Shown piece after piece: positions 1-64,000 of a DNA stretch of 64,000 nt. Under the pieces are notes generated by a model. The model did no database searches. It had not been told where the DNA came from and worked only from the letters and a program-made list of their open reading frames with translations. Location: IMG/VR virus record IMGVR_UViG_3300045988_074841, one strand, 5' to 3'. The translations under genes and the position numbers were made by a program. The stretch is from a virus. Numbering within the stretch: position 1 is the first letter of the stretch; every line of letters starts with the position of its first letter.

Positions 1-3000
1 CCAACTCAGAATAACGATGAGTATGAAGTTCATCCTACAAGTAATGATAGCATTGCAAATCTTACAACTAATGAAGATTTGTTTGCTAATTCTAATATTG
101 CTACTCAAGATAACGTAGGTATAACTTCTTATCCTATTGTTAGACTTACTGGTAATAATTTTGAAGTTGTTAGTCAAGGTAAACTAGGAATTGAAGATGT
201 AAAAGAAGAAGAAACTTCACAGCAAACATCTTCTACGGGGGGTCTAGAACAAACTGAACCAGTAGAATCTCAAGCAGCAACTGAACCTATTCCTGAAGTA
301 GAAGAGACTACTCCTGAAGTTGAAGAACCTAAAGTTCCTGATTTTATGGGTAATGCTTCTGACACTAAAGTCATTAGAGATGTTATTACTGAATTAAAAA
401 CTACTCCTGATTTAGATTTAGATGCTAAAGCCAAGAGTATTCTTGATGATTATGTAGCTAAAGGATATAGTGAAACTGAAACTAAAAAACAAATAGATAG
501 TGCTTTTAGACGTATTCGTAAGAGACAAGAAAAACTTATGAATAAAGAAAGTACTGTTGCTTCTGTTTATTTTAGTAGTTTTGACCAAGAAGAACGTAAT
601 GCCAAATCTAAAAATGGTAAAGCTGTAGTATTTGATGATTCTTATAAAAAAGCTGTTAGTGACCTTCTTGATGTATACGCTAAAGATGCTGAACTTCCAC
701 AAATTAATGGTAAGTATTATGGTAATCTTATGAACCTTATGGATTATATTAAGTCTGCTTATGATGATTATTCTATGGCTGACTTTATGTTTAATAGTTT
801 GTCTGCTTATCTTAATACTCCTGAAGGTCAAGCTAAATTTAATATTACTGATGCCAATGATGTTAGTAATCCTGTTGCTTTCTTAAATAACTTCCATAAA
901 TCTCAAGCTGAAAGAGATGCTGCTCTTTCTAATGGAACTGTTCATCAAGTTAATATGAATCTTTCAGATTTTGGAACTGATGAATATATGAAAGAAAGTT
1001 ATGCTGAACAAGTTAAACTTAAAAATGGCGATAAACTTACTATAGAAAGAGTTACTACAAGTAAAGGTACTAGTCGTTTAGGTATCAAATCTAACGGTAA
1101 ACTTGTTGGTAGTATATCAATTCCTTCTACAGGAGAAAGAGGAGAATATGTTCAAAAGAATGATGGACTTATTTATCATATAGATAAAGCTGATGGTTCT
1201 AAAGATGGAGCACTTAAACAAGTTCTTAAAGATATAGCTAGAAGTAAAACTCCTGAGCATGAAAAACTTAATGAAATTATTCATAAAGCTGCTTTTGATA
1301 AGTTTAACGCTGAACAGCTAGTTAATGAATTTAAGAGTAATCCTATTGTTCAAGATATGGTTAAGAATCATATGATTAATTTTGATGGAACTGGTCCTGA
1401 ATATGAAGTTGCTCTTAATGGTCTTGCTAAACTTTGGAGATATAACTATAAAGTTCTTACCGAAGGAAGGGTTAATAAGTTTACTGGTGCAGTAGTTGCT
1501 AATTCTATTGATAAATGGTTTGATACTCTCCGTGAAAGTTATAATGAAACTAGTAAATTAGATAACAATCCAAACATTGATATTGTAGCTAGTGATGTAT
1601 TTGAAGGTGAGCTTATTCGTAGTAATGATGGTACTTTTAAAAGTGATGCTGAAACTTCTCTACCTATTCAATTAGCTATCGCTAAAGATACTAAGTTTGA
1701 AATTGCTGCCAAATCTACTACTGGTGAATTTATTAATGGTATTGGAAGTAATAAGTTTCTTGTTAGTGTTGGTCGAACTTATGTTACTGTTCCTCGTAGT
1801 AACGGTACTGTAGATATTGTAAATGCTTATCCAGTGAGTTGGACAGGTGCTACATATTATACAAAAGATGACAAACAACAACAAGTTGAGACAGGTAAAG
1901 ACTTTAAGCAGCTTCAAAATGCTATAATTACTCAAATTAAAGATAGACTTGCTTCTATTAATGATGGTGATTTTGCTGAAAATAGAAATAACTTTATTGA
2001 TTTTATTGATAATCTTCTTAATATCAATAAAAATCCTATTTTCCTTAGTAAAGAACTATCTGTATTTAGAACTGCAAATATTCTTGGAATTAACTTTGGT
2101 AATAAGAATAATCAACTTCTTTTCTATAGAGATAAGAATGGTGATGGTGTAGGTCAAATAATTAATAAAGTTGATGGTAAACCTAATTATATTTCTTACA
2201 ATAGTGATTTATCTGCTGTAAGCGATAGACTTATTGAAGGAATAAAAAGTCTCAATTTCAATATTAACTTTGCTGTTTTAAAGTCTGATAATAATCATAA
2301 TATTCCTCTTCAAGGTATTACTAGTAGAACTACTGACGGTAAGTTTAAAATTACTATTCCTGAATATAAAGGGAAAAATGGTGTAAATCTTACTTATGAT
2401 AGTTTTAAAGATTTTATTCAACAAAACAATCTTCTTAGAGTTAATATGGCTCAAGAAAACGGTAGTAATATTAGAAGAACTGCTATTAATAAACAAGGAG
2501 CTAATGCTAGATTTAGTTTTCAAGTAACAAATAAACAAGAAAGCCGCCCCGTAGAAGATGTTAGTGATAGTTATATTTCTAAAGCTGATGAAATTAAATC
2601 CATTGTAACATCTGATTCTACAGATAAAGGTTTTGAAGTTGCTAGTGCTCTTTTATTAGATGATACATCTAAAGAGAAACTAAATAGTATTAAAAGTGAT
2701 AGTTCTTTACGTAAACTTTTAGCTAAAGATATTATCTTTGACGAAGAATTTATGAGTAAAGAACATGCACAAGCTAATGCTGTTTGGAGCAAAACTAAAG
2801 GTGGTAAAGTTGTTATTGGTCAGAAATTCTTAGATATGATTAATAGTAAGAAACCTGGTGAAAAAGGTAGAGCTATTAGAACTTTGATGCACGAAAATCT
2901 TCATGGTTATATTGAAGATATGGCTAATAATAAACGTCATCCTAATGCGGTTGCTAATCTTAGAAATAGAATGCAAGATATTTATGATGATTTTGCTACT

Positions 3001-3708
3001 GCTATTAATCAAGATATTAATGATTTAAAAGCAGGAAATATTGATGAGATTAAACAACGTAGACATATTCAAGATAAAGCTACTCTTGAAAAGATTAGTG
3101 AGTGGCTTAATAATGTTAATACTTTTACTGCTGAAAGTTATGCTACTCGTGAGAATCCTCAAGATGCTCTAGAAGAATTTATTGTTGAATCTCTTACCAA
3201 TGTTGATTTAATGAATTATCTTAATCAAGTTGACGCTGATGGTGGAGTAGTTAAAGGCAATACTATTTGGCAGAAAATACTCAAGTTTATTGGTGACTTG
3301 TTTGGTATTAATATTCGTCCTAATAGTCTTCGTGCTAAACAAATGGAAGCTCTTGGTGAAATATTTAAGAATAATCAAGAAGCTGAAGTTAAAGCTGAAG
3401 AAAAAGAAGAAGAAGTTACTCAACCAACAACATCTTCTACGGGGCGTATAGAAGAAGTTGAAACAGAAACAGTTGCTGATAATACTAATAGTGTTATAGA
3501 TAATGATGATGTTGGAAATGCTAATGAGGTGTTTGATATTAAGGATGAAGATGTTGATGCTGATGATGAATATGATGCTGATGAAAGTACTAGTGAAGAA
3601 GTAGCTTTCAATTCATTCAACTCAGCAATCGAATCTCTTCCGATGTCGGAACGTGCCAAATTTGCCTCTCTCGTTAGCTCTGCTGCGATTTCGATGTCTT
3701 GCAAATAG
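1..3708 (+). CDS. large virion/cargo-like protein, 5-prime partial (>1235 aa), HExxH zincin-like motif (HENLH, nt 2890-2904) and strongly acidic C-terminal tail
   Basis: Reading frame of listed ORF 79..3708 stays open back to nt 1, so the TTG at 79 is not the real start and the gene continues upstream of the window. Coding composition is uniform. It lies directly upstream of the giant RNAP gene, as cargo genes do in crAss-like phages. Confidence 0.6.
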   Translation, partial: PTQNNDEYEVHPTSNDSIANLTTNEDLFANSNIATQDNVGITSYPIVRLTGNNFEVVSQGKLGIEDVKEEETSQQTSSTGGLEQTEPVESQAATEPIPEVEETTPEVEEPKVPDFMGNASDTKVIRDVITELKTTPDLDLDAKAKSILDDYVAKGYSETETKKQIDSAFRRIRKRQEKLMNKESTVASVYFSSFDQEERNAKSKNGKAVVFDDSYKKAVSDLLDVYAKDAELPQINGKYYGNLMNLMDYIKSAYDDYSMADFMFNSLSAYLNTPEGQAKFNITDANDVSNPVAFLNNFHKSQAERDAALSNGTVHQVNMNLSDFGTDEYMKESYAEQVKLKNGDKLTIERVTTSKGTSRLGIKSNGKLVGSISIPSTGERGEYVQKNDGLIYHIDKADGSKDGALKQVLKDIARSKTPEHEKLNEIIHKAAFDKFNAEQLVNEFKSNPIVQDMVKNHMINFDGTGPEYEVALNGLAKLWRYNYKVLTEGRVNKFTGAVVANSIDKWFDTLRESYNETSKLDNNPNIDIVASDVFEGELIRSNDGTFKSDAETSLPIQLAIAKDTKFEIAAKSTTGEFINGIGSNKFLVSVGRTYVTVPRSNGTVDIVNAYPVSWTGATYYTKDDKQQQVETGKDFKQLQNAIITQIKDRLASINDGDFAENRNNFIDFIDNLLNINKNPIFLSKELSVFRTANILGINFGNKNNQLLFYRDKNGDGVGQIINKVDGKPNYISYNSDLSAVSDRLIEGIKSLNFNINFAVLKSDNNHNIPLQGITSRTTDGKFKITIPEYKGKNGVNLTYDSFKDFIQQNNLLRVNMAQENGSNIRRTAINKQGANARFSFQVTNKQESRPVEDVSDSYISKADEIKSIVTSDSTDKGFEVASALLLDDTSKEKLNSIKSDSSLRKLLAKDIIFDEEFMSKEHAQANAVWSKTKGGKVVIGQKFLDMINSKKPGEKGRAIRTLMHENLHGYIEDMANNKRHPNAVANLRNRMQDIYDDFATAINQDINDLKAGNIDEIKQRRHIQDKATLEKISEWLNNVNTFTAESYATRENPQDALEEFIVESLTNVDLMNYLNQVDADGGVVKGNTIWQKILKFIGDLFGINIRPNSLRAKQMEALGEIFKNNQEAEVKAEEKEEEVTQPTTSSTGRIEEVETETVADNTNSVIDNDDVGNANEVFDIKDEDVDADDEYDADESTSEEVAFNSFNSAIESLPMSERAKFASLVSSAAISMSCK
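229..245 (+). repeat. GC-rich motif copy TCTTCTACGGGGGGTCT (forward), in-frame in cargo gene (TSSTGGLEQ)
   Basis: direct reading of sequence. Confidence 0.8.
2544..2560 (-). repeat. GC-rich motif copy CCGCCCCGTAGAAGATG (reverse), in-frame in cargo gene (SRPVEDV)
   Basis: direct reading of sequence. Confidence 0.8.
3431..3446 (+). repeat. GC-rich motif copy CATCTTCTACGGGGCG (forward), in-frame in cargo gene (TSSTGRIEE)
   Basis: direct reading of sequence. Confidence 0.8.
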
Positions 3709-3732
3709 ATTATTCATAGAATATATTTCAGG

Positions 3733-3774
3733 GTTCTAGAGGAGAATTTAAAATCCTCTAGAACTTTAATTTTT
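3733..3774 (+). terminator. Rho-independent terminator-like hairpin between the cargo gene and the vRNAP gene
   Basis: Perfect 11-bp stem GTTCTAGAGGA/TCCTCTAGAAC with a 10-nt loop GAATTTAAAA, followed by TTTAATTTTT. It sits 25 nt after the TAG stop at 3708. Confidence 0.6.
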
Positions 3775-3800
3775 AAATAACTAATTTAATTAATAAAGTT

Positions 3801-6800
3801 ATGGCTTGTAATTTTAAAACAACAAGTGCTGGCACAAGCATTAAACGTAAGGTTGGAGCAAATAATGCTCGTTTTGTAGCGTTAATTAGTCTTATTAGTA
3901 ATCCTGAAACTGGAGGTTTTACTGATGAGTTTGTTAAGTATTATCAGAAAGTAAATCATACTGATAATATTCCTAGTGTTGATAATTCCGAAAGAGGAGT
4001 TATCGCTAAAACTGCTATCCGTTATTATAATAGTATTCACTTTGATGTTAATGCTCAAAGTACAGGTACTTATTATGATAAGGATGTAGATGCTTTCGGT
4101 TATAGTGATAGTCATGCAAAGGTATATGCTATTACTAGAGCAATTCCTAATATTATGCGTAGTATGTATGTTAGTGATATTAGAAGTGGAGAAATTGTTG
4201 ACAAGGATTCAATTCTTGGCGATTTAATTAAACGTACAAAAGTTAGGATAACTAAGGATGTTGCTGCTAATTATCTTAAAGCTATTGGTAAACCTGCAAC
4301 TAATGTTGAAGTTAATAAGATAGCTGATGCTCTTCTTAATAATAATGAAACTTATTATAAGAAAGATGAACTTATACTTGCTATAACTAAAGCTTTTGAC
4401 AAGAATGGTGATGTTCAAGTTCAAAATACTTTTGCTATTTATAAAGATATATTTAAAGATACTACTGGTAAAGATTTCTTTAATAGAGTTATTATTGCTG
4501 ACCCTATTATTGGTAATCTAAAATATAGCGATGAAACTGAATCTAGTCTTGCTGAAGCTTATGCTGAAGATTTTGATTCAGTAGATGATTCTTCTTATAA
4601 TAATAACGAAGATGAAGATGTACTTACTGTAGGTGATAGACAAGATAATACTTGGAATGATCATAGTGGTCTTGGTTCTAGTTATATGAAAGGTTTTGAC
4701 CTTGATATTCGTCTTAGTCTTTCTATGATACCTAAACTTACTAGTAATACTGTTGATACTAAGACTTTAAAGTCTGGTAAAGTAAAGGATGTTTACGATT
4801 ATGATAAAAACAATCCTACTGGTAATGTAGATTATATTGACGTAAAAGATATTATTAGTACTCTTAGTGCTAAGAAAGATGTTTCTAATCTTAATACTTT
4901 TATTGATAGTGTAAAAGAAGCTAGTAATATTCCTGGTATGGAAGGTCTTATTAAACTTTATAAAGACCTTACTTCTGATTTAGATTATGCTGCTCGTCTT
5001 TATACTCAATTCAAAACTGTAATTAACAAATATGAAACTCGTATTGCTGATGAGAATACAGCTATGAATAAGAGTAATAAGAATAGTAATGCTCAGCAAG
5101 TTCATGCTCTTAGTTTCCTTAATGATGCTAAGTTTACTCATATAAATACTGATTCTGATATTACCAATAAACTTGCTAATGAAGTAGATGAAACTATTGT
5201 AGAATATACTCAAGCTCTTGCTGCTGGCGATGAGTTTGCTTTAGACCAAGCTAAACTTTATAATACTATTGTTGATAGAATTGCTTCTCGCATTAAAGAT
5301 TATTATCCTAGTGCAGATAAAGCTTCTATTGATAATTATGTTCGTCTTGCTAATAATGGTGAAGTTGCTACCAATATGCGTTATCTTACTGATAGTCTCA
5401 GAAAGATAGCTAAAGCTTCTGATGCTACTACTTCTCAGTATACTGAAAATCGTGATGCTATTAGCGGTATTAACAAAGAAATTAGGAAACTTCAAACTAA
5501 AATTGACGCTCTCAACGAAGCTGGGGAACATAAAGGTATAGATAAAATCAATGAAGAAATAGATAAACTTGTTAGTCAAAGAGATAATATTCGATTTAGT
5601 GATTATCGTTCTCAAGATAGTATTACTCAGAGTATTGCTTTATCTGATAAACTTTATCCTTATTCTTCTGTTAAAGTTGAACTTAATTCTCGTAATGGTT
5701 TGGGTAATCTTCAATCTGATATTATCAATAGTTCCATGATTACTTATCTTCTTAAAGTACTCAATAGTCCTAAGACTACTACTGATGAATTAGGTAATAC
5801 CGCTCCTGAGTCTCTTGTTAACTTTGCTAAGTTTAAGTTTAAGAACAATCAATATAATCTTAGTAATATTCTTATTGAGACTAGAGAAAATGGTAAGATT
5901 GTAAATTATGGTCTCTTTTATTATGATGCTGACAAACAGAAATATGGTGTTACTAATTATGCTTCTGGTTTACTTAACGTTGCATTATTTAATGGAGCTG
6001 TAAAAACTGATGAAGGTACAGGTATTACTTATGCTCAAATGAGTAAAGGCGATTATGTTTATACTGCTTTTGCTAATTATTTTAATAGCGATAAAAATAT
6101 TGATGCTGATAGAGTAACTAATAGCATTCCTCTTGCTAATTACTTTATGAGAACTCCTTCTGATGCTCCTAAAACATTTGTAGTTCGTGCTCCACGTTAT
6201 CATATAACTAAGAGTAATCCAATTAGAACTGTAACAAATGCTGCTGATGTAGATAATTATATTAAGAATTATGTTGCAGAGCATATTGCTAGTATGTCTG
6301 AAGCTGCATTTAATCAAGCTAATCCTAGAGCTAAATTTATTCAACTTGAAGATAATCGTAGTGATCGTGCTCAAATTACTAGAGATTTAACTGATAATAA
6401 TATTACTCGTTCTGTATATGAGAATGAGATTATTCGTAATGATGGTAAAACTGCAACTATTGGTTATCAATTTACTGATGAAGAAGGTAATGTAAATAAA
6501 TATATTATTACCGGTTCTATTCGCCACGTAAAAGGTATGAATAAATTTGTTATTGAGAATGGTAAAGCTACTATTCTTGATAATAATGAAATGAGAGATA
6601 ATCTTCGTCCTATGATATATGATAAGTATCGTAAACAAGCTTATCGTAACGGTAGAATTGGTGATGTTCAAGTTGATTATAAAGTTAATAGAGAACATCC
6701 TATTTATAAACAATTTAGAAAGATATTTAATCAAGAGTTGACTAATATGGCTGAGGCTATTAATATGATATTCTTGACTGGCGATGATGGTGTTATTCAG

Positions 6801-9800
6801 CGTGAAGCTGATGGTAAACCTAAGTTTAATCCTAATAATGCTTTTGGATTAGATAAAGAATCTGCTCGTAGACTTTATGCTAATTATCAAACTAAAAAAG
6901 ATAAATATCTTGATTCTAATTATGGTTTAGTTGGAAATATGTTCCATAGTGATAAGTTCACTATTACTGATTATAAGACTGGTAAAATTCGTAATTATGG
7001 TCAAGAACTTCTTGATGATTATTTTGATAGTCTGTATAATGGTAGTAAAGGTGGCTTTATTCATTTTGGTTATGAGAATGGTAAGATTAAACTTAATCAT
7101 ACTAAAGACCAAGCTAAAGCTATTGATAACAAAATAGCAGAATTTATTAGTGATTATATTTATAGTTCTGCTATACGTATGGATGAATTTAAAAATCTTG
7201 ATGTAGCTGGACTTATTAATGATGATAATGTTGCTGACTTTGCTCTTAATTATCGTCTTGCTTATAATTATTTTGATGATTTATTTGAAGGTGATGATAA
7301 GTTTTATAAGTCTTCTCAAGACTTCTTGAAACGTGCTAAGGAAGGTCAAGCTAGTGGTACTCCTTATAGTACTTTCAATATTTATCAAGATGAGAATATG
7401 ATGTTGACAGACTTAAAGAAGATGAGTTATCTTAATAGTCAAGCTATTCAAGATAAACTTAATAGTCTTGGTCTTCATGTTACTCAACGTCCTGGTTTTG
7501 TTGGTATTACTATTAAGAATACTGTAAGAACTTCTCATGAAGCTTCTCAAAATGGTCCTGTTGTTCATGAACTTGCTCGTGTTTATATGAAACATGACCC
7601 TGAACTTACAGAAGATGAAGCTATTGCTAAAGCAAATAAGCATATGGAAGGTTATCAAAATACTACTGTAAACGATGCTCAATCTTATATTACTTTTGAA
7701 GAATGGATTCGTCGTGTTGCAGGTAGAGGTCAACTTAATAAATATATGCCTCTTATTGAGCGTATTATGGATAGAAGTAAACCTCTTAGAGTAGATGATA
7801 TTAAAACTTTTGTTCAAGTACAAAAGAACTTCTATTATGATATGACTTATAATGATAAGATTAATACTTATGCTCCTCGTCAAATTAAAAATGCTGAACT
7901 TGTTCTTGTACCTAGATTTATTGAAGGTACTGACCTTGAGAAAGTATACAATCTTATGAAAGACCATGGTATTGACCAACTTAATACAGAAGAGACTTCT
8001 AAAGCTGGTAAAGCTGGAGTTCTTACTTTATTTGATGAAGAAACTGGTGAAGTTACTGATACTCATATTCAAGATTTTAATAACCATGTAGAAGATTATA
8101 AAGAGACTTATTCTTATAATTTCCTTTATACTCAGCAAGAAACTCCTCAACACATGAATGCAGAAAATAAAGCTGCTATTCAAATTATGAAGAAGATTGT
8201 TGATAATATTCCTGATACTGGAACTATTGGAGAAGTTAAGAAAGAGTTTTTTAAACTTTATGTTGCTAATATTAAAGATAGTTTCAATAGTCTTGTTAAG
8301 GAACTTAATATTCCTACAAATGAAGATGGTTCTATTAAACTCGATGCTAATGGAAATATTGAAGGACTTGATATGAAACTGTTCTTCAATAAGCTTCGTA
8401 AAGAATGTCTTCGTCAAGGTCTTGATAGTAATATTCTAGAGTTCTTTACTCTTAATGAAGATAGTCCTTATACTGAACTTGGAAGAGCTAATACTGTTAT
8501 GCCTACATATATGACTAATATGATGAGTAAAGCTCAGAATGTTTGTCAGTCTATGTTTAATAATGCTATTACTCGTCAAAAGTTGCCTGGTTTTCATGCT
8601 GCTCAGGTAACTAATGTAGGTTATTCAAAGCATCTTCGTTATCATCCTGATGGTGGACGTTACATTGAAGTTCTTCTTCCTAAGAGCAACTTTGGTTTTG
8701 CTAAAAATGAAGATGGTACTTATAAAGAACCTGATGAAATTAGAGACAAAGATGGAAATCTTGTAGGTGGACTTCTTTATCAACTTCAAAGAGCTAAACT
8801 TGATACAATTATTGGTTATCGTATTCCTACTGAAGGTAAGCAATCTATATGTGCTATGAAAGTAGTTGGATTTACAGATGATGCTCAAGGTTCAACTATA
8901 GTTGTTCCTGATGATTGGGTTGCTCAAACTGGTTCTGACTTTGATATTGATTCTGTATATGGTATTCAACATAATACATATATAGATAAAGATGGAGATA
9001 TTCAAAAAGTTGCTTATAAAGAATCATTTGGTAAATTATATGACGATTATGTAAAAGAACAACTTAATGATGAAGCTAAAGATAAACTAGAAGAAGCTGT
9101 TAAAAATGGAGTTAACGAATCTACTGCTTTAGCTAATGCTGCACAAGAGGGTGGACTTCTTAGTCGTGAAGAATTTAGTAAAGCTAATAGTATTGAAGAA
9201 AAGAATAGTCGTCAAGCTCGTAACAATCGTATACTTGATGATATGCTTCGTATTCTTCAATCTGATGAAGCTTTTGAAGAGAATACTGGTCAATCTCAAT
9301 TTGAAGATATTATCAATGCACGTGATAATATTATGAATGATGTAGTTAAGAGTGTTCGTAATGGTCGTAGTTGTTATGATTTTATTGACCAAGCTGAATA
9401 TCAAGAAGATGTTATGAGTGGTGCTAAACTTAAAGCATTTAGTGTTACTCGTGATACCTTTGTTTCTATTTGCAACAAAGTTCAACCAACTATTGATAAA
9501 AATTATGCTATTAGTGCTAGATATAAAGCTACTCCAAAACAAGCTGAGGTTTTAGCTAAACGTTTTGGAGAAGATAATGTTATTTACAAAGATGGTTATG
9601 TTACAATTAGTCATACTATGATTGGTTGGTCACACGATAATCATAATGTAGATGATGCTATTCTTACTGCTTATAGTTCTGAGACTACAGCTCATATTCT
9701 TGATGCTGTAAAAAAAGGTGCTGTACCTAATGTAAATGAGTTTACTTTTGCAGTATATAAAACTTTCCCTGATGTAGGTAGTAATTATAAGACTGGTGTT

Positions 9801-12800
9801 GCATTTATGATGCACCCTGCTGTAACTCGTATAGTTAATGCTTATAATAAAGGTAAATCTGTTTATAGTGAAGATTCTGCTCAACCTATAGTTGATGCTC
9901 TTAAAGAAGTAGCTGAAGAACTCGATGTTGATAGTAGTTCTTTATATTCAGGTAAAATGGTAGTTGAAGCTATTAATGATAAACTTGGTACAAATTATAG
10001 TTTTATTAAAAACAACAATATTGTTCTTGATGAAGAGCAATTAGCTAGTGATGTAAAGAATGCAAACAATGTTTCTCTTGCTCGTGAAGTAGAGATTCTT
10101 ATGGCTTACAATGATATTAATCGTTTAGCTGATGTAATTCAGAAAACTGTAAGAGTTTGTAATCCTGATAAGTTTGGAGCTAAACAAACTATATTTGCTA
10201 CTAATGAAGTATTTGAAACTATTAAAGATATAATTAATAGTAAACAAGCTAAAGTACTTAGTAAGAATGATATTCCTTTCCTTGAAAGTATTTATCCTGG
10301 ACTTATTAAAGATGGTGTTGTAGATAAAGATAATTATGTAAAAGATACTCATGAATCTGCTTATCCTTCTCTTAATGCTTTCTTAAAGTATGCTTCAGTT
10401 ACTAGTACTGTAGTTAATAGCATGCTTTTTGAAACTCAAAATTCTGCTTTTGTAACTACTATTAAAGCTCTTAGTAAAATGCTTCCTACTCCTCGTAAAC
10501 TTACTGAGAAAGAATATAATGATTATGAGAAGTATGTTATTGGTGCTGCTTATAATAATGCTGACGGAATTAGATTAGGTTATACTATCAACTCTTCTAC
10601 GGGGCGTCTTGAATCAACTAAAACAAGTGATTTACAAGAGCGTCTTCGTATTTATGGATTTAGTGGTAGTCCAGTATTTCATTTTGATGTTGAAGATATT
10701 ACTGAACCAACTCAAGATGAAATTGATGCTTGGTCTAAACTTACTCCTGCTCAAAAAGTTGCTTGGTTACAAAGTAAAGCAGAAGATGGTGGTATATTTA
10801 GTAAACTTAAAGTTGACCTTCAAGATAATTATCGTGTTGGTAATAAAGAATGTGCTGCTCAATCTATTCGTTTTAATGATGATAATGTAGATACTGAAAC
10901 TGCTTACAATCTTTTTGAAACTGCTACTAAGAGTCAGAATCCTCTTGTTAAACTTGCAGCTATAGACCTTATTAAATATGCGTTTGTAGTTGAAGGTTTC
11001 AAGATGCGTCGTAATGGTATTAATAAGATTATTAAGAATAGTACTCTTCGTGATGATACTTTGTTTGCTAATCAAGATGGAGAACCTACTAGTCTTCTTA
11101 GTCAAATTGATGCTAATTTTAAGCATATTACTTATGATGATTATCGTGATGATTATTTAAGAAGTCATTCTGATAATGGTATGGTTCCAAAAAGAACTGT
11201 AAAGAAGAAAAGAGTAGGTAAAATTTGGGTTAATGAACTTAGTGCTCCTGATGGAGTTATAACTCTTAATGTTCCTTCTCGTAGAAATGATATTACAGAA
11301 GCAGATATTAATGATGAATTTGCTGCTACTAAAACTATTGCAGAAGAGACGGAAATCCGCCCCGTAGAAGATGTAGTAGATAATAAACTTCAAGTTGTTC
11401 AAGATAATACTACTGCTCCAGATGATACTAAACTTGCTGTTAAGTATGGTATTTATAATGCTTGGACTGATAGAGTTAATCCTTATGTAAAACTTACTTT
11501 TAAGAATCGTGGTGTTAATACTACGAATCTTTATAAGACTGTTCGTCATGGTGATATAATATTTGCTTATCCTGTTAGTATGCTTGAGGAAAACGAACAT
11601 GGTATTGTTTCTGTTAATCAAGCTAATAATACTCTTTATAGTGAGATGTATTATAGAACTATTATTGATAATAAACTTCAAGGTAATCAACTTACTAAAG
11701 AAGAAGCAGATAAACTTCGTAAAGAATACGCCAATGAACGAGCTATTTCTTCTAAAAGTAGAGTTAATACTGGTTTTGATATTAATAAAGATAGAACTAC
11801 TGGCGATATAGGTGGTGCTCGTGATGCTTATAGTAAAATTATTAATCTTATTAAGAATGATGCTAAAGGTATTCAAATTATAAACAATAGGTATCTTTAT
11901 AATCGTGTTAGTGAAGGATTTGGTAATTTCCAAATTATTCATGATGTAATTGATGGTAATGAAGTTACTAAGAAAATTGCTTTTGCTAAAGAAACAAAAG
12001 TAATATTTGATTCTGAAGGTAAAGTAATTCCTTATCCTGTTAAAGTTATTCAGATTATTCCTTCTACTAATGATAAAGAAAGTACATCTGTTGAATATAA
12101 TTTTGACATGTTTACTGATATTAATCGTAGAGCACATGAAGGTGATGTCAATGCTTATCGTGAAGTTCAGTTTATGAATAATAATGGTTTTGAGAATGTT
12201 AGTACTGATTATACAAATATGTCTCCTAAACTTTATGAAGCTATTGATAGATTCACTAGTGCTACAGCTAAGAAACTTATCAGTGATGCTGACCAATTCT
12301 ATAAAAAAGAAGATGGAACTTATGCTTCTATATTTGCTCCTGAAACTATAGAAATGATTCGTAATAATCCTAGTGAGCAAAGACGTTTTCAAAAGTTACT
12401 TCTTGATACAGATAGTATTATTAATAAATATGGTACTATATTTGATGTTGTAGTTGACGAAAATGAGAATCCTGAAGTAATTGATTTTATTAATCATATT
12501 AAGAAAACTATTGGAGATTTACGTAACAAACTTAATCTTAGTACTCTTAATGAAAGATTTGCTAGAGAAGTTGTTGCTAAATGGTCTAATGACCCTAATA
12601 TTCAAAATGGTTTAGTTGATATTTGTAATGGTTATCATGCTGTTACTTGGTGTGATGCTTGGATTGGAGATTTACAAGATACTGGTAATAGTCTTATTCA
12701 AAATATTAGCAAACATATAGTTGATGATATTAGTGCTAAAGATATGCAAGCTGCTAAAGATGCTCGTGAATTTGAAAAAGCTATTAAAGCTCTAGGTCAC

Positions 12801-15800
12801 ATAGATTGGGATAAACTTGTTGATAAGAACGGTAAACTTATTAGAGATTATACTGACAAATTTGTTGAAGATTTAGATACTCTTAGAAATAAAGTAGATG
12901 AAGCTCGTAAAGATGTCATTAATAATCCTATGGCTTATCTTAAAGCTAAGCATGAATATGATGCTTTCAAGCTTGCTCATCTTAATCAACAATTTAAGGA
13001 TGAGTATTATAAAGCTATGTATGATAATGATGATTACATGCTTAATACTGCTCCTACTATTTTTGCTGAATATACAAAACTTAGAGAGCAAATTAGAAAT
13101 ATTAATCGTCTTCGTATTAGTGGTGTTCTTAGTCCTGAAAATGAAGAAGAATATCGTAAACTTAGAAGAAGTATTAATCAACTTGAGTCTACAATAAATT
13201 TTGATGATGGTACTGAGAAACCTATTTATGATGAAACTAATCCTATTCCAGGTACTAAAGGTTTCGATGAAGAAGGTAAACCTATAATTGTAGATAAGGC
13301 TAAATATGATGAAGCTGTATTAAACTCTCAAGGAGCTGCTATGAAACTTAATCAATATCTCAAACGCAAACGTGATATTAATGAAGAATATAATGATACT
13401 CAAGTTAAGGATAGTTTTGAAGAAGAACTTGATAAGAGACTTGATATTATTAAGCGAGCTGAGAAACGTGATGCTTTTGGTAATAAACAAGTTTCTGATG
13501 AAGTTCTTGCTAATGACGAAAAGTATCAAAGAGCTAAAGAATGGCTTGAGCAAAATGCTACTTGGCATGTAGACCCTAAAGTTAGTGATGAAATTGCTGT
13601 AGCTTATGGTGTTCTTTCTAAAGGTAGAGTACAAAAGAATAATCAAATAACTTATAAGGCTAAACTTATCAAAATTAAACTTGCTAATGGTGAGAAAGTT
13701 TATGATAGTAAAGGTCGTATTCGTGGCGATATATTTACTGAAGAAGAACAAGAAGCTATAAGAAAAGATGAAGCTGGTCGTTATAATAATACTATTTATT
13801 CTGCTGGTAATGAACAAATATTAATTAATAATGCTCCTGAACAAAAGCAAGCTCTTCCTGCTGTAGTACAAAGAATGCTCACTTCTAATAGCAAAGAAGG
13901 TAAAGCTAACGTTGAATATCTTAAATTAGTTAATGAAATTAATGAAATTCTTCGTCCTTATTATGATACTACTAAGAAAGAAGTTAATACTATAACTGAT
14001 AGACATCAAATTAGTATTGAAGAACTTCATAAACTTGCTGATTTGTATGAGAAACTTCGTAATACAAAAAAGACTATAGTTAATGAAGATATACCTGGTA
14101 ATGGTTCTGCTGTTGGTAGTTTTATTCGTAAGTTTATGCATACTGAATATAGTTCTAAGTTTGATATTGAATACAGTAAAGCTAAAACTATTGGTGGTGA
14201 ATATCTTAAAGCTTGGGAAGATGCTAATATGGAATATGATTTTGAATATGATGAAAAAGGTCATATTGTTAAAGACTCAGATGGTAATTATGTATATGAT
14301 AAATCAGTTCGTCTTCCTAATCGTTTTCTTTATGGTACTCTTACTCTTAAAGATGAGTTCTATACTGGTATGAAGAATCAGAAAGTAGCTAAAGACTTGC
14401 GTAAAGAAGCAGAGATTAAAACTAAAGCTCTTGCTACTATTAACGAATATCTTGAAACTACTACAACTCCTTATTATAGTGATGCTATGGCTGAGGCTAG
14501 AGCTAAAGGTAAAGAAGAGTTTGATAAGTGGTTTACTCGTAATCATGTATGGAATGTTTATACTCATAAGTTTGACCCAATAGGTATTTGGCAAAAGACT
14601 AGTATTAAACCTAATTACGCTAATGGTACTTGGGCTGCTAATTATAATCAGTTAGATATTGTTCCTAAAGAAGAATATCGTAATCCTGATTATAAAGAGA
14701 ATACTACTCAAGCTGAGAATTTTAAACGTGGTATAAACGATGAAAAATATGTTAACAATGTAACTCTTAGTGACAATGAAAAACAAGCTAAGAAACTTAT
14801 TGAAACAACATTAGATAAGATTGTTAGAGATAAAACTAGTCGTCGTATTATTAGTCAAGGTTTTATTCCTATTACTGCAAAAGAAGCTGACCATGACTTT
14901 AAATGGTTTGGTAAACAAATAGCTGAATTTGCTGGTTGGAATGCTAATATTAGCTCTGTTGGTAAGAATAGTCTTCATGCTAATATGAATTATTCTACTG
15001 ATAAAACTCCAGTGCTTCCTATGATTGGTAGAGAATTTACTAATAAAAATAGTGAAGACATTAATAAAATTAAAGCTGCTGAGCCAAAGAGAGATCAATA
15101 TACTACTGATGAAGAGTATAATAAAGCTATGACTGAACATAAAGCTAGACTTGATGCTGCTGAAAAGAATAATAAAGCAATACATCAATCTCTTGTTAAT
15201 AGAGATTTTGTTTCTAGTATTAGTCAGTTTATTAGACTTGCTGGTCATCAAAATGCTGTTCAAGATAATAAGTATCTCTTCTATTATGGTCAAAATATGA
15301 TTAAAGCTACTCCTGTACTTGATGATAATATAGGTTTTAGTAATCTCAGAAAAGATATTAATAGAAGTACTACTGATGTTACTCGTTATGCTGAAAAGAC
15401 TTATGATGAAAGACTTTATGGTCAGTTTACTAATTGGGGTAATAGACTTATCTACGATAGATATAAACTTCCTAATAATAAACTTACCAAAGCTGCTAAT
15501 ATTGCACAAAGTCTTACTAGTGCTAAATTTATGATGTTAAATATTACTGGTGCTATTGGTAACGTTACTGTTGGTCGTAGTGGTATTTTTGCTGAACATA
15601 TAGCTAAAGCTTATTTTAGTACTTCTGCTTGGAATAAAGCTAAAACTATGTGGTATGGTGCTTCTTTATCTTTCCTAAGAGGAATGACTAGAGAAGATAG
15701 TACTAGTCTTGCTGATGCTATTGTTAAATTTATGAATGTTGTAGATTTCGATGAAGTACTTGGTAGACCTAGTGGTAGTTTTAAAGCTAGTGATGCCATT

Positions 15801-17174
15801 AATCGTCTTAGAAACCTTATGTATTCTCCTAATGCTATGGGTGAACATCACATGCAGAATAGTGCTATGTTTGCTATGATGTTTGAGAATAGAATTGTTC
15901 CTGTAGATGATTATCGAAATAAAGGTAGACTTCCTTATCAAGCTATGACTTGGTCTCAATATAAAGTTGCTTCTCACGAAGAAGCTATGAGACAACTTAT
16001 TGCTGGTACTCCTCTTGCTGCTCAATTTGAGAAATTTGTAAATGATATAAAGTCTGACCCAAATCAACTTAAAGAATATGCTAGAGGAAGAAGAGATTTA
16101 GCTAATGAATTTAAGAACATTTTCCTTAACAATAAACAAAGTAAAGATTTTGTTGCTAAACGTAAGGAACTTGAAGCTAAAGCTAAGAAACAATTTGAAG
16201 CTAATCCTACTCTTATGGAACAGCTTGATTTGGTTGATGGTAGACTAGGTTTTAAAGATGGTTCTCTTATGGAACAACTTTCTAAACAAAGTACTAATGG
16301 AGAAATAAATGATGCTTATGCTCTTCTTGGAGAGTTCAAAGGTAAAGTTATTGCTGTTAATAAAGAAATACATGGTGTATATGATAGACTTGGTGCTGCT
16401 CAACTTGAAAAATATTGGTGGGGTAGTCTTGTTATGCAATATCATAAACATATATATCCAGGTATTCTTAAACATTGGAGAAGAAAAGGTTATTTTAATG
16501 AACAAACAGGCGATAGTCGTGTAGGTTGTGGTCCTGCTCTTATGGATTTCCTTACAATGCCTATTCGTCAATATAATGAAAGACATAAACTTTTAGATAA
16601 TAAACAGCTTGAAGCACTTGAAGGTACTCAAAATCTTTTTGCTGCTTATGTAAACTTTGCTGAGAATATTCGAGTTAATTGGGAAGCATTACCTGAATAT
16701 CAGAAAGCTGCTATTCGTAGAACAGCTGGTGATGTATTTGGTGCTTTATCTTCTATTATGGTTGCTATCGGTACTAATATAGCTTGGGATGATAAGGATA
16801 AAGATAAAATGCTTCTTCCTAATCTTATGCTTTATAGTGCAGACAAACTTGCAACTGAAAGTATGATGTATAATCCAATATTCCTTCCAAACAATGCTAA
16901 AGATCTTTGGAGTTCTCCTATTGCAATGATGAATATGCCTAATGATATTATCAATAGTCTTAATCTTGTAGCAAATGCTATGTTTGATGATGAATTTGAT
17001 TATAATTATACTACTGGTCGTTACAAAGGTGAGAATAAATTTAAAGTTAAACTTATGAGACAAGTTCCTATTTATAGAGCTTATAATAATCTTGCTACTA
17101 TTGATAAGAGTAATAGTTATTATCATTATGGTAAAAATATACTTGGATTTGTTCCTACATCATTTGATAAATAA
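3801..17174 (+). CDS. giant virion-packaged RNA polymerase-like protein (crAss-like vRNAP), 4457 aa
   Basis: Uninterrupted 13.4-kb ORF. Aspartate triad DFDID at aa 1713-1717 (nt 8937-8951) resembles the DxDxD metal-binding motif of crAss-like phage virion RNAP (phi14:2 gp66 type double-psi beta-barrel). All antisense ORFs inside it are AT-rich artefacts. Confidence 0.6.
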   Translation: MACNFKTTSAGTSIKRKVGANNARFVALISLISNPETGGFTDEFVKYYQKVNHTDNIPSVDNSERGVIAKTAIRYYNSIHFDVNAQSTGTYYDKDVDAFGYSDSHAKVYAITRAIPNIMRSMYVSDIRSGEIVDKDSILGDLIKRTKVRITKDVAANYLKAIGKPATNVEVNKIADALLNNNETYYKKDELILAITKAFDKNGDVQVQNTFAIYKDIFKDTTGKDFFNRVIIADPIIGNLKYSDETESSLAEAYAEDFDSVDDSSYNNNEDEDVLTVGDRQDNTWNDHSGLGSSYMKGFDLDIRLSLSMIPKLTSNTVDTKTLKSGKVKDVYDYDKNNPTGNVDYIDVKDIISTLSAKKDVSNLNTFIDSVKEASNIPGMEGLIKLYKDLTSDLDYAARLYTQFKTVINKYETRIADENTAMNKSNKNSNAQQVHALSFLNDAKFTHINTDSDITNKLANEVDETIVEYTQALAAGDEFALDQAKLYNTIVDRIASRIKDYYPSADKASIDNYVRLANNGEVATNMRYLTDSLRKIAKASDATTSQYTENRDAISGINKEIRKLQTKIDALNEAGEHKGIDKINEEIDKLVSQRDNIRFSDYRSQDSITQSIALSDKLYPYSSVKVELNSRNGLGNLQSDIINSSMITYLLKVLNSPKTTTDELGNTAPESLVNFAKFKFKNNQYNLSNILIETRENGKIVNYGLFYYDADKQKYGVTNYASGLLNVALFNGAVKTDEGTGITYAQMSKGDYVYTAFANYFNSDKNIDADRVTNSIPLANYFMRTPSDAPKTFVVRAPRYHITKSNPIRTVTNAADVDNYIKNYVAEHIASMSEAAFNQANPRAKFIQLEDNRSDRAQITRDLTDNNITRSVYENEIIRNDGKTATIGYQFTDEEGNVNKYIITGSIRHVKGMNKFVIENGKATILDNNEMRDNLRPMIYDKYRKQAYRNGRIGDVQVDYKVNREHPIYKQFRKIFNQELTNMAEAINMIFLTGDDGVIQREADGKPKFNPNNAFGLDKESARRLYANYQTKKDKYLDSNYGLVGNMFHSDKFTITDYKTGKIRNYGQELLDDYFDSLYNGSKGGFIHFGYENGKIKLNHTKDQAKAIDNKIAEFISDYIYSSAIRMDEFKNLDVAGLINDDNVADFALNYRLAYNYFDDLFEGDDKFYKSSQDFLKRAKEGQASGTPYSTFNIYQDENMMLTDLKKMSYLNSQAIQDKLNSLGLHVTQRPGFVGITIKNTVRTSHEASQNGPVVHELARVYMKHDPELTEDEAIAKANKHMEGYQNTTVNDAQSYITFEEWIRRVAGRGQLNKYMPLIERIMDRSKPLRVDDIKTFVQVQKNFYYDMTYNDKINTYAPRQIKNAELVLVPRFIEGTDLEKVYNLMKDHGIDQLNTEETSKAGKAGVLTLFDEETGEVTDTHIQDFNNHVEDYKETYSYNFLYTQQETPQHMNAENKAAIQIMKKIVDNIPDTGTIGEVKKEFFKLYVANIKDSFNSLVKELNIPTNEDGSIKLDANGNIEGLDMKLFFNKLRKECLRQGLDSNILEFFTLNEDSPYTELGRANTVMPTYMTNMMSKAQNVCQSMFNNAITRQKLPGFHAAQVTNVGYSKHLRYHPDGGRYIEVLLPKSNFGFAKNEDGTYKEPDEIRDKDGNLVGGLLYQLQRAKLDTIIGYRIPTEGKQSICAMKVVGFTDDAQGSTIVVPDDWVAQTGSDFDIDSVYGIQHNTYIDKDGDIQKVAYKESFGKLYDDYVKEQLNDEAKDKLEEAVKNGVNESTALANAAQEGGLLSREEFSKANSIEEKNSRQARNNRILDDMLRILQSDEAFEENTGQSQFEDIINARDNIMNDVVKSVRNGRSCYDFIDQAEYQEDVMSGAKLKAFSVTRDTFVSICNKVQPTIDKNYAISARYKATPKQAEVLAKRFGEDNVIYKDGYVTISHTMIGWSHDNHNVDDAILTAYSSETTAHILDAVKKGAVPNVNEFTFAVYKTFPDVGSNYKTGVAFMMHPAVTRIVNAYNKGKSVYSEDSAQPIVDALKEVAEELDVDSSSLYSGKMVVEAINDKLGTNYSFIKNNNIVLDEEQLASDVKNANNVSLAREVEILMAYNDINRLADVIQKTVRVCNPDKFGAKQTIFATNEVFETIKDIINSKQAKVLSKNDIPFLESIYPGLIKDGVVDKDNYVKDTHESAYPSLNAFLKYASVTSTVVNSMLFETQNSAFVTTIKALSKMLPTPRKLTEKEYNDYEKYVIGAAYNNADGIRLGYTINSSTGRLESTKTSDLQERLRIYGFSGSPVFHFDVEDITEPTQDEIDAWSKLTPAQKVAWLQSKAEDGGIFSKLKVDLQDNYRVGNKECAAQSIRFNDDNVDTETAYNLFETATKSQNPLVKLAAIDLIKYAFVVEGFKMRRNGINKIIKNSTLRDDTLFANQDGEPTSLLSQIDANFKHITYDDYRDDYLRSHSDNGMVPKRTVKKKRVGKIWVNELSAPDGVITLNVPSRRNDITEADINDEFAATKTIAEETEIRPVEDVVDNKLQVVQDNTTAPDDTKLAVKYGIYNAWTDRVNPYVKLTFKNRGVNTTNLYKTVRHGDIIFAYPVSMLEENEHGIVSVNQANNTLYSEMYYRTIIDNKLQGNQLTKEEADKLRKEYANERAISSKSRVNTGFDINKDRTTGDIGGARDAYSKIINLIKNDAKGIQIINNRYLYNRVSEGFGNFQIIHDVIDGNEVTKKIAFAKETKVIFDSEGKVIPYPVKVIQIIPSTNDKESTSVEYNFDMFTDINRRAHEGDVNAYREVQFMNNNGFENVSTDYTNMSPKLYEAIDRFTSATAKKLISDADQFYKKEDGTYASIFAPETIEMIRNNPSEQRRFQKLLLDTDSIINKYGTIFDVVVDENENPEVIDFINHIKKTIGDLRNKLNLSTLNERFAREVVAKWSNDPNIQNGLVDICNGYHAVTWCDAWIGDLQDTGNSLIQNISKHIVDDISAKDMQAAKDAREFEKAIKALGHIDWDKLVDKNGKLIRDYTDKFVEDLDTLRNKVDEARKDVINNPMAYLKAKHEYDAFKLAHLNQQFKDEYYKAMYDNDDYMLNTAPTIFAEYTKLREQIRNINRLRISGVLSPENEEEYRKLRRSINQLESTINFDDGTEKPIYDETNPIPGTKGFDEEGKPIIVDKAKYDEAVLNSQGAAMKLNQYLKRKRDINEEYNDTQVKDSFEEELDKRLDIIKRAEKRDAFGNKQVSDEVLANDEKYQRAKEWLEQNATWHVDPKVSDEIAVAYGVLSKGRVQKNNQITYKAKLIKIKLANGEKVYDSKGRIRGDIFTEEEQEAIRKDEAGRYNNTIYSAGNEQILINNAPEQKQALPAVVQRMLTSNSKEGKANVEYLKLVNEINEILRPYYDTTKKEVNTITDRHQISIEELHKLADLYEKLRNTKKTIVNEDIPGNGSAVGSFIRKFMHTEYSSKFDIEYSKAKTIGGEYLKAWEDANMEYDFEYDEKGHIVKDSDGNYVYDKSVRLPNRFLYGTLTLKDEFYTGMKNQKVAKDLRKEAEIKTKALATINEYLETTTTPYYSDAMAEARAKGKEEFDKWFTRNHVWNVYTHKFDPIGIWQKTSIKPNYANGTWAANYNQLDIVPKEEYRNPDYKENTTQAENFKRGINDEKYVNNVTLSDNEKQAKKLIETTLDKIVRDKTSRRIISQGFIPITAKEADHDFKWFGKQIAEFAGWNANISSVGKNSLHANMNYSTDKTPVLPMIGREFTNKNSEDINKIKAAEPKRDQYTTDEEYNKAMTEHKARLDAAEKNNKAIHQSLVNRDFVSSISQFIRLAGHQNAVQDNKYLFYYGQNMIKATPVLDDNIGFSNLRKDINRSTTDVTRYAEKTYDERLYGQFTNWGNRLIYDRYKLPNNKLTKAANIAQSLTSAKFMMLNITGAIGNVTVGRSGIFAEHIAKAYFSTSAWNKAKTMWYGASLSFLRGMTREDSTSLADAIVKFMNVVDFDEVLGRPSGSFKASDAINRLRNLMYSPNAMGEHHMQNSAMFAMMFENRIVPVDDYRNKGRLPYQAMTWSQYKVASHEEAMRQLIAGTPLAAQFEKFVNDIKSDPNQLKEYARGRRDLANEFKNIFLNNKQSKDFVAKRKELEAKAKKQFEANPTLMEQLDLVDGRLGFKDGSLMEQLSKQSTNGEINDAYALLGEFKGKVIAVNKEIHGVYDRLGAAQLEKYWWGSLVMQYHKHIYPGILKHWRRKGYFNEQTGDSRVGCGPALMDFLTMPIRQYNERHKLLDNKQLEALEGTQNLFAAYVNFAENIRVNWEALPEYQKAAIRRTAGDVFGALSSIMVAIGTNIAWDDKDKDKMLLPNLMLYSADKLATESMMYNPIFLPNNAKDLWSSPIAMMNMPNDIINSLNLVANAMFDDEFDYNYTTGRYKGENKFKVKLMRQVPIYRAYNNLATIDKSNSYYHYGKNILGFVPTSFDK
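10592..10606 (+). repeat. GC-rich motif copy CTCTTCTACGGGGCG (forward), in-frame in vRNAP (NSSTGRLES)
   Basis: direct reading of sequence. Confidence 0.8.
11357..11373 (-). repeat. GC-rich motif copy CCGCCCCGTAGAAGATG (reverse), in-frame in vRNAP (IRPVEDV)
   Basis: direct reading of sequence. Confidence 0.8.
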
Positions 17175-17176
17175 AC

Positions 17177-17192
17177 CGCCCCGTAAAAGAGT
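17177..17192 (-). repeat. GC-rich motif variant CCGCCCCGTAAAAGAG (reverse), 3 nt after vRNAP stop codon
   Basis: direct reading of sequence. Confidence 0.7.
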
Positions 17193-17228
17193 TGATAATG
17201 TGAATTCTACTAATAAGAATTAAATAAG

Positions 17229-17298
17229 ACCTTTATCTGTTGGAGATATTAATATTAATAGTATCTTTGCAACAGATAAAGGTTTTCCTGTTTTTGCC
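17229..17298 (+). terminator. strong hairpin (14-bp perfect stem, 27-nt loop) followed by T-tract, between the vRNAP stop and the tRNA
   Basis: ACCTTTATCTGTTG (17229-17242) pairs perfectly with CAACAGATAAAGGT (17270-17283). It is followed by TTTCCTGTTTTTGCC. Confidence 0.5.
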
Positions 17299-17331
17299 AT
17301 GAAATTACTACAGATATATGCGAAACTTTAT

Positions 17332-17402
17332 TGCTCTATGGTGTAATGGTAGCACTACAGATTTTGGTTCTGTCAGAGCAGGTTCGAATCCTGCTAGAGT
17401 AA
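17332..17402 (+). tRNA. tRNA-Gln (anticodon UUG)
   Basis: Cloverleaf folded by hand. Acceptor stem TGCTCTA/TAGAGTA (one G-U), D-stem GTGT/GCAC with a GG-containing D-loop, anticodon stem ACAGA/TCTGT with loop TTTTGGT (anticodon TTG), T-arm GCAGG-TTCGAAT-CCTGC. CCA is not encoded. Confidence 0.7.
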
Positions 17403-17487
17403 CAAATGCTATAAGTTCTAAACTACTTGCTAAATTAATTGTTTATAGGGTTTAAATGTGGTTTAAGGTGATATTTATAAAGTTCTT

Positions 17488-17528
17488 GAGCTAGATAGTC
17501 GTGATGACTGTCTAGCTCTTTTTCGTTT
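17488..17528 (+). terminator. Rho-independent terminator downstream of the tRNA
   Basis: 11-bp stem GAGCTAGATAG/CTGTCTAGCTC (one G-U) with a 9-nt loop, followed by TTTTTCGTTT. Confidence 0.6.
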
Positions 17529-17958
17529 AATGTGTTATAATGTGTCGCTACTAATAAATAAAAAAAAGAGTAACTCATCCTCACGGACAAGCTACTCATA
17601 ATATAAAACAATGATTAAAATGATGCAGCCGCTGCTGCTAATGTTGAATTATGAATTCTTATAACATGGAATGCAAATATCAAAAACATAAGTAATATTT
17701 CAATTTCTTTCGTAAGCGGTCAAATAATTAAAGTAGTATGATTAATCGGCATTAATATATAAGTTGCTTAGAAATCATTTATTATGTAATTGTGGGAGTT
17801 TCCCACTAAGGTTGGCACAGATTAAACTCGTATGCCTGGAGCTGAAATAAGACTTACAAGTAAGAATGGTTATTAAATAAATTACACTTTAAATGACTTC
17901 TAAGCTACTTTAAGATTGCGACTGAATAACTATTCAGAAGAAGAGAATTAATGCGACA

Positions 17959-17978
17959 GAGGAGAATTTAAATTCCTC
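17959..17978. repeat. second copy of hairpin element GAGGA-GAATTTAAAT-TCCTC (shares the GAGGAGAATTTAAA/TCCTC core with the 3739-3759 hairpin)
   Basis: 5-bp stem GAGGA/TCCTC with a 10-nt loop. A 15-mer is shared with the hairpin upstream of the vRNAP gene. It lies in the convergent-terminator zone just beyond the stop of the - strand gene at 18020. Confidence 0.45.
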
Positions 17979-18019
17979 AAGAACGCAGCATCATTTTGAA
18001 ACAATCTACTGCCATATAA

Positions 18020-18277
18020 TTAATTAGCTTCTTGTTTAAAAGGAGCTTTAATTATATTACCATTACCATCAAGATAAATAACACTATCTGTGTCATATCC
18101 ATCATTTGTAGAATCAACATCATTTATTTCATAGAAATCATCATTAATTCCACAACTATCTATACTTACAGGTTTGTTATTAGAAACTTTATTATAACTA
18201 CAAGCACCAAGTCCGGCAGTTACAATAGCAAGTATAAATATGGCTATATTCTTATGTTTATTATAATTTGGATTCAT
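18020..18277 (-). CDS. small lipoprotein (signal peptide with lipobox LGAC)
   Basis: N-terminus MNPNYNKHKNIAIFILAIVTAGLGAC has a basic n-region, a hydrophobic core and L-G-A-C. It is the last gene of the leftward block. Confidence 0.45.
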   Translation of the reverse strand: MNPNYNKHKNIAIFILAIVTAGLGACSYNKVSNNKPVSIDSCGINDDFYEINDVDSTNDGYDTDSVIYLDGNGNIIKAPFKQEAN

Positions 18278-18350
18278 AATAGTTTTAAATTAAAAACTGC
18301 TAGTACTTTCACAAGCACTAGCAGAAACATCAGAAGAAAAATTTCAGTAT

Positions 18351-18623
18351 TTATTTCAAATACAAATCTATATACCTCTGTATACAGTTCACATGAGTAC
18401 TTCCAACAAATTTAAATGTTACTTCATCATCTTTAAGAAATATTGTAGTAGGATAATCATAAGCTTTATACTTATGAATAAGTCTTTTAGGAAGCTCTGT
18501 AAAATCTTTAATTTCAAGAGCTATTTCTTTAGATGATTTAGCAATAACTGTTTGAATGTTATTTATCACTATAGAACAACCAAGACAATTCTTAGTCGTT
18601 ATTATCAGGATTTTTCTTTTCAT
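18351..18623 (-). CDS. thioredoxin-fold protein, glutaredoxin/NrdH-like
   Basis: CLGC (CxxC) near the N-terminus, a downstream cis-Pro-like YPTTIF and a C-terminal G-containing motif, at a size (90 aa) typical of phage glutaredoxins. Confidence 0.45.
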   Translation of the reverse strand: MKRKILIITTKNCLGCSIVINNIQTVIAKSSKEIALEIKDFTELPKRLIHKYKAYDYPTTIFLKDDEVTFKFVGSTHVNCIQRYIDLYLK

Positions 18624-18867
18624 TTATCTCAGCTACTTTTTCATAATAAGAACCATCAGGAGTGAAATGAACTCCTTCATTGTTAAGAATAGTCGCATAA
18701 GTCTTTGCAGTATTCTTCAAATCTCTAAGAAGCAAAGCAAGATTAGCAAAAGTTACTTTATTAACTTTATCGCTATTCTTAGCATTTTCAATAAACTTAG
18801 ATACATTGTTAACTTCAATAGCAGTATGTGCGTGCTGCTTAATCATTTCTGATACCCACTTTTTCAT
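18592..18867 (-). CDS. hypothetical protein (91 aa)
   Basis: ORF fits the operon spacing. It overlaps the downstream gene by 32 nt. Confidence 0.35.
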   Translation of the reverse strand: MKKWVSEMIKQHAHTAIEVNNVSKFIENAKNSDKVNKVTFANLALLLRDLKNTAKTYATILNNEGVHFTPDGSYYEKVAEINEKKNPDNND

Positions 18868-18891
18868 ATTGTTTACTATTTAAATTATTAA

Positions 18892-19500
18892 TTATTTCTT
18901 TGCTGTAGAACCAAATGCACCATCACCTCTATCAGTTATGCCAAGGTCTTCAAGATTCTCGACTGGTTCAAAACAAATTTGTCTATGATGAGGAATTTCA
19001 AATTGCCCAATAACATCACCAACATTAATTGGTGTAGGATTATCTACAATAGCTCTAAAAACAATGAAAAATTCACCTCTATAACTTTCATCCAGAGTCA
19101 TTGGAGCATTAGCTACAACATAACCCATTTTAGTAATTCTACTATTAGGACGACAAGTCAGCGAATCTCTATATTCAAGAGCTACATGAATACCAGTTCC
19201 GCATTTAATGCGTCCATCATCTGTCTTTTCAATAGAAGTACAGACTACATCACAACAAGCATCTGTAGCGTGTCCATAAGCGTGACCATCTTTATCACCT
19301 TCACTCATATAATGAGCATACTCTGGAATTTGTGCTTTAACTTTAGGGTCAAGCCAAATCTTAACTGGAACAAAATCAATAGCTGTACGAAGAGCTTCTT
19401 TAAGTTCTTTTTCAGCTAACACTCTGTTGTCAGGAGTGTCTTTAAAAGCATTTGCATAATTAATAAATGCATCTGCAATACGATTACTTAATTGACTCAT
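18892..19500 (-). CDS. dut: dUTP diphosphatase (trimeric dUTPase)
   Basis: Motif 3 DESYRGEF (G-x-ID-x-DYRG type) and C-terminal motif 5 RGDGAFGSTAKK (RGxxGFGSTG type). Confidence 0.75.
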   Translation of the reverse strand: MSQLSNRIADAFINYANAFKDTPDNRVLAEKELKEALRTAIDFVPVKIWLDPKVKAQIPEYAHYMSEGDKDGHAYGHATDACCDVVCTSIEKTDDGRIKCGTGIHVALEYRDSLTCRPNSRITKMGYVVANAPMTLDESYRGEFFIVFRAIVDNPTPINVGDVIGQFEIPHHRQICFEPVENLEDLGITDRGDGAFGSTAKK

Positions 19501-19503
19501 AAT

Positions 19504-20019
19504 TTATTTATTGAAATTATATACTATAGCAGAATATTCATTAATCTGATAATTCTTACTATTTCTTATACACTTTAGAGTAGTATTAACTTGTTCTTTA
19601 AATCCTTCACAACCAATACATTTAATCATTTGAGGATTTAACAGATACCAATTATTACCAACTTCTACATTACTAGGAAGACCTTCAATGTCTTTCCATT
19701 TAATAATAGCTCCTACATCAATAAGTTCTTTAATAGCTTTTCTTATTGTGTCAGGAGTTTTAGCATTACACTGAGAAGATTCAATTAAAGTTCGAGAATT
19801 AAATTCAATACTAGTTTGTGAAGGTTTCATTGTATCACTAATCCAACAAGCAATATCACAAGCAGTTTTACTACAAGTTTTATGTATCATAGTAGACACA
19901 AATTTACCAGTACCTTTAAACACTTCATAAACAGTAGTTACTTTAGCATCTTTACCTTTAATTTTATTTCTAGCTTCATGTTCTTCCATAATAGTTGTAA
20001 AATTAAGTACTTCAATCAT
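19504..20019 (-). CDS. hypothetical protein, possible winged-helix DNA-binding protein
   Basis: ORF. The segment TPDTIRKAIKELIDVGAIIKWKD resembles a wHTH recognition helix. Confidence 0.3.
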   Translation of the reverse strand: MIEVLNFTTIMEEHEARNKIKGKDAKVTTVYEVFKGTGKFVSTMIHKTCSKTACDIACWISDTMKPSQTSIEFNSRTLIESSQCNAKTPDTIRKAIKELIDVGAIIKWKDIEGLPSNVEVGNNWYLLNPQMIKCIGCEGFKEQVNTTLKCIRNSKNYQINEYSAIVYNFNK

Positions 20020-20307
20020 AACTTCACTACCTTAACTAATAACGACACTACAAAGATAGAAAAATTCCTCGTTTCTATCACAGAAACGAGGAAAAAATGT
20101 CGTTAATTTGTGTTAAGGCTAACTATAACTATCTGATAATCAATTAGTTACAGCGTCAAAAATTGGCTCTATATATATAATATATTAGTCCTATGATATT
20201 TGACACGGCAAAGATAACTAAAAAGTAGTATACTGGTACAACTTTTAAGCTAAATGTTGTATATATCTACAATATTTTCTATAGTAGCATTAACATCACC
20301 TACTTCA

Positions 20308-20385
20308 CATCTTCTACGGGGCGGCTTTAGCTGCTTCTAGTATTCTAGCACTAGTAGTTGCTCTATCCTCCCCGTAAAGGACATC
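20308..20385. repeat. inverted pair of motif copies (CATCTTCTACGGGGCGGC at 20308-20325; CCTCCCCGTAAAGGACATC at 20367-20385) in intergenic space
   Basis: direct reading of sequence. The pair ends 2 nt from the stop of the - strand gene 20387..20671. Confidence 0.75.
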
Positions 20386-20386
20386 C

Positions 20387-20671
20387 TTAGTAACAAGCAT
20401 TTAATTCATTTTGTAATTTTATAGTCCATTCTCTAGCATCTTCTTTATTATCAAATACTAAAGCTTCTGGAACATTAGGAACACCTTTATTTTCATCAAT
20501 CATAATAGTGTAATTTACAACACTTTGGTTAGTATCAGCATAACTATTTACAGCACTAACTGTACCAACAAAGAATTTACCACTAATATGACTAAAAGCT
20601 AGTACCTCATCACCAACTTTGTAATGAGGTACTTTAAATTGATTTTCTTTTCCATTAAAATTAACTAGCAT
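20387..20671 (-). CDS. hypothetical protein (94 aa)
   Basis: ORF with start/stop overlap with the upstream gene. Confidence 0.4.
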   Translation of the reverse strand: MLVNFNGKENQFKVPHYKVGDEVLAFSHISGKFFVGTVSAVNSYADTNQSVVNYTIMIDENKGVPNVPEALVFDNKEDAREWTIKLQNELNACY

Positions 20672-21713
20672 AAGCTACAACAGAATTAAGTGCTTTATTC
20701 ATATTATTATTAGCACTACCCCAAACAAGACTATTCATACGTTTCTCACCTTCAAGATTAGCAACGTTACAATAGAAACCAGTTACAGCATTATATGCAC
20801 CCCAAGCAGTACCACAAATATCTTTCTGACCAATACCATCATTATAGTAATCCATCATATTATAAAGTTGATTAGCTTTACGAGAAGATATTTCAACTGC
20901 TTCAAGAAGTCTATAATCACGAGCAACAAGTCTAGCGTAACCTTTATTAGGGTCGTACTGATTAATTCGTTCAATCTCAGCAGGAGTAAGTTGCAATTCA
21001 CAAAGATACTTATAAACTTGTTCATCATTCATCTTAATAGTAGTAAGATGACGATAAAGTTCTTGAGCATCTAAAGCATGAGAACAAGCAACTTTAAGTA
21101 CTTGAGCACCAAATTCAAGTTTCTCTTTTATAGACTTAGTATGTCTAAGTCTGATATGACAAGAAGCTTTATCTAATGCTCCATTAAGCATATTAGTACA
21201 AATAACACGAACAGGAGTAATCATAATATCTACAGATGAACCACCATCATGTCCATTACTAAACACAAGATAGTTATCTATAACATCGTCTTTACTTACA
21301 GAAGTTTGTATTGGAAGTTTAGCACTAACATATACTTTCTCTCCCATATTAAGACAAGCAGCTTTATCCCAAATTGCTTTACCTTCACCAATAGCGTTAT
21401 TAAAGAAGTTGAAAGCATCCATATTTTGAACAACTTCATACTTATCTTTAACTATACCTAAAGGATAGTTACAATCTGTACGATAGGTAGCATAAGCGTT
21501 AGCACACTCACGATAAATATTACCATCATGTACAAAAGCATCTTCACCTAAATCGTTATTACTACCTATTCTAAAAGGCATTTTACCTACAAGTTCACAC
21601 TTTTGCACAGACCAATCAAGACCTGCTTCTTTCATTACTTCTTGTGCAGTTGCACAACCTGAAACGTCTTTACCCATAGCCCAAGGAAGACCACCACGAT
21701 TAAATTTACTCAT
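20661..21713 (-). CDS. hypothetical protein (350 aa)
   Basis: long ORF in operon context. Confidence 0.45.
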   Translation of the reverse strand: MSKFNRGGLPWAMGKDVSGCATAQEVMKEAGLDWSVQKCELVGKMPFRIGSNNDLGEDAFVHDGNIYRECANAYATYRTDCNYPLGIVKDKYEVVQNMDAFNFFNNAIGEGKAIWDKAACLNMGEKVYVSAKLPIQTSVSKDDVIDNYLVFSNGHDGGSSVDIMITPVRVICTNMLNGALDKASCHIRLRHTKSIKEKLEFGAQVLKVACSHALDAQELYRHLTTIKMNDEQVYKYLCELQLTPAEIERINQYDPNKGYARLVARDYRLLEAVEISSRKANQLYNMMDYYNDGIGQKDICGTAWGAYNAVTGFYCNVANLEGEKRMNSLVWGSANNNMNKALNSVVAYAS

Positions 21714-21745
21714 AACTCAGCGTTATTAAATTGTTAAACATTAAA

Positions 21746-22018
21746 TTAAATATTATCAGTAGGAGGAAGAGCTTCTTGATTATCTTTACTTTCTCCTGTA
21801 TAGTCAGGATTTAAATCTTTAACGCTCCGTGAATCACGTATTACATTTGAAACAATAAGTTCTACACTAACTATATGTCTCTTTAGTTCTTCACCATTAT
21901 ATTTAAGATATGAAGCACTACTTGTAGCATCAGATAAATCTTCTGCTAGAATATTAACATTAAGAAAAGTATTAGCTTTTACTTTAATATTTGTTTTAAC
22001 GAAATATACATTATACAT
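21746..22018 (-). CDS. hypothetical protein (90 aa)
   Basis: ORF. Confidence 0.35.
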   Translation of the reverse strand: MYNVYFVKTNIKVKANTFLNVNILAEDLSDATSSASYLKYNGEELKRHIVSVELIVSNVIRDSRSVKDLNPDYTGESKDNQEALPPTDNI

Positions 22019-22034
22019 AATATTATTATTTATA

Positions 22035-22175
22035 TTAATAAGACTTTATATTTATACAACCTAAAGCAGAATCATAATTCACACTATTAGCATATAAATC
22101 ATCAACCATAACTTGACAGTCTCCATTATTTTCTTGGAGACTGTTAAGTTTTTGTATTAATTCTGAAACTCTCAT
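22035..22175 (-). CDS. small hypothetical protein (46 aa) below the ORF-track size cutoff
   Basis: ATG lies 2 nt after the stop of gene 22177..22941, and the ORF fills the gap down to 22018 exactly. Confidence 0.3.
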   Translation of the reverse strand: MRVSELIQKLNSLQENNGDCQVMVDDLYANSVNYDSALGCINIKSY

Positions 22176-22176
22176 A

Positions 22177-22941
22177 TTATTTGATAGTTAAATTATCATT
22201 TTCAACAAGTTTAGCAATATTGGAAACACAACCATCATCTTTGATTTTAACTTTCATAAGTTTCTTATCAATACTAGGTTTAAATTTCCAACCATAACGA
22301 TTAACAGCTCCGATATTAGTCATAAGCTGATAACCATCACCCTTGAGAAGGTCTGTAAGTTTAACTGGAACAGTAACCTCAATATTAACATCATCAAGGT
22401 CTTCTATTTCAATTTCACTACATTCGTAATTACCAGAATCTTTAGCAGTATTAACAATAGCATCAAGTAATGCTTGTTCGTCTACAGAAGAATTTTGATT
22501 AAGAGTACCGGTATATATACCATTAGCAAAAGTTACTTTAAGCATATCATTAATAGCTTCGAGTTTCTTACTATTAACTTCAATAGTTTCGCTTTTACGA
22601 ATAGTTACTTTACCAGTACCCCAATCAATCCACTTCTTACCTCTCTTATCTTCTGTACCATAATTTTTAATAGCAAAGAGAACAAGATTAGTAAGACCTT
22701 TAATTGTATTCTCTTTAGACTTCTTGAGTCTAGAAAGTCTATCAGTTTCAGACTTAATAGCAAGAATATCAGCATTCAAATTATTAATAAAGTTAGTTAT
22801 ATTCCTAACTTTATTAGTCATTTCTTGACCATTAATTTCAAGCTTTTCTTCTATTTCTGGAGTTATTTCTCCACCTGCTTCTTCAATCTCATCATAAAGA
22901 GAATATAATTCTCTATCAATATCAAAAATACTTTTTCCCAT
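22177..22941 (-). CDS. Gp157-like protein (siphovirus Gp157 family)
   Basis: The N-terminal acidic helix LYSLYDEIEEAGGEITPEIEEKLE, a coiled-coil and a central KKWIDWGTGKVTIRKSE segment fit the Gp157 pattern often found in phage recombination modules. Confidence 0.45.
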   Translation of the reverse strand: MGKSIFDIDRELYSLYDEIEEAGGEITPEIEEKLEINGQEMTNKVRNITNFINNLNADILAIKSETDRLSRLKKSKENTIKGLTNLVLFAIKNYGTEDKRGKKWIDWGTGKVTIRKSETIEVNSKKLEAINDMLKVTFANGIYTGTLNQNSSVDEQALLDAIVNTAKDSGNYECSEIEIEDLDDVNIEVTVPVKLTDLLKGDGYQLMTNIGAVNRYGWKFKPSIDKKLMKVKIKDDGCVSNIAKLVENDNLTIK

Positions 22942-22950
22942 ATTACTTAA

Positions 22951-23139
22951 TTATTTAATAGTTAAAGCTATATCTGCTTTATGAGTAATTTTACAATCTT
23001 CAACAGCAGAATAATTACGACCTACAGTAACACGAATTTCAACTTCAGGATTAGCTATTTCAAAATCACTAATTAACTTGAGAATAGCATTCTCTAAAGT
23101 CTTTGCATTCTTCTTAACTTCATTAATTGTCTTTTCCAT
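22951..23139 (-). CDS. hypothetical protein (62 aa)
   Basis: ORF. Confidence 0.3.
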   Translation of the reverse strand: MEKTINEVKKNAKTLENAILKLISDFEIANPEVEIRVTVGRNYSAVEDCKITHKADIALTIK

Positions 23140-23143
23140 AATT

Positions 23144-23359
23144 TTATAAGTTTAAATGAGTTTCTACATTATTTACTACACACAAAGGACATTCGTCAGT
23201 TAGCATGAATACAGTTTCAGCAGAACAATAACCGTTTGATTCAAGCCAATCTACAGCTCTTTCATTATCATCAGCAGCAGTTTTGTTTTCTGCGAAATCT
23301 TCAGTTACATCAACAACTTCAATTTGTCCAGCATTATAATTTAAAATACTTATCCACAT
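23144..23359 (-). CDS. hypothetical protein (71 aa)
   Basis: ORF. Confidence 0.3.
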   Translation of the reverse strand: MWISILNYNAGQIEVVDVTEDFAENKTAADDNERAVDWLESNGYCSAETVFMLTDECPLCVVNNVETHLNL

Positions 23360-24378
23360 GTTGTATAATTAATTAAATTTTTAACTTTATCAGCAAGTTC
23401 TTTAGCCATAGGATGAGGAGCTCCACTAACACCATTAGAACGTAAATCAATATAATGCTCCCAATCATCAACAAAAGCAGTATGAACTACTTGAGTTTTA
23501 GTATTAAGAGGAAGAATTTCTCTAGCTTGTTGTGCAGTCCAACCAAGTTCACGAGTTTTACGATAAACTAAATCACAAATTTGAAGACCATATAAAAACC
23601 AATCTACAGCAACCCAATTATAAGTATTCTTAGCTTCAATAAGATGAGTAGATTTATCATAAATTTCTTCATCACTATAAAAACCATTATTATACGTAGT
23701 TACATTAAATTCGTCATTAGTATCTATAGTTTTAATCCAAGGAAGTTTAGCAACAGTTATTCCATTACCAAATTTACCTTTATCATAAGCACAATATCTA
23801 GTACTTTCTTCACTAATACTATTAACTCTATGACGATTAAGTTCACGACTAGCACCAATATCTGTTATAAAACAAACAGTAGGTCTTGGAATATAGTAAG
23901 GACAATTAGGAGTTTCATCTATGAAATCAAGAGTATCAACAGCATAATTTTCTATTATTACTCTAAGATTTGTAGTAACATAATTATAACCATTATGATT
24001 ATTAATTCTACTATATTTATTATGTGAATATGTATTTACACACATATCAACAGCACTAGGAATAAAAGTAGGAAATTTAAGATGAACTGTTGCATGTTCA
24101 CAACAACTTAAATGAAGACTTGTTAAATCTACATCACCATAAGAATTTTGAGCAAGTATTCGTTCAAATCTGTTATTAACATTTATCTTACTATAACCAA
24201 GGAAATCATGTCCTTTAAAAATAGTTCTAACAAGAAAATCATAGGCATTTTCATCTTTATTTTTAGGAGTACTTTGATAGCAAACACGAGCACATCTAGC
24301 TACATGTTTAAAAATACTCTCTAAATCATAACCATCTTGTTTCCAAAGTTCAACACTAGGATTTACAACTTTAATCAT
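23350..24378 (-). CDS. thyX: flavin-dependent thymidylate synthase ThyX
   Basis: ThyX signature RHRVNSISEESTRY, i.e. RHR-x7-S ... R. Confidence 0.75.
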   Translation of the reverse strand: MIKVVNPSVELWKQDGYDLESIFKHVARCARVCYQSTPKNKDENAYDFLVRTIFKGHDFLGYSKINVNNRFERILAQNSYGDVDLTSLHLSCCEHATVHLKFPTFIPSAVDMCVNTYSHNKYSRINNHNGYNYVTTNLRVIIENYAVDTLDFIDETPNCPYYIPRPTVCFITDIGASRELNRHRVNSISEESTRYCAYDKGKFGNGITVAKLPWIKTIDTNDEFNVTTYNNGFYSDEEIYDKSTHLIEAKNTYNWVAVDWFLYGLQICDLVYRKTRELGWTAQQAREILPLNTKTQVVHTAFVDDWEHYIDLRSNGVSGAPHPMAKELADKVKNLINYTTCG

Positions 24379-24383
24379 ATTAT

Positions 24384-25034
24384 TTACTTTTTATGTTTAA
24401 CAAAATCTTTTCCAGCAGCATATTCTTCAGGAGAAATAGCTACTACATTTTCTTTATTTTCACTAGTAACAGGAATTTCTTTATTGTCAGCAGATAAATT
24501 ATACACATATCCATCTTCGTCTTTACAAAGATGGTCAAAACCATAGGTAGCTATAATTTCATTAGTTACATCTTGTCTACTAGTTACTTCAATAAGAACA
24601 AGTTTATCTGTTTTAACAAGAGTAGAAATATCAATGAAAGTTGACTCTACCCGCCCCGTAGAAGGTATGGTAGGTTCATGCCCATCATTACTAGCTTGCC
24701 AAGCTAATAACATATTACAATAATTACCTAAATCTTGAATAGTATCAAACATACTTTCATCTTCAACATTAGGATTATTATAACCATTAAAATCATCTTC
24801 AATAAGATGAACTAAACGATTAGCTTTATCATACATTCTAGCTAGACCATATCTATAGCCTAGTTTATCACAACCTTTATTGAAAGCATTACCATAATCA
24901 GCATTTTTCTTAGCCATAAGATTAAGCATTTTATTTTGCTGGTCACGTAATGCAACAACTTCAGGAGTTACAAGATGTTTTGGAACTACTCCATTAAGAG
25001 CAGCTTTCCAATAATTTAAATCACTTTCTGTCAT
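24384..25034 (-). CDS. hypothetical protein (216 aa)
   Basis: ORF. It contains an in-frame motif copy (STGRVEST). Confidence 0.45.
   Translation of the reverse strand: MTESDLNYWKAALNGVVPKHLVTPEVVALRDQQNKMLNLMAKKNADYGNAFNKGCDKLGYRYGLARMYDKANRLVHLIEDDFNGYNNPNVEDESMFDTIQDLGNYCNMLLAWQASNDGHEPTIPSTGRVESTFIDISTLVKTDKLVLIEVTSRQDVTNEIIATYGFDHLCKDEDGYVYNLSADNKEIPVTSENKENVVAISPEEYAAGKDFVKHKK
24651..24669 (-). repeat. GC-rich motif copy (reverse on + strand), in-frame in - strand gene 24384..25034 (PSTGRVEST)
   Basis: direct reading of sequence. Confidence 0.8.
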
Positions 25035-25040
25035 AACTAA

Positions 25041-25307
25041 TTAATTAATACTTATAAGTTTATTTTCTACACACCAATTAAAAGCTAATGAAATAACTCT
25101 TTCAGGAGTATTAGCTTCAAAATCTTTAATAGTACAAAAATCTTCATCAACCCACATGATAATATAGTCATCATTTTCATGAATTAATGCAGGTTTTGCA
25201 CCATCTTTATTAACAACATAAATGTCTGTATCATCCGTTTTACTAATAGAAGGAAGAGAAGTAAACATTTTCATTGCTAATGCTAATAAACTATCATTAG
25301 TTAACAT
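25041..25307 (-). CDS. hypothetical protein (88 aa)
   Basis: ORF. Confidence 0.35.
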   Translation of the reverse strand: MLTNDSLLALAMKMFTSLPSISKTDDTDIYVVNKDGAKPALIHENDDYIIMWVDEDFCTIKDFEANTPERVISLAFNWCVENKLISIN

Positions 25308-25312
25308 AATTC

Positions 25313-25791
25313 TTATTTTATATAAGTAGGATTTATTATAAGACCTTTATCTAAACACCATTTAAAAGCATTTCTAATAGCTTGTTCTGGAGTAATACCA
25401 CTAATATAATGAAGTGAATCTCCTTCATCACCTATCCAATCAATAGCATATTTATCTTCAAAACAATAAAGCTGAGGAATGTAACCACGGTCTTTTTCAC
25501 ATGTTACAAAATTATCAGCTTTTTCTTCTATTGTAATACATGGAAGTTGAATAAATAATAGAAATTCATCAGCAGCTTCAAAATCAGTTTTTAACTGTAT
25601 ATGAAGTCTTCCTGTAGTATCTAAACATCTGTTATTGGAAACATTTCTCTTTCTAGTAATTCGTTAGGAATTTCATGAGCCATTCCTTCATAAATACTAA
25701 CTGAATAATGAGAATCTTTTGGGTCTGTTTCTTCAAATACAACTAGAGCATTATGAGAAACAGTTACATCAATAGCATTTTTTAATTTCAT
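25313..25791 (-). pseudogene. frameshifted gene: ATG-initiated 56-codon segment (25621..25791) plus ATG-less 102-codon segment (25313..25621) in the -1 frame
   Basis: The two segments exactly fill the otherwise gene-free 25308-25802 gap. The second frame opens at 25663 and contains no ATG, GTG or TTG. No classical slippery heptamer is present at the junction. Confidence 0.45.
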
Positions 25792-25802
25792 AATTTTACT
25801 TT

Positions 25803-26060
25803 TTAAATTTCACTAATTTGTTTCTTAATATTCTCTATTTCTCCTTTAACTTCAATACGTATGATATTTTCATACTTTGCCAAGATGTCTTTTATAGGAG
25901 ACAAATCTTCAAGGTTACAAAGACTATCTCTATTACCTAAGTAACCTTTCTTATAATAAGAAAGATGAGTGTCATTGTTATCTAACATATGATACACTCC
26001 TTTCAACTCATTTAATCTCTTATCAAGAGAAATAACTTCATTGTACTGTTCTTCTGTCAT
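25803..26060 (-). CDS. hypothetical protein (85 aa)
   Basis: ORF. Confidence 0.35.
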   Translation of the reverse strand: MTEEQYNEVISLDKRLNELKGVYHMLDNNDTHLSYYKKGYLGNRDSLCNLEDLSPIKDILAKYENIIRIEVKGEIENIKKQISEI

Positions 26061-26078
26061 AATTGTTATTTTATTAAG

Positions 26079-27551
26079 TTAAATATCCATTGTTCCTACA
26101 GCTTCAATAGTTCTTCCACTAGGTAAATGAATCAAATGATTCTCCATACATTCAGCAGTAGTTTTATCTAGAGGAAAACTAAGTCTATCTTGCAGATTAT
26201 AATATCTAGCAAAATCTTTAATATCATCAAACCAAAGAGTATGACAACCTATTCTAAATCTCCATTCTTTATATCCTAGAAAATCAGATTTATCTTTATA
26301 ATGAGTAATATCGACATATTTATCTGAATAGTCAATTCTTGAAACACAGAAAGAACCAATTCTAAACTTATCATATTTAAAGACAAATTCAGTTTTACCG
26401 CTAAGAATATAATTAGTATAAAGCTGATTAAATATATTAATAGCAGTTTCTAAAGGAACTAAAGCACCTCTACTAGTTTCAACCCAATTAGGTTTATTAG
26501 GTTTAAGTCTAAGTTGAGTATTAGGAAACATAGTATGATACAATACACTATCCATAGCTTTAATTTCTCTAGTATCAGGATTTGAATAATACATAGTATA
26601 ATGGATTTCTTGTTTTGTACCTCCTTTTCTCCATTCATCAATAGTTTGATTAGCTTTAGCTAAAGCTGCTTTATAATTATTTTCAGTTTTAATATTATAT
26701 TCAGCTTCTCTTTTACGAAAAGCTTCTTCTTCAGCTTTATCTTTAGCTTCTACTTCTGCAACATATTCATTAGACCATTTCTTGTTAAGCTCTGCCCAAC
26801 TAATTCCTTTATGAAGACAAAACTTAGTATAGAACTTACATTTCTTAATATACTCTTTTTGCTCATCAGTAAATAGAGCATCATTAAGAATAGCATTAAT
26901 TGAAGGAAAATCAACTTTATAGCTATTAATCCAAAATCCTTTATCAGATAAAGGCTTACATTTAGGAATAAACTTATATTTATCTACAAGAGTTTTAATA
27001 GCTATAAAATATTCATTTCTTTTATTTGCTATAAAACTATGGTCAGGAATTTGTTTACTTATAGAACTAAGTACTTTATATTCATGTCCAAAAGTCTCAA
27101 GATACTTCTTAATAAGATACTTTGCATACATTTTAATAAGTATCTTTTTGTTCTTTGGTTCAGTTATATCATAAATAGGAATATCTTCTTCTGTTTTATA
27201 AATAGCATAACCTGCTGGAAGACCACGTTCAATATCCCAATCATATTCAGTTCCTTCTTTAATTACAGCTATTTTACGTTTACGGTCAATACGAGCCATA
27301 CAAGAACCTTTAAGACCTCCACACCAGCCTTCTTTATCCCAATTATTTTTAATATAATCAGGAGTAAGTTTTTCAGCTAGACCTTTTCCTCTATGAAAGA
27401 AATAACCATAAGCAAAACAATAGCAGTGATAACTACTATCATAATATCCATACTCATCACGATGAATACCTTCATGGATACCTTCACTTTTAGTAATAGC
27501 ATGTCTAACTCTTTGTTTCTTAGGTTCAGCACCTACTTTACTTTTAGTCAT
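26079..27551 (-). CDS. hypothetical protein (490 aa) with central coiled-coil
   Basis: long ORF. Confidence 0.5.
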   Translation of the reverse strand: MTKSKVGAEPKKQRVRHAITKSEGIHEGIHRDEYGYYDSSYHCYCFAYGYFFHRGKGLAEKLTPDYIKNNWDKEGWCGGLKGSCMARIDRKRKIAVIKEGTEYDWDIERGLPAGYAIYKTEEDIPIYDITEPKNKKILIKMYAKYLIKKYLETFGHEYKVLSSISKQIPDHSFIANKRNEYFIAIKTLVDKYKFIPKCKPLSDKGFWINSYKVDFPSINAILNDALFTDEQKEYIKKCKFYTKFCLHKGISWAELNKKWSNEYVAEVEAKDKAEEEAFRKREAEYNIKTENNYKAALAKANQTIDEWRKGGTKQEIHYTMYYSNPDTREIKAMDSVLYHTMFPNTQLRLKPNKPNWVETSRGALVPLETAINIFNQLYTNYILSGKTEFVFKYDKFRIGSFCVSRIDYSDKYVDITHYKDKSDFLGYKEWRFRIGCHTLWFDDIKDFARYYNLQDRLSFPLDKTTAECMENHLIHLPSGRTIEAVGTMDI

Positions 27552-27591
27552 AATTTTATTTTTTTAAATGTTCTACAATAAGTACATTATT

Positions 27592-27708
27592 TTAAATTGC
27601 ATGATTGCGAATAGCATAATAAATAAGCATTAAAATTCCTATTATTACATAAGGTATAATAATAACGAAACAACCAAAGCAACCACTATTGTAATCTTCA
27701 TTAGTCAT
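27592..27708 (-). CDS. small hydrophobic peptide (38 aa, MTNEDYNSGCFGCFVIIIPYVIIGILMLIYYAIRNHAI), below the ORF-track cutoff
   Basis: Hand-translated. It has a single predicted TM helix and sits in an otherwise empty 310-nt intergenic gap. Confidence 0.3.
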   Translation of the reverse strand: MTNEDYNSGCFGCFVIIIPYVIIGILMLIYYAIRNHAI

Positions 27709-27830
27709 ATTATTAAGTTATTTAATATTTTAATTTTGTTTCTAACGAATTGAATTTAGTTATATGAATAACTAATAAGCGAGCATAATAAAGCCGCTCA
27801 CACATGAAGTAAAGTGGAAATCTGCCACAT

Positions 27831-27846
27831 TCTTCTACGGGGCGGC
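27831..27846 (+). repeat. GC-rich motif copy TCTTCTACGGGGCGGC, intergenic, 16 nt after stop of - gene 27862..28218
   Basis: direct reading of sequence. Confidence 0.8.
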
Positions 27847-27861
27847 TCTAGCAATTTGATG

Positions 27862-28218
27862 TTATATGTTCAACTGATACACTTCACCATCAGGTTGAGC
27901 ATCAACAAGTTTAACTTCAACATTAGTATCTACAGTCATAGTATTAAGAATAGAATCTTCAATAACTTCTTTAGGAATAGAAAACTTTAATCTACTATAA
28001 TTATCTTTATTAGTTATACTAAATCTACCATCAACATTATTCATGCTAACAGCTAGAAAATAATCATCTCGTTTAATAGTTTCATTCCATCGTTTCATAA
28101 ACTTATAGAACATTCTAAACTTTATTTCTCGACTATATAATCTTTTAAACTTTGGAGAATACCAAGTTTTATGTTTATCTAATTCTTCTTTTACATTATC
28201 ATAAGCATTTAAATTCAT
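27862..28218 (-). CDS. hypothetical protein (118 aa)
   Basis: ORF. Confidence 0.4.
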   Translation of the reverse strand: MNLNAYDNVKEELDKHKTWYSPKFKRLYSREIKFRMFYKFMKRWNETIKRDDYFLAVSMNNVDGRFSITNKDNYSRLKFSIPKEVIEDSILNTMTVDTNVEVKLVDAQPDGEVYQLNI

Positions 28219-28226
28219 TGTTATAT

Positions 28227-29426
28227 TTACTTTTGAATGTCCACTAATTTACAATGAAAAGGCACGTTCTTTACACCCGACCTTTCACGAAACTCACAAG
28301 TTGCAAGTTTACCAATAAAATCTTCTTTATGTTTAAGAATATATTCTTGTCTTGAATGGTCAAAATTACCAGTAGCTTCAAATAGTTCATCATTGATGTC
28401 ATTTTTAAGAACAAACTTACAAAGTGTAGTTCTAACTCCTTCAGGAACAACATCAATAATTTTAAACTTAGCATCATCAACTCGTTTATATTTAAGCATA
28501 GCTAAATTACGAGCACCAAATTGATAAGCAGAATCAACATCACGAATAATAAGACCTTCAAAACCAAGACTTATAAATTTATCTCTAAATCTTGTAGCAT
28601 CATCAATATTACTAATAACTACATCTGGTAATAATACAAGTTTACTCTTGTTATTAAGATGCTGTTCATAAGTATCAAAAGTATAACATAGTCTACTTAT
28701 GTTATCATTCTTAAACTTACGTCTAGCTTCATAACTCATATTATCAATAGCAATATCATAACACCAATACTGAAGAAGTAGATGTTGAGGAAGTTTTTCA
28801 TTCTTAACAAAACTATTAATATCATTTACTTTATAACCAGGAATATAAAGTTCACCATCAAGGCAAGCTCCTTCTTCAATCATAGCATCAAGTAAATCAT
28901 CTTTAATAGCTGGAAGAATTACTTCATCCATCCAAGTAAGTTTAGGAGTCCAATCAGTACCTTCTCTAGAACGATAAGTAAGTCTAACAGGATTAAACAT
29001 ATCATTAGTTTGTTCAGCACCAACAATACATCTAACTCCATTAATTTTATATTGACCTAAGTAACTACGTTTATCAAAAGGTTTATTATCTTTAAGTACT
29101 TTTGCAAGCATTGGAAGAACAAAACCTTCATCAGTAGTATTATTCTTTGGAAGATAAGTATTAAGATAATTAATTAAACTAACATAATCAGGAAAACTTT
29201 CAGGAGCATTATCTTTAAGCTCAGAAACTTCTTTATATCCTTCTTTACGTTTAGCTTTAATACGAGACTCAATCTCATTACCTTTAACTAACTTTCTAGC
29301 AACTTCTTCATCGTGAACAGTAGCTCCAGCTACTAAACCATATTTCAAAGATATGTTACCATTAGGAAGTTCAGATATATCCCAAAATTGAGGTTCGCCT
29401 TTAGCGTTTCTTTTATATAGTCTCAT
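28227..29426 (-). CDS. ATP-dependent DNA ligase (nucleotidyltransferase superfamily)
   Basis: Motif I KINGVR (KxDGxR type with N), motif IV FEGLIIRD and motif V LKYKRVDD occur in the canonical order. Confidence 0.55.
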   Translation of the reverse strand: MRLYKRNAKGEPQFWDISELPNGNISLKYGLVAGATVHDEEVARKLVKGNEIESRIKAKRKEGYKEVSELKDNAPESFPDYVSLINYLNTYLPKNNTTDEGFVLPMLAKVLKDNKPFDKRSYLGQYKINGVRCIVGAEQTNDMFNPVRLTYRSREGTDWTPKLTWMDEVILPAIKDDLLDAMIEEGACLDGELYIPGYKVNDINSFVKNEKLPQHLLLQYWCYDIAIDNMSYEARRKFKNDNISRLCYTFDTYEQHLNNKSKLVLLPDVVISNIDDATRFRDKFISLGFEGLIIRDVDSAYQFGARNLAMLKYKRVDDAKFKIIDVVPEGVRTTLCKFVLKNDINDELFEATGNFDHSRQEYILKHKEDFIGKLATCEFRERSGVKNVPFHCKLVDIQK

Positions 29427-29920
29427 ATATTAATTTTAAGTTTACTAATAAGTTTAGCTCTAGCTTGAGCATTTAACTGAGCAGCACTTTGAGTTTTCTC
29501 TTTCTTAGGTTTTTCAAAACCATCAAGAGTTCCTTCTTTAGCTTTCTTTTTAGTAGTACGAGTAGTCTTCTTTAAACCTTTCTTCTTGTCATATATGATA
29601 GGAGGATTATCTTCTTCATATTTAAGATTACGTTTATGTAAAGCTACAAGTTTAGAAACATATTCGTCTCTTTTATTTTCATCAATCCACCCTTGTTCAA
29701 GAGCATAATTAATTCCATACAGAGTACGACTAACTTCATATTGATAAGGAGTACCAATAGTTTGCATCATTCTCATATCATCTTTAATACGAGAACAATC
29801 AAGACGAACACAAGCTTTAGCAACAAATTCATCAGCACCACAAGTACTAATATCTTTGATAGCCATAACTTTAACTTGTTCATCTATTACCATAGTATAA
29901 GCTTTTGGAAATCTTACCAT
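29423..29920 (-). CDS. hypothetical protein, Lys-rich C-terminus (165 aa)
   Basis: ORF. Confidence 0.4.
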   Translation of the reverse strand: MVRFPKAYTMVIDEQVKVMAIKDISTCGADEFVAKACVRLDCSRIKDDMRMMQTIGTPYQYEVSRTLYGINYALEQGWIDENKRDEYVSKLVALHKRNLKYEEDNPPIIYDKKKGLKKTTRTTKKKAKEGTLDGFEKPKKEKTQSAAQLNAQARAKLISKLKINI

Positions 29921-30390
29921 TGTTTAGCTATTAATCTGAATATTACAACTTTATCTGGTTTACCTAGACGACCATGAGCATATTGAGCCATAGCACCAAT
30001 ATCATCAGTTTCTCTAGTTTGATACATTTTTGTAGGAGTTTTACAAGTATGAGTATCATAATCGTAATTAAGAGGAATATGAACAACATCTTTAAAAGGA
30101 ATTAATTCGTTTAAAGCATCATAATCTTCAGTACCATCATGAAAATCTACTTCTCCATACGAAAATATATTGTCTTTATCAAGATCAAAAGTAATACCAC
30201 CTCTAGTTATAGAAATAGCTCTACCTTTATCAAGTAGAGCTTCTTCTTTGTCACTTATCCAAGTCATAAGAATACGAGTTTGTGATTTTATTTTATTACC
30301 AGCTTTCTCAGTATGGCAAATCACAGTCTGATAATCTTTTGAAATAGGCATCGGTATTACTCTTATCTTTTCTGTATCGGATTTCGACAT
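29914..30390 (-). CDS. hypothetical protein (158 aa; real start may be an internal Met)
   Basis: ORF overlapping the primase-like gene by 83 nt. Confidence 0.35.
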   Translation of the reverse strand: MSKSDTEKIRVIPMPISKDYQTVICHTEKAGNKIKSQTRILMTWISDKEEALLDKGRAISITRGGITFDLDKDNIFSYGEVDFHDGTEDYDALNELIPFKDVVHIPLNYDYDTHTCKTPTKMYQTRETDDIGAMAQYAHGRLGKPDKVVIFRLIAKQW

Positions 30391-31534
30391 ATCTAATAGT
30401 TTCTTTAATAAAAGTATCTATTTCATCATTATTGAATTTATCATGTAAATCAGCAAAATCTTTACACTCATAATTCTCAAGTCCAAATTCTCCACGAGTA
30501 ATAAAAAGATAAGGAATGCCATAAGTTTCCAAAAGATAATCAGCACCATCACGTCCAGTCCTATCAAAATCTAGAAGACTAACAATCATACCTTCATTAT
30601 TAAGTCTTTTTCTAAGCCAAGTATATTCATTAGCTTTAAGTCTATAATTTTCACTAGGAAGATTAACAACTCCAATATTAAGAGTTTTTCCATCCGCCCC
30701 GTAGAAGATATGTTTGCTTAGATGACTACCTAAACTTAATCTATCTTTACTAGACTTAGTTATAATAATATAATCATAATCTTCTCTTTCTAGATTAGGA
30801 AGACCTTCAAGTACATTACAATTAGTTACAAACTTTAATTCCTTAGTTCTATCACGTAATGGAAAATATAGTTTAATAAGATATACTCCAGATTTATTAC
30901 GACCAAGCATATAAGCATAACAAGGGTCATTTTTAGCATCTTTATATTTAGGAGTAGGATTAGTTACTCTATCAATATAATATTGTTCAACTGGAATAAC
31001 AAAATGAGTATTAAGATAATTCAAATCTACATTTAATTTAGCCCATATAGCTTTATCTTGACGATTCCAACTACGAGGAACAATTTCAATAATAGCTTTT
31101 TTCTTACGAGCTTTAACGAGAGCATTCTTTATAGATTCGTCTACATCATAATCATTAATACGATTATCTATTTGATATGAAAACGTTCTATAAATATGAC
31201 TTAGTACAAAATAAAAATCTTGTTTATTATTTGTACTAATCGGTCTTTCATATACAATACTTAGTACGTAAGCTACTACACCATACACATCATTAAAAAA
31301 ACCAGCACCGCCAAAATCACGAACTTTAAGTCTACCCTTGGCATTGTATGCAATACCCATACTACCATCAGTATCATCATCACGAAATACAGAAGTAATA
31401 AGATGATTATGTTCAACACAATCTCTAACTACTTCTAATGGTATATCTAAGTATTTACTTACAATTTCTTCTTGACTTACTCTAGATTCTATAAAAGCTT
31501 TTGTAAGTTTACTTGTGTTAGCATTACGTTTCAT
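30308..31534 (-). CDS. DNA primase-like protein (TOPRIM-type acidic motifs)
   Basis: YIIITKSSKDRLSLG and LLDFDRTGRDGADYL resemble TOPRIM E...DxD motifs. Location is within the replication module. Confidence 0.35.
   Translation of the reverse strand: MKRNANTSKLTKAFIESRVSQEEIVSKYLDIPLEVVRDCVEHNHLITSVFRDDDTDGSMGIAYNAKGRLKVRDFGGAGFFNDVYGVVAYVLSIVYERPISTNNKQDFYFVLSHIYRTFSYQIDNRINDYDVDESIKNALVKARKKKAIIEIVPRSWNRQDKAIWAKLNVDLNYLNTHFVIPVEQYYIDRVTNPTPKYKDAKNDPCYAYMLGRNKSGVYLIKLYFPLRDRTKELKFVTNCNVLEGLPNLEREDYDYIIITKSSKDRLSLGSHLSKHIFYGADGKTLNIGVVNLPSENYRLKANEYTWLRKRLNNEGMIVSLLDFDRTGRDGADYLLETYGIPYLFITRGEFGLENYECKDFADLHDKFNNDEIDTFIKETIRYVEIRYRKDKSNTDAYFKRLSDCDLPY
30694..30710 (-). repeat. GC-rich motif copy CCGCCCCGTAGAAGATA inside primase-like gene (different frame: IFYGADG)
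   Basis: direct reading of sequence. Confidence 0.8.
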
Positions 31535-31644
31535 ATTGATAAAAAATTAGGGGCAACAACAGTATTACTACCATCGTTACCCCTTAGAACATTAAACTTT
31601 AGTTGAGAATAAGTAGGCAAAGAGATAACTCTTCACTTGTCTAC

Positions 31645-32622
31645 TTAGAATGGAAGGTCATCTGTAGCAGTTGGATCAAATCCGGCACCAGTAGGAGCAC
31701 CACCAGCAAACTCACCACCAACAGGAGGAACTACAGCACCACTAGTCATACCAGGCATACCAGGAATACCAGGAACACCAACAGTAGGAGTCTTATTAGT
31801 CTGCTTAGGAGTAATACTTTCCTTAACCTTATCGATAGCAAGAATAACAGGAGGAAGAATCTTTCCTTCCTTCATCTTAACTAGCTCAATAGCACCAGAA
31901 CCAACAAATGAAGTAAACTGCAAATCTTTGCTCTTATCAACATCTACCCAATCACCTTTACGATTACGAGTAGCACGAAGCAACTTAATCCAACAAGAAA
32001 TAGGTTTACCATTGCCATCCTTAAAGCAAGGCTTAGGAGTAGCACCATCAGCAAGATTAAATTGTCCATTAAGCATAGCAGCAACATTCTCAAAGATATG
32101 ACGATAACCATTAAGAACATCCTGTGCATCTACTGCATTGTACTCCAAATTACCATTCTCATCTTCAGTGTAATCTTCAAATGTAAGAGTAAGAGCATCT
32201 TCCTCTTCAACAGTAAGTTCACGACCTTTAAGATAGAATACATCAAGAAGATGCTTTGTCCAATTAAGAAGAGCATCTACTTGCCAAGCATTCTTACCAC
32301 CAGGAATAGTATCAACATTACTCTCAACTGGGAAGAAAGTCTTAGTAACATAACGACGTTCCTTAATATTCTCATGGTTACTAGCAAAAGTAACCACAAG
32401 ACGAGGCATTTTAAGACCAGCAAAAGAATTACCTTCTCCACTTTGAGACCACTCTACACTTACAGAATCAAGATGAGCCATAAATAAACCATTAGCTGGA
32501 CTAGCATCTTTCTCGTGAAATTTAAGACGAGCAGCAGCTACTGTGTTATTACTAATACCTCTACGATTCTTCTTTGCAGCACCATTTGCAACTGCTGCTG
32601 CTTCTTTTGTTACATCTGTCAT
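31645..32622 (-). CDS. ssb: single-stranded DNA-binding protein
   Basis: A Gly/Pro-rich flexible linker ends in the acidic tip TDDLPF, which matches the bacterial/phage SSB C-terminal DDDIPF. Codon usage suggests high expression. Confidence 0.6.
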   Translation of the reverse strand: MTDVTKEAAAVANGAAKKNRRGISNNTVAAARLKFHEKDASPANGLFMAHLDSVSVEWSQSGEGNSFAGLKMPRLVVTFASNHENIKERRYVTKTFFPVESNVDTIPGGKNAWQVDALLNWTKHLLDVFYLKGRELTVEEEDALTLTFEDYTEDENGNLEYNAVDAQDVLNGYRHIFENVAAMLNGQFNLADGATPKPCFKDGNGKPISCWIKLLRATRNRKGDWVDVDKSKDLQFTSFVGSGAIELVKMKEGKILPPVILAIDKVKESITPKQTNKTPTVGVPGIPGMPGMTSGAVVPPVGGEFAGGAPTGAGFDPTATDDLPF

Positions 32623-32726
32623 AACTTAATTAAGTTTTAAACGTTTATATTAATTGATTAAAAAAGGGAACTGATTTGCTCAGTCCCCTATAATAAAAGC
32701 GAATGAATATCTAATGAATGAACTAA

Positions 32727-33542
32727 TTACTCAGCAGATTCAGCAGCCTTATTAGCAGCTACACGAGCAGGCTTCTCATCAGTATACTCACCGAGTGGAT
32801 AATAGATAACATCAACAATCTTATGACCATCGTTGAACTTACCTGTCTCACCATTCTTAATATCAACAGAGAATACACGCTTCAAAGCAGTCTTATCTTC
32901 CATATCAGCTTTAAGCTGCTCCCAGTTGTTTGTATCAGAGAAGTTAAGCTTCAGACCAGTACCAACTGCATTACCACTAGCAGCAAGCTTACAACCACTG
33001 AATGCCTGAGTCTGTGGACTCTGCATTTCATCAACTGTATAATGCTCCTTAATCTCATCAGCTGTAGCATTCTCATTAAGGTTGTAAGCAGCAATGAGCT
33101 GAGCACGATTAGCAGCAATGATAGCATCAACATTCTCATCATAGAGCTTCTTCTTCTCTTCCTTAGTAAGACGAACAGCTACAGTAGCTTCTGAACCATC
33201 CTTCTTAAACATAGGAACACCCTTAGCAATATACCAAACAGTAAGAGACTTAATACAAGCTTCTACACCCTCAGAAGTCTCAAGGTCGAAACCATTGTTC
33301 TTAGCATACTCCAACAAATCAGCATTTTCCTTAGCCATTACAAGTGCTTCAACATCAGCGATGTTATTAGCAAACATAATGTTATCACCAGCCTGCAAAC
33401 CAAGAGCCTTAGATACAGAACCTGTGATAGCAAAACCACCCTTAGTAGTAGCAACAATAAGCTGAGGTTCAGCATTAACTACACTACTCTTAACACCACT
33501 TGCAACTGCTGAAATACCGAATGATAAACCGTTAATCTTCAT
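32727..33542 (-). CDS. hypothetical protein (271 aa), Ala-rich, likely highly expressed
   Basis: ORF adjacent to ssb with similar codon bias. Confidence 0.45.
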   Translation of the reverse strand: MKINGLSFGISAVASGVKSSVVNAEPQLIVATTKGGFAITGSVSKALGLQAGDNIMFANNIADVEALVMAKENADLLEYAKNNGFDLETSEGVEACIKSLTVWYIAKGVPMFKKDGSEATVAVRLTKEEKKKLYDENVDAIIAANRAQLIAAYNLNENATADEIKEHYTVDEMQSPQTQAFSGCKLAASGNAVGTGLKLNFSDTNNWEQLKADMEDKTALKRVFSVDIKNGETGKFNDGHKIVDVIYYPLGEYTDEKPARVAANKAAESAE

Positions 33543-33612
33543 AATTTTAAATATTTAAATTGTTAATAAAATAATTATATAGTATAATACTATTTACACA
33601 CTAAATTGTTCC

Positions 33613-34545
33613 TTACTCTGGAGAAACTTTACCATTAGAAATTTCTTCAATATTTACAAAGTCTTCATCATTAGGAACTGAATTGGCAAAGACTTCGGAT
33701 AATTCATCGTCTGACATAACACCCATAAGAATATCACTAGCTATATCACGAGCACCATACATAAAGGCACGATGACCAATCATAATACGAGTATATTTCT
33801 TAAAAGTATCTTTAGTAAATAAGTCAGCCGTATTAGCTTCTGTATAAGAGAAATGACCTACAGCATGAGTTTCAACTACTTTACCATATATTCTCTTAAA
33901 CCTAGTAAACTTATATTCAGTAACATAATCTGTAGGAGTAGCCTGAGTTCTAATAACAGGAAACTTACCTTCTTGAGCTACTTTCATAGCTTGGGGTAGA
34001 TTAATGCACTTAATACATTGTTCGTTAATTTGAAATTCGTTGTATACTCTACCTTTTAAATCTTTATAATATTTAAGAGGATAAACACCAACTATTTCAT
34101 CGTCTGTTTTACTTTCAGCTTCTGCTTTGGTACGACATTTAACACAATACTGTGGAAGTAGTGTCTCATCATAAACATTATTGCCATCAGTATACTTATA
34201 CTGAGGTACATAATCTTTAGTAGTTTCCCAGACTATACCTGCCCTTGACAACAACGCTTTGACGATATGAACATCAACACCGGTTTTACCATTAATTACA
34301 TGGATATGTTCTATACAAGTACTAAAAGGTAATCTTAAATCTTGTGCTCTCATAAGAATAGCAAGACCTTCATTTACACTCTTAACACCGCCTTTTTCTG
34401 TAGCAATAATCTTCTTTAGAAATACTTCTGCATTAGCAAGTTGTTTCTCATCAAGAAGATTTAGAACATGAATACCAGTATTAACATCATCTTGTCTAAT
34501 AATCAAACTACGATTGCTACCATTTTCATCTTTAGTATCATTCAT
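33613..34545 (-). CDS. hypothetical protein (310 aa), possible single-strand annealing/recombination protein
   Basis: ORF. The functional guess rests only on weak resemblance and context. Confidence 0.3.
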   Translation of the reverse strand: MNDTKDENGSNRSLIIRQDDVNTGIHVLNLLDEKQLANAEVFLKKIIATEKGGVKSVNEGLAILMRAQDLRLPFSTCIEHIHVINGKTGVDVHIVKALLSRAGIVWETTKDYVPQYKYTDGNNVYDETLLPQYCVKCRTKAEAESKTDDEIVGVYPLKYYKDLKGRVYNEFQINEQCIKCINLPQAMKVAQEGKFPVIRTQATPTDYVTEYKFTRFKRIYGKVVETHAVGHFSYTEANTADLFTKDTFKKYTRIMIGHRAFMYGARDIASDILMGVMSDDELSEVFANSVPNDEDFVNIEEISNGKVSPE

Positions 34546-34605
34546 TATTTCAAAGAGCTTATTAGTTCGTTTTCTAATTTCTGCTGCAAAGATAAGAACT
34601 TTTTC

Positions 34606-36021
34606 TTAATCAACAATACAATAATCATTATTATTATCAACTTTAACATTTCTATCAAAATCGTTAATTATTGTATGATTAGCTGGAACAGTCCTATCTT
34701 CTAGTTTTTTCTCCTCTAACGTGCTTTTATAGAATAAGGTATATAATAGTACCTCATTACTGAAATGAACCTTAGAAAGCCTATAGAAATAGCTCTCAAT
34801 AGTATCACATAGCGGAGAAGTGATTATAACCAAATCAATATCAACATCTAAAGACTTATCAGGCGACGCACCACAAGAAATTACATTTATCTTATGACTA
34901 TTCATAAGTTTCTGTGCAAGTTTCTTTTGAGCAATAACACCTAGAAGTTTAGGTTGACCTTTCTTTGGACCACTCTTTATAAGAATAGGATTTCCATAAT
35001 CATCTACAGCAGGAACATTATCTACTTTATCATGGCAATTAGCACAAATTCTTTTACCAAATTTATCATTAAGATAATCAGTAACAAGATTAGCAAATTC
35101 ACCATACTTGTTTATAATGAGTATATTCTTGTCTAAATTATCATTGACTATATCTAAGATATTACTAAGTTTATCTTTAGAACTAGCAAGTTTAGTACTA
35201 CGTTCTCTAATAATATTATAAATACTATCAGCACGTTCTTTAATAGCAGAAGGACTATACAGTTTATCTATGTCTCTATTAAATTCTGAAGACATATCTA
35301 AATGATTATCCCAACCATTAGTACGAGCAATAGCATCACATATCATCATACTAGAACAATTAGTAGCACTATTTCCCAATCTAGCATACTTGATATTATC
35401 AAAGTTACCAAATATAGCTAGAGCAGTAGAAATTTCCCTATTATAATAAGTCATTTCTTTATCTAATTCAGTATCAGGTGTTATAGTTAATCCTACCAAA
35501 CACTCTTTTACGGGGCGGTTAGTTCTAACTTCATCAATAACATTTTGACTAAAATTACCAATACTAGGAGCAACAGTATAGAAATCATCCATAGTTTTAT
35601 TATCTAGTAGTTTACTAAGAATTACTAGATTAAACTTAGACTTTTCTATCATAGCTATATGTACAAAATGAAATATACTAGGATTATAAATTATAGTCAG
35701 TAAAGGACTATAATCATTAATATGTTCAGCAGCATATTCAGTAGTTAAAATCCTAAGACTTCCATTATGCATTACAGTACGAAAAGAATTATTCCATACT
35801 TCATTATTCAAAGTAGTTAGATAACTTTCAATACTACTTCTATCTGCAAAATCTTTCACAATAATAACAACACTAGTCGTAGGAGACTTATTGTAAAGTT
35901 GTGGAAGAATATAAAGCAGAGGTCTTAGAGCATCAAAAGGAGCAGGTATTACAAAAGTACCTATTCCTTTATTTAATCTCCAAGCATCAACAGCATTTAA
36001 ATAAACTTGTTCTTCTGTCAT
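34606..36021 (-). CDS. hypothetical protein (471 aa)
   Basis: ORF with start/stop overlap with polB. No Walker A motif found. Confidence 0.45.
   Translation of the reverse strand: MTEEQVYLNAVDAWRLNKGIGTFVIPAPFDALRPLLYILPQLYNKSPTTSVVIIVKDFADRSSIESYLTTLNNEVWNNSFRTVMHNGSLRILTTEYAAEHINDYSPLLTIIYNPSIFHFVHIAMIEKSKFNLVILSKLLDNKTMDDFYTVAPSIGNFSQNVIDEVRTNRPVKECLVGLTITPDTELDKEMTYYNREISTALAIFGNFDNIKYARLGNSATNCSSMMICDAIARTNGWDNHLDMSSEFNRDIDKLYSPSAIKERADSIYNIIRERSTKLASSKDKLSNILDIVNDNLDKNILIINKYGEFANLVTDYLNDKFGKRICANCHDKVDNVPAVDDYGNPILIKSGPKKGQPKLLGVIAQKKLAQKLMNSHKINVISCGASPDKSLDVDIDLVIITSPLCDTIESYFYRLSKVHFSNEVLLYTLFYKSTLEEKKLEDRTVPANHTIINDFDRNVKVDNNNDYCIVD
35503..35518 (+). repeat. GC-rich motif variant CTCTTTTACGGGGCGG inside - strand gene 34606..36021 (NRPVKEC)
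   Basis: direct reading of sequence. Confidence 0.7.
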
Positions 36022-38291
36022 TATTCTTCTTCATTATCAAATAAACTATTATACATACCAAAGTTCTTCTTTAATAGAGCTTTTCCAGTAAGAGTTTTAT
36101 TCTTTACATTACCTTTCTGATTAGGACTTATTCCAAGCTTAATAGGATTAATAATCTTATAAGCTTCTTCATAATAATAAGCATAATCTATATTACGCTC
36201 ACTAATATCTTTATCATCAAGTAAATTAAGAATTTGAACTGGCTTTCCACTAGCTAGTACACTACGTTTACCAGTAAGTTTATGCTCTTTCATAATCACA
36301 ACTCCTCTAGTAGATACATAGAAACGAACATGAGGTTGACTACGAACTTCAACACGTTTTCCATCTACTACTTTTTCATAAACAACTTCAAATTGTTTAC
36401 CAACATTTTGAGTTTTACAAAAATCAAGAATATCTTTATGATTACGAAGAGTTTCCATTACAGATATACCATGAGCAAAGTACTCAAATACAGCAGTAGC
36501 TACAATAGGCATATCATAACCTTTCTTTAAGTCTTTAATATACTGCTTTGGGTCAAGAGCACCTTTATACTCAAGTTTATTGTTACTTTGAATATCAAAA
36601 TAGTTATTCACATTAAGACTAACAAGCATCTTATAATGTTCATCATCAGCAGACATTTTATTAGTCTCATTCCATTCCTTACAAATTTGATTATAAACAT
36701 CAATTTTATCATAAGGAAGTTTTATAACGATACCATCTGTATTAGCACTAACAACATGTATTCCAGCAAGTTCAAGAGATTCACAAAGAGTCATTGTCAT
36801 TAACTGACCATTAATAGTAACTCTCATTTGTGCAAGTCTATCATAAAGCCAATAATTTTCATAACCATATTTACCATAAATAGCATTGATTACAATCTTT
36901 AATGCTTCAGCTGCTAGACTATTATGTACACCAGGAACTACAAAACCATCTTCATCCTTAGTATGTTTACACTTAACACGCGTCTGTTTAAAGTAATCTA
37001 CCATGTTTACAAACACCTTAGTATTAAGATGTTCAGGTACTACTTCATAGCTAATCATTATACTTGGATAGTAGGATGTATAATCATGATGAACATAAAC
37101 ATATTTATCAGTACTTTTAAACACTACAGGCTTATCTTGAGTATGAATACCTCCAGTAGCTAGAGTATATGTTGTACCATAAAAATCTATTTCACGTACA
37201 AAACTATCTTTATTAGTTCTATATATTACAACTTTCTTCATTTCTTCAAGTAAGTCTTGAAGTTGTTTAGTCTTAAATTTAATATGAGGAAATATAATAC
37301 GTTTAAACGATAAAGCAGTTCTTTGAGTACGAAGATTTTTAAAAGCATCTTCTTTAAGTCCACTACGTTCAGAATAAAACTTATTAAGAAGTTTATCAGC
37401 AATATTACTTCTAGCACTACATAGAAGATTAAGTTTAAAAGCATGACCTAGACTATATCTAAGTTTAATCTCATCAGGCTTTTGTCTAGCTATCTCACAA
37501 ACAAGAAATACATCATTCTTATTATAATGAAGCATAGGCTTTATATATTTAGGCATAAGATACCTATCAAAGTCAGCAACAAACAAGTGATTTAATTGCT
37601 CATTAGTCATACCTTTATATTCATCTTTTTTTCTATATACATCACCTTCTTCATCATCTATTGGAGGTAGCTTAAAATCAAGAAGATTATACCATTTAAG
37701 ATTAATACTAACTTGCTTTAAACTTTTACCATACTTCTTACGTTCACCAGTATCTTTATCTACATTTACTCCAGCAGAATTAAGAGCATAAACTTTAAAC
37801 AAATCAACAGTTACATAAGGTAGTCTATACTTACGAATAACATTAAGTAGAGGGTCATTCCATAAAGCATCTTTATCATCTTGTAGAGATATTAGTTTAT
37901 CATTCACTTCTTTAAGAAATGAACAAAGTTGTTTACTAGTATCAAAACGATTCCAATACATAAGGAAAGCTCTAGTCATCATATCATCATAAGCTTGATT
38001 GTTATAGCCAAATAAATCATATCTGTCTACAGTACCATCATCTTTAGTTATAGGACGCATCTTCTCAAAGAAGTCTATCAACTCTAACATCTGTGAATCA
38101 TCTGTATCAGTAACATAAAATATCCAACTTTTTACACTATCAAGTCTAGATTTAATTTCTTCAACTGTTAAAGTATCAGTTAAAGCACCTTTACAATCTG
38201 CAAATTTATCAAGATAATCTCTAACATCTACAAAAGTAAATGAAATCATATTCTCAAATACTTCTAAGTCTACAGCTAAACTATGAATCAT
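36021..38291 (-). CDS. family B DNA polymerase
   Basis: Exo I DLE (AVDLEVFE). Pol motif A HDYTSYYPSIM (DxxSLYPS type), motif B NAIYGKYG (KxxxNSxYG type) and motif C NTDGIV (DTD type) occur in the correct order. Confidence 0.8.
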   Translation of the reverse strand: MIHSLAVDLEVFENMISFTFVDVRDYLDKFADCKGALTDTLTVEEIKSRLDSVKSWIFYVTDTDDSQMLELIDFFEKMRPITKDDGTVDRYDLFGYNNQAYDDMMTRAFLMYWNRFDTSKQLCSFLKEVNDKLISLQDDKDALWNDPLLNVIRKYRLPYVTVDLFKVYALNSAGVNVDKDTGERKKYGKSLKQVSINLKWYNLLDFKLPPIDDEEGDVYRKKDEYKGMTNEQLNHLFVADFDRYLMPKYIKPMLHYNKNDVFLVCEIARQKPDEIKLRYSLGHAFKLNLLCSARSNIADKLLNKFYSERSGLKEDAFKNLRTQRTALSFKRIIFPHIKFKTKQLQDLLEEMKKVVIYRTNKDSFVREIDFYGTTYTLATGGIHTQDKPVVFKSTDKYVYVHHDYTSYYPSIMISYEVVPEHLNTKVFVNMVDYFKQTRVKCKHTKDEDGFVVPGVHNSLAAEALKIVINAIYGKYGYENYWLYDRLAQMRVTINGQLMTMTLCESLELAGIHVVSANTDGIVIKLPYDKIDVYNQICKEWNETNKMSADDEHYKMLVSLNVNNYFDIQSNNKLEYKGALDPKQYIKDLKKGYDMPIVATAVFEYFAHGISVMETLRNHKDILDFCKTQNVGKQFEVVYEKVVDGKRVEVRSQPHVRFYVSTRGVVIMKEHKLTGKRSVLASGKPVQILNLLDDKDISERNIDYAYYYEEAYKIINPIKLGISPNQKGNVKNKTLTGKALLKKNFGMYNSLFDNEEE

Positions 38292-38850
38292 TTATTAATT
38301 TAATTATTTCCATTCCATTATAATTATTATCTTTACTAGCAGTAAGCCATTTAACTAGACGATTACGAAATTCATTATATTTATTATCATCTATAAACTT
38401 AATAAAAGGAGAGTAATTTGTACTGTAAACATAAGGGGCTATATAATATAGTTTATCTTTACCTTTAGTAATATCAAAACCAAAATTAGTAGCAGCATTA
38501 CCAAGAAGCATTATCTTCTTAATATTATTAATTCTAATATCAGCAAATGTATGAAGTATACATCTATTAGCTATATATTTATTTACAGGACAACGTTCAT
38601 CAAGCTTACAACGAATAAGAGGAACAATATAAGGGTCTAGTTGTTCTAGACCCCCCGTAGAAGATGTGATAGTTTCCTTTACTATTTCCACATACTTACT
38701 AAATGTCATTCCTCTATTCTTATAAGCATTATAATCAACATTAGGTACAACAATAATCATACCTGACATTGGATTACCAACACCATCAAGACATTTGCAC
38801 TTAGTATTAAACATACCTAAAGCACAATCATCACACACTTTAGGAATCAT
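38281..38850 (-). CDS. UDG-superfamily (family 4-like) protein
   Basis: The N-terminal Cys cluster CDDCALGMFNTKCKCLDGVGNPMSGMIIV resembles the family-4 UDG N-terminus (C..C.L...G.GNP....M.V). It contains an in-frame motif copy. Confidence 0.35.
   Translation of the reverse strand: MIPKVCDDCALGMFNTKCKCLDGVGNPMSGMIIVVPNVDYNAYKNRGMTFSKYVEIVKETITSSTGGLEQLDPYIVPLIRCKLDERCPVNKYIANRCILHTFADIRINNIKKIMLLGNAATNFGFDITKGKDKLYYIAPYVYSTNYSPFIKFIDDNKYNEFRNRLVKWLTASKDNNYNGMEIIKLINDS
38641..38669 (-). repeat. extended GC-rich motif copy (27 nt identical to 226-252) in-frame in UDG-like gene (TSSTGGLEQ)
   Basis: direct reading of sequence. Confidence 0.8.
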
Positions 38851-38981
38851 AATTACATATTATCGACGATAATAACCAAGAGCGCTTCCAGGATATTTAC
38901 TAATAGTCATAAGACTAGGAAAGTTACACCATTTTCAATACGCTTACGAGCTTTAATTTTATCACTTCTTTTCATAATTAA

Positions 38982-39374
38982 TTAATCTTTACTAGGTTCA
39001 ACATAATTTTCTACTTTCTCATAATGCTTAACGGCAAAATTATCATATACAGAAACAATAAACATGAACATATTATCACGTTTACCCCAAGTTTTATCTA
39101 ATTTACGTTTACGACCATAAACATCAACCGAACCATTAACATTGGCTTCAAGTTTAGCAACTTTATAATAATTACGTTTAACACTCCAAGCATTATTACT
39201 TTCAATTACATAAACATCGCCAACTTTAATAGGACAATTAGCTATAATATCAGCAGAAGCTTCTTTGTTAAGAGCTTCCATTTTACTCTTATATTCAGCT
39301 TCTATTTCTTCTTTTTTATTAATGTAACATTGCACACGTTCTTTAAAAGAAGGACTATTACTTGAACTACACAT
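38982..39374 (-). CDS. hypothetical protein (130 aa)
   Basis: ORF. Confidence 0.4.
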   Translation of the reverse strand: MCSSSNSPSFKERVQCYINKKEEIEAEYKSKMEALNKEASADIIANCPIKVGDVYVIESNNAWSVKRNYYKVAKLEANVNGSVDVYGRKRKLDKTWGKRDNMFMFIVSVYDNFAVKHYEKVENYVEPSKD

Positions 39375-39455
39375 TTTATTTAATATTTTAATTTTTAATT
39401 TGAGCGCATCAAATAATTTTCGTGATTAATTAATCGACTAAACTATTCAAATCGC

Positions 39456-39788
39456 TTAAAACTCAACAAAATTGTCATCTGATGAATTTGGTATCACTTC
39501 AATGTTCCATTCTGCCAGCGAAAACTCGACACTTTCATAAACATAATCAGGACGAACAACAACACCTTTATGATAATTATCATCAATAATAACAATAGTA
39601 GCATCTAAGAGAGTACCGATAACAGTACGACTATTATCTTTTTTGGTTAACTTTACAGTATCACCAAGGTTCAAATCATTTTCATCAAGAATACCATTAG
39701 ATATAGTATCTTTAATTCTAGCTACATCTTGTTCTTTTTGTTTAAGAACTCGAACTAGTCTAACAAAGCTATTATTATCAATATCCAT
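39456..39788 (-). CDS. hypothetical protein (110 aa)
   Basis: ORF. Confidence 0.4.
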   Translation of the reverse strand: MDIDNNSFVRLVRVLKQKEQDVARIKDTISNGILDENDLNLGDTVKLTKKDNSRTVIGTLLDATIVIIDDNYHKGVVVRPDYVYESVEFSLAEWNIEVIPNSSDDNFVEF

Positions 39789-41250
39789 ATCTCAAATACA
39801 CTTTTTCTTTAGCTCTACTAACAGCAACATAAAGCCGCTTATTAATATCACTAGCATTAGTATAAGGTCTACCATACTTATCATAAACAATATCCATAAC
39901 ATCTACCATGCTTACATTGTAAGTTGAGCCTTGAGACTTATGACTACTAATAGCAAAACCATAATCTAAATCTCTATAATAAAGAATAGAACCATCAGGT
40001 CTACCAATATTAACAAGAAGAAGACAAGATTCTTTAAACTTATAATAAGCTTTCCACTTAGTAGCACGAATATCTCTACGAGCATTCTTAGCTTGTTGAA
40101 TTAAATCATCAGCAATCTTACAATACATAGCCATAGTATACTTATCTCTATGGTCTATAATAAATAATGGAGAAGTAACTTGACCACCAAATACAGCTTG
40201 AAATTTAACCATGAAACCTTTAAGTTCATATTGTGGATGAGTATAGTTAGCTATCTCTTTTACAATATAATCTTCACTATTCTGAATAATCGCATCATTA
40301 AATTGGTCTACAATAGTGACATAAGAAGTAATCAAATCATTCTTAGTAATAACAGATTTTTCACTGTCTTTAATTATAGTTTCTCTAATAAATTTATTCC
40401 AATTAGAAACAGCTTTATTAGTATAAGATATAACTTTGACATAATCAGTATTATGAGTAATTGATTCGTCACTAAATTGTTTCATAACTTCTTGCTGAAA
40501 TTGAGCAGAATTACAAACTACAAATCCTTTAGTCATAGTATTATCAAATTTACTACGATTACGAGATATGTAATTTAGGAAGTTAAAAGTTCCATTATAA
40601 ACATCACCACGAAGAAGTTCAGTAAGAGTTCTTATAGGATTATCTTCATCTTGTCGTACAACTTGAGTTAGCTTAAAAGATTGAACACCTTTAAAAGCAT
40701 AACTATCTCTCTCATTTACAGGGGGGATTTGACAATCGTCCCCACATAGAATAAGTTTAATACTATACCTTTTCATCATCTTATCAATATAACCAACAAG
40801 ACTACGATTAAGCATAGAACTTTCATCTACTATATATAGACGATAATCTTCAATCTTTATACGACCATAAGAAGCAAAAGTAACATTGTTAATATCAAAC
40901 TTTTCAATATCATAATTAGGTTTAAAACCAAAATCAGATTGAATGGTATTAACATTACAATTAGTACCTCTAATACTATTTTTAAGAACCCTACAAGCTT
41001 TATGGCTTGGAGCACTTAATCCTATTTCAGAAAATGGTATGTTACAATCTTGAAGTAAAGCTTTAAGAAGGAAAGTTTTACCAGTTCCACCACGACCAAT
41101 TAAAGCACGCTTAAAATCTTTAGGATTATAAGGTTCATTAATAAACTTAATAAGTCCATTATAAGCTTTTGTTTGGTCATCAGTAAAAGTAAACTTTTTA
41201 GCTCTATTTTTATTAGGAGTATTTATAGTAAATTCATCAGTATTACTCAT
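39778..41250 (-). CDS. SF1B DNA helicase, Dda/RecD-like
   Basis: Walker A GRGGTGKTF, motif II IVDESSML and motif VI SSHKSQGST (Dda/RecD T-V-HKSQGS signature). Confidence 0.8.
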   Translation of the reverse strand: MSNTDEFTINTPNKNRAKKFTFTDDQTKAYNGLIKFINEPYNPKDFKRALIGRGGTGKTFLLKALLQDCNIPFSEIGLSAPSHKACRVLKNSIRGTNCNVNTIQSDFGFKPNYDIEKFDINNVTFASYGRIKIEDYRLYIVDESSMLNRSLVGYIDKMMKRYSIKLILCGDDCQIPPVNERDSYAFKGVQSFKLTQVVRQDEDNPIRTLTELLRGDVYNGTFNFLNYISRNRSKFDNTMTKGFVVCNSAQFQQEVMKQFSDESITHNTDYVKVISYTNKAVSNWNKFIRETIIKDSEKSVITKNDLITSYVTIVDQFNDAIIQNSEDYIVKEIANYTHPQYELKGFMVKFQAVFGGQVTSPLFIIDHRDKYTMAMYCKIADDLIQQAKNARRDIRATKWKAYYKFKESCLLLVNIGRPDGSILYYRDLDYGFAISSHKSQGSTYNVSMVDVMDIVYDKYGRPYTNASDINKRLYVAVSRAKEKVYLRYGY

Positions 41251-41759
41251 TATATATCCTCCTCATCATCTATTAAATGTTTAACATTATAATCATGACC
41301 AACTAGAGTTAAAATTCTATTGAATTTAGCATAAAGTTTACCATCAATTCTAACAATCCAACAAGAACAAATCCAGTTATGACAAAAAGGTACATAACGA
41401 TTAGGGTCTGCTTTCTTGAATATTCTATCACTTTCACTAAGAAGTAAACTAATATATTGTCTATTCCTTTGACCAACTCTAGTGAATATACGTTCACATT
41501 TAGTTAAATCATAAGAATCTTCAGTAAAAGGAAGAGTTACTCCATCTTTACCTATATCACTTATATTAGTATCTTTGGTAAGTCTATTAATATAATCAAA
41601 GTATTTAATACGAACAGTAAAATTACCTTGTTCATCTTGAATAACTTGACCAGGAACTAATTTAGTTAACTTCTTATTAGGAAGTATAGTTGGTGCTCTA
41701 CGTTTAGTAGAAGCTTTAGGCTTAAATACAAATTTAAGCTTAGAATAATCTACATTCAT
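41250..41759 (-). CDS. hypothetical protein (169 aa)
   Basis: ORF with start/stop overlap. Confidence 0.4.
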   Translation of the reverse strand: MNVDYSKLKFVFKPKASTKRRAPTILPNKKLTKLVPGQVIQDEQGNFTVRIKYFDYINRLTKDTNISDIGKDGVTLPFTEDSYDLTKCERIFTRVGQRNRQYISLLLSESDRIFKKADPNRYVPFCHNWICSCWIVRIDGKLYAKFNRILTLVGHDYNVKHLIDDEEDI

Positions 41760-42025
41760 TTCTTTTTGTTTGTTAGTTTATGTTCTTTCTTAATCTTCTT
41801 AGCTTCTCTAGCACTTACAGTAGCATCTTCAAAATTAAGATTACTAGCTTTAACGTTTTTAGCACGATAAAGAATGTAACCACAATAATGAATTAAGAAG
41901 TCAATTCTACCCCAAGTGTGGATACCAATTACAGCATCTGTTGGAATAATGATACGATTACCATTAATCTCAGCTACTTTTGATACACACTTTAAATCCT
42001 TTCTTTCATCATGTTTCTTTGCCAT
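41756..42025 (-). CDS. hypothetical protein (89 aa)
   Basis: ORF. Confidence 0.35.
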   Translation of the reverse strand: MAKKHDERKDLKCVSKVAEINGNRIIIPTDAVIGIHTWGRIDFLIHYCGYILYRAKNVKASNLNFEDATVSAREAKKIKKEHKLTNKKK

Positions 42026-42037
42026 TTTACAAAAAGT

Positions 42038-42280
42038 TTAATTAATACTATTATTATTTAATACAGCATGAATGTAATCACGCTTTTCTTTATCATATTT
42101 AGCTCCAAGTATTCTAATCATATCTTGAGCACACATAAGATTATGTTTTCTAACTCCAAATATAACATTAAGAGCTTTATGAAAATCTTTAGTAGCAAGC
42201 ATAGTATTATATATTAATTTAAAACCAGCTTTACTATTAAGAGTTTCACTATTATGAAAAGGAATAAATGGTGTTCTCAT
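42038..42280 (-). CDS. hypothetical protein (80 aa)
   Basis: ORF. Confidence 0.35.
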   Translation of the reverse strand: MRTPFIPFHNSETLNSKAGFKLIYNTMLATKDFHKALNVIFGVRKHNLMCAQDMIRILGAKYDKEKRDYIHAVLNNNSIN

Positions 42281-42332
42281 AACCTTATTATATTAATAAA
42301 TTAATACTATTATTACCTCATCAATAATATAA

Positions 42333-42602
42333 TTATACTAAACGTTCTATTGGTATTTTTTCATTAAAATATTTAAATCCTATAGGAGCAAGAATAACAT
42401 ATATAACGTTCTTACTATTTATGATAGCACTATGAACTTTATATTTTCTGTTATTATAAATAATTTCATCGCCAACATGAATATTATAAGATTCTAATAC
42501 TTTATTACTTAAAGCAGTACGTTCTTTTTTATATTCAACTTTAGCTTTTTCAAGAATACCTTTAGTTTCTTTAAGTTTAGCTTTAAATTCTTTTGCTTCC
42601 AT
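42333..42602 (-). CDS. hypothetical protein (89 aa)
   Basis: ORF. Confidence 0.35.
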   Translation of the reverse strand: MEAKEFKAKLKETKGILEKAKVEYKKERTALSNKVLESYNIHVGDEIIYNNRKYKVHSAIINSKNVIYVILAPIGFKYFNEKIPIERLV

Positions 42603-42697
42603 AACTCTATTATTTTAATTATTAATATTAGAAGTTCTGCTCGGTTTCGCACCATAAGCCGTATTACTACACTTAGCAGAACTTAAAGTATTACATT

Positions 42698-43042
42698 CTA
42701 GCCTCCCCGTAAAAGGAATGTTAGTATGTAATCATTTTCCTTTTCTAACTTATCCCATACATTAAGTATGAAATCAATACCAGCATGTCTAACAGCAATT
42801 ATATCTTTAATTACAGTAGTCATATCATGCTGACTTAATTTCATAAGAAAATATATAGTTCTAAAACCTCTACGAGTATTAAGAGGAAAGTTATAAGGAA
42901 TAATATAACCTTTACGTTTTGAAGAACATTTATAAAAGTCTTTCTTATAAACATAACCATTACATTGTACAACTTCTCCAAAATCAGGCGCACAACAATG
43001 TCTTATATCAAATTGATAAAGACAACTATTACATAGTATCAT
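42698..43042 (-). CDS. hypothetical Cys-rich protein (114 aa) ending in motif-encoded LLRGG
   Basis: ORF. Confidence 0.35.
   Translation of the reverse strand: MILCNSCLYQFDIRHCCAPDFGEVVQCNGYVYKKDFYKCSSKRKGYIIPYNFPLNTRRGFRTIYFLMKLSQHDMTTVIKDIIAVRHAGIDFILNVWDKLEKENDYILTFLLRGG
42701..42717 (-). repeat. GC-rich motif variant GCCTCCCCGTAAAAGGA at the C-terminus/stop of - gene 42698..43042
   Basis: direct reading of sequence. Confidence 0.7.
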
Positions 43043-43218
43043 AGTCTACCCTTTCTTCTTCTAATAGCTCTACGTCTACTTTCTCTACGTTGAGCCTTAC
43101 CATCAGGAAAACTACTACTACAAGCTTTTAAACCAGGTCGTTCATTATCACTAAGTATAATACTTTGAGTATTATAATAGTTTCTAGCATTACCTATATA
43201 AATATCTTCGTCACCCAT
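43039..43218 (-). CDS. small basic protein (59 aa, Arg-rich C-terminus), below the ORF-track cutoff
   Basis: Hand-translated MGDEDIYIGNARNYYNTQSIILSDNERPGLKACSSSFPDGKAQRRESRRRAIRRRKGRL. Its stop overlaps the downstream start (ATGA). Confidence 0.3.
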   Translation of the reverse strand: MGDEDIYIGNARNYYNTQSIILSDNERPGLKACSSSFPDGKAQRRESRRRAIRRRKGRL

Positions 43219-43447
43219 AATTAATTCTTATTTTAAATGGTTTATTAATACCTTCATAAGAAACAAAAGTATGATATATTATATCATGTTTCTTATGCTT
43301 AAACTTATTATATAAAATTTCAGCTACAGCACTTATAGTAAAATAATCAATAGCATTAGTATTAAAACTAGCTTTAATTTCATTACGTAAAAGTATTATA
43401 GCTTCAGTGTCTTTATTCCTAAGTTGAGCTTGAGTTACAATTATCAT
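43211..43447 (-). CDS. hypothetical protein (78 aa)
   Basis: ORF. Confidence 0.35.
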   Translation of the reverse strand: MIIVTQAQLRNKDTEAIILLRNEIKASFNTNAIDYFTISAVAEILYNKFKHKKHDIIYHTFVSYEGINKPFKIRINYG

Positions 43448-43866
43448 TATTTGCTATGTTCATCTAAATATTTATATATACAATCAATAGCTTTATCAGG
43501 TAATTGTTTAGCTTTATCATTAGTACGAATATAATCTATAGTATTACCCATACCATATATTACATACAATTTAGATTCACTAGGAACAAAAAATGATATA
43601 ATAATCATAACAATACCAATAATAAGTTTTCTATTAGCACGTTTAATAGCATCTTTTGCTATTAATCTATCTGCTCGTTTAGTATACTTATCTATATCAA
43701 TAGCATCATAAAACCATTTATGATATGTATTACTATAATATCCACATCTATCATAATTATAAAATTGAATATAAATATAACAAGCGAATAGTACTAAAAG
43801 AGCACCAATACCAGCTATAATTCTAGCAAGTATAGGCACTAAATAAAACCAATATAATATACTCAT
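43447..43866 (-). CDS. hypothetical membrane protein (139 aa, multiple TM segments)
   Basis: hydrophobic stretches at the N-terminus and mid-protein. Confidence 0.4.
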   Translation of the reverse strand: MSILYWFYLVPILARIIAGIGALLVLFACYIYIQFYNYDRCGYYSNTYHKWFYDAIDIDKYTKRADRLIAKDAIKRANRKLIIGIVMIIISFFVPSESKLYVIYGMGNTIDYIRTNDKAKQLPDKAIDCIYKYLDEHSK

Positions 43867-44115
43867 TTTATTTAATATTTTAAATTCTTGTATAAAGCCC
43901 TCAATTAATTTGCCGATAAACTTATCAGCTAAACTAATTGAGAGCTATTAAACCTAGGAAATTACGTAAGAATTGAATTTACTCATCGTAAAGACCGGAC
44001 TGCTCAAGCATAATTGCTTGGTCAGCCTGCATATCAGAGTAAATATCATTAAGTACATCATCACTAAGAATAATAGTACTTGGAATATCAGGAAGTTTAT
44101 TATCTTTATTCATAA

Positions 44116-44379
44116 CTAACTTGCTTTTTCAAGATGAATACTAGCGCAGTCAAACTGCACTTTACTACCTAATTTACCTTTAAGACAAAGGTCTTTTACG
44201 GCACATTGAGGACACTTAACCCCATTAGCCATAACATTGTATATATTACCAGCAATTACAATACCAGTTATAACATTTTCTTCCATAATTATATCTATTA
44301 AAATTAAAAAACCACTACTACTTTCACAAGCAATAGTGGTATATCCTTTGAATAAATTTATGAATACGTTTTTACACAC
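44116..44379 (-). CDS. hypothetical Cys-rich protein (87 aa)
   Basis: ORF. Confidence 0.3.
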   Translation of the reverse strand: MCKNVFINLFKGYTTIACESSSGFLILIDIIMEENVITGIVIAGNIYNVMANGVKCPQCAVKDLCLKGKLGSKVQFDCASIHLEKAS

Positions 44380-44396
44380 TTGTAAAACACCAGTCT

Positions 44397-44819
44397 TTAT
44401 ATGAAAAATAGAATAATAACACTAATTACAAGAGCAACAATAGTAGCAAATAATATACGTGCTTCTTTATTACGTGTTCTAATAGTTTTCTCAAGAGAAT
44501 CAATTCTACCATAAAGAGCTTTATTATGCTCTTCAAGAGAAGCAATACTCTTATTTTTATTATCTATTGTTGCATTAAGAGCAGCAATAGTTTTTTCTTG
44601 ATTACTTTGAATCTCTTCACTCATATCAAGAGAATCTTTAAGAGTTTCAACTCTCTTTTCACTAGTAAGTTGAAGCTTTCTAAATGTATCAACAGTCTTA
44701 CTAAGTTTACGTTCAACATCGTCTTTACGAAGAACGATATTAACTAATTCATCAACACTCTTTTTACGTAGTGTAGTTCTACGTCTTTTATCATTAGCTG
44801 ATAATTCTTTTTCTTTCAT
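44397..44819 (-). CDS. hypothetical coiled-coil protein with C-terminal TM anchor (140 aa)
   Basis: ORF with heptad-like sequence and a C-terminal ILFATIVALVISVIILFFI. Confidence 0.4.
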   Translation of the reverse strand: MKEKELSANDKRRRTTLRKKSVDELVNIVLRKDDVERKLSKTVDTFRKLQLTSEKRVETLKDSLDMSEEIQSNQEKTIAALNATIDNKNKSIASLEEHNKALYGRIDSLEKTIRTRNKEARILFATIVALVISVIILFFI

Positions 44820-45040
44820 AATACTCTTATGTTTTAATTATTCGTATAATATATTATTACTAAGTTCATCATAGCTAGCATCATCACCAACCATGATTTC
44901 ACCAAATAAGTCATAGTCATCAATATCGTGACTAGTACAGAATGCGTCAATATCTTGAGCATTATAATCAAATTCATTATCTTGTATCATAACTATTATT
45001 ATTAATTATAATGCAAAGATAATGAATTTAATCTATCATA

Positions 45041-45056
45041 TCTTCTACGGGGCGGC
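45041..45056 (+). repeat. GC-rich motif copy TCTTCTACGGGGCGGC, intergenic, 17 nt after stop of - gene 45073..45261
   Basis: direct reading of sequence. Confidence 0.8.
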
Positions 45057-45072
45057 TAGATTAACTTATATT

Positions 45073-45261
45073 TTAAGCAATACTAGCAGTCTTAACACTA
45101 AAAGGATGAATATTAACTATTCTACCTTTATAACCATAAGTCTTAAATCTAGACTTAGCAATTTTCTTAGCATGAGTAAGACCTTTACTAGTAGAAATCA
45201 TAAGACTACCATCAGCACGTTCTTTAAGTCTACTACTAACAAAATAATATCTTGTACACAT
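45073..45261 (-). CDS. hypothetical basic protein (62 aa)
   Basis: ORF. Confidence 0.3.
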   Translation of the reverse strand: MCTRYYFVSSRLKERADGSLMISTSKGLTHAKKIAKSRFKTYGYKGRIVNIHPFSVKTASIA

Positions 45262-45329
45262 AAGTTCTCCTTATTTAAATTAATAAATAGTAGTAGCACT
45301 ATTTCTAGCACTACTACTTATAGTTATTA

Positions 45330-45827
45330 TTAAATGTCACCAAACATCATCTTCTCTGCTAATTTGTCTAACATTTTAAGACCAAAAGCACTAAGACGAA
45401 TATTAAACACATGATTATAGAAACTATTATGCTGAACTACTGTAGGAACAGCATTATTACTAAATGGATTAGTATACTCCTGACCCTCAGCTACAGCTTC
45501 TTGAATGATGTTAATTTTAGCACCACTAAGAACTACATTAAGAGCTTTAGGATGCTGAATCAAATGATTACCAGCAAATGCTACATCCTCATTCTCTCTA
45601 AGAGCACCAACAATAGAATAGTTACCAACGAAGATGATATTGCTTTCACCTTCAACATAACTACCATCTTCTTGAGCAACCATAGCTTTTACTGGTTTAT
45701 CAAGAGTAATAGCAACTCTATTATAAGTTTCACACTCAGTAACGTTAATGTTACGTACTACTAAATCCTTGACTACATTGTTAGTCTCAACTGCCATCAG
45801 CTGGCTAATAACTTTCTTTGTGTCCAT
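45330..45827 (-). CDS. hypothetical protein (165 aa)
   Basis: ORF. Confidence 0.4.
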   Translation of the reverse strand: MDTKKVISQLMAVETNNVVKDLVVRNINVTECETYNRVAITLDKPVKAMVAQEDGSYVEGESNIIFVGNYSIVGALRENEDVAFAGNHLIQHPKALNVVLSGAKINIIQEAVAEGQEYTNPFSNNAVPTVVQHNSFYNHVFNIRLSAFGLKMLDKLAEKMMFGDI

Positions 45828-45945
45828 AATTTAAATAATTAAAATGTTTATAATATTGTTAATTAACACGATTACTAATTAAACTAGTACTATCTTCACA
45901 GACCGTACTAGTAACAGAACTTTATTTATTGGAAATGGGAAGGCT

Positions 45946-46131
45946 TTATTCATCTTTATTATTTTTAGCATTACCAATTATATAACTACCACTTATAATA
46001 AGCAGTATAAAACCAATGACATTAGTAATACTTATATGGTCATCAGTACCATGACTAATAAGTACTAAAGATAATAGCAGCATTGGTACTACTATTATCT
46101 TCATTATATATTTCATTAAATCTATGTTCAT
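45946..46131 (-). CDS. small membrane protein (61 aa)
   Basis: ORF with a hydrophobic core. Confidence 0.3.
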   Translation of the reverse strand: MNIDLMKYIMKIIVVPMLLLSLVLISHGTDDHISITNVIGFILLIISGSYIIGNAKNNKDE

Positions 46132-46370
46132 AGTTCTTCTATAAGTTTAATATTTATATCATCACTATCATCAATATCAATTAAATTATCATTGATAATA
46201 TCACAATCATCAACAACAGGATAGTCTTCAAGAGTAGCAAATACTTCTCTAAATTTATCAGTATCATTAAGATTATTATCACTATTAATAGCATGAACAC
46301 GCTTTACTATATTAATAAGTGAAATAATATCACTCTTAGTGATACCTATTGTATTTTGTTTCCAAAGCAT
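46128..46370 (-). CDS. hypothetical acidic protein (80 aa), first annotated gene of the leftward operon
   Basis: ORF. The same frame stays open upstream without ATG through about 46730. Confidence 0.35.
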   Translation of the reverse strand: MLWKQNTIGITKSDIISLINIVKRVHAINSDNNLNDTDKFREVFATLEDYPVVDDCDIINDNLIDIDDSDDINIKLIEEL

Positions 46371-47005
46371 AACATTAATAAGTTTAAAAGTAAAACATTA
46401 GAATTATTATAAGTATCAGTTATAGTATCAATAGCAGTAGTAAGAATAGTAAAATAAATACTATTATTTACGTAACTAACTGAAAGATAAGATAGTATAA
46501 GAGATACAGTATGAGTAGTATAAGTTATAGCAGTAACATTAATAGTGTTATTTATATTATTACTATAAGGAATACGAGTAGGGTAAGAAAGAGTAATTGT
46601 AGTAGTAATTAGAAGATGAGAAAGTGAGGCTGTTTCAGCAACACTATCTTTAACTTTCTCACCTTCAATTACACTTACTTCTACATTAGTACAATTATTG
46701 CCATCACAATCATACTTATTACTCCGAGAATAATCTCAAAATTAGCACACTTATTATATTCTTTTTGATTAAACATATCTTTATTTGTTTTATTATTATT
46801 ATTATTAACTCTTATTAGTAGGTGTAGCATTATCTGTACTACTCATTTCATTCGCAGTACGAACTATTTGTGCTCCATTACTAACTATATTATATATGTA
46901 TATCTATATAAGATATAGGAAATTTCATAAGTATTTGATAATTAATTAGTTAGCTAAATTAGCAATATTGGAATACGACATTTCGGTACTCTAAAATAGC
47001 CAAAA

Positions 47006-47081
47006 AATATTGGATTCCGATATTTTAAAAGTTATTAATATCAGATTTCGATATTTTTTATTATCTTTGTAATATCGAAAT
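47006..47081. promoter_or_regulatory. operator-like palindromes (AATATTGGA direct repeat at 46964/47006; TTCGATATT-15 nt-AATATCGAA inverted repeat at 47047-47079) upstream of gene 47102..47701
   Basis: direct reading. The sites sit 20-140 nt upstream of the start codon of a putative DNA-binding protein. Confidence 0.4.
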
Positions 47082-47101
47082 AAGACATAAAAATAGCAAT
47101 T

Positions 47102-47701
47102 ATGAATCAAAAGTACTGTATGAAAGTAGGAGATAAGCTAATAGAAATAGCTAATCCTAAGATGAACGCTAATAAGCGTAGGTATATTAACAAAGCTAGT
47201 GAGAATTATGATAAAGCCGCTAGCAAAGTTATTAAAACTGTTTTTACTCTTAATACTAATCGTAATAAAGATAGTGAAGAAATATATGAAGGTTTAAAAG
47301 GTCAAATACTTCTAAACAAACCAGGAAAGATTAAGAGAAAAAGTTATCACACAGTAAATAATGATTTTTGGATTTATATAGAAGATTTAAATCCACAACA
47401 AGTAGTTCTACTTATTTATATATCTTGTCACTTAGATTATAATAGTAATGTATTTGTAGCTGATTATGAACAAATATCTAATGATTTACATCTTAGTTTG
47501 TCACGTACAAAGAACTTATTTACTGAACTACTTGCTATTCCTAATCAAATAATAGCTAAAACCAATATAGCTAAAGTATATCTTATAAATCATAATGTAC
47601 TATTTAGAGGTAGTTATGATGAATTTATAGAAATATACAATGAGTTATATGATGGTGAACAAGCTTGTTTTGATGATAAGAATAGAGTCATCATTGCTTA
47701 A
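47102..47701 (+). CDS. putative DNA-binding protein (wHTH-like), candidate replication initiator or transcriptional regulator
   Basis: Isolated + strand gene within the control region. A helix-rich C-terminal half (QQVVLLIYISCHLDYNSN...ISNDLHLSLSRTKNLFTELL) resembles RepA/replisome-organiser-type HTH domains. It is flanked upstream by palindromes and downstream by iterons. Confidence 0.35.
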   Translation: MNQKYCMKVGDKLIEIANPKMNANKRRYINKASENYDKAASKVIKTVFTLNTNRNKDSEEIYEGLKGQILLNKPGKIKRKSYHTVNNDFWIYIEDLNPQQVVLLIYISCHLDYNSNVFVADYEQISNDLHLSLSRTKNLFTELLAIPNQIIAKTNIAKVYLINHNVLFRGSYDEFIEIYNELYDGEQACFDDKNRVIIA

Positions 47702-47707
47702 ACTATT

Positions 47708-47743
47708 AAAGGTGAACTTATTAAAGTTCACCTTTATTTATAT
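47708..47743. terminator. bidirectional terminator hairpin (12-bp perfect stem AAAGGTGAACTT/AAGTTCACCTTT, 4-nt loop) followed by ATTTATAT
   Basis: direct reading. It sits 7 nt after the stop of 47102..47701. Confidence 0.6.
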
Positions 47744-48020
47744 GATTATAAGGATATTCATAATCATCAATATTATCATAAATATCCTCATAATCAATAT
47801 CATTAATCAACTTTATTTCTAACATTGATTTCAACAATTTTATCGTAAGCAACATAAGGTGCATATTTATCATTACTAAAATATACACCTTTTGTATCAA
47901 ATCATCTACTTCAACGTTATTATAAACATTACCATTACTTGTAACAATAGTAACATTAACACTATCATCCTTTATAGGCATAATAGCTTCACAAATATTC
48001 ATCGCTAAATAATTATTCAT
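47721..48020 (-). CDS. hypothetical protein (99 aa), low confidence
   Basis: ORF. Its 3-prime end overlaps the terminator hairpin. Confidence 0.25.
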   Translation of the reverse strand: MNNYLAMNICEAIMPIKDDSVNVTIVTSNGNVYNNVEVDDLIQKVYILVMINMHLMLLTIKLLKSMLEIKLINDIDYEDIYDNIDDYEYPYNHINKGEL

Positions 48021-48103
48021 AATATAGTTCTCCTATTTTTAAATTAATACTTTTATTAGCAGTAGAACGCTTACTTTCACTATAAGTCATTTCCGCATCA
48101 AAA

Positions 48104-48174
48104 CCTTTTTTGTTCTTGTTGACAAGACCTTTTTAGTTCTTGTCGAGTACTTTTTATTTCTTGTTGACTAGTAG
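48104..48174. repeat. three iteron-like direct repeats CTTTTT(T/A)(G/T)TTCTTGT(T/C)GA(C/G) with about 23-bp periodicity
   Basis: direct reading: TTTTTTGTTCTTGTTGACAAGA / TTTTTAGTTCTTGTCGAGTAC / TTTTTATTTCTTGTTGACTAG. Confidence 0.6.
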
Positions 48175-48218
48175 CAACATGAGAAGCCACTCTAGCATAA
48201 GCTAGAGCAGCAACCATA

Positions 48219-48713
48219 TTAACGTAAACTCTTGCGAGTAGCAGTCCAAGCAACTCTACGAGCTTTGCAAGTAGCATAAGTCGTAGTATCACCATCATAA
48301 TCTAGAGCAAATCTACCAACAGCAGAAACACTGAGCAAATCAAACTTGCTAATATGAATACTGTCATAGACAGCAATAACCTTCTGACCATCACCATCAG
48401 TATACTCTTCACCAGCACTACGCTCAGTCTGCTCAATATCAACTTTAGCACCCATAAGAATATCCTCAATCTGTGCATCAGTAGGGTCAGTAGCCATAAG
48501 AGTAAATGCAACATCATCAGCAATATCACTGTTTGCTTCATTGATGAAGTGCATAAACTGCTTCATACTAATGTTGAGCATCTTACGCTTTCCATGGGCA
48601 AAAGCATTTGCTCTATCTAAGAAGTCAAACTCCTCAGATGTAGCAAGGTTAATCACTCTAGTACCAGTCTCAGCATTGCGAATTACATTCGCTGTAATAA
48701 TTGTTGTCTCCAT
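48219..48713 (-). CDS. hypothetical protein (164 aa) with atypical codon usage (G/C-ending codons), flanked by related direct repeats
   Basis: ORF. It is visibly higher in GC than its neighbours and frequently uses GAG/CAG/AAG/CTC codons. Confidence 0.5.
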   Translation of the reverse strand: METTIITANVIRNAETGTRVINLATSEEFDFLDRANAFAHGKRKMLNISMKQFMHFINEANSDIADDVAFTLMATDPTDAQIEDILMGAKVDIEQTERSAGEEYTDGDGQKVIAVYDSIHISKFDLLSVSAVGRFALDYDGDTTTYATCKARRVAWTATRKSLR

Positions 48714-48785
48714 TTGTAATAAGTTTTGGAAATTAATAACAAACTAGTTCACGACTAGCTAGCAGAAGTCCTTCTCCTACCAAAA

Positions 48786-48840
48786 CTTTTTTAGTTGTTG
48801 CATGACTAAAATTTTTCAGTTGTTGATGAGTAGGGGGGGG
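48786..48840. repeat. two further repeats of the TTTTT(A/C)GTTGTTG family (48786-48806, 48811-48830) followed by a G8 homopolymer (48833-48840)
   Basis: direct reading. Confidence 0.55.
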
Positions 48841-49391
48841 CATCCAATCTTTATCTTGATGACCGGGGTGACTAAGTAATACCCTCTCCCTTACAATCAT
48901 AAATATAATTTTCTATACTATTACCTTATTCTTTATCATTATCTCTAACATATTCTTTATCATTATTTTCTTTATTATTATTATTATTATTAGTAATATT
49001 ATTATCATTAATAATATAATCATTTATTTTACTTTAATTACTTTATACTTTTACTTTATCTTTACTACCCTTACTTGTTTCATAGTTTTCTTTATTACTA
49101 CTACTTGTTTCACTTTTATCATTATCATCACCATTACTTTTAATTAATCATCACATTGATTTTACTATTACTTTACTTACTAATCGTGCTGATAATTATC
49201 AAATTTAGTTAATTCCGTTTAACTAATTATAATTTATTACTAATACTATTATTACTTTTATTATTATTATCTATATTTGCAGCAGTATTTCTAGCACCTA
49301 CAGTATTACTATTTACTAAGTTAAGTTCTGTAGGCTGAAATAACTTAATAGTACGGACACTATTCAAAGTATTAATTTAAAATATAAAGTT

Positions 49392-49928
49392 ATGGTTGAT
49401 TTAAAAGTTAATTATCTTGGTCTTAATCAGACCTTTCGTATGCCTACTAGTATGAGTGAAATTAACATGAATGTAATTTCTGATTATGTTAAGCATGTTA
49501 ATGTTAGTAAGGATTATGCTCTTATTGCAGTTGTATTTAAAGAGCGTCCTATTACTATTGTAAGTGTTAGTAAGCAGAATAAGAACGCAAGTGTAAGCGG
49601 TGTTGCTGTTATGATTAAGAGTAATACTGATGATGAGTTTATTAAAGACATTAAACTTGGTGAAACTATAGTTATTTCTCCTAGTGATATTGCTATGGGA
49701 CATCATGTTAATTCTCCTGCTAATCCTCTTACTCCTGGTTTCTTACTTAATCTTCTTCAAACTAATGCTGATTTAAATAAGAAACTTATGGGTATTGGAG
49801 TTCCTACTTATTTCGTAGATTTTAAGATTGTTCCAGTTTGTAATATTCATGGTTCTGTAGGAAAGTATATTCCTGTTAGTCAATATTATATTGCTCCTGA
49901 TGCTGGAGAAACTGATATGGGTAAGTAA
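49392..49928 (+). CDS. hypothetical protein (178 aa), first gene of the rightward late block
   Basis: ORF. Confidence 0.45.
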   Translation: MVDLKVNYLGLNQTFRMPTSMSEINMNVISDYVKHVNVSKDYALIAVVFKERPITIVSVSKQNKNASVSGVAVMIKSNTDDEFIKDIKLGETIVISPSDIAMGHHVNSPANPLTPGFLLNLLQTNADLNKKLMGIGVPTYFVDFKIVPVCNIHGSVGKYIPVSQYYIAPDAGETDMGK

Positions 49929-49940
49929 TTCTACATTGAA

Positions 49941-49959
49941 CATCTTCTACGGGGAGGCT
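49941..49959 (+). repeat. GC-rich motif copy CATCTTCTACGGGGAGGCT, intergenic, 13 nt after stop of + gene 49392..49928
   Basis: direct reading of sequence. Confidence 0.8.
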
Positions 49960-50022
49960 TAAAAAGCTAAGGGAGTTTATGCTCCCAAAGCTTCATATTA
50001 TAGTGTTAATAATATTACTAAT

Positions 50023-50535
50023 ATGAAATATAAAATAAACGATGAAGGTTTAGAAGAAGGTAAATTTCCTAGTTCTACTGGTAAACAAGTTCTTATTGAA
50101 AATAAAGCATCTATACTTAAAACTATAGATGATAATATTATAGATAAGGATGTTGCCATGATGATTCTAGTTCAACTTGAAAAAGATGCTCAACGTCATT
50201 TAGAAGCTGATGAAGTTACTGCTATTCCTTATCTTGGTAAGATTAAAAGAAAAGCTGGTTCAAAAGCTTATGCTGAAAACAAAGAAACTCTAGATGCAGC
50301 TAAAGAAGTTATGAGTCCTGAAAACTTTGAAAATTTTAAGGCTGCAATGATGAGAGAAGCTGTTATTAGAGACAATAAAGCAAAAGTATATAATTATCAA
50401 GTTGCACGTATGGCTAATAAGAATGGTAAAACTTATTGGAAATGTGTTGAACTTCGTGGCAAATATTATGCTAATATTAGGTTTTATTGTTTAGGTTGTT
50501 TAAATTATTCTGAACCATGCAACGAGATAGATTAA
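50023..50535 (+). CDS. hypothetical protein (170 aa)
   Basis: ORF. Confidence 0.45.
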   Translation: MKYKINDEGLEEGKFPSSTGKQVLIENKASILKTIDDNIIDKDVAMMILVQLEKDAQRHLEADEVTAIPYLGKIKRKAGSKAYAENKETLDAAKEVMSPENFENFKAAMMREAVIRDNKAKVYNYQVARMANKNGKTYWKCVELRGKYYANIRFYCLGCLNYSEPCNEID

Positions 50536-51137
50536 TAATAGATAATCTTTTACTTATTGATGAAAATGGTATGCCTGAAGCTCCAACTATTCGTCAATTA
50601 ATAGATAAAGACGTTAGAGAGCTTTATACTAGAGATAAGTCTAAAGATAAGTCTGGTTATGTAAAAGACTGTATAGTTATTTATTATCTTGGAGACCCTA
50701 AGTCTCCTGCAAAACAAAGTGGTTTAAGTGATGCTGAAGCTCTTAAAATGGCTATAGAACAAGCTGGTCTTCCAGCTAACTATATACCTAGTGCTCTTGT
50801 TTTGAAGATAATTAAAAGATATTATGCTCAAAATATAGGAGAAGCTGGTAGAGTTGTTGAGAATCTTCTTAAAACTCTACATAATGTAAATATTGCAGTT
50901 GATTCTATTAATGCTTTGCTTAATGAAAAGCTTAGAGATAGAGCTAATTTAACTATAGAGAATGTAAGTACTCTTTTAGATTTAGTAGATAAAGTTACTG
51001 CTAAAGCATCTGAGATTCCTAAGACTTTAAAATCTTTGAATGAAGCTAAGGAAAATCTTATGTATGAAAAAGAGTCTGAAAAAGCTAGAGGTGGTGGTGC
51101 TATTACTAGTAGTATGAATGCTGCTGATTATGTTTAA
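50517..51137 (+). CDS. hypothetical protein (206 aa)
   Basis: ORF. Confidence 0.45.
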   Translation: MQRDRLIIDNLLLIDENGMPEAPTIRQLIDKDVRELYTRDKSKDKSGYVKDCIVIYYLGDPKSPAKQSGLSDAEALKMAIEQAGLPANYIPSALVLKIIKRYYAQNIGEAGRVVENLLKTLHNVNIAVDSINALLNEKLRDRANLTIENVSTLLDLVDKVTAKASEIPKTLKSLNEAKENLMYEKESEKARGGGAITSSMNAADYV

Positions 51138-51155
51138 CATTATATTGTTTAAGTT

Positions 51156-52145
51156 ATGAATAGTATTTATGAAAATAACTTTCTTTATTTTGATGAAGGT
51201 CCACATAAATATACCGATTCTTTAGGTAATGAATATCTTAGTGTAACTACTAATATAGAGAATTACTGTCCTAAGTTTGATAAGAAGTATTGGCTTAGAA
51301 AGAAAGCTAAAGAACGTGGTATTAGTGAACGTAAACTTGAAGCTGAATGGGAAAGAATAACTAAAGAAGCTTGTGAACGTGGTACAGCTACACATAATGG
51401 ACTTGAAGATGGTATCAAAGGAAGTAGTATGTTTAAAGATGCTATTCAATATCTTAATCAAGTTAAAAGTGGTAGATGTATAACTGTAGCTGATATTCCT
51501 AATCTTACAGCTCATCCTCTAGATATAGAACAATTTAAAGAAGCTACTAATAATAAGTATCCTGAAATATATCAAGTATTTCAATATTATATAGATAAAG
51601 GATATACTATTTATTCTGAAATTGGAGTATTTGTTCCAGAGTTACTTCTTAGTGGTACTATAGATGTTCTTTGTGTTAGACCTGATAGATTTGTTATTCT
51701 TGATTGGAAAACTAATAAAGATGGTCTTCATTTTACTAGTGGTTTTTATCGTAAAGATAAAACTACTAAACCTGTTCAACTTACTAGTGAATGGTGTAAT
51801 ACTCACGAATTTATGTTACCTCCTTTTGCTCATCTAGAAAATTGTAATGGTAATCATTATACTATGCAATTATCTACTTATGCTAGAATGACTGAAATGA
51901 TATTAGGTATTCCTTGTGTTGGTCTAGGTCTTTGTCATATTCAAACTCCTTTTGAAAAGAATAAATATGGTATGCCTTATCGTGATGTTCATGGTATGTA
52001 TAAGATTGATAAAGAAGGTAAGGAAGTTGTTACTTGGTTTAAGATTAATTATATTCGTAATGAAATAGATGCTATGTTTCAAGATAGAAGAATTAAACTT
52101 AATAAACAAGGTTTACTAACTCCACAAACTGAAATACAATGGTAA
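51156..52145 (+). CDS. PD-(D/E)xK nuclease, Cas4/RecB-like, with four Cys (possible Fe-S cluster)
   Basis: Catalytic signature GTIDVL ... ILDWKTNKDG (D ... D-x-K-T as in RecB/Cas4 nucleases). Cysteines at YCPKF (N-terminal) and WC..., NC..., PC...C (C-terminal) match the Cas4 Cys arrangement. Confidence 0.5.
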   Translation: MNSIYENNFLYFDEGPHKYTDSLGNEYLSVTTNIENYCPKFDKKYWLRKKAKERGISERKLEAEWERITKEACERGTATHNGLEDGIKGSSMFKDAIQYLNQVKSGRCITVADIPNLTAHPLDIEQFKEATNNKYPEIYQVFQYYIDKGYTIYSEIGVFVPELLLSGTIDVLCVRPDRFVILDWKTNKDGLHFTSGFYRKDKTTKPVQLTSEWCNTHEFMLPPFAHLENCNGNHYTMQLSTYARMTEMILGIPCVGLGLCHIQTPFEKNKYGMPYRDVHGMYKIDKEGKEVVTWFKINYIRNEIDAMFQDRRIKLNKQGLLTPQTEIQW

Positions 52146-52275
52146 TATGACAAGACGAAGACGAATTAATACTAGAGTTCTTCATGTTGAAGAAGTTAGT
52201 AATATTAAGTATGTTTGTAAAGGTGTTCCAGAAGATGGAACATTTTATGTATTTGGTGTATTAAAACAATAAGAT

Positions 52276-52884
52276 ATGAATGAAAAATTATTTAATAAAG
52301 CAAGTAAAGCTGATTTCAGCAAAATACTCATCAATAAAGGATATGCCTATTTTAATAAAGGTAAGTATAATCTTAACATTATTGGTATTAGAAATGCTGG
52401 CAATAATGTTACTAATAAATTTGATGATGTTATTGTAGTAGAATATATTGATATGTATGGTATTAAATCTAGAAATATATTTGCTGCTACTACTGAGCCT
52501 GGTATTACTAGTATGACTAAACCTGTAAGTTATAAAGGTTGTGCTATACTTGTTCCTGGTCAATATCGTTCTGCTTTGAAACTTGGTTATCATAAAGGTA
52601 AGTATGAAGCTATTGTTCAATATAAACCTGTAAAAGTTTATAGAGATAATAATAAAGATGCTGTTTACGATTTTAATCCAAAGACTATAGAAGAAGGTAC
52701 ATTTGGTATCAATATTCATAAAGCTGGAACACATTCTACTCAAGTTGATAATTGGTCTGCTGGTTGTCAAGTTCTTGCTAATAAAGAAGATTTTGATACT
52801 CTTATGAAACTTGCTCATAGACAAATTAGTCAAGGATATGGTAAACTATTTACTTATACTTTACTTAATGAGGAGGATTTATAA
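52276..52884 (+). CDS. L,D-transpeptidase-fold (YkuD-like) cell-wall hydrolase, candidate endolysin
   Basis: Active-site pattern INIHKAGTHSTQVDNWSAGCQVL matches YkuD IHGT...S-x-GC(I/V). It lies immediately upstream of the spanin-like pair. Confidence 0.45.
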   Translation: MNEKLFNKASKADFSKILINKGYAYFNKGKYNLNIIGIRNAGNNVTNKFDDVIVVEYIDMYGIKSRNIFAATTEPGITSMTKPVSYKGCAILVPGQYRSALKLGYHKGKYEAIVQYKPVKVYRDNNKDAVYDFNPKTIEEGTFGINIHKAGTHSTQVDNWSAGCQVLANKEDFDTLMKLAHRQISQGYGKLFTYTLLNEEDL

Positions 52885-53144
52885 TGAGTAATTTAATTAA
52901 AGAAATTATTAAAGGTGCAGCAATGTTTTTTGTTTTTGGCATTAGTGCTATTGTAATTATTAGTCTTATAGATAATAAAAAGACTTATACTATTGTTGAA
53001 CAAAATGTTGAAATACAGAAGCATAATGATAGTTTAAGAATTGAAGTTGATAATTTAGATAGTATTAAAAATGCAAAAGTTATTGAAGTTAAAACTCTTG
53101 ATAATGATAGTACTATTAAGTTGTTCTATAAACTCATCAAGTAA
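52884..53144 (+). CDS. i-spanin-like or holin-like protein (single N-terminal TM helix followed by a helical periplasmic segment)
   Basis: TM at residues 12-28 (AAMFFVFGISAIVIISL). Its start shares ATGA with the upstream stop. Confidence 0.4.
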   Translation: MSNLIKEIIKGAAMFFVFGISAIVIISLIDNKKTYTIVEQNVEIQKHNDSLRIEVDNLDSIKNAKVIEVKTLDNDSTIKLFYKLIK

Positions 53145-53427
53145 ATCATTAACATCTTCTACGGGGAGGATAGAACAAGATAGTGTAACTATAGCGATTA
53201 GTGATATTCGTAAAGCTAATGCTAAACTAATAGAATTAAATTATGAAAAGGATATTAATAAGAATCTTCGACAAATTATTAGAAATGATAGTATTCTTGC
53301 AGAACAAGCTAGACAAAGATATATACTATTGGATAGGTCATGTAAGAAAGTAACAAAACAACGTAATGTTGCTTGTTGTAGTGCTGCTGGTGCTATTATA
53401 TTACTAATTTTAAGTTTAATAAAATGA
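53071..53427 (+). CDS. o-spanin-like outer-membrane lipoprotein (signal peptide with lipobox LLSC)
   Basis: MQKLLKLKLLIMIVLLSC has a basic n-region, a hydrophobic core and L-L-S-C. The gene starts inside the 3-prime end of the preceding gene in another frame (overlapped spanin architecture). Confidence 0.45.
   Translation: MQKLLKLKLLIMIVLLSCSINSSSKSLTSSTGRIEQDSVTIAISDIRKANAKLIELNYEKDINKNLRQIIRNDSILAEQARQRYILLDRSCKKVTKQRNVACCSAAGAIILLILSLIK
53153..53169 (+). repeat. GC-rich motif copy CATCTTCTACGGGGAGG, 9 nt after stop of 52884..53144 and in-frame in the o-spanin-like gene (TSSTGRIEQ)
   Basis: direct reading of sequence. Confidence 0.8.
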
Positions 53428-55730
53428 GTGATAATCATACTGTAGAAAAGTATATTGAAAGCTACCCTTTTCTTCAATATTTAAACGATAATCATGGACA
53501 ATATAAACATGCTAGAGAAGCAGGTTATAAAGACCCTAATGATTTGTTTATGATTGGAGAAAGTGGTGGCTTTCTTCTTGATATACGTAAAGGAGATAAG
53601 TTTGTTAATACTAATCTTCTTACTGAAATGGCTTCTCTATATCATATAAATGGTGAGAAATATACTTTATATAAAGAAGATAGTATTCCTCATCGTCAAT
53701 TACGTAAAAGAGAAGAGTATAGACGTAAACATGGATTTGATGCTCCATGTTTTATGCGTAATGGTGAAGTTCATAATCTCCATATTAGTGGAGATATGTA
53801 TAATTATTTGAATTATACTATTATTGAACAGCTTGATGAAAAGACTATTATTCATACTGATAAAGGTTCTGTTGCTAAGAAGAAACAAGACTTTCCTAAG
53901 TTTATAGATGCTCAGTTTTGGACATTTGCTATTATAGAGTTTTGTGAACTTAATGGTTTTCATCTTCTTATTGATAAAACTCGTCGTGGTGGTTTCTCTT
54001 ATATTATGGCTAGTCATAGTGCTAATAAGATAAATCTTCAACCTAATAAAGTTTGTATTCATGTTGCTGCTGATAGTAAGTATCTTACTAAGCGTGGTGG
54101 TCTTACTGATTTTACTATTCGTAATCTTTATTTTTATGAGAATAAGACTTTCTTTAAACGTGGTATTCTTTCTCGTGCTGCTGAAAACTTTACTCTAGGC
54201 TTTAAACTTCCTAATGGTGATATTAGTCCAAATAGTTGGAATAGTGCTCTGTTTAGTGCTTCTGCTAATAACAATCCTGATTGTGCTATTGGTAAGGATG
54301 CTGTTAGTGTTAAGACTGAGGAGGTTTCTACTATGGAAAACTTCGATGAGTACATGAATGTTACTGAACCTGCTATGCGTACTGGTAGTTATGTTACAGG
54401 TAACTTATTTGCTTGGGGTACTGCTACTAGTGGTAACATGCAAACATTTGAACGTAACTTCTATAATCCATCTGCTTTTCATTTTATAGCTTTTGAGAAT
54501 GTTTGGGATAAAGATTCTCGTAATGAAGTTTGTGGTTATTTTAAACCTTATTGTTGGGGTCTTCAAGGTCAGATTGGTGATAGATATGCTATGGATGCTG
54601 ATGGTAATTCTGACATTGAAATGGGTCTTAGAATTGCTTATAAAGAACGTACTGATAAGAAAGTTCATAGTAAGACTTTTAGTGACTATATTAATTATCT
54701 AGGTCAGTATGCTAATATGCCTAGTGAATCATTTAGTTCTACTAGTGAAAATTTATTTAGTTCTGAAGCTTTAATGAATTGGGAAGAAGTACTTAAAAAT
54801 GACCCAGCTTATACTAATATATCTGATGATGGTATGTTCTTTGAAGATGCTGACGGTAAAGTAATATTTAAAACTAATGCTCGTATTAAAGCAGAAGGAG
54901 GTAAGTTTAATAAAGATTTCTTTGATTGGATTCAAGGTGTACCTCGTAAACAACATGAACATCCACATGGTTGTGTTCGTAAATGGTTTGAACCTATTAG
55001 AGTTAACCATGTTAACGAAAATGGTAAATATGAAGTTGGTATTCCAAAAGGTCAATATTCTATAAGTTATGACCCTGTAGGTGTGAATAAAGAAACTAGT
55101 GGTATCACTAATAAACATTCTCATAATAGTATTAAAGTTTGGGAGAACCCTACACAATATAATGGCTTTAAAGGTAAAGTAGTATGTGCATATTATGGTC
55201 GTCCTGAGAAACTTGAAGAAGCTGATAGAATATGTTACTTTATGGCTGTTTATTATAATTGTATTGGTACTACTGGTGTTGAGGTTAACCGTGGTGAAAC
55301 TGTTAGTAATTTCACTAAATGGAAAGCTTTAAAGTACTTAATGAAAGACCCAGTAGAACTTTGGGATAGTTCTATTAAAGCTAAAGTTACTGCATCTTAT
55401 GGTGTAAATATGGGTGGTGGTAGTGGTCAAGGTACTACTAAAGTTCTTGAAGGACTTCGATTACTTAAAGAAATGTTATATAGTGAAGTTGGTAAAAAAC
55501 TTGATGGTACACCTCTTTATTTCTTTCAGACTATTTATGATTATCAAACTGTACTTGAACTTCTTAAATGGAATGATAAAGGTAACTTTGATAGAGTATC
55601 TGAAATGTTGATACATGCACTCCAATGGAAACTTGATGATGTAGAAGCTGCTAAAGAACTTGCTCATCGTAAGAAAGCTACTATTGAAAATTATAATGAT
55701 AATATTTGGGAACGTCCATGGTTTACATAA
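53424..55730 (+). CDS. putative terminase large subunit
   Basis: 768-aa ORF directly upstream of the portal-like gene. The C-terminal region SISYDPVGV...D has the RNaseH-like Asp pattern of TerL nucleases. No canonical Walker A was found, so the call is tentative. Confidence 0.4.
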   Translation: MSDNHTVEKYIESYPFLQYLNDNHGQYKHAREAGYKDPNDLFMIGESGGFLLDIRKGDKFVNTNLLTEMASLYHINGEKYTLYKEDSIPHRQLRKREEYRRKHGFDAPCFMRNGEVHNLHISGDMYNYLNYTIIEQLDEKTIIHTDKGSVAKKKQDFPKFIDAQFWTFAIIEFCELNGFHLLIDKTRRGGFSYIMASHSANKINLQPNKVCIHVAADSKYLTKRGGLTDFTIRNLYFYENKTFFKRGILSRAAENFTLGFKLPNGDISPNSWNSALFSASANNNPDCAIGKDAVSVKTEEVSTMENFDEYMNVTEPAMRTGSYVTGNLFAWGTATSGNMQTFERNFYNPSAFHFIAFENVWDKDSRNEVCGYFKPYCWGLQGQIGDRYAMDADGNSDIEMGLRIAYKERTDKKVHSKTFSDYINYLGQYANMPSESFSSTSENLFSSEALMNWEEVLKNDPAYTNISDDGMFFEDADGKVIFKTNARIKAEGGKFNKDFFDWIQGVPRKQHEHPHGCVRKWFEPIRVNHVNENGKYEVGIPKGQYSISYDPVGVNKETSGITNKHSHNSIKVWENPTQYNGFKGKVVCAYYGRPEKLEEADRICYFMAVYYNCIGTTGVEVNRGETVSNFTKWKALKYLMKDPVELWDSSIKAKVTASYGVNMGGGSGQGTTKVLEGLRLLKEMLYSEVGKKLDGTPLYFFQTIYDYQTVLELLKWNDKGNFDRVSEMLIHALQWKLDDVEAAKELAHRKKATIENYNDNIWERPWFT

Positions 55731-55757
55731 TAATTAGTTAACTAAATAAATATACGT

Positions 55758-58187
55758 ATGTTTAATAACAATTTAACTTATCAATTTCCTAAACAAAAGG
55801 TTAGTGCTGAAGAAAAAGCAAAGCCTTATTGGTATACTAATAGTATTGATTATATTATTGGTTTAGGAATTAGTATGAATGACCGTAGTGATACTGAAAC
55901 TAAAATTCGTATTCTACATGGTGAATTACCTCAAGAGTTTTATAGAAAAACTCTTAATCCTTATAATGCTAGTAAGGAACGTTTTAAGAACTTTCCTGCT
56001 ACTCTACGTAACTATGATATTATGTCTGATATTATACGTAGATATATAGGAGAATATTTTAAAAATCCTCATGATTTTGTTGTAGGAGCTAATAATCCTG
56101 ATATAGTATTTAATAGAAATGCTGCTCTTAAACAAAAAGTTATGGAAGCTGCTCAACAAGCTTTTCAAAAAGAGTTTCAAAAACGTTATCAGGCTGCTGT
56201 TCAACAAGCTGAAGGTCAAGGTCAATCTGTAGAAGCTATAAATCCTCAAGATGTTATGCCTGACCCAGAGGAGTTTATGCACAACTTTAACCAGGAGTAT
56301 ATAGATAAAGAAAGTAAGCAAGGTCAAGATATTCTTAATTATATTAGAGATATTACTAATGACCTTAATATTTATCTTACTGCATTCTTTAATTATTGTG
56401 CTTTTGGTGAATGTTATACATATACTGAACTTAGAGGAGATAAGATTATTAAAGAATGTGTTCCTTTGATGGAAGCTTATCCTATTCCTAATAGTGAATA
56501 TATGATTGAAGACCATGATATGTTTGCTAGAAAGATGAAGATGAGTTATAATCAAATTCTTGATGCTTTTGATGATTATCTTGATGATAATGATAGAGCA
56601 TTTCTTGATAAGTATTATAATGATGCAGCTTATGCTACAAAGACTGTTCCTTTGAGATATGACCAATACTTTGAACATTATGCTAATGTTTGTGATAAGT
56701 TTACTGATGAAGAACGTAGACTGTTTAGAACTAAAGATGAACATCCTAGTGCTCGTAATGGTAATCTTTATGAAGTTTGGCATGTAGTTTGGAAAGGTTT
56801 TGCTCGTCAAGGTATTCTTACTTTTGTAAATCAACTTGGTTTTCAGGAGCAAAGAGTTGTAGAAGAAGATTATGAATTGAATAAAGAAGCTGGTGATATT
56901 AGTATTGAATGGGAATATAAACCTCAAGTTTATGAAGGTTATAGAATAGGAACTAGATTTACTGGTATCTATCCTGTTAAAGCTAGACCTATACTTTATG
57001 AACGTAAAGGTAAACTTCCTTATAATGGTATTATGGAAGTACTTCCTTATTTTGGTAAGTTTAGTATTATTGAAACTATTACTCCTTTCCAAGTATTTCG
57101 TAATATAGTTTCTTATCATCAAGAAATGGTAATAGCAAAGAATAAAATGCTTATTATGCTTTTGCCTAAATCTCTTGTAGCTAATGACACAGAAGATGCT
57201 ATATATAGAATGGCTGCCGATGGTGTACTTCCTATTGATGATGAAGAAGATGCAGCAGGAGTTAAGATGCAAAACATTAGATTACTTAATGTAAATATGG
57301 GACAATATATTACAGAACTTAGTAATCTAAAAGAAGCTATTAAACTTGAAGCTCGTGAACTTGTTGATATGAATGCTCAACGTTATGGACAAATTGCTCA
57401 ATCTGCTGGAGCTTCTACTACTCAAACTGCTGTTGCACAATCAAGTACTGGTTCTGTTATAATATTCCAAATGTTTGACCAAATGAGATGTGCTGATTAT
57501 AATAGAGATTTAGACTTTGCTAAATGTGCTTATATTGAAGGTCTAGAAACATCTTATATTGATAAGACAACAGGTAAGAAACATTATCTTAGTCTTGATA
57601 TAAATTCATTTGTTGGTTCTGAACTTAGTACTACTGTTAGAAACAATGCTAAGGAAATGGATAAGATTCAGCAATTAAAACAATGGGCATTTAGTGCTGC
57701 ACAGAATGGAGATTTGGATTCTGCTCTTGCTGCTATTACTGGAGATAATGTTGCTGCTATCAGTGATGCTGTTAAAAAATTTAGTCAGATAAAGCAACAA
57801 CATGAAGAACAAATGAAACAAATAGACCAAGCTATTCAAGAACAAGCTAATCAACTTGAGTTACAAAAGATTGCTGCTAAAGGTGAACAAGATAGAGAAA
57901 CACTTGCTCTTAAAGCGCAATACGATTTACAGCTTGAATATGCTAAAGGTGATATAGCTTTACTTGGTGATACAAATCCTCAAAATGATGAATATGCTAA
58001 GACTCAATTAGCTCGTATTCAAGAAGAAAGTAAGAGAGCTAGCGAAGCTGCTAAACTTCAACTTGAAAGACAAAAGCTTGCTATGGATGCTTATAATAAA
58101 GCTGCTGACCGTCAAGTAAAGAGAGAAGAAATGGCTAACCAATTAAAGATAGCAAAGACAAATAAGAATAAGTACGATAATAAATAA
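55758..58187 (+). CDS. putative portal protein
   Basis: 809-aa ORF between the TerL candidate and the capsid genes. Size and a Gln/Ala-rich coiled C-terminus fit crAss-like portals. Confidence 0.45.
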   Translation: MFNNNLTYQFPKQKVSAEEKAKPYWYTNSIDYIIGLGISMNDRSDTETKIRILHGELPQEFYRKTLNPYNASKERFKNFPATLRNYDIMSDIIRRYIGEYFKNPHDFVVGANNPDIVFNRNAALKQKVMEAAQQAFQKEFQKRYQAAVQQAEGQGQSVEAINPQDVMPDPEEFMHNFNQEYIDKESKQGQDILNYIRDITNDLNIYLTAFFNYCAFGECYTYTELRGDKIIKECVPLMEAYPIPNSEYMIEDHDMFARKMKMSYNQILDAFDDYLDDNDRAFLDKYYNDAAYATKTVPLRYDQYFEHYANVCDKFTDEERRLFRTKDEHPSARNGNLYEVWHVVWKGFARQGILTFVNQLGFQEQRVVEEDYELNKEAGDISIEWEYKPQVYEGYRIGTRFTGIYPVKARPILYERKGKLPYNGIMEVLPYFGKFSIIETITPFQVFRNIVSYHQEMVIAKNKMLIMLLPKSLVANDTEDAIYRMAADGVLPIDDEEDAAGVKMQNIRLLNVNMGQYITELSNLKEAIKLEARELVDMNAQRYGQIAQSAGASTTQTAVAQSSTGSVIIFQMFDQMRCADYNRDLDFAKCAYIEGLETSYIDKTTGKKHYLSLDINSFVGSELSTTVRNNAKEMDKIQQLKQWAFSAAQNGDLDSALAAITGDNVAAISDAVKKFSQIKQQHEEQMKQIDQAIQEQANQLELQKIAAKGEQDRETLALKAQYDLQLEYAKGDIALLGDTNPQNDEYAKTQLARIQEESKRASEAAKLQLERQKLAMDAYNKAADRQVKREEMANQLKIAKTNKNKYDNK

Positions 58188-58219
58188 ATTGTTTTTGTTT
58201 GTTGGTTTTGTTATGTGTA

Positions 58220-58256
58220 GGAGTAGTGCTCGTGAGAGTATTGCTCCTTTTATTTT
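58220..58256 (+). terminator. Rho-independent terminator after the portal gene
   Basis: GGAGTAGTGCTC-GTGA-GAGTATTGCTCC stem (12 bp including G-U pairs, GUGA tetraloop) followed by TTTTATTTT. Confidence 0.55.
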
Positions 58257-58628
58257 ACGTGATAAAATTTTATTTAATATTTTAAATTCAATTCTGAGAC
58301 GTTATCTATAAATAGCTGATTAACTTATAAGCCACTTAGATTGGATTGATTGTACATTAAGGAAATTGCATGTACTTGAATGTTTGTAACAAACAAAGCC
58401 ACTCGAAAACACACGCAAACAATAGTTTAGAGTGCTGGAGTTGCATAAGAAACTCATGCTCAAACTGATGACATTAATAACCTTTATTCTACTAATAATC
58501 AGTTTGCTGAAACTTCTAATAATGATAGTTAAATAACTTATGCTTTTCTTCATACTATAAATAAAGGTATTACTTTTGCAGCAACTAACAAGTGTTAGTG
58601 TATTATTAATCATTTAAATTATAAAGCT

Positions 58629-59993
58629 ATGTTTGTATTTCGTAATAGTATTGGGTTCGGTCAGCATCATCGTTTGATGGTTGAACTTGATAATATTGAT
58701 TTTGGAAATGGCGGTGGTAATGGTAGTGGTACTAACGCCAATAATAACCAAGGTAACGGAGGCGGCACTGATAATAATAACGGTGGTGGTAATGGCTCTG
58801 GTGATAATAAAGATGGTGACGGTAAAGAGGGTGATGGAAATGATAAAGATAATCCTGAGCCTGATAATGCCAATGATAATCCTGATAATAAGGATAATAA
58901 CAAAGACAATCCATCCAACTCTTCTACGGGGGGTCTTGAGGTAGGTACAAATGTCGAGTTTGAAGGCAAAAAGTATACTGTTGCTGAAAATGGAGACCTT
59001 GTAGATGCAGATGGTAAAGTTTTTAAAGAAGCTAAAGATGTTGACGAGTGGATTAAATCACTCGAAGTTGATGAACCTGGAGCTGAGGTAAATATTGAAA
59101 ATATTCGTAAAGCTATGAATATTGATATTACTGATGAAAATGGTAATCCAGTTGAATTTACTGATGACATTGAAGGTATTAAGAGTTACATTAATTCTGC
59201 TATTGAACTTAAATCAAATGAAGTAGCTGTTGCTGCTGTTAATAAAGTATTTGTTGACAATCCTATTCTCAAGCAGTTTGTTGATTATCTTACTGTAAAT
59301 GGTGGTGATTCTCGTGGTTTTGGTGAACGTCCTGACCGTTCAGGTATTACTGTTGATGAGAAGTCTGAAGAGCAACAGATTGCTATTATTAAAGCTGCTG
59401 CTAAAGAATTTGGTAATGCTTCTCTTAATGATAATTACATTAAGTATCTTAAAGATTCTGGTGGTCTTTATGATGAAGCTAAAGTTCAACTTGCTAACCT
59501 TCAAAATGCTGATAAACAACGTGATGAAGATGAAGCTAAACAAGCTGAAGCTTATCGTCAAAAACAAGAAGCTGAAACTATTGCTTATTGGAAAGGTATT
59601 AAAGATACTATTGATAAACGTGAAATTGGAGGATATAAACTTCCTGAATCTCTTGTTAAAGAAGTTAATGGACAGAAAGTTACTGTTACTCCAAACGATT
59701 TCTATGATTATCTTTCTTGTGGTATTAAAGATGAAAATGGTAATATTGCTACTGCTTATGAGCGTGCTCTTGCTAATCAATCTCCAGAGGAAGCTACTAA
59801 TCAAGAATTACTTAGTGCTTGGTTAATGTTCACAGGTGGAACTTATAAAGACCTTGTTAAAATGGCTATTAATAATGAGCAGGTTAAAACTTTAAAGCTT
59901 GTTGCCAAAGGAAATAAAGGTCATGGTGCTGTACGAATTACTAAGCCACAAACTAATAATAATAAAGCTATTGATAATATTCAATTTAGCTAA
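58629..59993 (+). CDS. capsid-module protein with N-terminal Gly/Asn/Asp low-complexity region and coiled-coil (scaffold- or decoration-like)
   Basis: ORF located between the portal and MCP genes. The N-terminal 100 aa is a GNGGG/DN-rich disordered segment. Central and C-terminal regions are helical (QLANLQNADKQRDEDEAKQAEAYRQKQEAE). Confidence 0.45.
   Translation: MFVFRNSIGFGQHHRLMVELDNIDFGNGGGNGSGTNANNNQGNGGGTDNNNGGGNGSGDNKDGDGKEGDGNDKDNPEPDNANDNPDNKDNNKDNPSNSSTGGLEVGTNVEFEGKKYTVAENGDLVDADGKVFKEAKDVDEWIKSLEVDEPGAEVNIENIRKAMNIDITDENGNPVEFTDDIEGIKSYINSAIELKSNEVAVAAVNKVFVDNPILKQFVDYLTVNGGDSRGFGERPDRSGITVDEKSEEQQIAIIKAAAKEFGNASLNDNYIKYLKDSGGLYDEAKVQLANLQNADKQRDEDEAKQAEAYRQKQEAETIAYWKGIKDTIDKREIGGYKLPESLVKEVNGQKVTVTPNDFYDYLSCGIKDENGNIATAYERALANQSPEEATNQELLSAWLMFTGGTYKDLVKMAINNEQVKTLKLVAKGNKGHGAVRITKPQTNNNKAIDNIQFS
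58919..58933 (+). repeat. GC-rich motif copy CTCTTCTACGGGGGG in-frame in 58629..59993 (NSSTGGLEV)
   Basis: direct reading of sequence. Confidence 0.8.
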
Positions 59994-60018
59994 ATGTTTA
60001 ATTAATTAATTAATAACT

Positions 60019-61497
60019 ATGTACGCAATTCGTGAAGTGCAACGTGGTAACTATGATGACCGTGGTTATTCTAATGAGGAAACTATTGCTCATCTTATGC
60101 TTACCAAACCTAGTGAGATTAATTCTATGCTCACCTATACTTTTGGTATGGATGATGATAGATTCCCACTTAATTTCCTTACAGAAGGACAAGGTACTGC
60201 TGGTGTAGTAGATATTGCTACTACTGATTGGACTTGGAAGACTATGGGTCGTATGAAGTTCAATGATTCTGTACTTTGGTTTAACACTGCTAATACTACT
60301 CCTGGTAAAGGTGGTGCTACTTTTGAAGTTGAGTTTAAGACACACTGGTTCATTGAGCAGTATGGTTTGATTGCTCCTGATGGTGTAACTCAAGTTCGTA
60401 TTATGAAAGACCTTGGTCATGGTTCTCATGGTGGTTATTTGTATCGTCTTCGTATTACAAATCCTAATCCAAATGCTTACGTTAATGTAACTCAGAATCT
60501 TGGTGTAGGTATGTTTTGGTCTTTGACTGCTCCTACTATTCCAGAGTCTTTCTCAAAGGGTAATCGTACTAATACTATGGGACCTGGTAAGATGACTTCT
60601 CAACTTGAGTTCCATCGTTATAGTAAAGAGATTGCTGGTAACATTAGTAATACTGTTGTTACTTATGAGTTTAAGACTAGTGGTGGTGGTACTACTAATC
60701 TTTGGATGAATGAGGAGATGCGCCAGTTTGAGCTTCAGCAACGTGTTATGAATGAAGAGCGTCTTTGGTTTGCAGAATATAATAAGACTGTAAACGGTGA
60801 GATTACTCTTATTGATGAAGACAATGGTCAGCCTATTCCACATACTGCTGGTATGCAACAGATTTGTCGTGAAAGTAACTATGATACTTATGGAGAGGAA
60901 CTTACTCTTAATAAGTTGAATCGTACTATCGGTGATATTCTTGACCGCAATACTGATACCGGTAATATGGATGTAGTTCTTGCTTGTGGTAAAGGTTTCG
61001 TTGAGGACTTTGACCGTGCTATTAAGAATGATGCTCGTGATAATGGTTTTATTACTCCTCTTGGTGACAAGATGATTACTGAATCTAAGAGTGGTCTTTC
61101 TTATGGTAATTACTTCCGTCAGTATAAGACTGTTGATGGTCACATGATTACTCTCAAGCATCTTGGTTTCCTTGACCGTGGTACTTTTGCAGACAATGCT
61201 CGTGACAATGGTTATATCCATCCTCGTACTGGTCTTCCAATGACTTCTCACCAAGCATTTATGCTTGATACATCTTCTTATGATGGTCATAATAATATTC
61301 GTAAGGTACGTATGAAGGGTCAAGAGCATATTGCTGGAGTTGTTAAGGGTCTTACTCCAATTCCTGCATCATGGGGTGGTTTCCCTGCTAATACTCTGTC
61401 TACAGACATTGACGTATCTCGTTATGAGGTTAAGGATTCTTATGGTCTTCAAGTTGACCGTAACACTAAGTTCTTCCAACTCAAGTGTGTACTCTAA
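60019..61497 (+). CDS. putative major capsid protein
   Basis: 492-aa ORF with highly-expressed-type codon usage at the canonical position downstream of portal/scaffold. Size matches crAss-like HK97-fold MCPs. Confidence 0.45.
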   Translation: MYAIREVQRGNYDDRGYSNEETIAHLMLTKPSEINSMLTYTFGMDDDRFPLNFLTEGQGTAGVVDIATTDWTWKTMGRMKFNDSVLWFNTANTTPGKGGATFEVEFKTHWFIEQYGLIAPDGVTQVRIMKDLGHGSHGGYLYRLRITNPNPNAYVNVTQNLGVGMFWSLTAPTIPESFSKGNRTNTMGPGKMTSQLEFHRYSKEIAGNISNTVVTYEFKTSGGGTTNLWMNEEMRQFELQQRVMNEERLWFAEYNKTVNGEITLIDEDNGQPIPHTAGMQQICRESNYDTYGEELTLNKLNRTIGDILDRNTDTGNMDVVLACGKGFVEDFDRAIKNDARDNGFITPLGDKMITESKSGLSYGNYFRQYKTVDGHMITLKHLGFLDRGTFADNARDNGYIHPRTGLPMTSHQAFMLDTSSYDGHNNIRKVRMKGQEHIAGVVKGLTPIPASWGGFPANTLSTDIDVSRYEVKDSYGLQVDRNTKFFQLKCVL

Positions 61498-61508
61498 TAT
61501 TTTAAAAT

Positions 61509-62669
61509 TTGATTGCTATGACTGATATTAAAATTGAAATTCCAATGGGAAGTCCTGCAAATAGTGGAAACGATAATACTCCTGCTGAAGGTTCAACTCC
61601 TTCAGCAGACCAGACACAAGCTGAATTAGAAGCTAAAGAAAAAGCTGCTCTTGAGGCAGAACTTGAAGCTCCATATTTTGAAAAGAAGACTGTAGTTATT
61701 TCTTCTGTTCGTAATTATTCTGCTTATCGTAGAATTAATATGCAAGCTCTTGGTAAGCCTAAAGCTACTATAGGTTCTTCTGTTAAGTCTGTACGTATTC
61801 TTATGAGTGATAAAGGTGAGCTAGCTGCTTATTATCCAGAGATTATTGGTGTTGCTGCTAATCATCCAGACTTCGTTACTAGAGTTAAAGGTTATCTTAA
61901 TAACATTTTCTTTGATGTTAATGATGGAGATAAGGAACTTAATATTTCTTTCCATTATAATCATAAAAGAGACTATCTCGCTGTTAAAGCTGAGGAAGAT
62001 AAAATTCTTGCAGCTTATGAAAAGGTAGACCGCTCTAATGAAGCAGAGCTTTATAAAGCTGCTGTTAAACGTGATGAAGCTATTACTCGTCTTGAGCAAA
62101 CTAAGTACCAGTATGGTATGCCTGATAACGTAGAGGAATATATTATTTGGCGTCATTGTCTTAACTATCCTGATGTAGCTAAAGATGAAGCGTTTATAAA
62201 TAGTAATGCTACTCTTCGTTTCTTTATTAAAGATGTTGCTAAAGAAGAGAATCGTAAGGTTAAACTTATTGTTGAACGTAAGAAGGCTATTGAACGTCTT
62301 GTTGAACTTCAATCTTCACCTAGTAAAGTTAGTGCTACTTATATTCAGTATTGTAGAACTAACGGTCTTAACATTTCTGATGGTCTTAATAAGACTGCTC
62401 TTGAACAAGTTGATGACCTTATGAAGTTCGCTACTGAAGACCCTAAGAAGTTTAATTCTATAGTTACTGACAAGAATCTTCTCGATAAGGCATTTATCGA
62501 AATTCTTATTACTAGAGGTGAACTTGTTCGTTCAGAGTATAATCAACAAATAAATACTCCTGATGGTCTGTTTGTTGGTGCTAATATTAATGATGCTATT
62601 GCATTCTTTAAGAACCCTGACAATAACGGACTAAAGAATAAATTGGAAAACAAATTGAAACTCTTTTAA
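61509..62669 (+). CDS. structural-module protein (386 aa)
   Basis: ORF 11 nt after the MCP stop. Confidence 0.45.
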   Translation: MIAMTDIKIEIPMGSPANSGNDNTPAEGSTPSADQTQAELEAKEKAALEAELEAPYFEKKTVVISSVRNYSAYRRINMQALGKPKATIGSSVKSVRILMSDKGELAAYYPEIIGVAANHPDFVTRVKGYLNNIFFDVNDGDKELNISFHYNHKRDYLAVKAEEDKILAAYEKVDRSNEAELYKAAVKRDEAITRLEQTKYQYGMPDNVEEYIIWRHCLNYPDVAKDEAFINSNATLRFFIKDVAKEENRKVKLIVERKKAIERLVELQSSPSKVSATYIQYCRTNGLNISDGLNKTALEQVDDLMKFATEDPKKFNSIVTDKNLLDKAFIEILITRGELVRSEYNQQINTPDGLFVGANINDAIAFFKNPDNNGLKNKLENKLKLF

Positions 62670-62680
62670 TTGATAAAGAT

Positions 62681-63589
62681 ATGACTACTGCTGAAATGCA
62701 CCAAATGTTCAGAAACTATGCCCAACAAATGGGTATGCAGAATGTGAGAGCAATACTGCCTTCACAGATAGATTTGTTGCTGAACAACTCTATTTCGGAC
62801 ACAGTAAATCAAGTGATTGCTCAAAACATTGGTTCTACCAGTGATAGAGTAATCACTGATAACTCAAAGCTTAATCAAGTTAATGCTCTTAAAAGTCTTT
62901 ATAAAGTATGGAAAGCTAAAGTTAAACTTCCTGCTGCAAAGACTAACTACATTGCAAGTTATATTCTTCCTCTTGAAAATTTTGGTATAGCTAGCGAAGC
63001 TAAAGATAGCACAATTAAAATAGGTGATAACGTATATGCTACTCCTGGTAGTGCAGATAACGGTAAACCTAATAAGATTGAATATTTCTTCCTTGTAGAT
63101 TTGAGCATTGATTATGTTAAAGCTGATGGTGGTAGTTCATTTACTACTAATATATTCCCAATTCGTCTTGTAGATGACCAATATCTTGCTGATGTTGTTA
63201 ATGACTTTGTAATGGCTCCAAGTCTTCGAAGTCCTGTTGCTACTATTCACGATAACACTATTGAACTTTACATTGATAAACCTGATGCCAATACTAAGAG
63301 TACACCAGCTGCTTATAAGTTTGAAGGTGGTCTTGAAGTAAACGAAATTCGTTTATCTTATATTGGTAAGCCTGGTATTGTTAAGTTTAATGAAGACATT
63401 GGTGGTACAGACGTAGATTGTGAACTTCCTGAGAGTATGCACGTTGATATTGTTAAACATGCTGTTGATTTGTATCGTATCGCTCTTAATGGTAGTATTG
63501 TAGGTGCTCAAGGTGCTCAACAGCAACAACAACGTGAAAATGTCCGTAATAATGCTAGAGACGAAGGTTATGAACCTAATTCTCGTTAG
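62681..63589 (+). CDS. structural-module protein (302 aa)
   Basis: ORF. Confidence 0.45.
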   Translation: MTTAEMHQMFRNYAQQMGMQNVRAILPSQIDLLLNNSISDTVNQVIAQNIGSTSDRVITDNSKLNQVNALKSLYKVWKAKVKLPAAKTNYIASYILPLENFGIASEAKDSTIKIGDNVYATPGSADNGKPNKIEYFFLVDLSIDYVKADGGSSFTTNIFPIRLVDDQYLADVVNDFVMAPSLRSPVATIHDNTIELYIDKPDANTKSTPAAYKFEGGLEVNEIRLSYIGKPGIVKFNEDIGGTDVDCELPESMHVDIVKHAVDLYRIALNGSIVGAQGAQQQQQRENVRNNARDEGYEPNSR

Positions 63590-63617
63590 TTAAACGTAAT
63601 TTATAATTTAAGTAATA

Positions 63618-64000
63618 ATGAGACAATTATTTATTTGTACTAGTGATGCAGTTCTTGCTGCTGCTGGTAAACCACAAGACTTGACCAATGTAGCTGCTGG
63701 TACTATTGGTATGTGGCAGAATGATGATGATTCTAAGTGGCTTTCTGCTACTCCTGCTGCTGATTTTAGTATTGCTTATGGTCGTCCTAATAGTCAAGCA
63801 ATCGTAATTCCTATTGATTTTGCTTCTGCACGTGTTACAGTTTCTACTCCTCAAGCAGGTAACATGTTTGAGGCAAAGATTACTATTCCAGAACCTGTTG
63901 CAGGTAAAGATTATACACTTCAGCTTATTAAACTTGGTACTGAAAAGCATGAGCGTTATTCTTGGACTGTTACAGATAATGGTTCACATAAGACTACTGC
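63618..64000 (+). CDS. structural-module protein, 3-prime partial (continues beyond window)
   Basis: ATG at 63618 opens a frame with no stop to nt 64000 (MRQLFICTSDAVLAAAGKPQDL...). The listed - strand ORF 63627..63950 is antisense to it. Confidence 0.5.
   Translation, partial: MRQLFICTSDAVLAAAGKPQDLTNVAAGTIGMWQNDDDSKWLSATPAADFSIAYGRPNSQAIVIPIDFASARVTVSTPQAGNMFEAKITIPEPVAGKDYTLQLIKLGTEKHERYSWTVTDNGSHKTT

What the first reader, a model, noticed from the sequence alone, without database searches (positions are those of the whole stretch)
3801..17174. 13.4-kb single gene encoding a 4457-aa vRNAP-like protein
This is one of the largest phage ORFs. The DFDID triad (aa 1713-1717) fits the catalytic Asp motif of the crAss-like virion RNAP. 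The remaining 4000 residues likely fuse domains that are separate large cargo proteins in other crAss-like phages. Its size, its fusion state, and which extra activities ride along with the polymerase are open questions. The gene also contains two motif copies (NSSTGRLES, IRPVEDV).
Basis: partly seen in the sequence, partly recalled or inferred. Interest (0 to 1): 0.6.

Follow-up and report, generated by a model that had tools for sequence, protein, structure and literature searches.

The report
Giant crAss-like phage virion RNA polymerase
This 13.4-kb gene is real and encodes the virion-packaged RNA polymerase of a human-gut crAss-like phage, fused to a partner protein; such fusions are already described and this one is slightly smaller than the family median.

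Summary
The ORF at 3801-17174 (+) is real: 4457 codons with no stop, and DFDID at aa 1713-1717. The identical protein is encoded on six public contigs. Twenty-four contigs found by allele-neutral DNA scans, and 17 IMG/VR relatives, keep the frame open.

It is the ortholog of prototypical crAssphage gp44, annotated "RNAP catalytic subunit fused to unknown RNAP subunit". About aa 1-2600 are collinear with phi14:2 gp66, the solved virion RNA polymerase (PDB 6VR4; profile E=3e-72; model-to-structure E=9e-26). The DFDID aligns with gp66's catalytic 1361-DFDID-1365. The last ~680 aa match phi14:2 gp65, and gene order is conserved.

The size is ordinary for the family: 121 of the 150 best cluster representatives are at least 4000 aa, 85 are at least 4457 aa, and the largest is 5199 aa. 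No extra enzymatic domain was found.

The two "motif copies" are the two orientations of one DNA element, TCTTCTACGGGGCG. It occurs 16 times in the window against 0.02 expected. A variant occurs 21 times in prototypical crAssphage. This is unexplained and is the most interesting thing here.

A few public assemblies carry 1-nt deletions that break the gene, including a recurrent one at nt 9954. These are probably technical.

The parts
1..3708 (+). 3' part of the upstream virion 'transcription block' gene; it is cut by the window start and is 2357 aa in relatives. It is the ortholog of crAssphage gp45 ('RNAP associated protein fused to zincin protease'). It has an HENLH motif at nt 2890-2904 and carries three copies of the DNA motif (229+, 2545-, 3433+).
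   Evidence: The frame is open from nt 1. BLASTP to crAssphage gp45 gives E=1e-58 to 1e-14. There are weak matches to the phi14:2 gp67 N-terminus (E=9e-5) and to gp65 residues 228-342 around its HEIMH (E=0.004). Relatives encode 2357 aa.
3801..17174 (+). Giant gene: 4457 aa, 507 kDa, pI 5.8. It is a gp66-like virion RNA polymerase fused to a gp65-like C-terminal module.
   Evidence: Orthologs: crAssphage gp44 (4070 aa), cr8_1 (4422), cr271_1 (4620), cr3_1 and crAss002 gp33 (4245 each), cr127_1 (4133).
3801..11609 (+). gp66-like polymerase module, aa 1 to about 2603, collinear with phi14:2 gp66 residues 1-2124 of 2180. It includes a lineage-variable insertion at aa ~801-950.
   Evidence: hhalign of the 14-ortholog alignment against gp66: probability 99.85, E=1.4e-30, 1918 aligned columns. 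Conservation map. The ends of this greedy alignment are approximate.
7401..10100 (+). Two-barrel RNA polymerase core, aa 1201-2100. By alignment to gp66 the equivalents are: connector aa ~1440-1600, bridge helix aa ~1860-1900, trigger loop aa ~1956-1990.
   Evidence: The profile matches PDB 6VR4 with E=3.3e-72 (chain residues 624-1766). The AlphaFold2 model has pLDDT 76.7. Foldseek's top hit is 6VR4 at E=8.8e-26, followed by bacterial beta', archaeal Rpo1 and Pol II Rpb1. Landmark mapping. This is the block with the densest invariant residues.
8937..8951 (+). DFDID, aa 1713-1717: the catalytic metal-binding aspartate motif.
   Evidence: It aligns with gp66 1361-DFDID-1365. D1713, F1714, D1715 and D1717 are invariant in 14 orthologs. 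In gp66, alanine substitution of each aspartate was tested and RNA synthesis was reported abolished (the excerpt read is cut off at that point).
9954..9957 (+). A4 run just before Met2053 (ATG at 9957-9959). Loss of one A gives ...GKW-stop plus an overlapping ATG, which splits the gene into ORFs of about 2052 and 2405 aa.
   Evidence: The A3 state is present in 4 Logan contigs, on four different haplotypes. The A4 state is present in the window, in most of the IMG/VR relatives fetched and in the 24 contigs from the neutral scans.
11268..11450 (+). Poorly conserved acidic linker, aa ~2490-2550, absent from most distant orthologs. It holds the antisense motif copy (IRPVEDV).
   Evidence: Column occupancy is 0.36. 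Deletions at aa 2491-2545 in cr8_1, cr271_1, crAss002, cr127_1 and crAssphage.
11610..15101 (+). Middle region, aa ~2604-3767. It is charged and has moderate conservation. No domain was recognised and it is found only inside this family of giant proteins. The gp66/gp65 junction probably lies at aa ~2660-2785.
   Evidence: Full-library HMMER search: nearly all listed matches lie at the equivalent position of 4000-5200-aa proteins. A few 1600-1900-aa proteins start near query position 200-250, so they may be stand-alone partners or fragments. Composition. Pfam and PHROGs found nothing.
15102..17144 (+). gp65-like C-terminal module, aa 3768-4448. It is the second most conserved block and is predicted to be mainly alpha-helical. 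It has one weakly hydrophobic segment at aa 4309-4330.
   Evidence: hhalign to phi14:2 gp65 residues 837-1419: probability 99.2, E=1.4e-19. BLASTP aa 4189-4424 against gp65 1180-1400: E=2.7e-11. tblastn. AlphaFold2 pLDDT is only 56 and there is no significant fold match. Hydropathy.
10593..10606 (+). DNA motif copy TCTTCTACGGGGCG in sense orientation, read as SSTGR (aa 2265-2269).
   Evidence: The position is conserved in 16 close relatives.
11358..11371 (-). DNA motif copy in antisense orientation, read as RPVED (aa 2520-2524).
17177..17190 (-). DNA motif copy (TCTTTTACGGGGCG) 3 nt after the stop codon of the giant gene.
   Evidence: The same placement is seen in cr8_1, cr271_1 and the IMG/VR relatives.
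17332..17403 (+). tRNA-Gln(UUG) downstream of the gene. It is followed by convergent terminator-like hairpins at 17488-17518 (+) and 17597-17568 (-), which mark the end of the rightward block.
   Evidence: A tRNA-Gln sits in the same place in cr8_1 and cr271_1. GC skew flips at about 18 kb.

Best explanation
The gene encodes the virion-packaged, single-chain two-barrel (DPBB) DNA-dependent RNA polymerase of a human-gut crAss-like phage (Crassvirales, Intestiviridae; the nearest named relative is cr8_1, Obtuvirinae). In this lineage the polymerase is fused in one 507-kDa chain to the C-terminal part of the 'RNAP-associated' virion protein, which is gp65 in phage phi14:2.

Shown here:
- The frame is intact.
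- It is orthologous to crAssphage gp44.
- About aa 1-2600 are homologous to gp66, at both sequence and fold level.
- DFDID is equivalent to the gp66 catalytic motif.
- The last ~680 aa are homologous to gp65.
- Gene order is conserved.

Inferred from experiments on phi14:2 and from crAss001 virion data:
- The protein is made late and packed in the capsid as cargo.
- It is ejected into the Bacteroidales host ahead of or with the DNA, probably partly unfolded.
- It then uses the three aspartates to bind Mg2+ and transcribe early phage genes independently of the host, rifampicin-sensitive polymerase.

Whether the fusion works as one chain is unknown. It might instead be cut, for example by the HExxH zincin at the end of the upstream protein.
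For: - Intact ORF and motif.
- Frame reproducibility.
- Orthology: 34% identity over 1536 aa to crAssphage gp44, annotated 'putative RNAP catalytic subunit fused to unknown RNAP subunit'. 42% over 2747 aa to the cr8_1 4422-aa protein.
- Homology to the solved enzyme: the profile of aa 1201-2100 hits 6VR4 with E=3.3e-72 and GSDFDID aligns to GSDFDID. Direct BLASTP gives E=3e-23. hhalign covers aa 1-2603 against gp66 1-2124.
- Fold: the AlphaFold2 model has pLDDT 76.7. Its best PDB match is 6VR4 (E=8.8e-26), followed by RNAP beta'/Rpo1/Rpb1 chains.
- Conservation: D1713, D1715 and D1717 are invariant in 14 orthologs. 114 of 121 giant family representatives carry DFDxD.
- The gp65-like C-terminus.
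- Synteny: g067-g066-g065, then divergent genes, in phi14:2. The same layout is seen in the window, cr8_1 and crAssphage.
- Function of the family: gp66 is virion-packaged, Mg-dependent and rifampicin-resistant, transcribes early genes, and was tested with alanine mutants of each DFDID aspartate. Fusions are noted in some phages. The RNAP-associated proteins are capsid cargo in crAss001.
Against: - No biochemical or proteomic data exist for this phage.
- Pfam, PHROGs and single-sequence PDB searches find nothing. Recognition therefore depends on family-specific profiles.
- The first ~850 and last ~450 residues of the gp66-like module align at only 17-21% identity in a greedy alignment, so the module boundary (aa ~2600-2785) is approximate.
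- The middle ~1150 aa and the C-terminal module have no assignable fold.
- Some public assemblies show the gene frameshifted.
Confidence: 0.9

Rival explanations
1. The 4457-aa frame is an artefact. Two or more real genes are joined by an indel error, for example an extra A at 9954-9957 fusing a ~2052-aa polymerase gene to a 2405-aa downstream gene.
For: Four Logan contigs that are 97% identical to the window have A3 instead of A4 there. That gives ...GKW-stop and an overlapping ATG at Met2053, and a clean 1991 + 2405 aa pair in L005. Many cluster members end in frameshifted tails.
Against: - Allele-neutral scans find A4 in 10 IMG/VR and 14 ENA/JGI contigs, and A3 in none.
- The identical full-length protein is on 6 contigs, including Logan and a coverage-66 SPAdes contig.
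- Distant orthologs at 21-46% identity are continuous across this point.
- The broken contigs were reached through a protein search that listed no hit longer than 1574 aa, which is a selection bias.
- The four A3 contigs sit on four different haplotypes. L003 differs from the A4 contig L008 by 0.2%.
- Their unpaired, frame-shifting indels are all single-base deletions, mostly in or next to A runs. This is a pattern I know as typical of homopolymer under-calling.
Confidence: 0.03
2. The recurrent A3 state is a real circulating or hypermutable allele. Some phages of this species then make the polymerase as two translationally coupled chains, split about 60 aa after the trigger-loop equivalent, or as a truncated product. 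This would parallel the variable protein boundaries reported for other crAss groups.
For: - The same 1-nt loss appears in 4 contigs from at least 3 projects.
- The deletion creates an exact stop/start overlap (ATGGTAG) at an existing Met codon.
- Yutin et al. 2021 report RNAP ORFs disrupted by stops and frameshifts, and variable boundaries among closely related phages in the Zeta group.
Against: - It is not a clade or a linked haplotype.
- It is absent from 24 neutrally sampled contigs.
- Three of the four A3 contigs carry further frameshifts that would remove 30-65 aa of the conserved polymerase.
- An A4 run is short for slippage (general knowledge).
Confidence: 0.1
3. The product is a polyprotein. 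After assembly or on ejection it is cut into a ~2600-2750-aa polymerase and a ~1700-1850-aa partner, possibly by the zincin (HENLH) domain at the end of the upstream protein.
For: - Drobysheva et al. propose that such fusions are 'likely cleaved into individual components', and that the zincin domain may activate the RNAP.
- The two modules are separate genes in phi14:2.
- A variable acidic linker lies at aa ~2490-2550.
- Some family members of 1600-1900 aa begin near aa ~2680-2785.
- HENLH is in the upstream ORF, with weak similarity to the gp65 zincin region.
Against: There is no cleavage-site evidence. The shorter family members may be fragments. The zincin assignment rests on a motif and an E=0.004 match, with no Pfam hit. 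This is a refinement of the best explanation rather than an alternative to it.
Confidence: 0.35
4. It is a structural or scaffold protein, as the 'nuclear pore complex-like protein' annotation of cr8_1 and cr271_1 would suggest, and the DFDID is a coincidence.
For: GenBank product names for two orthologs. There are long charged helical stretches.
Against: Homology to the experimentally characterised polymerase is strong in sequence and in fold and is centred on DFDID. The 'nuclear pore' label has no support in any search made here.
Confidence: 0.01

Closest known systems
Prototypical crAssphage (Carjivirus communis, BK010471) KP06_gp44, 'putative RNAP catalytic subunit fused to unknown RNAP subunit', 4070 aa
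   Same: It is the ortholog with the same architecture, a gp66-like module followed by a gp65-C-like module. The position is the same: after the gp45-like zincin protein and before the oppositely oriented block. It has a DFDVD motif in the same place, and it also carries internal copies of the related DNA motif.
   Different: Identity is only 28-34%. The window protein is 387 aa longer, mainly through insertions at aa ~800-960 and ~2490-2545. The phage belongs to a different subfamily-level lineage.
Cellulophaga phage phi14:2 gp66 (PDB 6VR4; virion RNA polymerase, 2180 aa) plus gp65 (1421 aa)
   Same: It has the same two-barrel catalytic core with an identical GSDFDID. Collinearity runs over the whole of gp66, and the gp65 C-terminal ~580 aa match the end of the window protein. 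The gene order is the same.
   Different: They are two separate genes in phi14:2 and one gene here. The gp65 zincin (HEIMH at residue 245) is not in the giant protein, which has no HExxH. A candidate HENLH sits in the upstream protein instead. The window protein has about 850 more residues than gp66 and gp65 together. Identity is 17-31%.
Annotated giant orthologs in Intestiviridae and Crevaviridae: crAss002 gp33 (4245 aa, cultured phage), cr8_1 (4422), cr271_1 (4620), cr3_1 (4245), cr127_1 (4133)
   Same: All are single ORFs of 4100-4600 aa with the same module order.
   Different: Identity to the window protein is 21-46%. Product names are inconsistent ('nuclear pore complex-like', 'hypothetical', 'RNAP catalytic subunit').
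crAss001 RNA-polymerase-associated cargo proteins gp47 (262.5 kDa), gp49 (154.5 kDa) and gp50 (276.9 kDa)
   Same: They form the same functional set, the virion cargo 'transcription block', stored in the capsid and thought to be ejected partly unfolded.
   Different: There are three separate proteins there, against two here (about 2357 aa plus 4457 aa). No direct sequence match to crAss001 was obtained in my searches, so the one-to-one correspondence was not tested.
Schitoviridae (N4-like) virion RNA polymerase, about 3500 aa
   Same: It works alike: a giant polymerase packed in the capsid and ejected to transcribe early genes (abstracts).
   Different: From general knowledge it is unrelated in fold, being a T7-like single-subunit polymerase rather than a two-barrel enzyme. 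No RNA-polymerase family of any kind was reported for the window protein in the Pfam scan.
Thermus phage P23-45 tape-measure-fused virion RNA polymerase (5002 aa)
   Same: It is another two-barrel virion polymerase fused to a different virion protein in one giant chain (abstract).
   Different: The fusion partner is a tail tape-measure protein and the phage lineage is different. It was not compared here.

Membership tests
crAss-like virion RNA polymerase (phi14:2 gp66 family, two-barrel/DPBB) | DFDxD catalytic aspartate motif | tested here: met
   DFDID at aa 1713-1717. It aligns to gp66 1361-1365. The three Asp are invariant in 14 orthologs.
crAss-like virion RNA polymerase (phi14:2 gp66 family, two-barrel/DPBB) | Sequence homology to gp66 across both barrels, the connector, the bridge helix and the trigger loop | tested here: met
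   Profile against 6VR4: E=3.3e-72, chain residues 624-1766. BLASTP E=3e-23. hhalign probability 99.85 over gp66 1-2124. Landmarks mapped.
crAss-like virion RNA polymerase (phi14:2 gp66 family, two-barrel/DPBB) | Fold similar to gp66 and to the large subunits of cellular RNAPs | tested here: met
   AlphaFold2 model of aa 1201-2100, pLDDT 76.7. Foldseek: 6VR4 at E=8.8e-26 and probability 1.00, then beta'/Rpo1/Rpb1 at E of about 1e-4 to 1e-3. The global TM-score is modest (0.43), so domain arrangement is not tested.
crAss-like virion RNA polymerase (phi14:2 gp66 family, two-barrel/DPBB) | Position in the conserved 'transcription block', next to the other giant virion proteins | tested here: met
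crAss-like virion RNA polymerase (phi14:2 gp66 family, two-barrel/DPBB) | Packaged in virions and delivered to the host | not testable with these tools
   Known for phi14:2 and crAss001 only.
crAss-like virion RNA polymerase (phi14:2 gp66 family, two-barrel/DPBB) | Mg-dependent, rifampicin-resistant DNA-templated RNA synthesis | not testable with these tools
   Shown for gp66 and inferred here.
phi14:2 gp65-like RNAP-associated virion protein | Homology to the gp65 C-terminal region | tested here: met
   aa 3768-4448 against gp65 837-1419: probability 99.2, E=1.4e-19. BLASTP E=2.7e-11.
phi14:2 gp65-like RNAP-associated virion protein | Zincin-like HExxH protease domain | tested here: not met
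   There is no HExxH anywhere in the 4457-aa protein. A candidate HENLH lies in the upstream ORF, as in crAssphage gp45 (HESLH). The giant protein therefore contains only the non-protease part of gp65.
N4-like (T7-type single-subunit) virion RNA polymerase | T7-like polymerase domain | tested here: not met
   No polymerase family was reported in the Pfam scan at E<=1. The best fold matches are multisubunit-type RNAPs.
Intein- or intron-interrupted crAss gene | In-frame insertion with intein end residues, or an out-of-frame intron | tested here: not met
   The frame is continuous. The 158-166-aa cassettes that some relatives carry at aa 1608 have no significant Pfam match. By my inspection of their sequences they do not show intein-like termini; no dedicated intein test was run.

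The most novel reading that the evidence does not exclude
The two 'motif copies' inside the gene belong to an apparently undescribed genome-wide cis-element of Intestiviridae. The core is CATCYTCTACGGGGSG and about 22 nt are conserved. It has 16 copies in this 64-kb window and 21 copies in the 97-kb prototypical crAssphage genome. It lies on both strands, in intergenic DNA and inside genes. Most coding copies use one reading phase (SSTG[R/G] in sense, RPV in antisense), and the two in the giant gene lie in poorly conserved stretches. One copy sits immediately after the stop codon of the giant gene in several genera.

If it is functional, it could be one of:
- a binding or loading site for a virion protein, such as the ejected polymerase (whose promoters are unknown) or the phage IHF-like proteins;
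- a nicking signal;
- a recombination signal.
Probability: 0.45. Interest if true: 0.65.

Novelty: new member of a known kind. Interest (0 to 1): 0.17.

Why it matters
As a gene, it matters little beyond annotation. It is another, fairly divergent (42-46% identity to the nearest named phage) copy of the crAss-like virion polymerase fusion. It gives a cleaner module map for annotating orthologs that GenBank labels 'hypothetical' or 'nuclear pore complex-like'.

Three by-products may matter more:
1. A dispersed DNA motif is shared with the most abundant human gut virus, and I could find no description of it. The promoters of the crAss virion polymerase are still unknown.
2. There is an insertion hot spot inside the polymerase (aa 1608) that carries alternative ~160-aa cassettes in near-identical strains.
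3. Giant AT-rich genes like this are often broken by single-base deletions in public assemblies, so they appear in protein databases as many fragments.

Tried and rejected
- Pfam, PHROGs and phmmer against PDB with the whole protein gave no meaningful hits.
- A full-length search of the 5.8-billion-protein database timed out. I used sub-regions instead.
- The AlphaFold2 model of the C-terminal module (aa 3701-4457, 14-sequence alignment) had pLDDT 56. Foldseek against PDB gave nothing below E=1.9, so no function is assigned.
- Membrane segments: only one weak hydrophobic stretch, aa 4309-4330. I make no claim of a channel-forming role.
- HExxH in the giant protein: none.
- Intein at the aa 1608 insertion of relatives: no significant Pfam match, and the termini do not look intein-like on inspection.
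- Hairpin in the DNA motif: folding energies are no better than shuffles and there is no common structure.
- Rfam: only the tRNA.
- Motif orientation against gene strand or genome half: no rule in the window or in crAssphage, so a simple promoter or terminator reading is rejected.
- Literature search for the motif sequences: only unrelated primer hits.
- The A3 'split' allele as an inherited lineage: rejected, because the four carriers are on different haplotypes.
Full report
**1. Observation**

The ORF listing and translation confirm one open frame at 3801..17174 on the + strand. It has 4457 sense codons and an ATG start. An in-frame stop lies 27 nt upstream. DFDID occurs once, at aa 1713-1717 (nt 8937-8951). 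The gene closes a rightward block: GC skew is positive to about 17 kb and then flips. It is followed by tRNA-Gln (17332-17403) and convergent terminator-like hairpins. The predicted product is 507 kDa with pI 5.8.

**2. Is the uninterrupted frame genuine?**

My first route into public data was a protein search with aa 1201-2100. It listed no hit longer than 1574 aa. The contigs behind the best hits carry the gene broken by 1-nt deletions. All four contigs I examined share a loss of one A in the run at 9954-9957. That loss creates ...GKW-stop and an overlapping ATG at Met2053, giving two ORFs of about 2052 (1991 in L005) and exactly 2405 aa.

That route is biased towards broken genes, so I made neutral checks:
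- Seventeen IMG/VR loci were found with peptides that do not span the junction. All have a single open frame of about 4450-4630 codons, where the contig is long enough.
- Exact DNA scans that accept either allele found A4 in 10 IMG/VR and 14 ENA/JGI contigs, and A3 in none.
- The exact 4457-aa sequence is on record from JGI, ENA and Logan, on six contigs of 50-200 kb. One is a 96,248-bp SPAdes contig at coverage 66.
- Orthologs at 21-46% identity are continuous across every one of the frameshift positions.

The four A3 contigs are not a lineage. They sit on four different local haplotypes, and L003 is 0.2% from an A4 contig. Their unpaired, frame-shifting indels are all single-base deletions, mostly in or beside A runs.

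I conclude the frame is real. The broken versions are most simply technical. The recurrence at one site is not fully explained, and I keep it as a low-probability rival (a real split allele). Yutin et al. 2021 describe frameshifted RNAP genes and shifting protein boundaries in another crAss group.

**3. What it is**

Megablast places the window among crAss-like phages. The only stretch conserved at the DNA level with prototypical crAssphage is nt 5004-5165 of the gene, which is the DFDID region. The crAssphage gene under that match is KP06_gp44, 4070 aa, annotated 'putative RNAP catalytic subunit fused to unknown RNAP subunit'. BLASTP gives 34% identity over 1536 aa, plus further segments. cr8_1 has a 4422-aa ortholog at 42% identity over 2747 aa.

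Single-sequence searches of Pfam, PHROGs and PDB find nothing. A profile of aa 1201-2100 with 17 homologs matches PDB 6VR4, the virion RNA polymerase gp66 of Cellulophaga phage phi14:2. The match has E=3.3e-72 over chain residues 624-1766, with GSDFDID aligned to GSDFDID. Even plain BLASTP gives E=3e-23.

An AlphaFold2 model of the same 900 residues has pLDDT 76.7. Its best structural match is 6VR4 (E=8.8e-26). [quoted passage not shown] The three aspartates are invariant in 14 orthologs. In gp66, 1361-DFDID-1365 is the catalytic motif, and alanine substitution of each aspartate was tested.

**4. Module map**

A profile-to-sequence alignment of 14 full-length orthologs against gp66 is collinear from aa 1 to about 2603 with gp66 residues 1-2124 of 2180. 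It has probability 99.85 and 1918 aligned columns, with 17-31% identity per block.

By this alignment the equivalents are:
- connector: aa ~1440-1600
- bridge helix: aa ~1860-1900
- trigger loop: aa ~1956-1990

The last two coincide with clusters of invariant residues.

The C-terminal 680 aa (3768-4448) match gp65 residues 837-1419 of phi14:2, with probability 99.2. In phi14:2 the order is g067, g066, g065, followed by oppositely oriented genes. The window has the same layout, with g066 and the C-terminal part of g065 in one frame.

gp65's zincin motif (HEIMH at residue 245) has no counterpart in the giant protein, which has no HExxH. An HENLH lies near the end of the upstream protein, which also resembles crAssphage gp45 ('...fused to zincin protease') and, weakly, gp67.

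About 2600 residues are the polymerase itself. About 1850 are the fused partner, and about 1150 of those (aa ~2604-3767) are charged, family-specific sequence with no recognisable domain. The partner's C-terminal module could not be modelled with confidence and has no fold match. I found no evidence for an additional enzymatic activity.

**5. How ordinary it is**

A full HMMER search of 1.84 billion cluster representatives with aa 2561-3760 returned 180 proteins. Among the best 150:
- 121 are at least 4000 aa long;
- 85 are at least 4457 aa;
- the maximum is 5199 aa and the median of the giants is 4581 aa;
- 114 of the 121 giants contain DFDxD (84 DFDID, 27 DFDVD).

Annotated examples include cr271_1 (4620 aa), crAss002 gp33 (4245 aa, a cultured phage), cr3_1 (4245 aa) and cr127_1 (4133 aa, family Crevaviridae).

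The literature already covers this. [quoted passage not shown] The window gene is thus a new, fairly divergent member of a known kind.

**6. Mechanism**

These steps are inferred, not shown here. By analogy with phi14:2 and the crAss001 virion atlas, the protein is packed in the capsid as cargo. It passes through the tail in a partly unfolded state and refolds in the Bacteroidales host. It then transcribes early genes with a Mg2+ site built from D1713, D1715 and D1717, independently of the host polymerase.

Whether the fusion acts as one chain or is cut is open. Any cut might be made by the upstream zincin. I give processing about one chance in three.

**7. The 'motif copies'**

NSSTGRLES and IRPVEDV are not a protein repeat. 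They are the two orientations of one DNA element, TCTTCTACGGGGCG. The wider consensus is aACATCTTCTACGGGGCGGcTAGAa. With up to 2 mismatches there are 16 copies in the window, against 0.02 expected. They lie on both strands; 12 are inside ORFs and 4 are intergenic.

The coding copies use these reading phases:
- seven sense copies encode SSTG[R/G][L/I/V]E;
- three antisense copies encode RPV[E/K][D/E];
- two use another phase.

In the giant gene both copies lie in poorly conserved stretches.

The copies are positionally conserved in close relatives. Variants occur in distant Intestiviridae: L023, cr271_1, cr8_1 and cr3_1. They do not occur in the crAss002, cr127_1 or phi14:2 loci I held. One copy sits 3-6 nt after the giant gene's stop codon in several genera.

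The complete prototypical crAssphage genome has 21 copies of TCCATCCTC[T/C]ACGGGG[G/A]GT and none in 30 shuffles. The element has no consistent hairpin and no orientation rule. It has no Rfam match, and I found no paper that contains it. Its function is unknown. It deserves its own follow-up.

**8. Other things seen**

Near-identical strains differ by a ~160-aa cassette inserted at aa 1608, just upstream of the catalytic barrel. There are two unrelated cassette sequences, and neither has a Pfam match. In-frame length variation also follows the DFDID motif, at aa ~1735-1800.

**9. Verdict**

The gene is a new member of a known kind and of low interest in itself. The dispersed DNA motif is the part worth a second look.

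Noticed in passing
window 229+, 2545-, 3433+, 10593+, 11358-, 17177-, 20310+, 24652-, 27831+, 30695-, 35504+, 38651-, 45041+, 49943+, 53155+, 58920+; also L171/L172 (crAssphage BK010471), 21 sites: A dispersed ~22-nt DNA motif with core TCTTCTACGGGGCG. It has 16 copies in 64 kb against 0.02 expected. It lies on both strands, in coding and intergenic DNA, and most coding copies use one reading phase (SSTGR in sense, RPVED in antisense). A variant (TCCATCCTCTACGGGGGGT) has 21 copies in prototypical crAssphage. Variants also occur in cr8_1, cr271_1, cr3_1 and L023, but not in the crAss002, cr127_1 or phi14:2 loci. It has no hairpin, no strand rule, no Rfam match and no paper found.
   Followed up: partly
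window 9954-9957 (also 5446, 5887, 6810, 9203); loci L003-L006: Four Logan contigs that are 97% identical to the window all lack one A at 9954-9957. This splits the gene into ORFs of about 2052 and 2405 aa with an ATGGTAG stop/start overlap, and three of them carry further 1-nt deletions. The carriers are on four different haplotypes, and the allele is absent from 24 neutrally sampled contigs. It is probably technical, but the recurrence at one site is unexplained.
   Followed up: yes
giant protein aa 1608 (window ~8622-8627); L008 and L019 versus L012: An insertion hot spot just upstream of the catalytic barrel. Strains with 92-98% identical proteins carry either no insert (the window), a 158-aa cassette (L008, L019) or an unrelated 166-aa cassette (L012). 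Neither cassette has a significant Pfam match, and the ends do not look intein-like.
   Followed up: partly
window 1-3708 (+), HENLH at 2890-2904: The upstream giant gene is cut by the window start and is 2357 aa in relatives. It is the crAssphage gp45 ortholog and carries the only HExxH of the block. The zincin that is part of gp65 in phi14:2 therefore sits in a different protein here. The gene also holds three copies of the DNA motif.
   Followed up: partly
window 17332-17403 (+), 17488-17518 (+), 17597-17568 (-): A tRNA-Gln(UUG) lies directly after the giant gene, conserved in cr8_1 and cr271_1. It is followed by a pair of strong convergent terminator-like hairpins at the junction of the two transcription directions.
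   Followed up: no
window 3729-3756: A perfect 10-bp inverted repeat (TCTAGAGGAG...TCCTCTAGA region) followed by a T-rich run lies between the upstream gene's stop and the giant gene's start. The simple terminator scan did not call it, because the loop is longer than its limit.
   Followed up: no
protein database hits P0001-P0072: In the 90%-identity protein collection this gene family shows up mostly as fragments of 200-2000 aa. Many end in frameshifted tails, and one ends in a translated Illumina adapter (…EIGRAHV). Naive homolog searches therefore give a misleading picture of gene size.
   Followed up: partly
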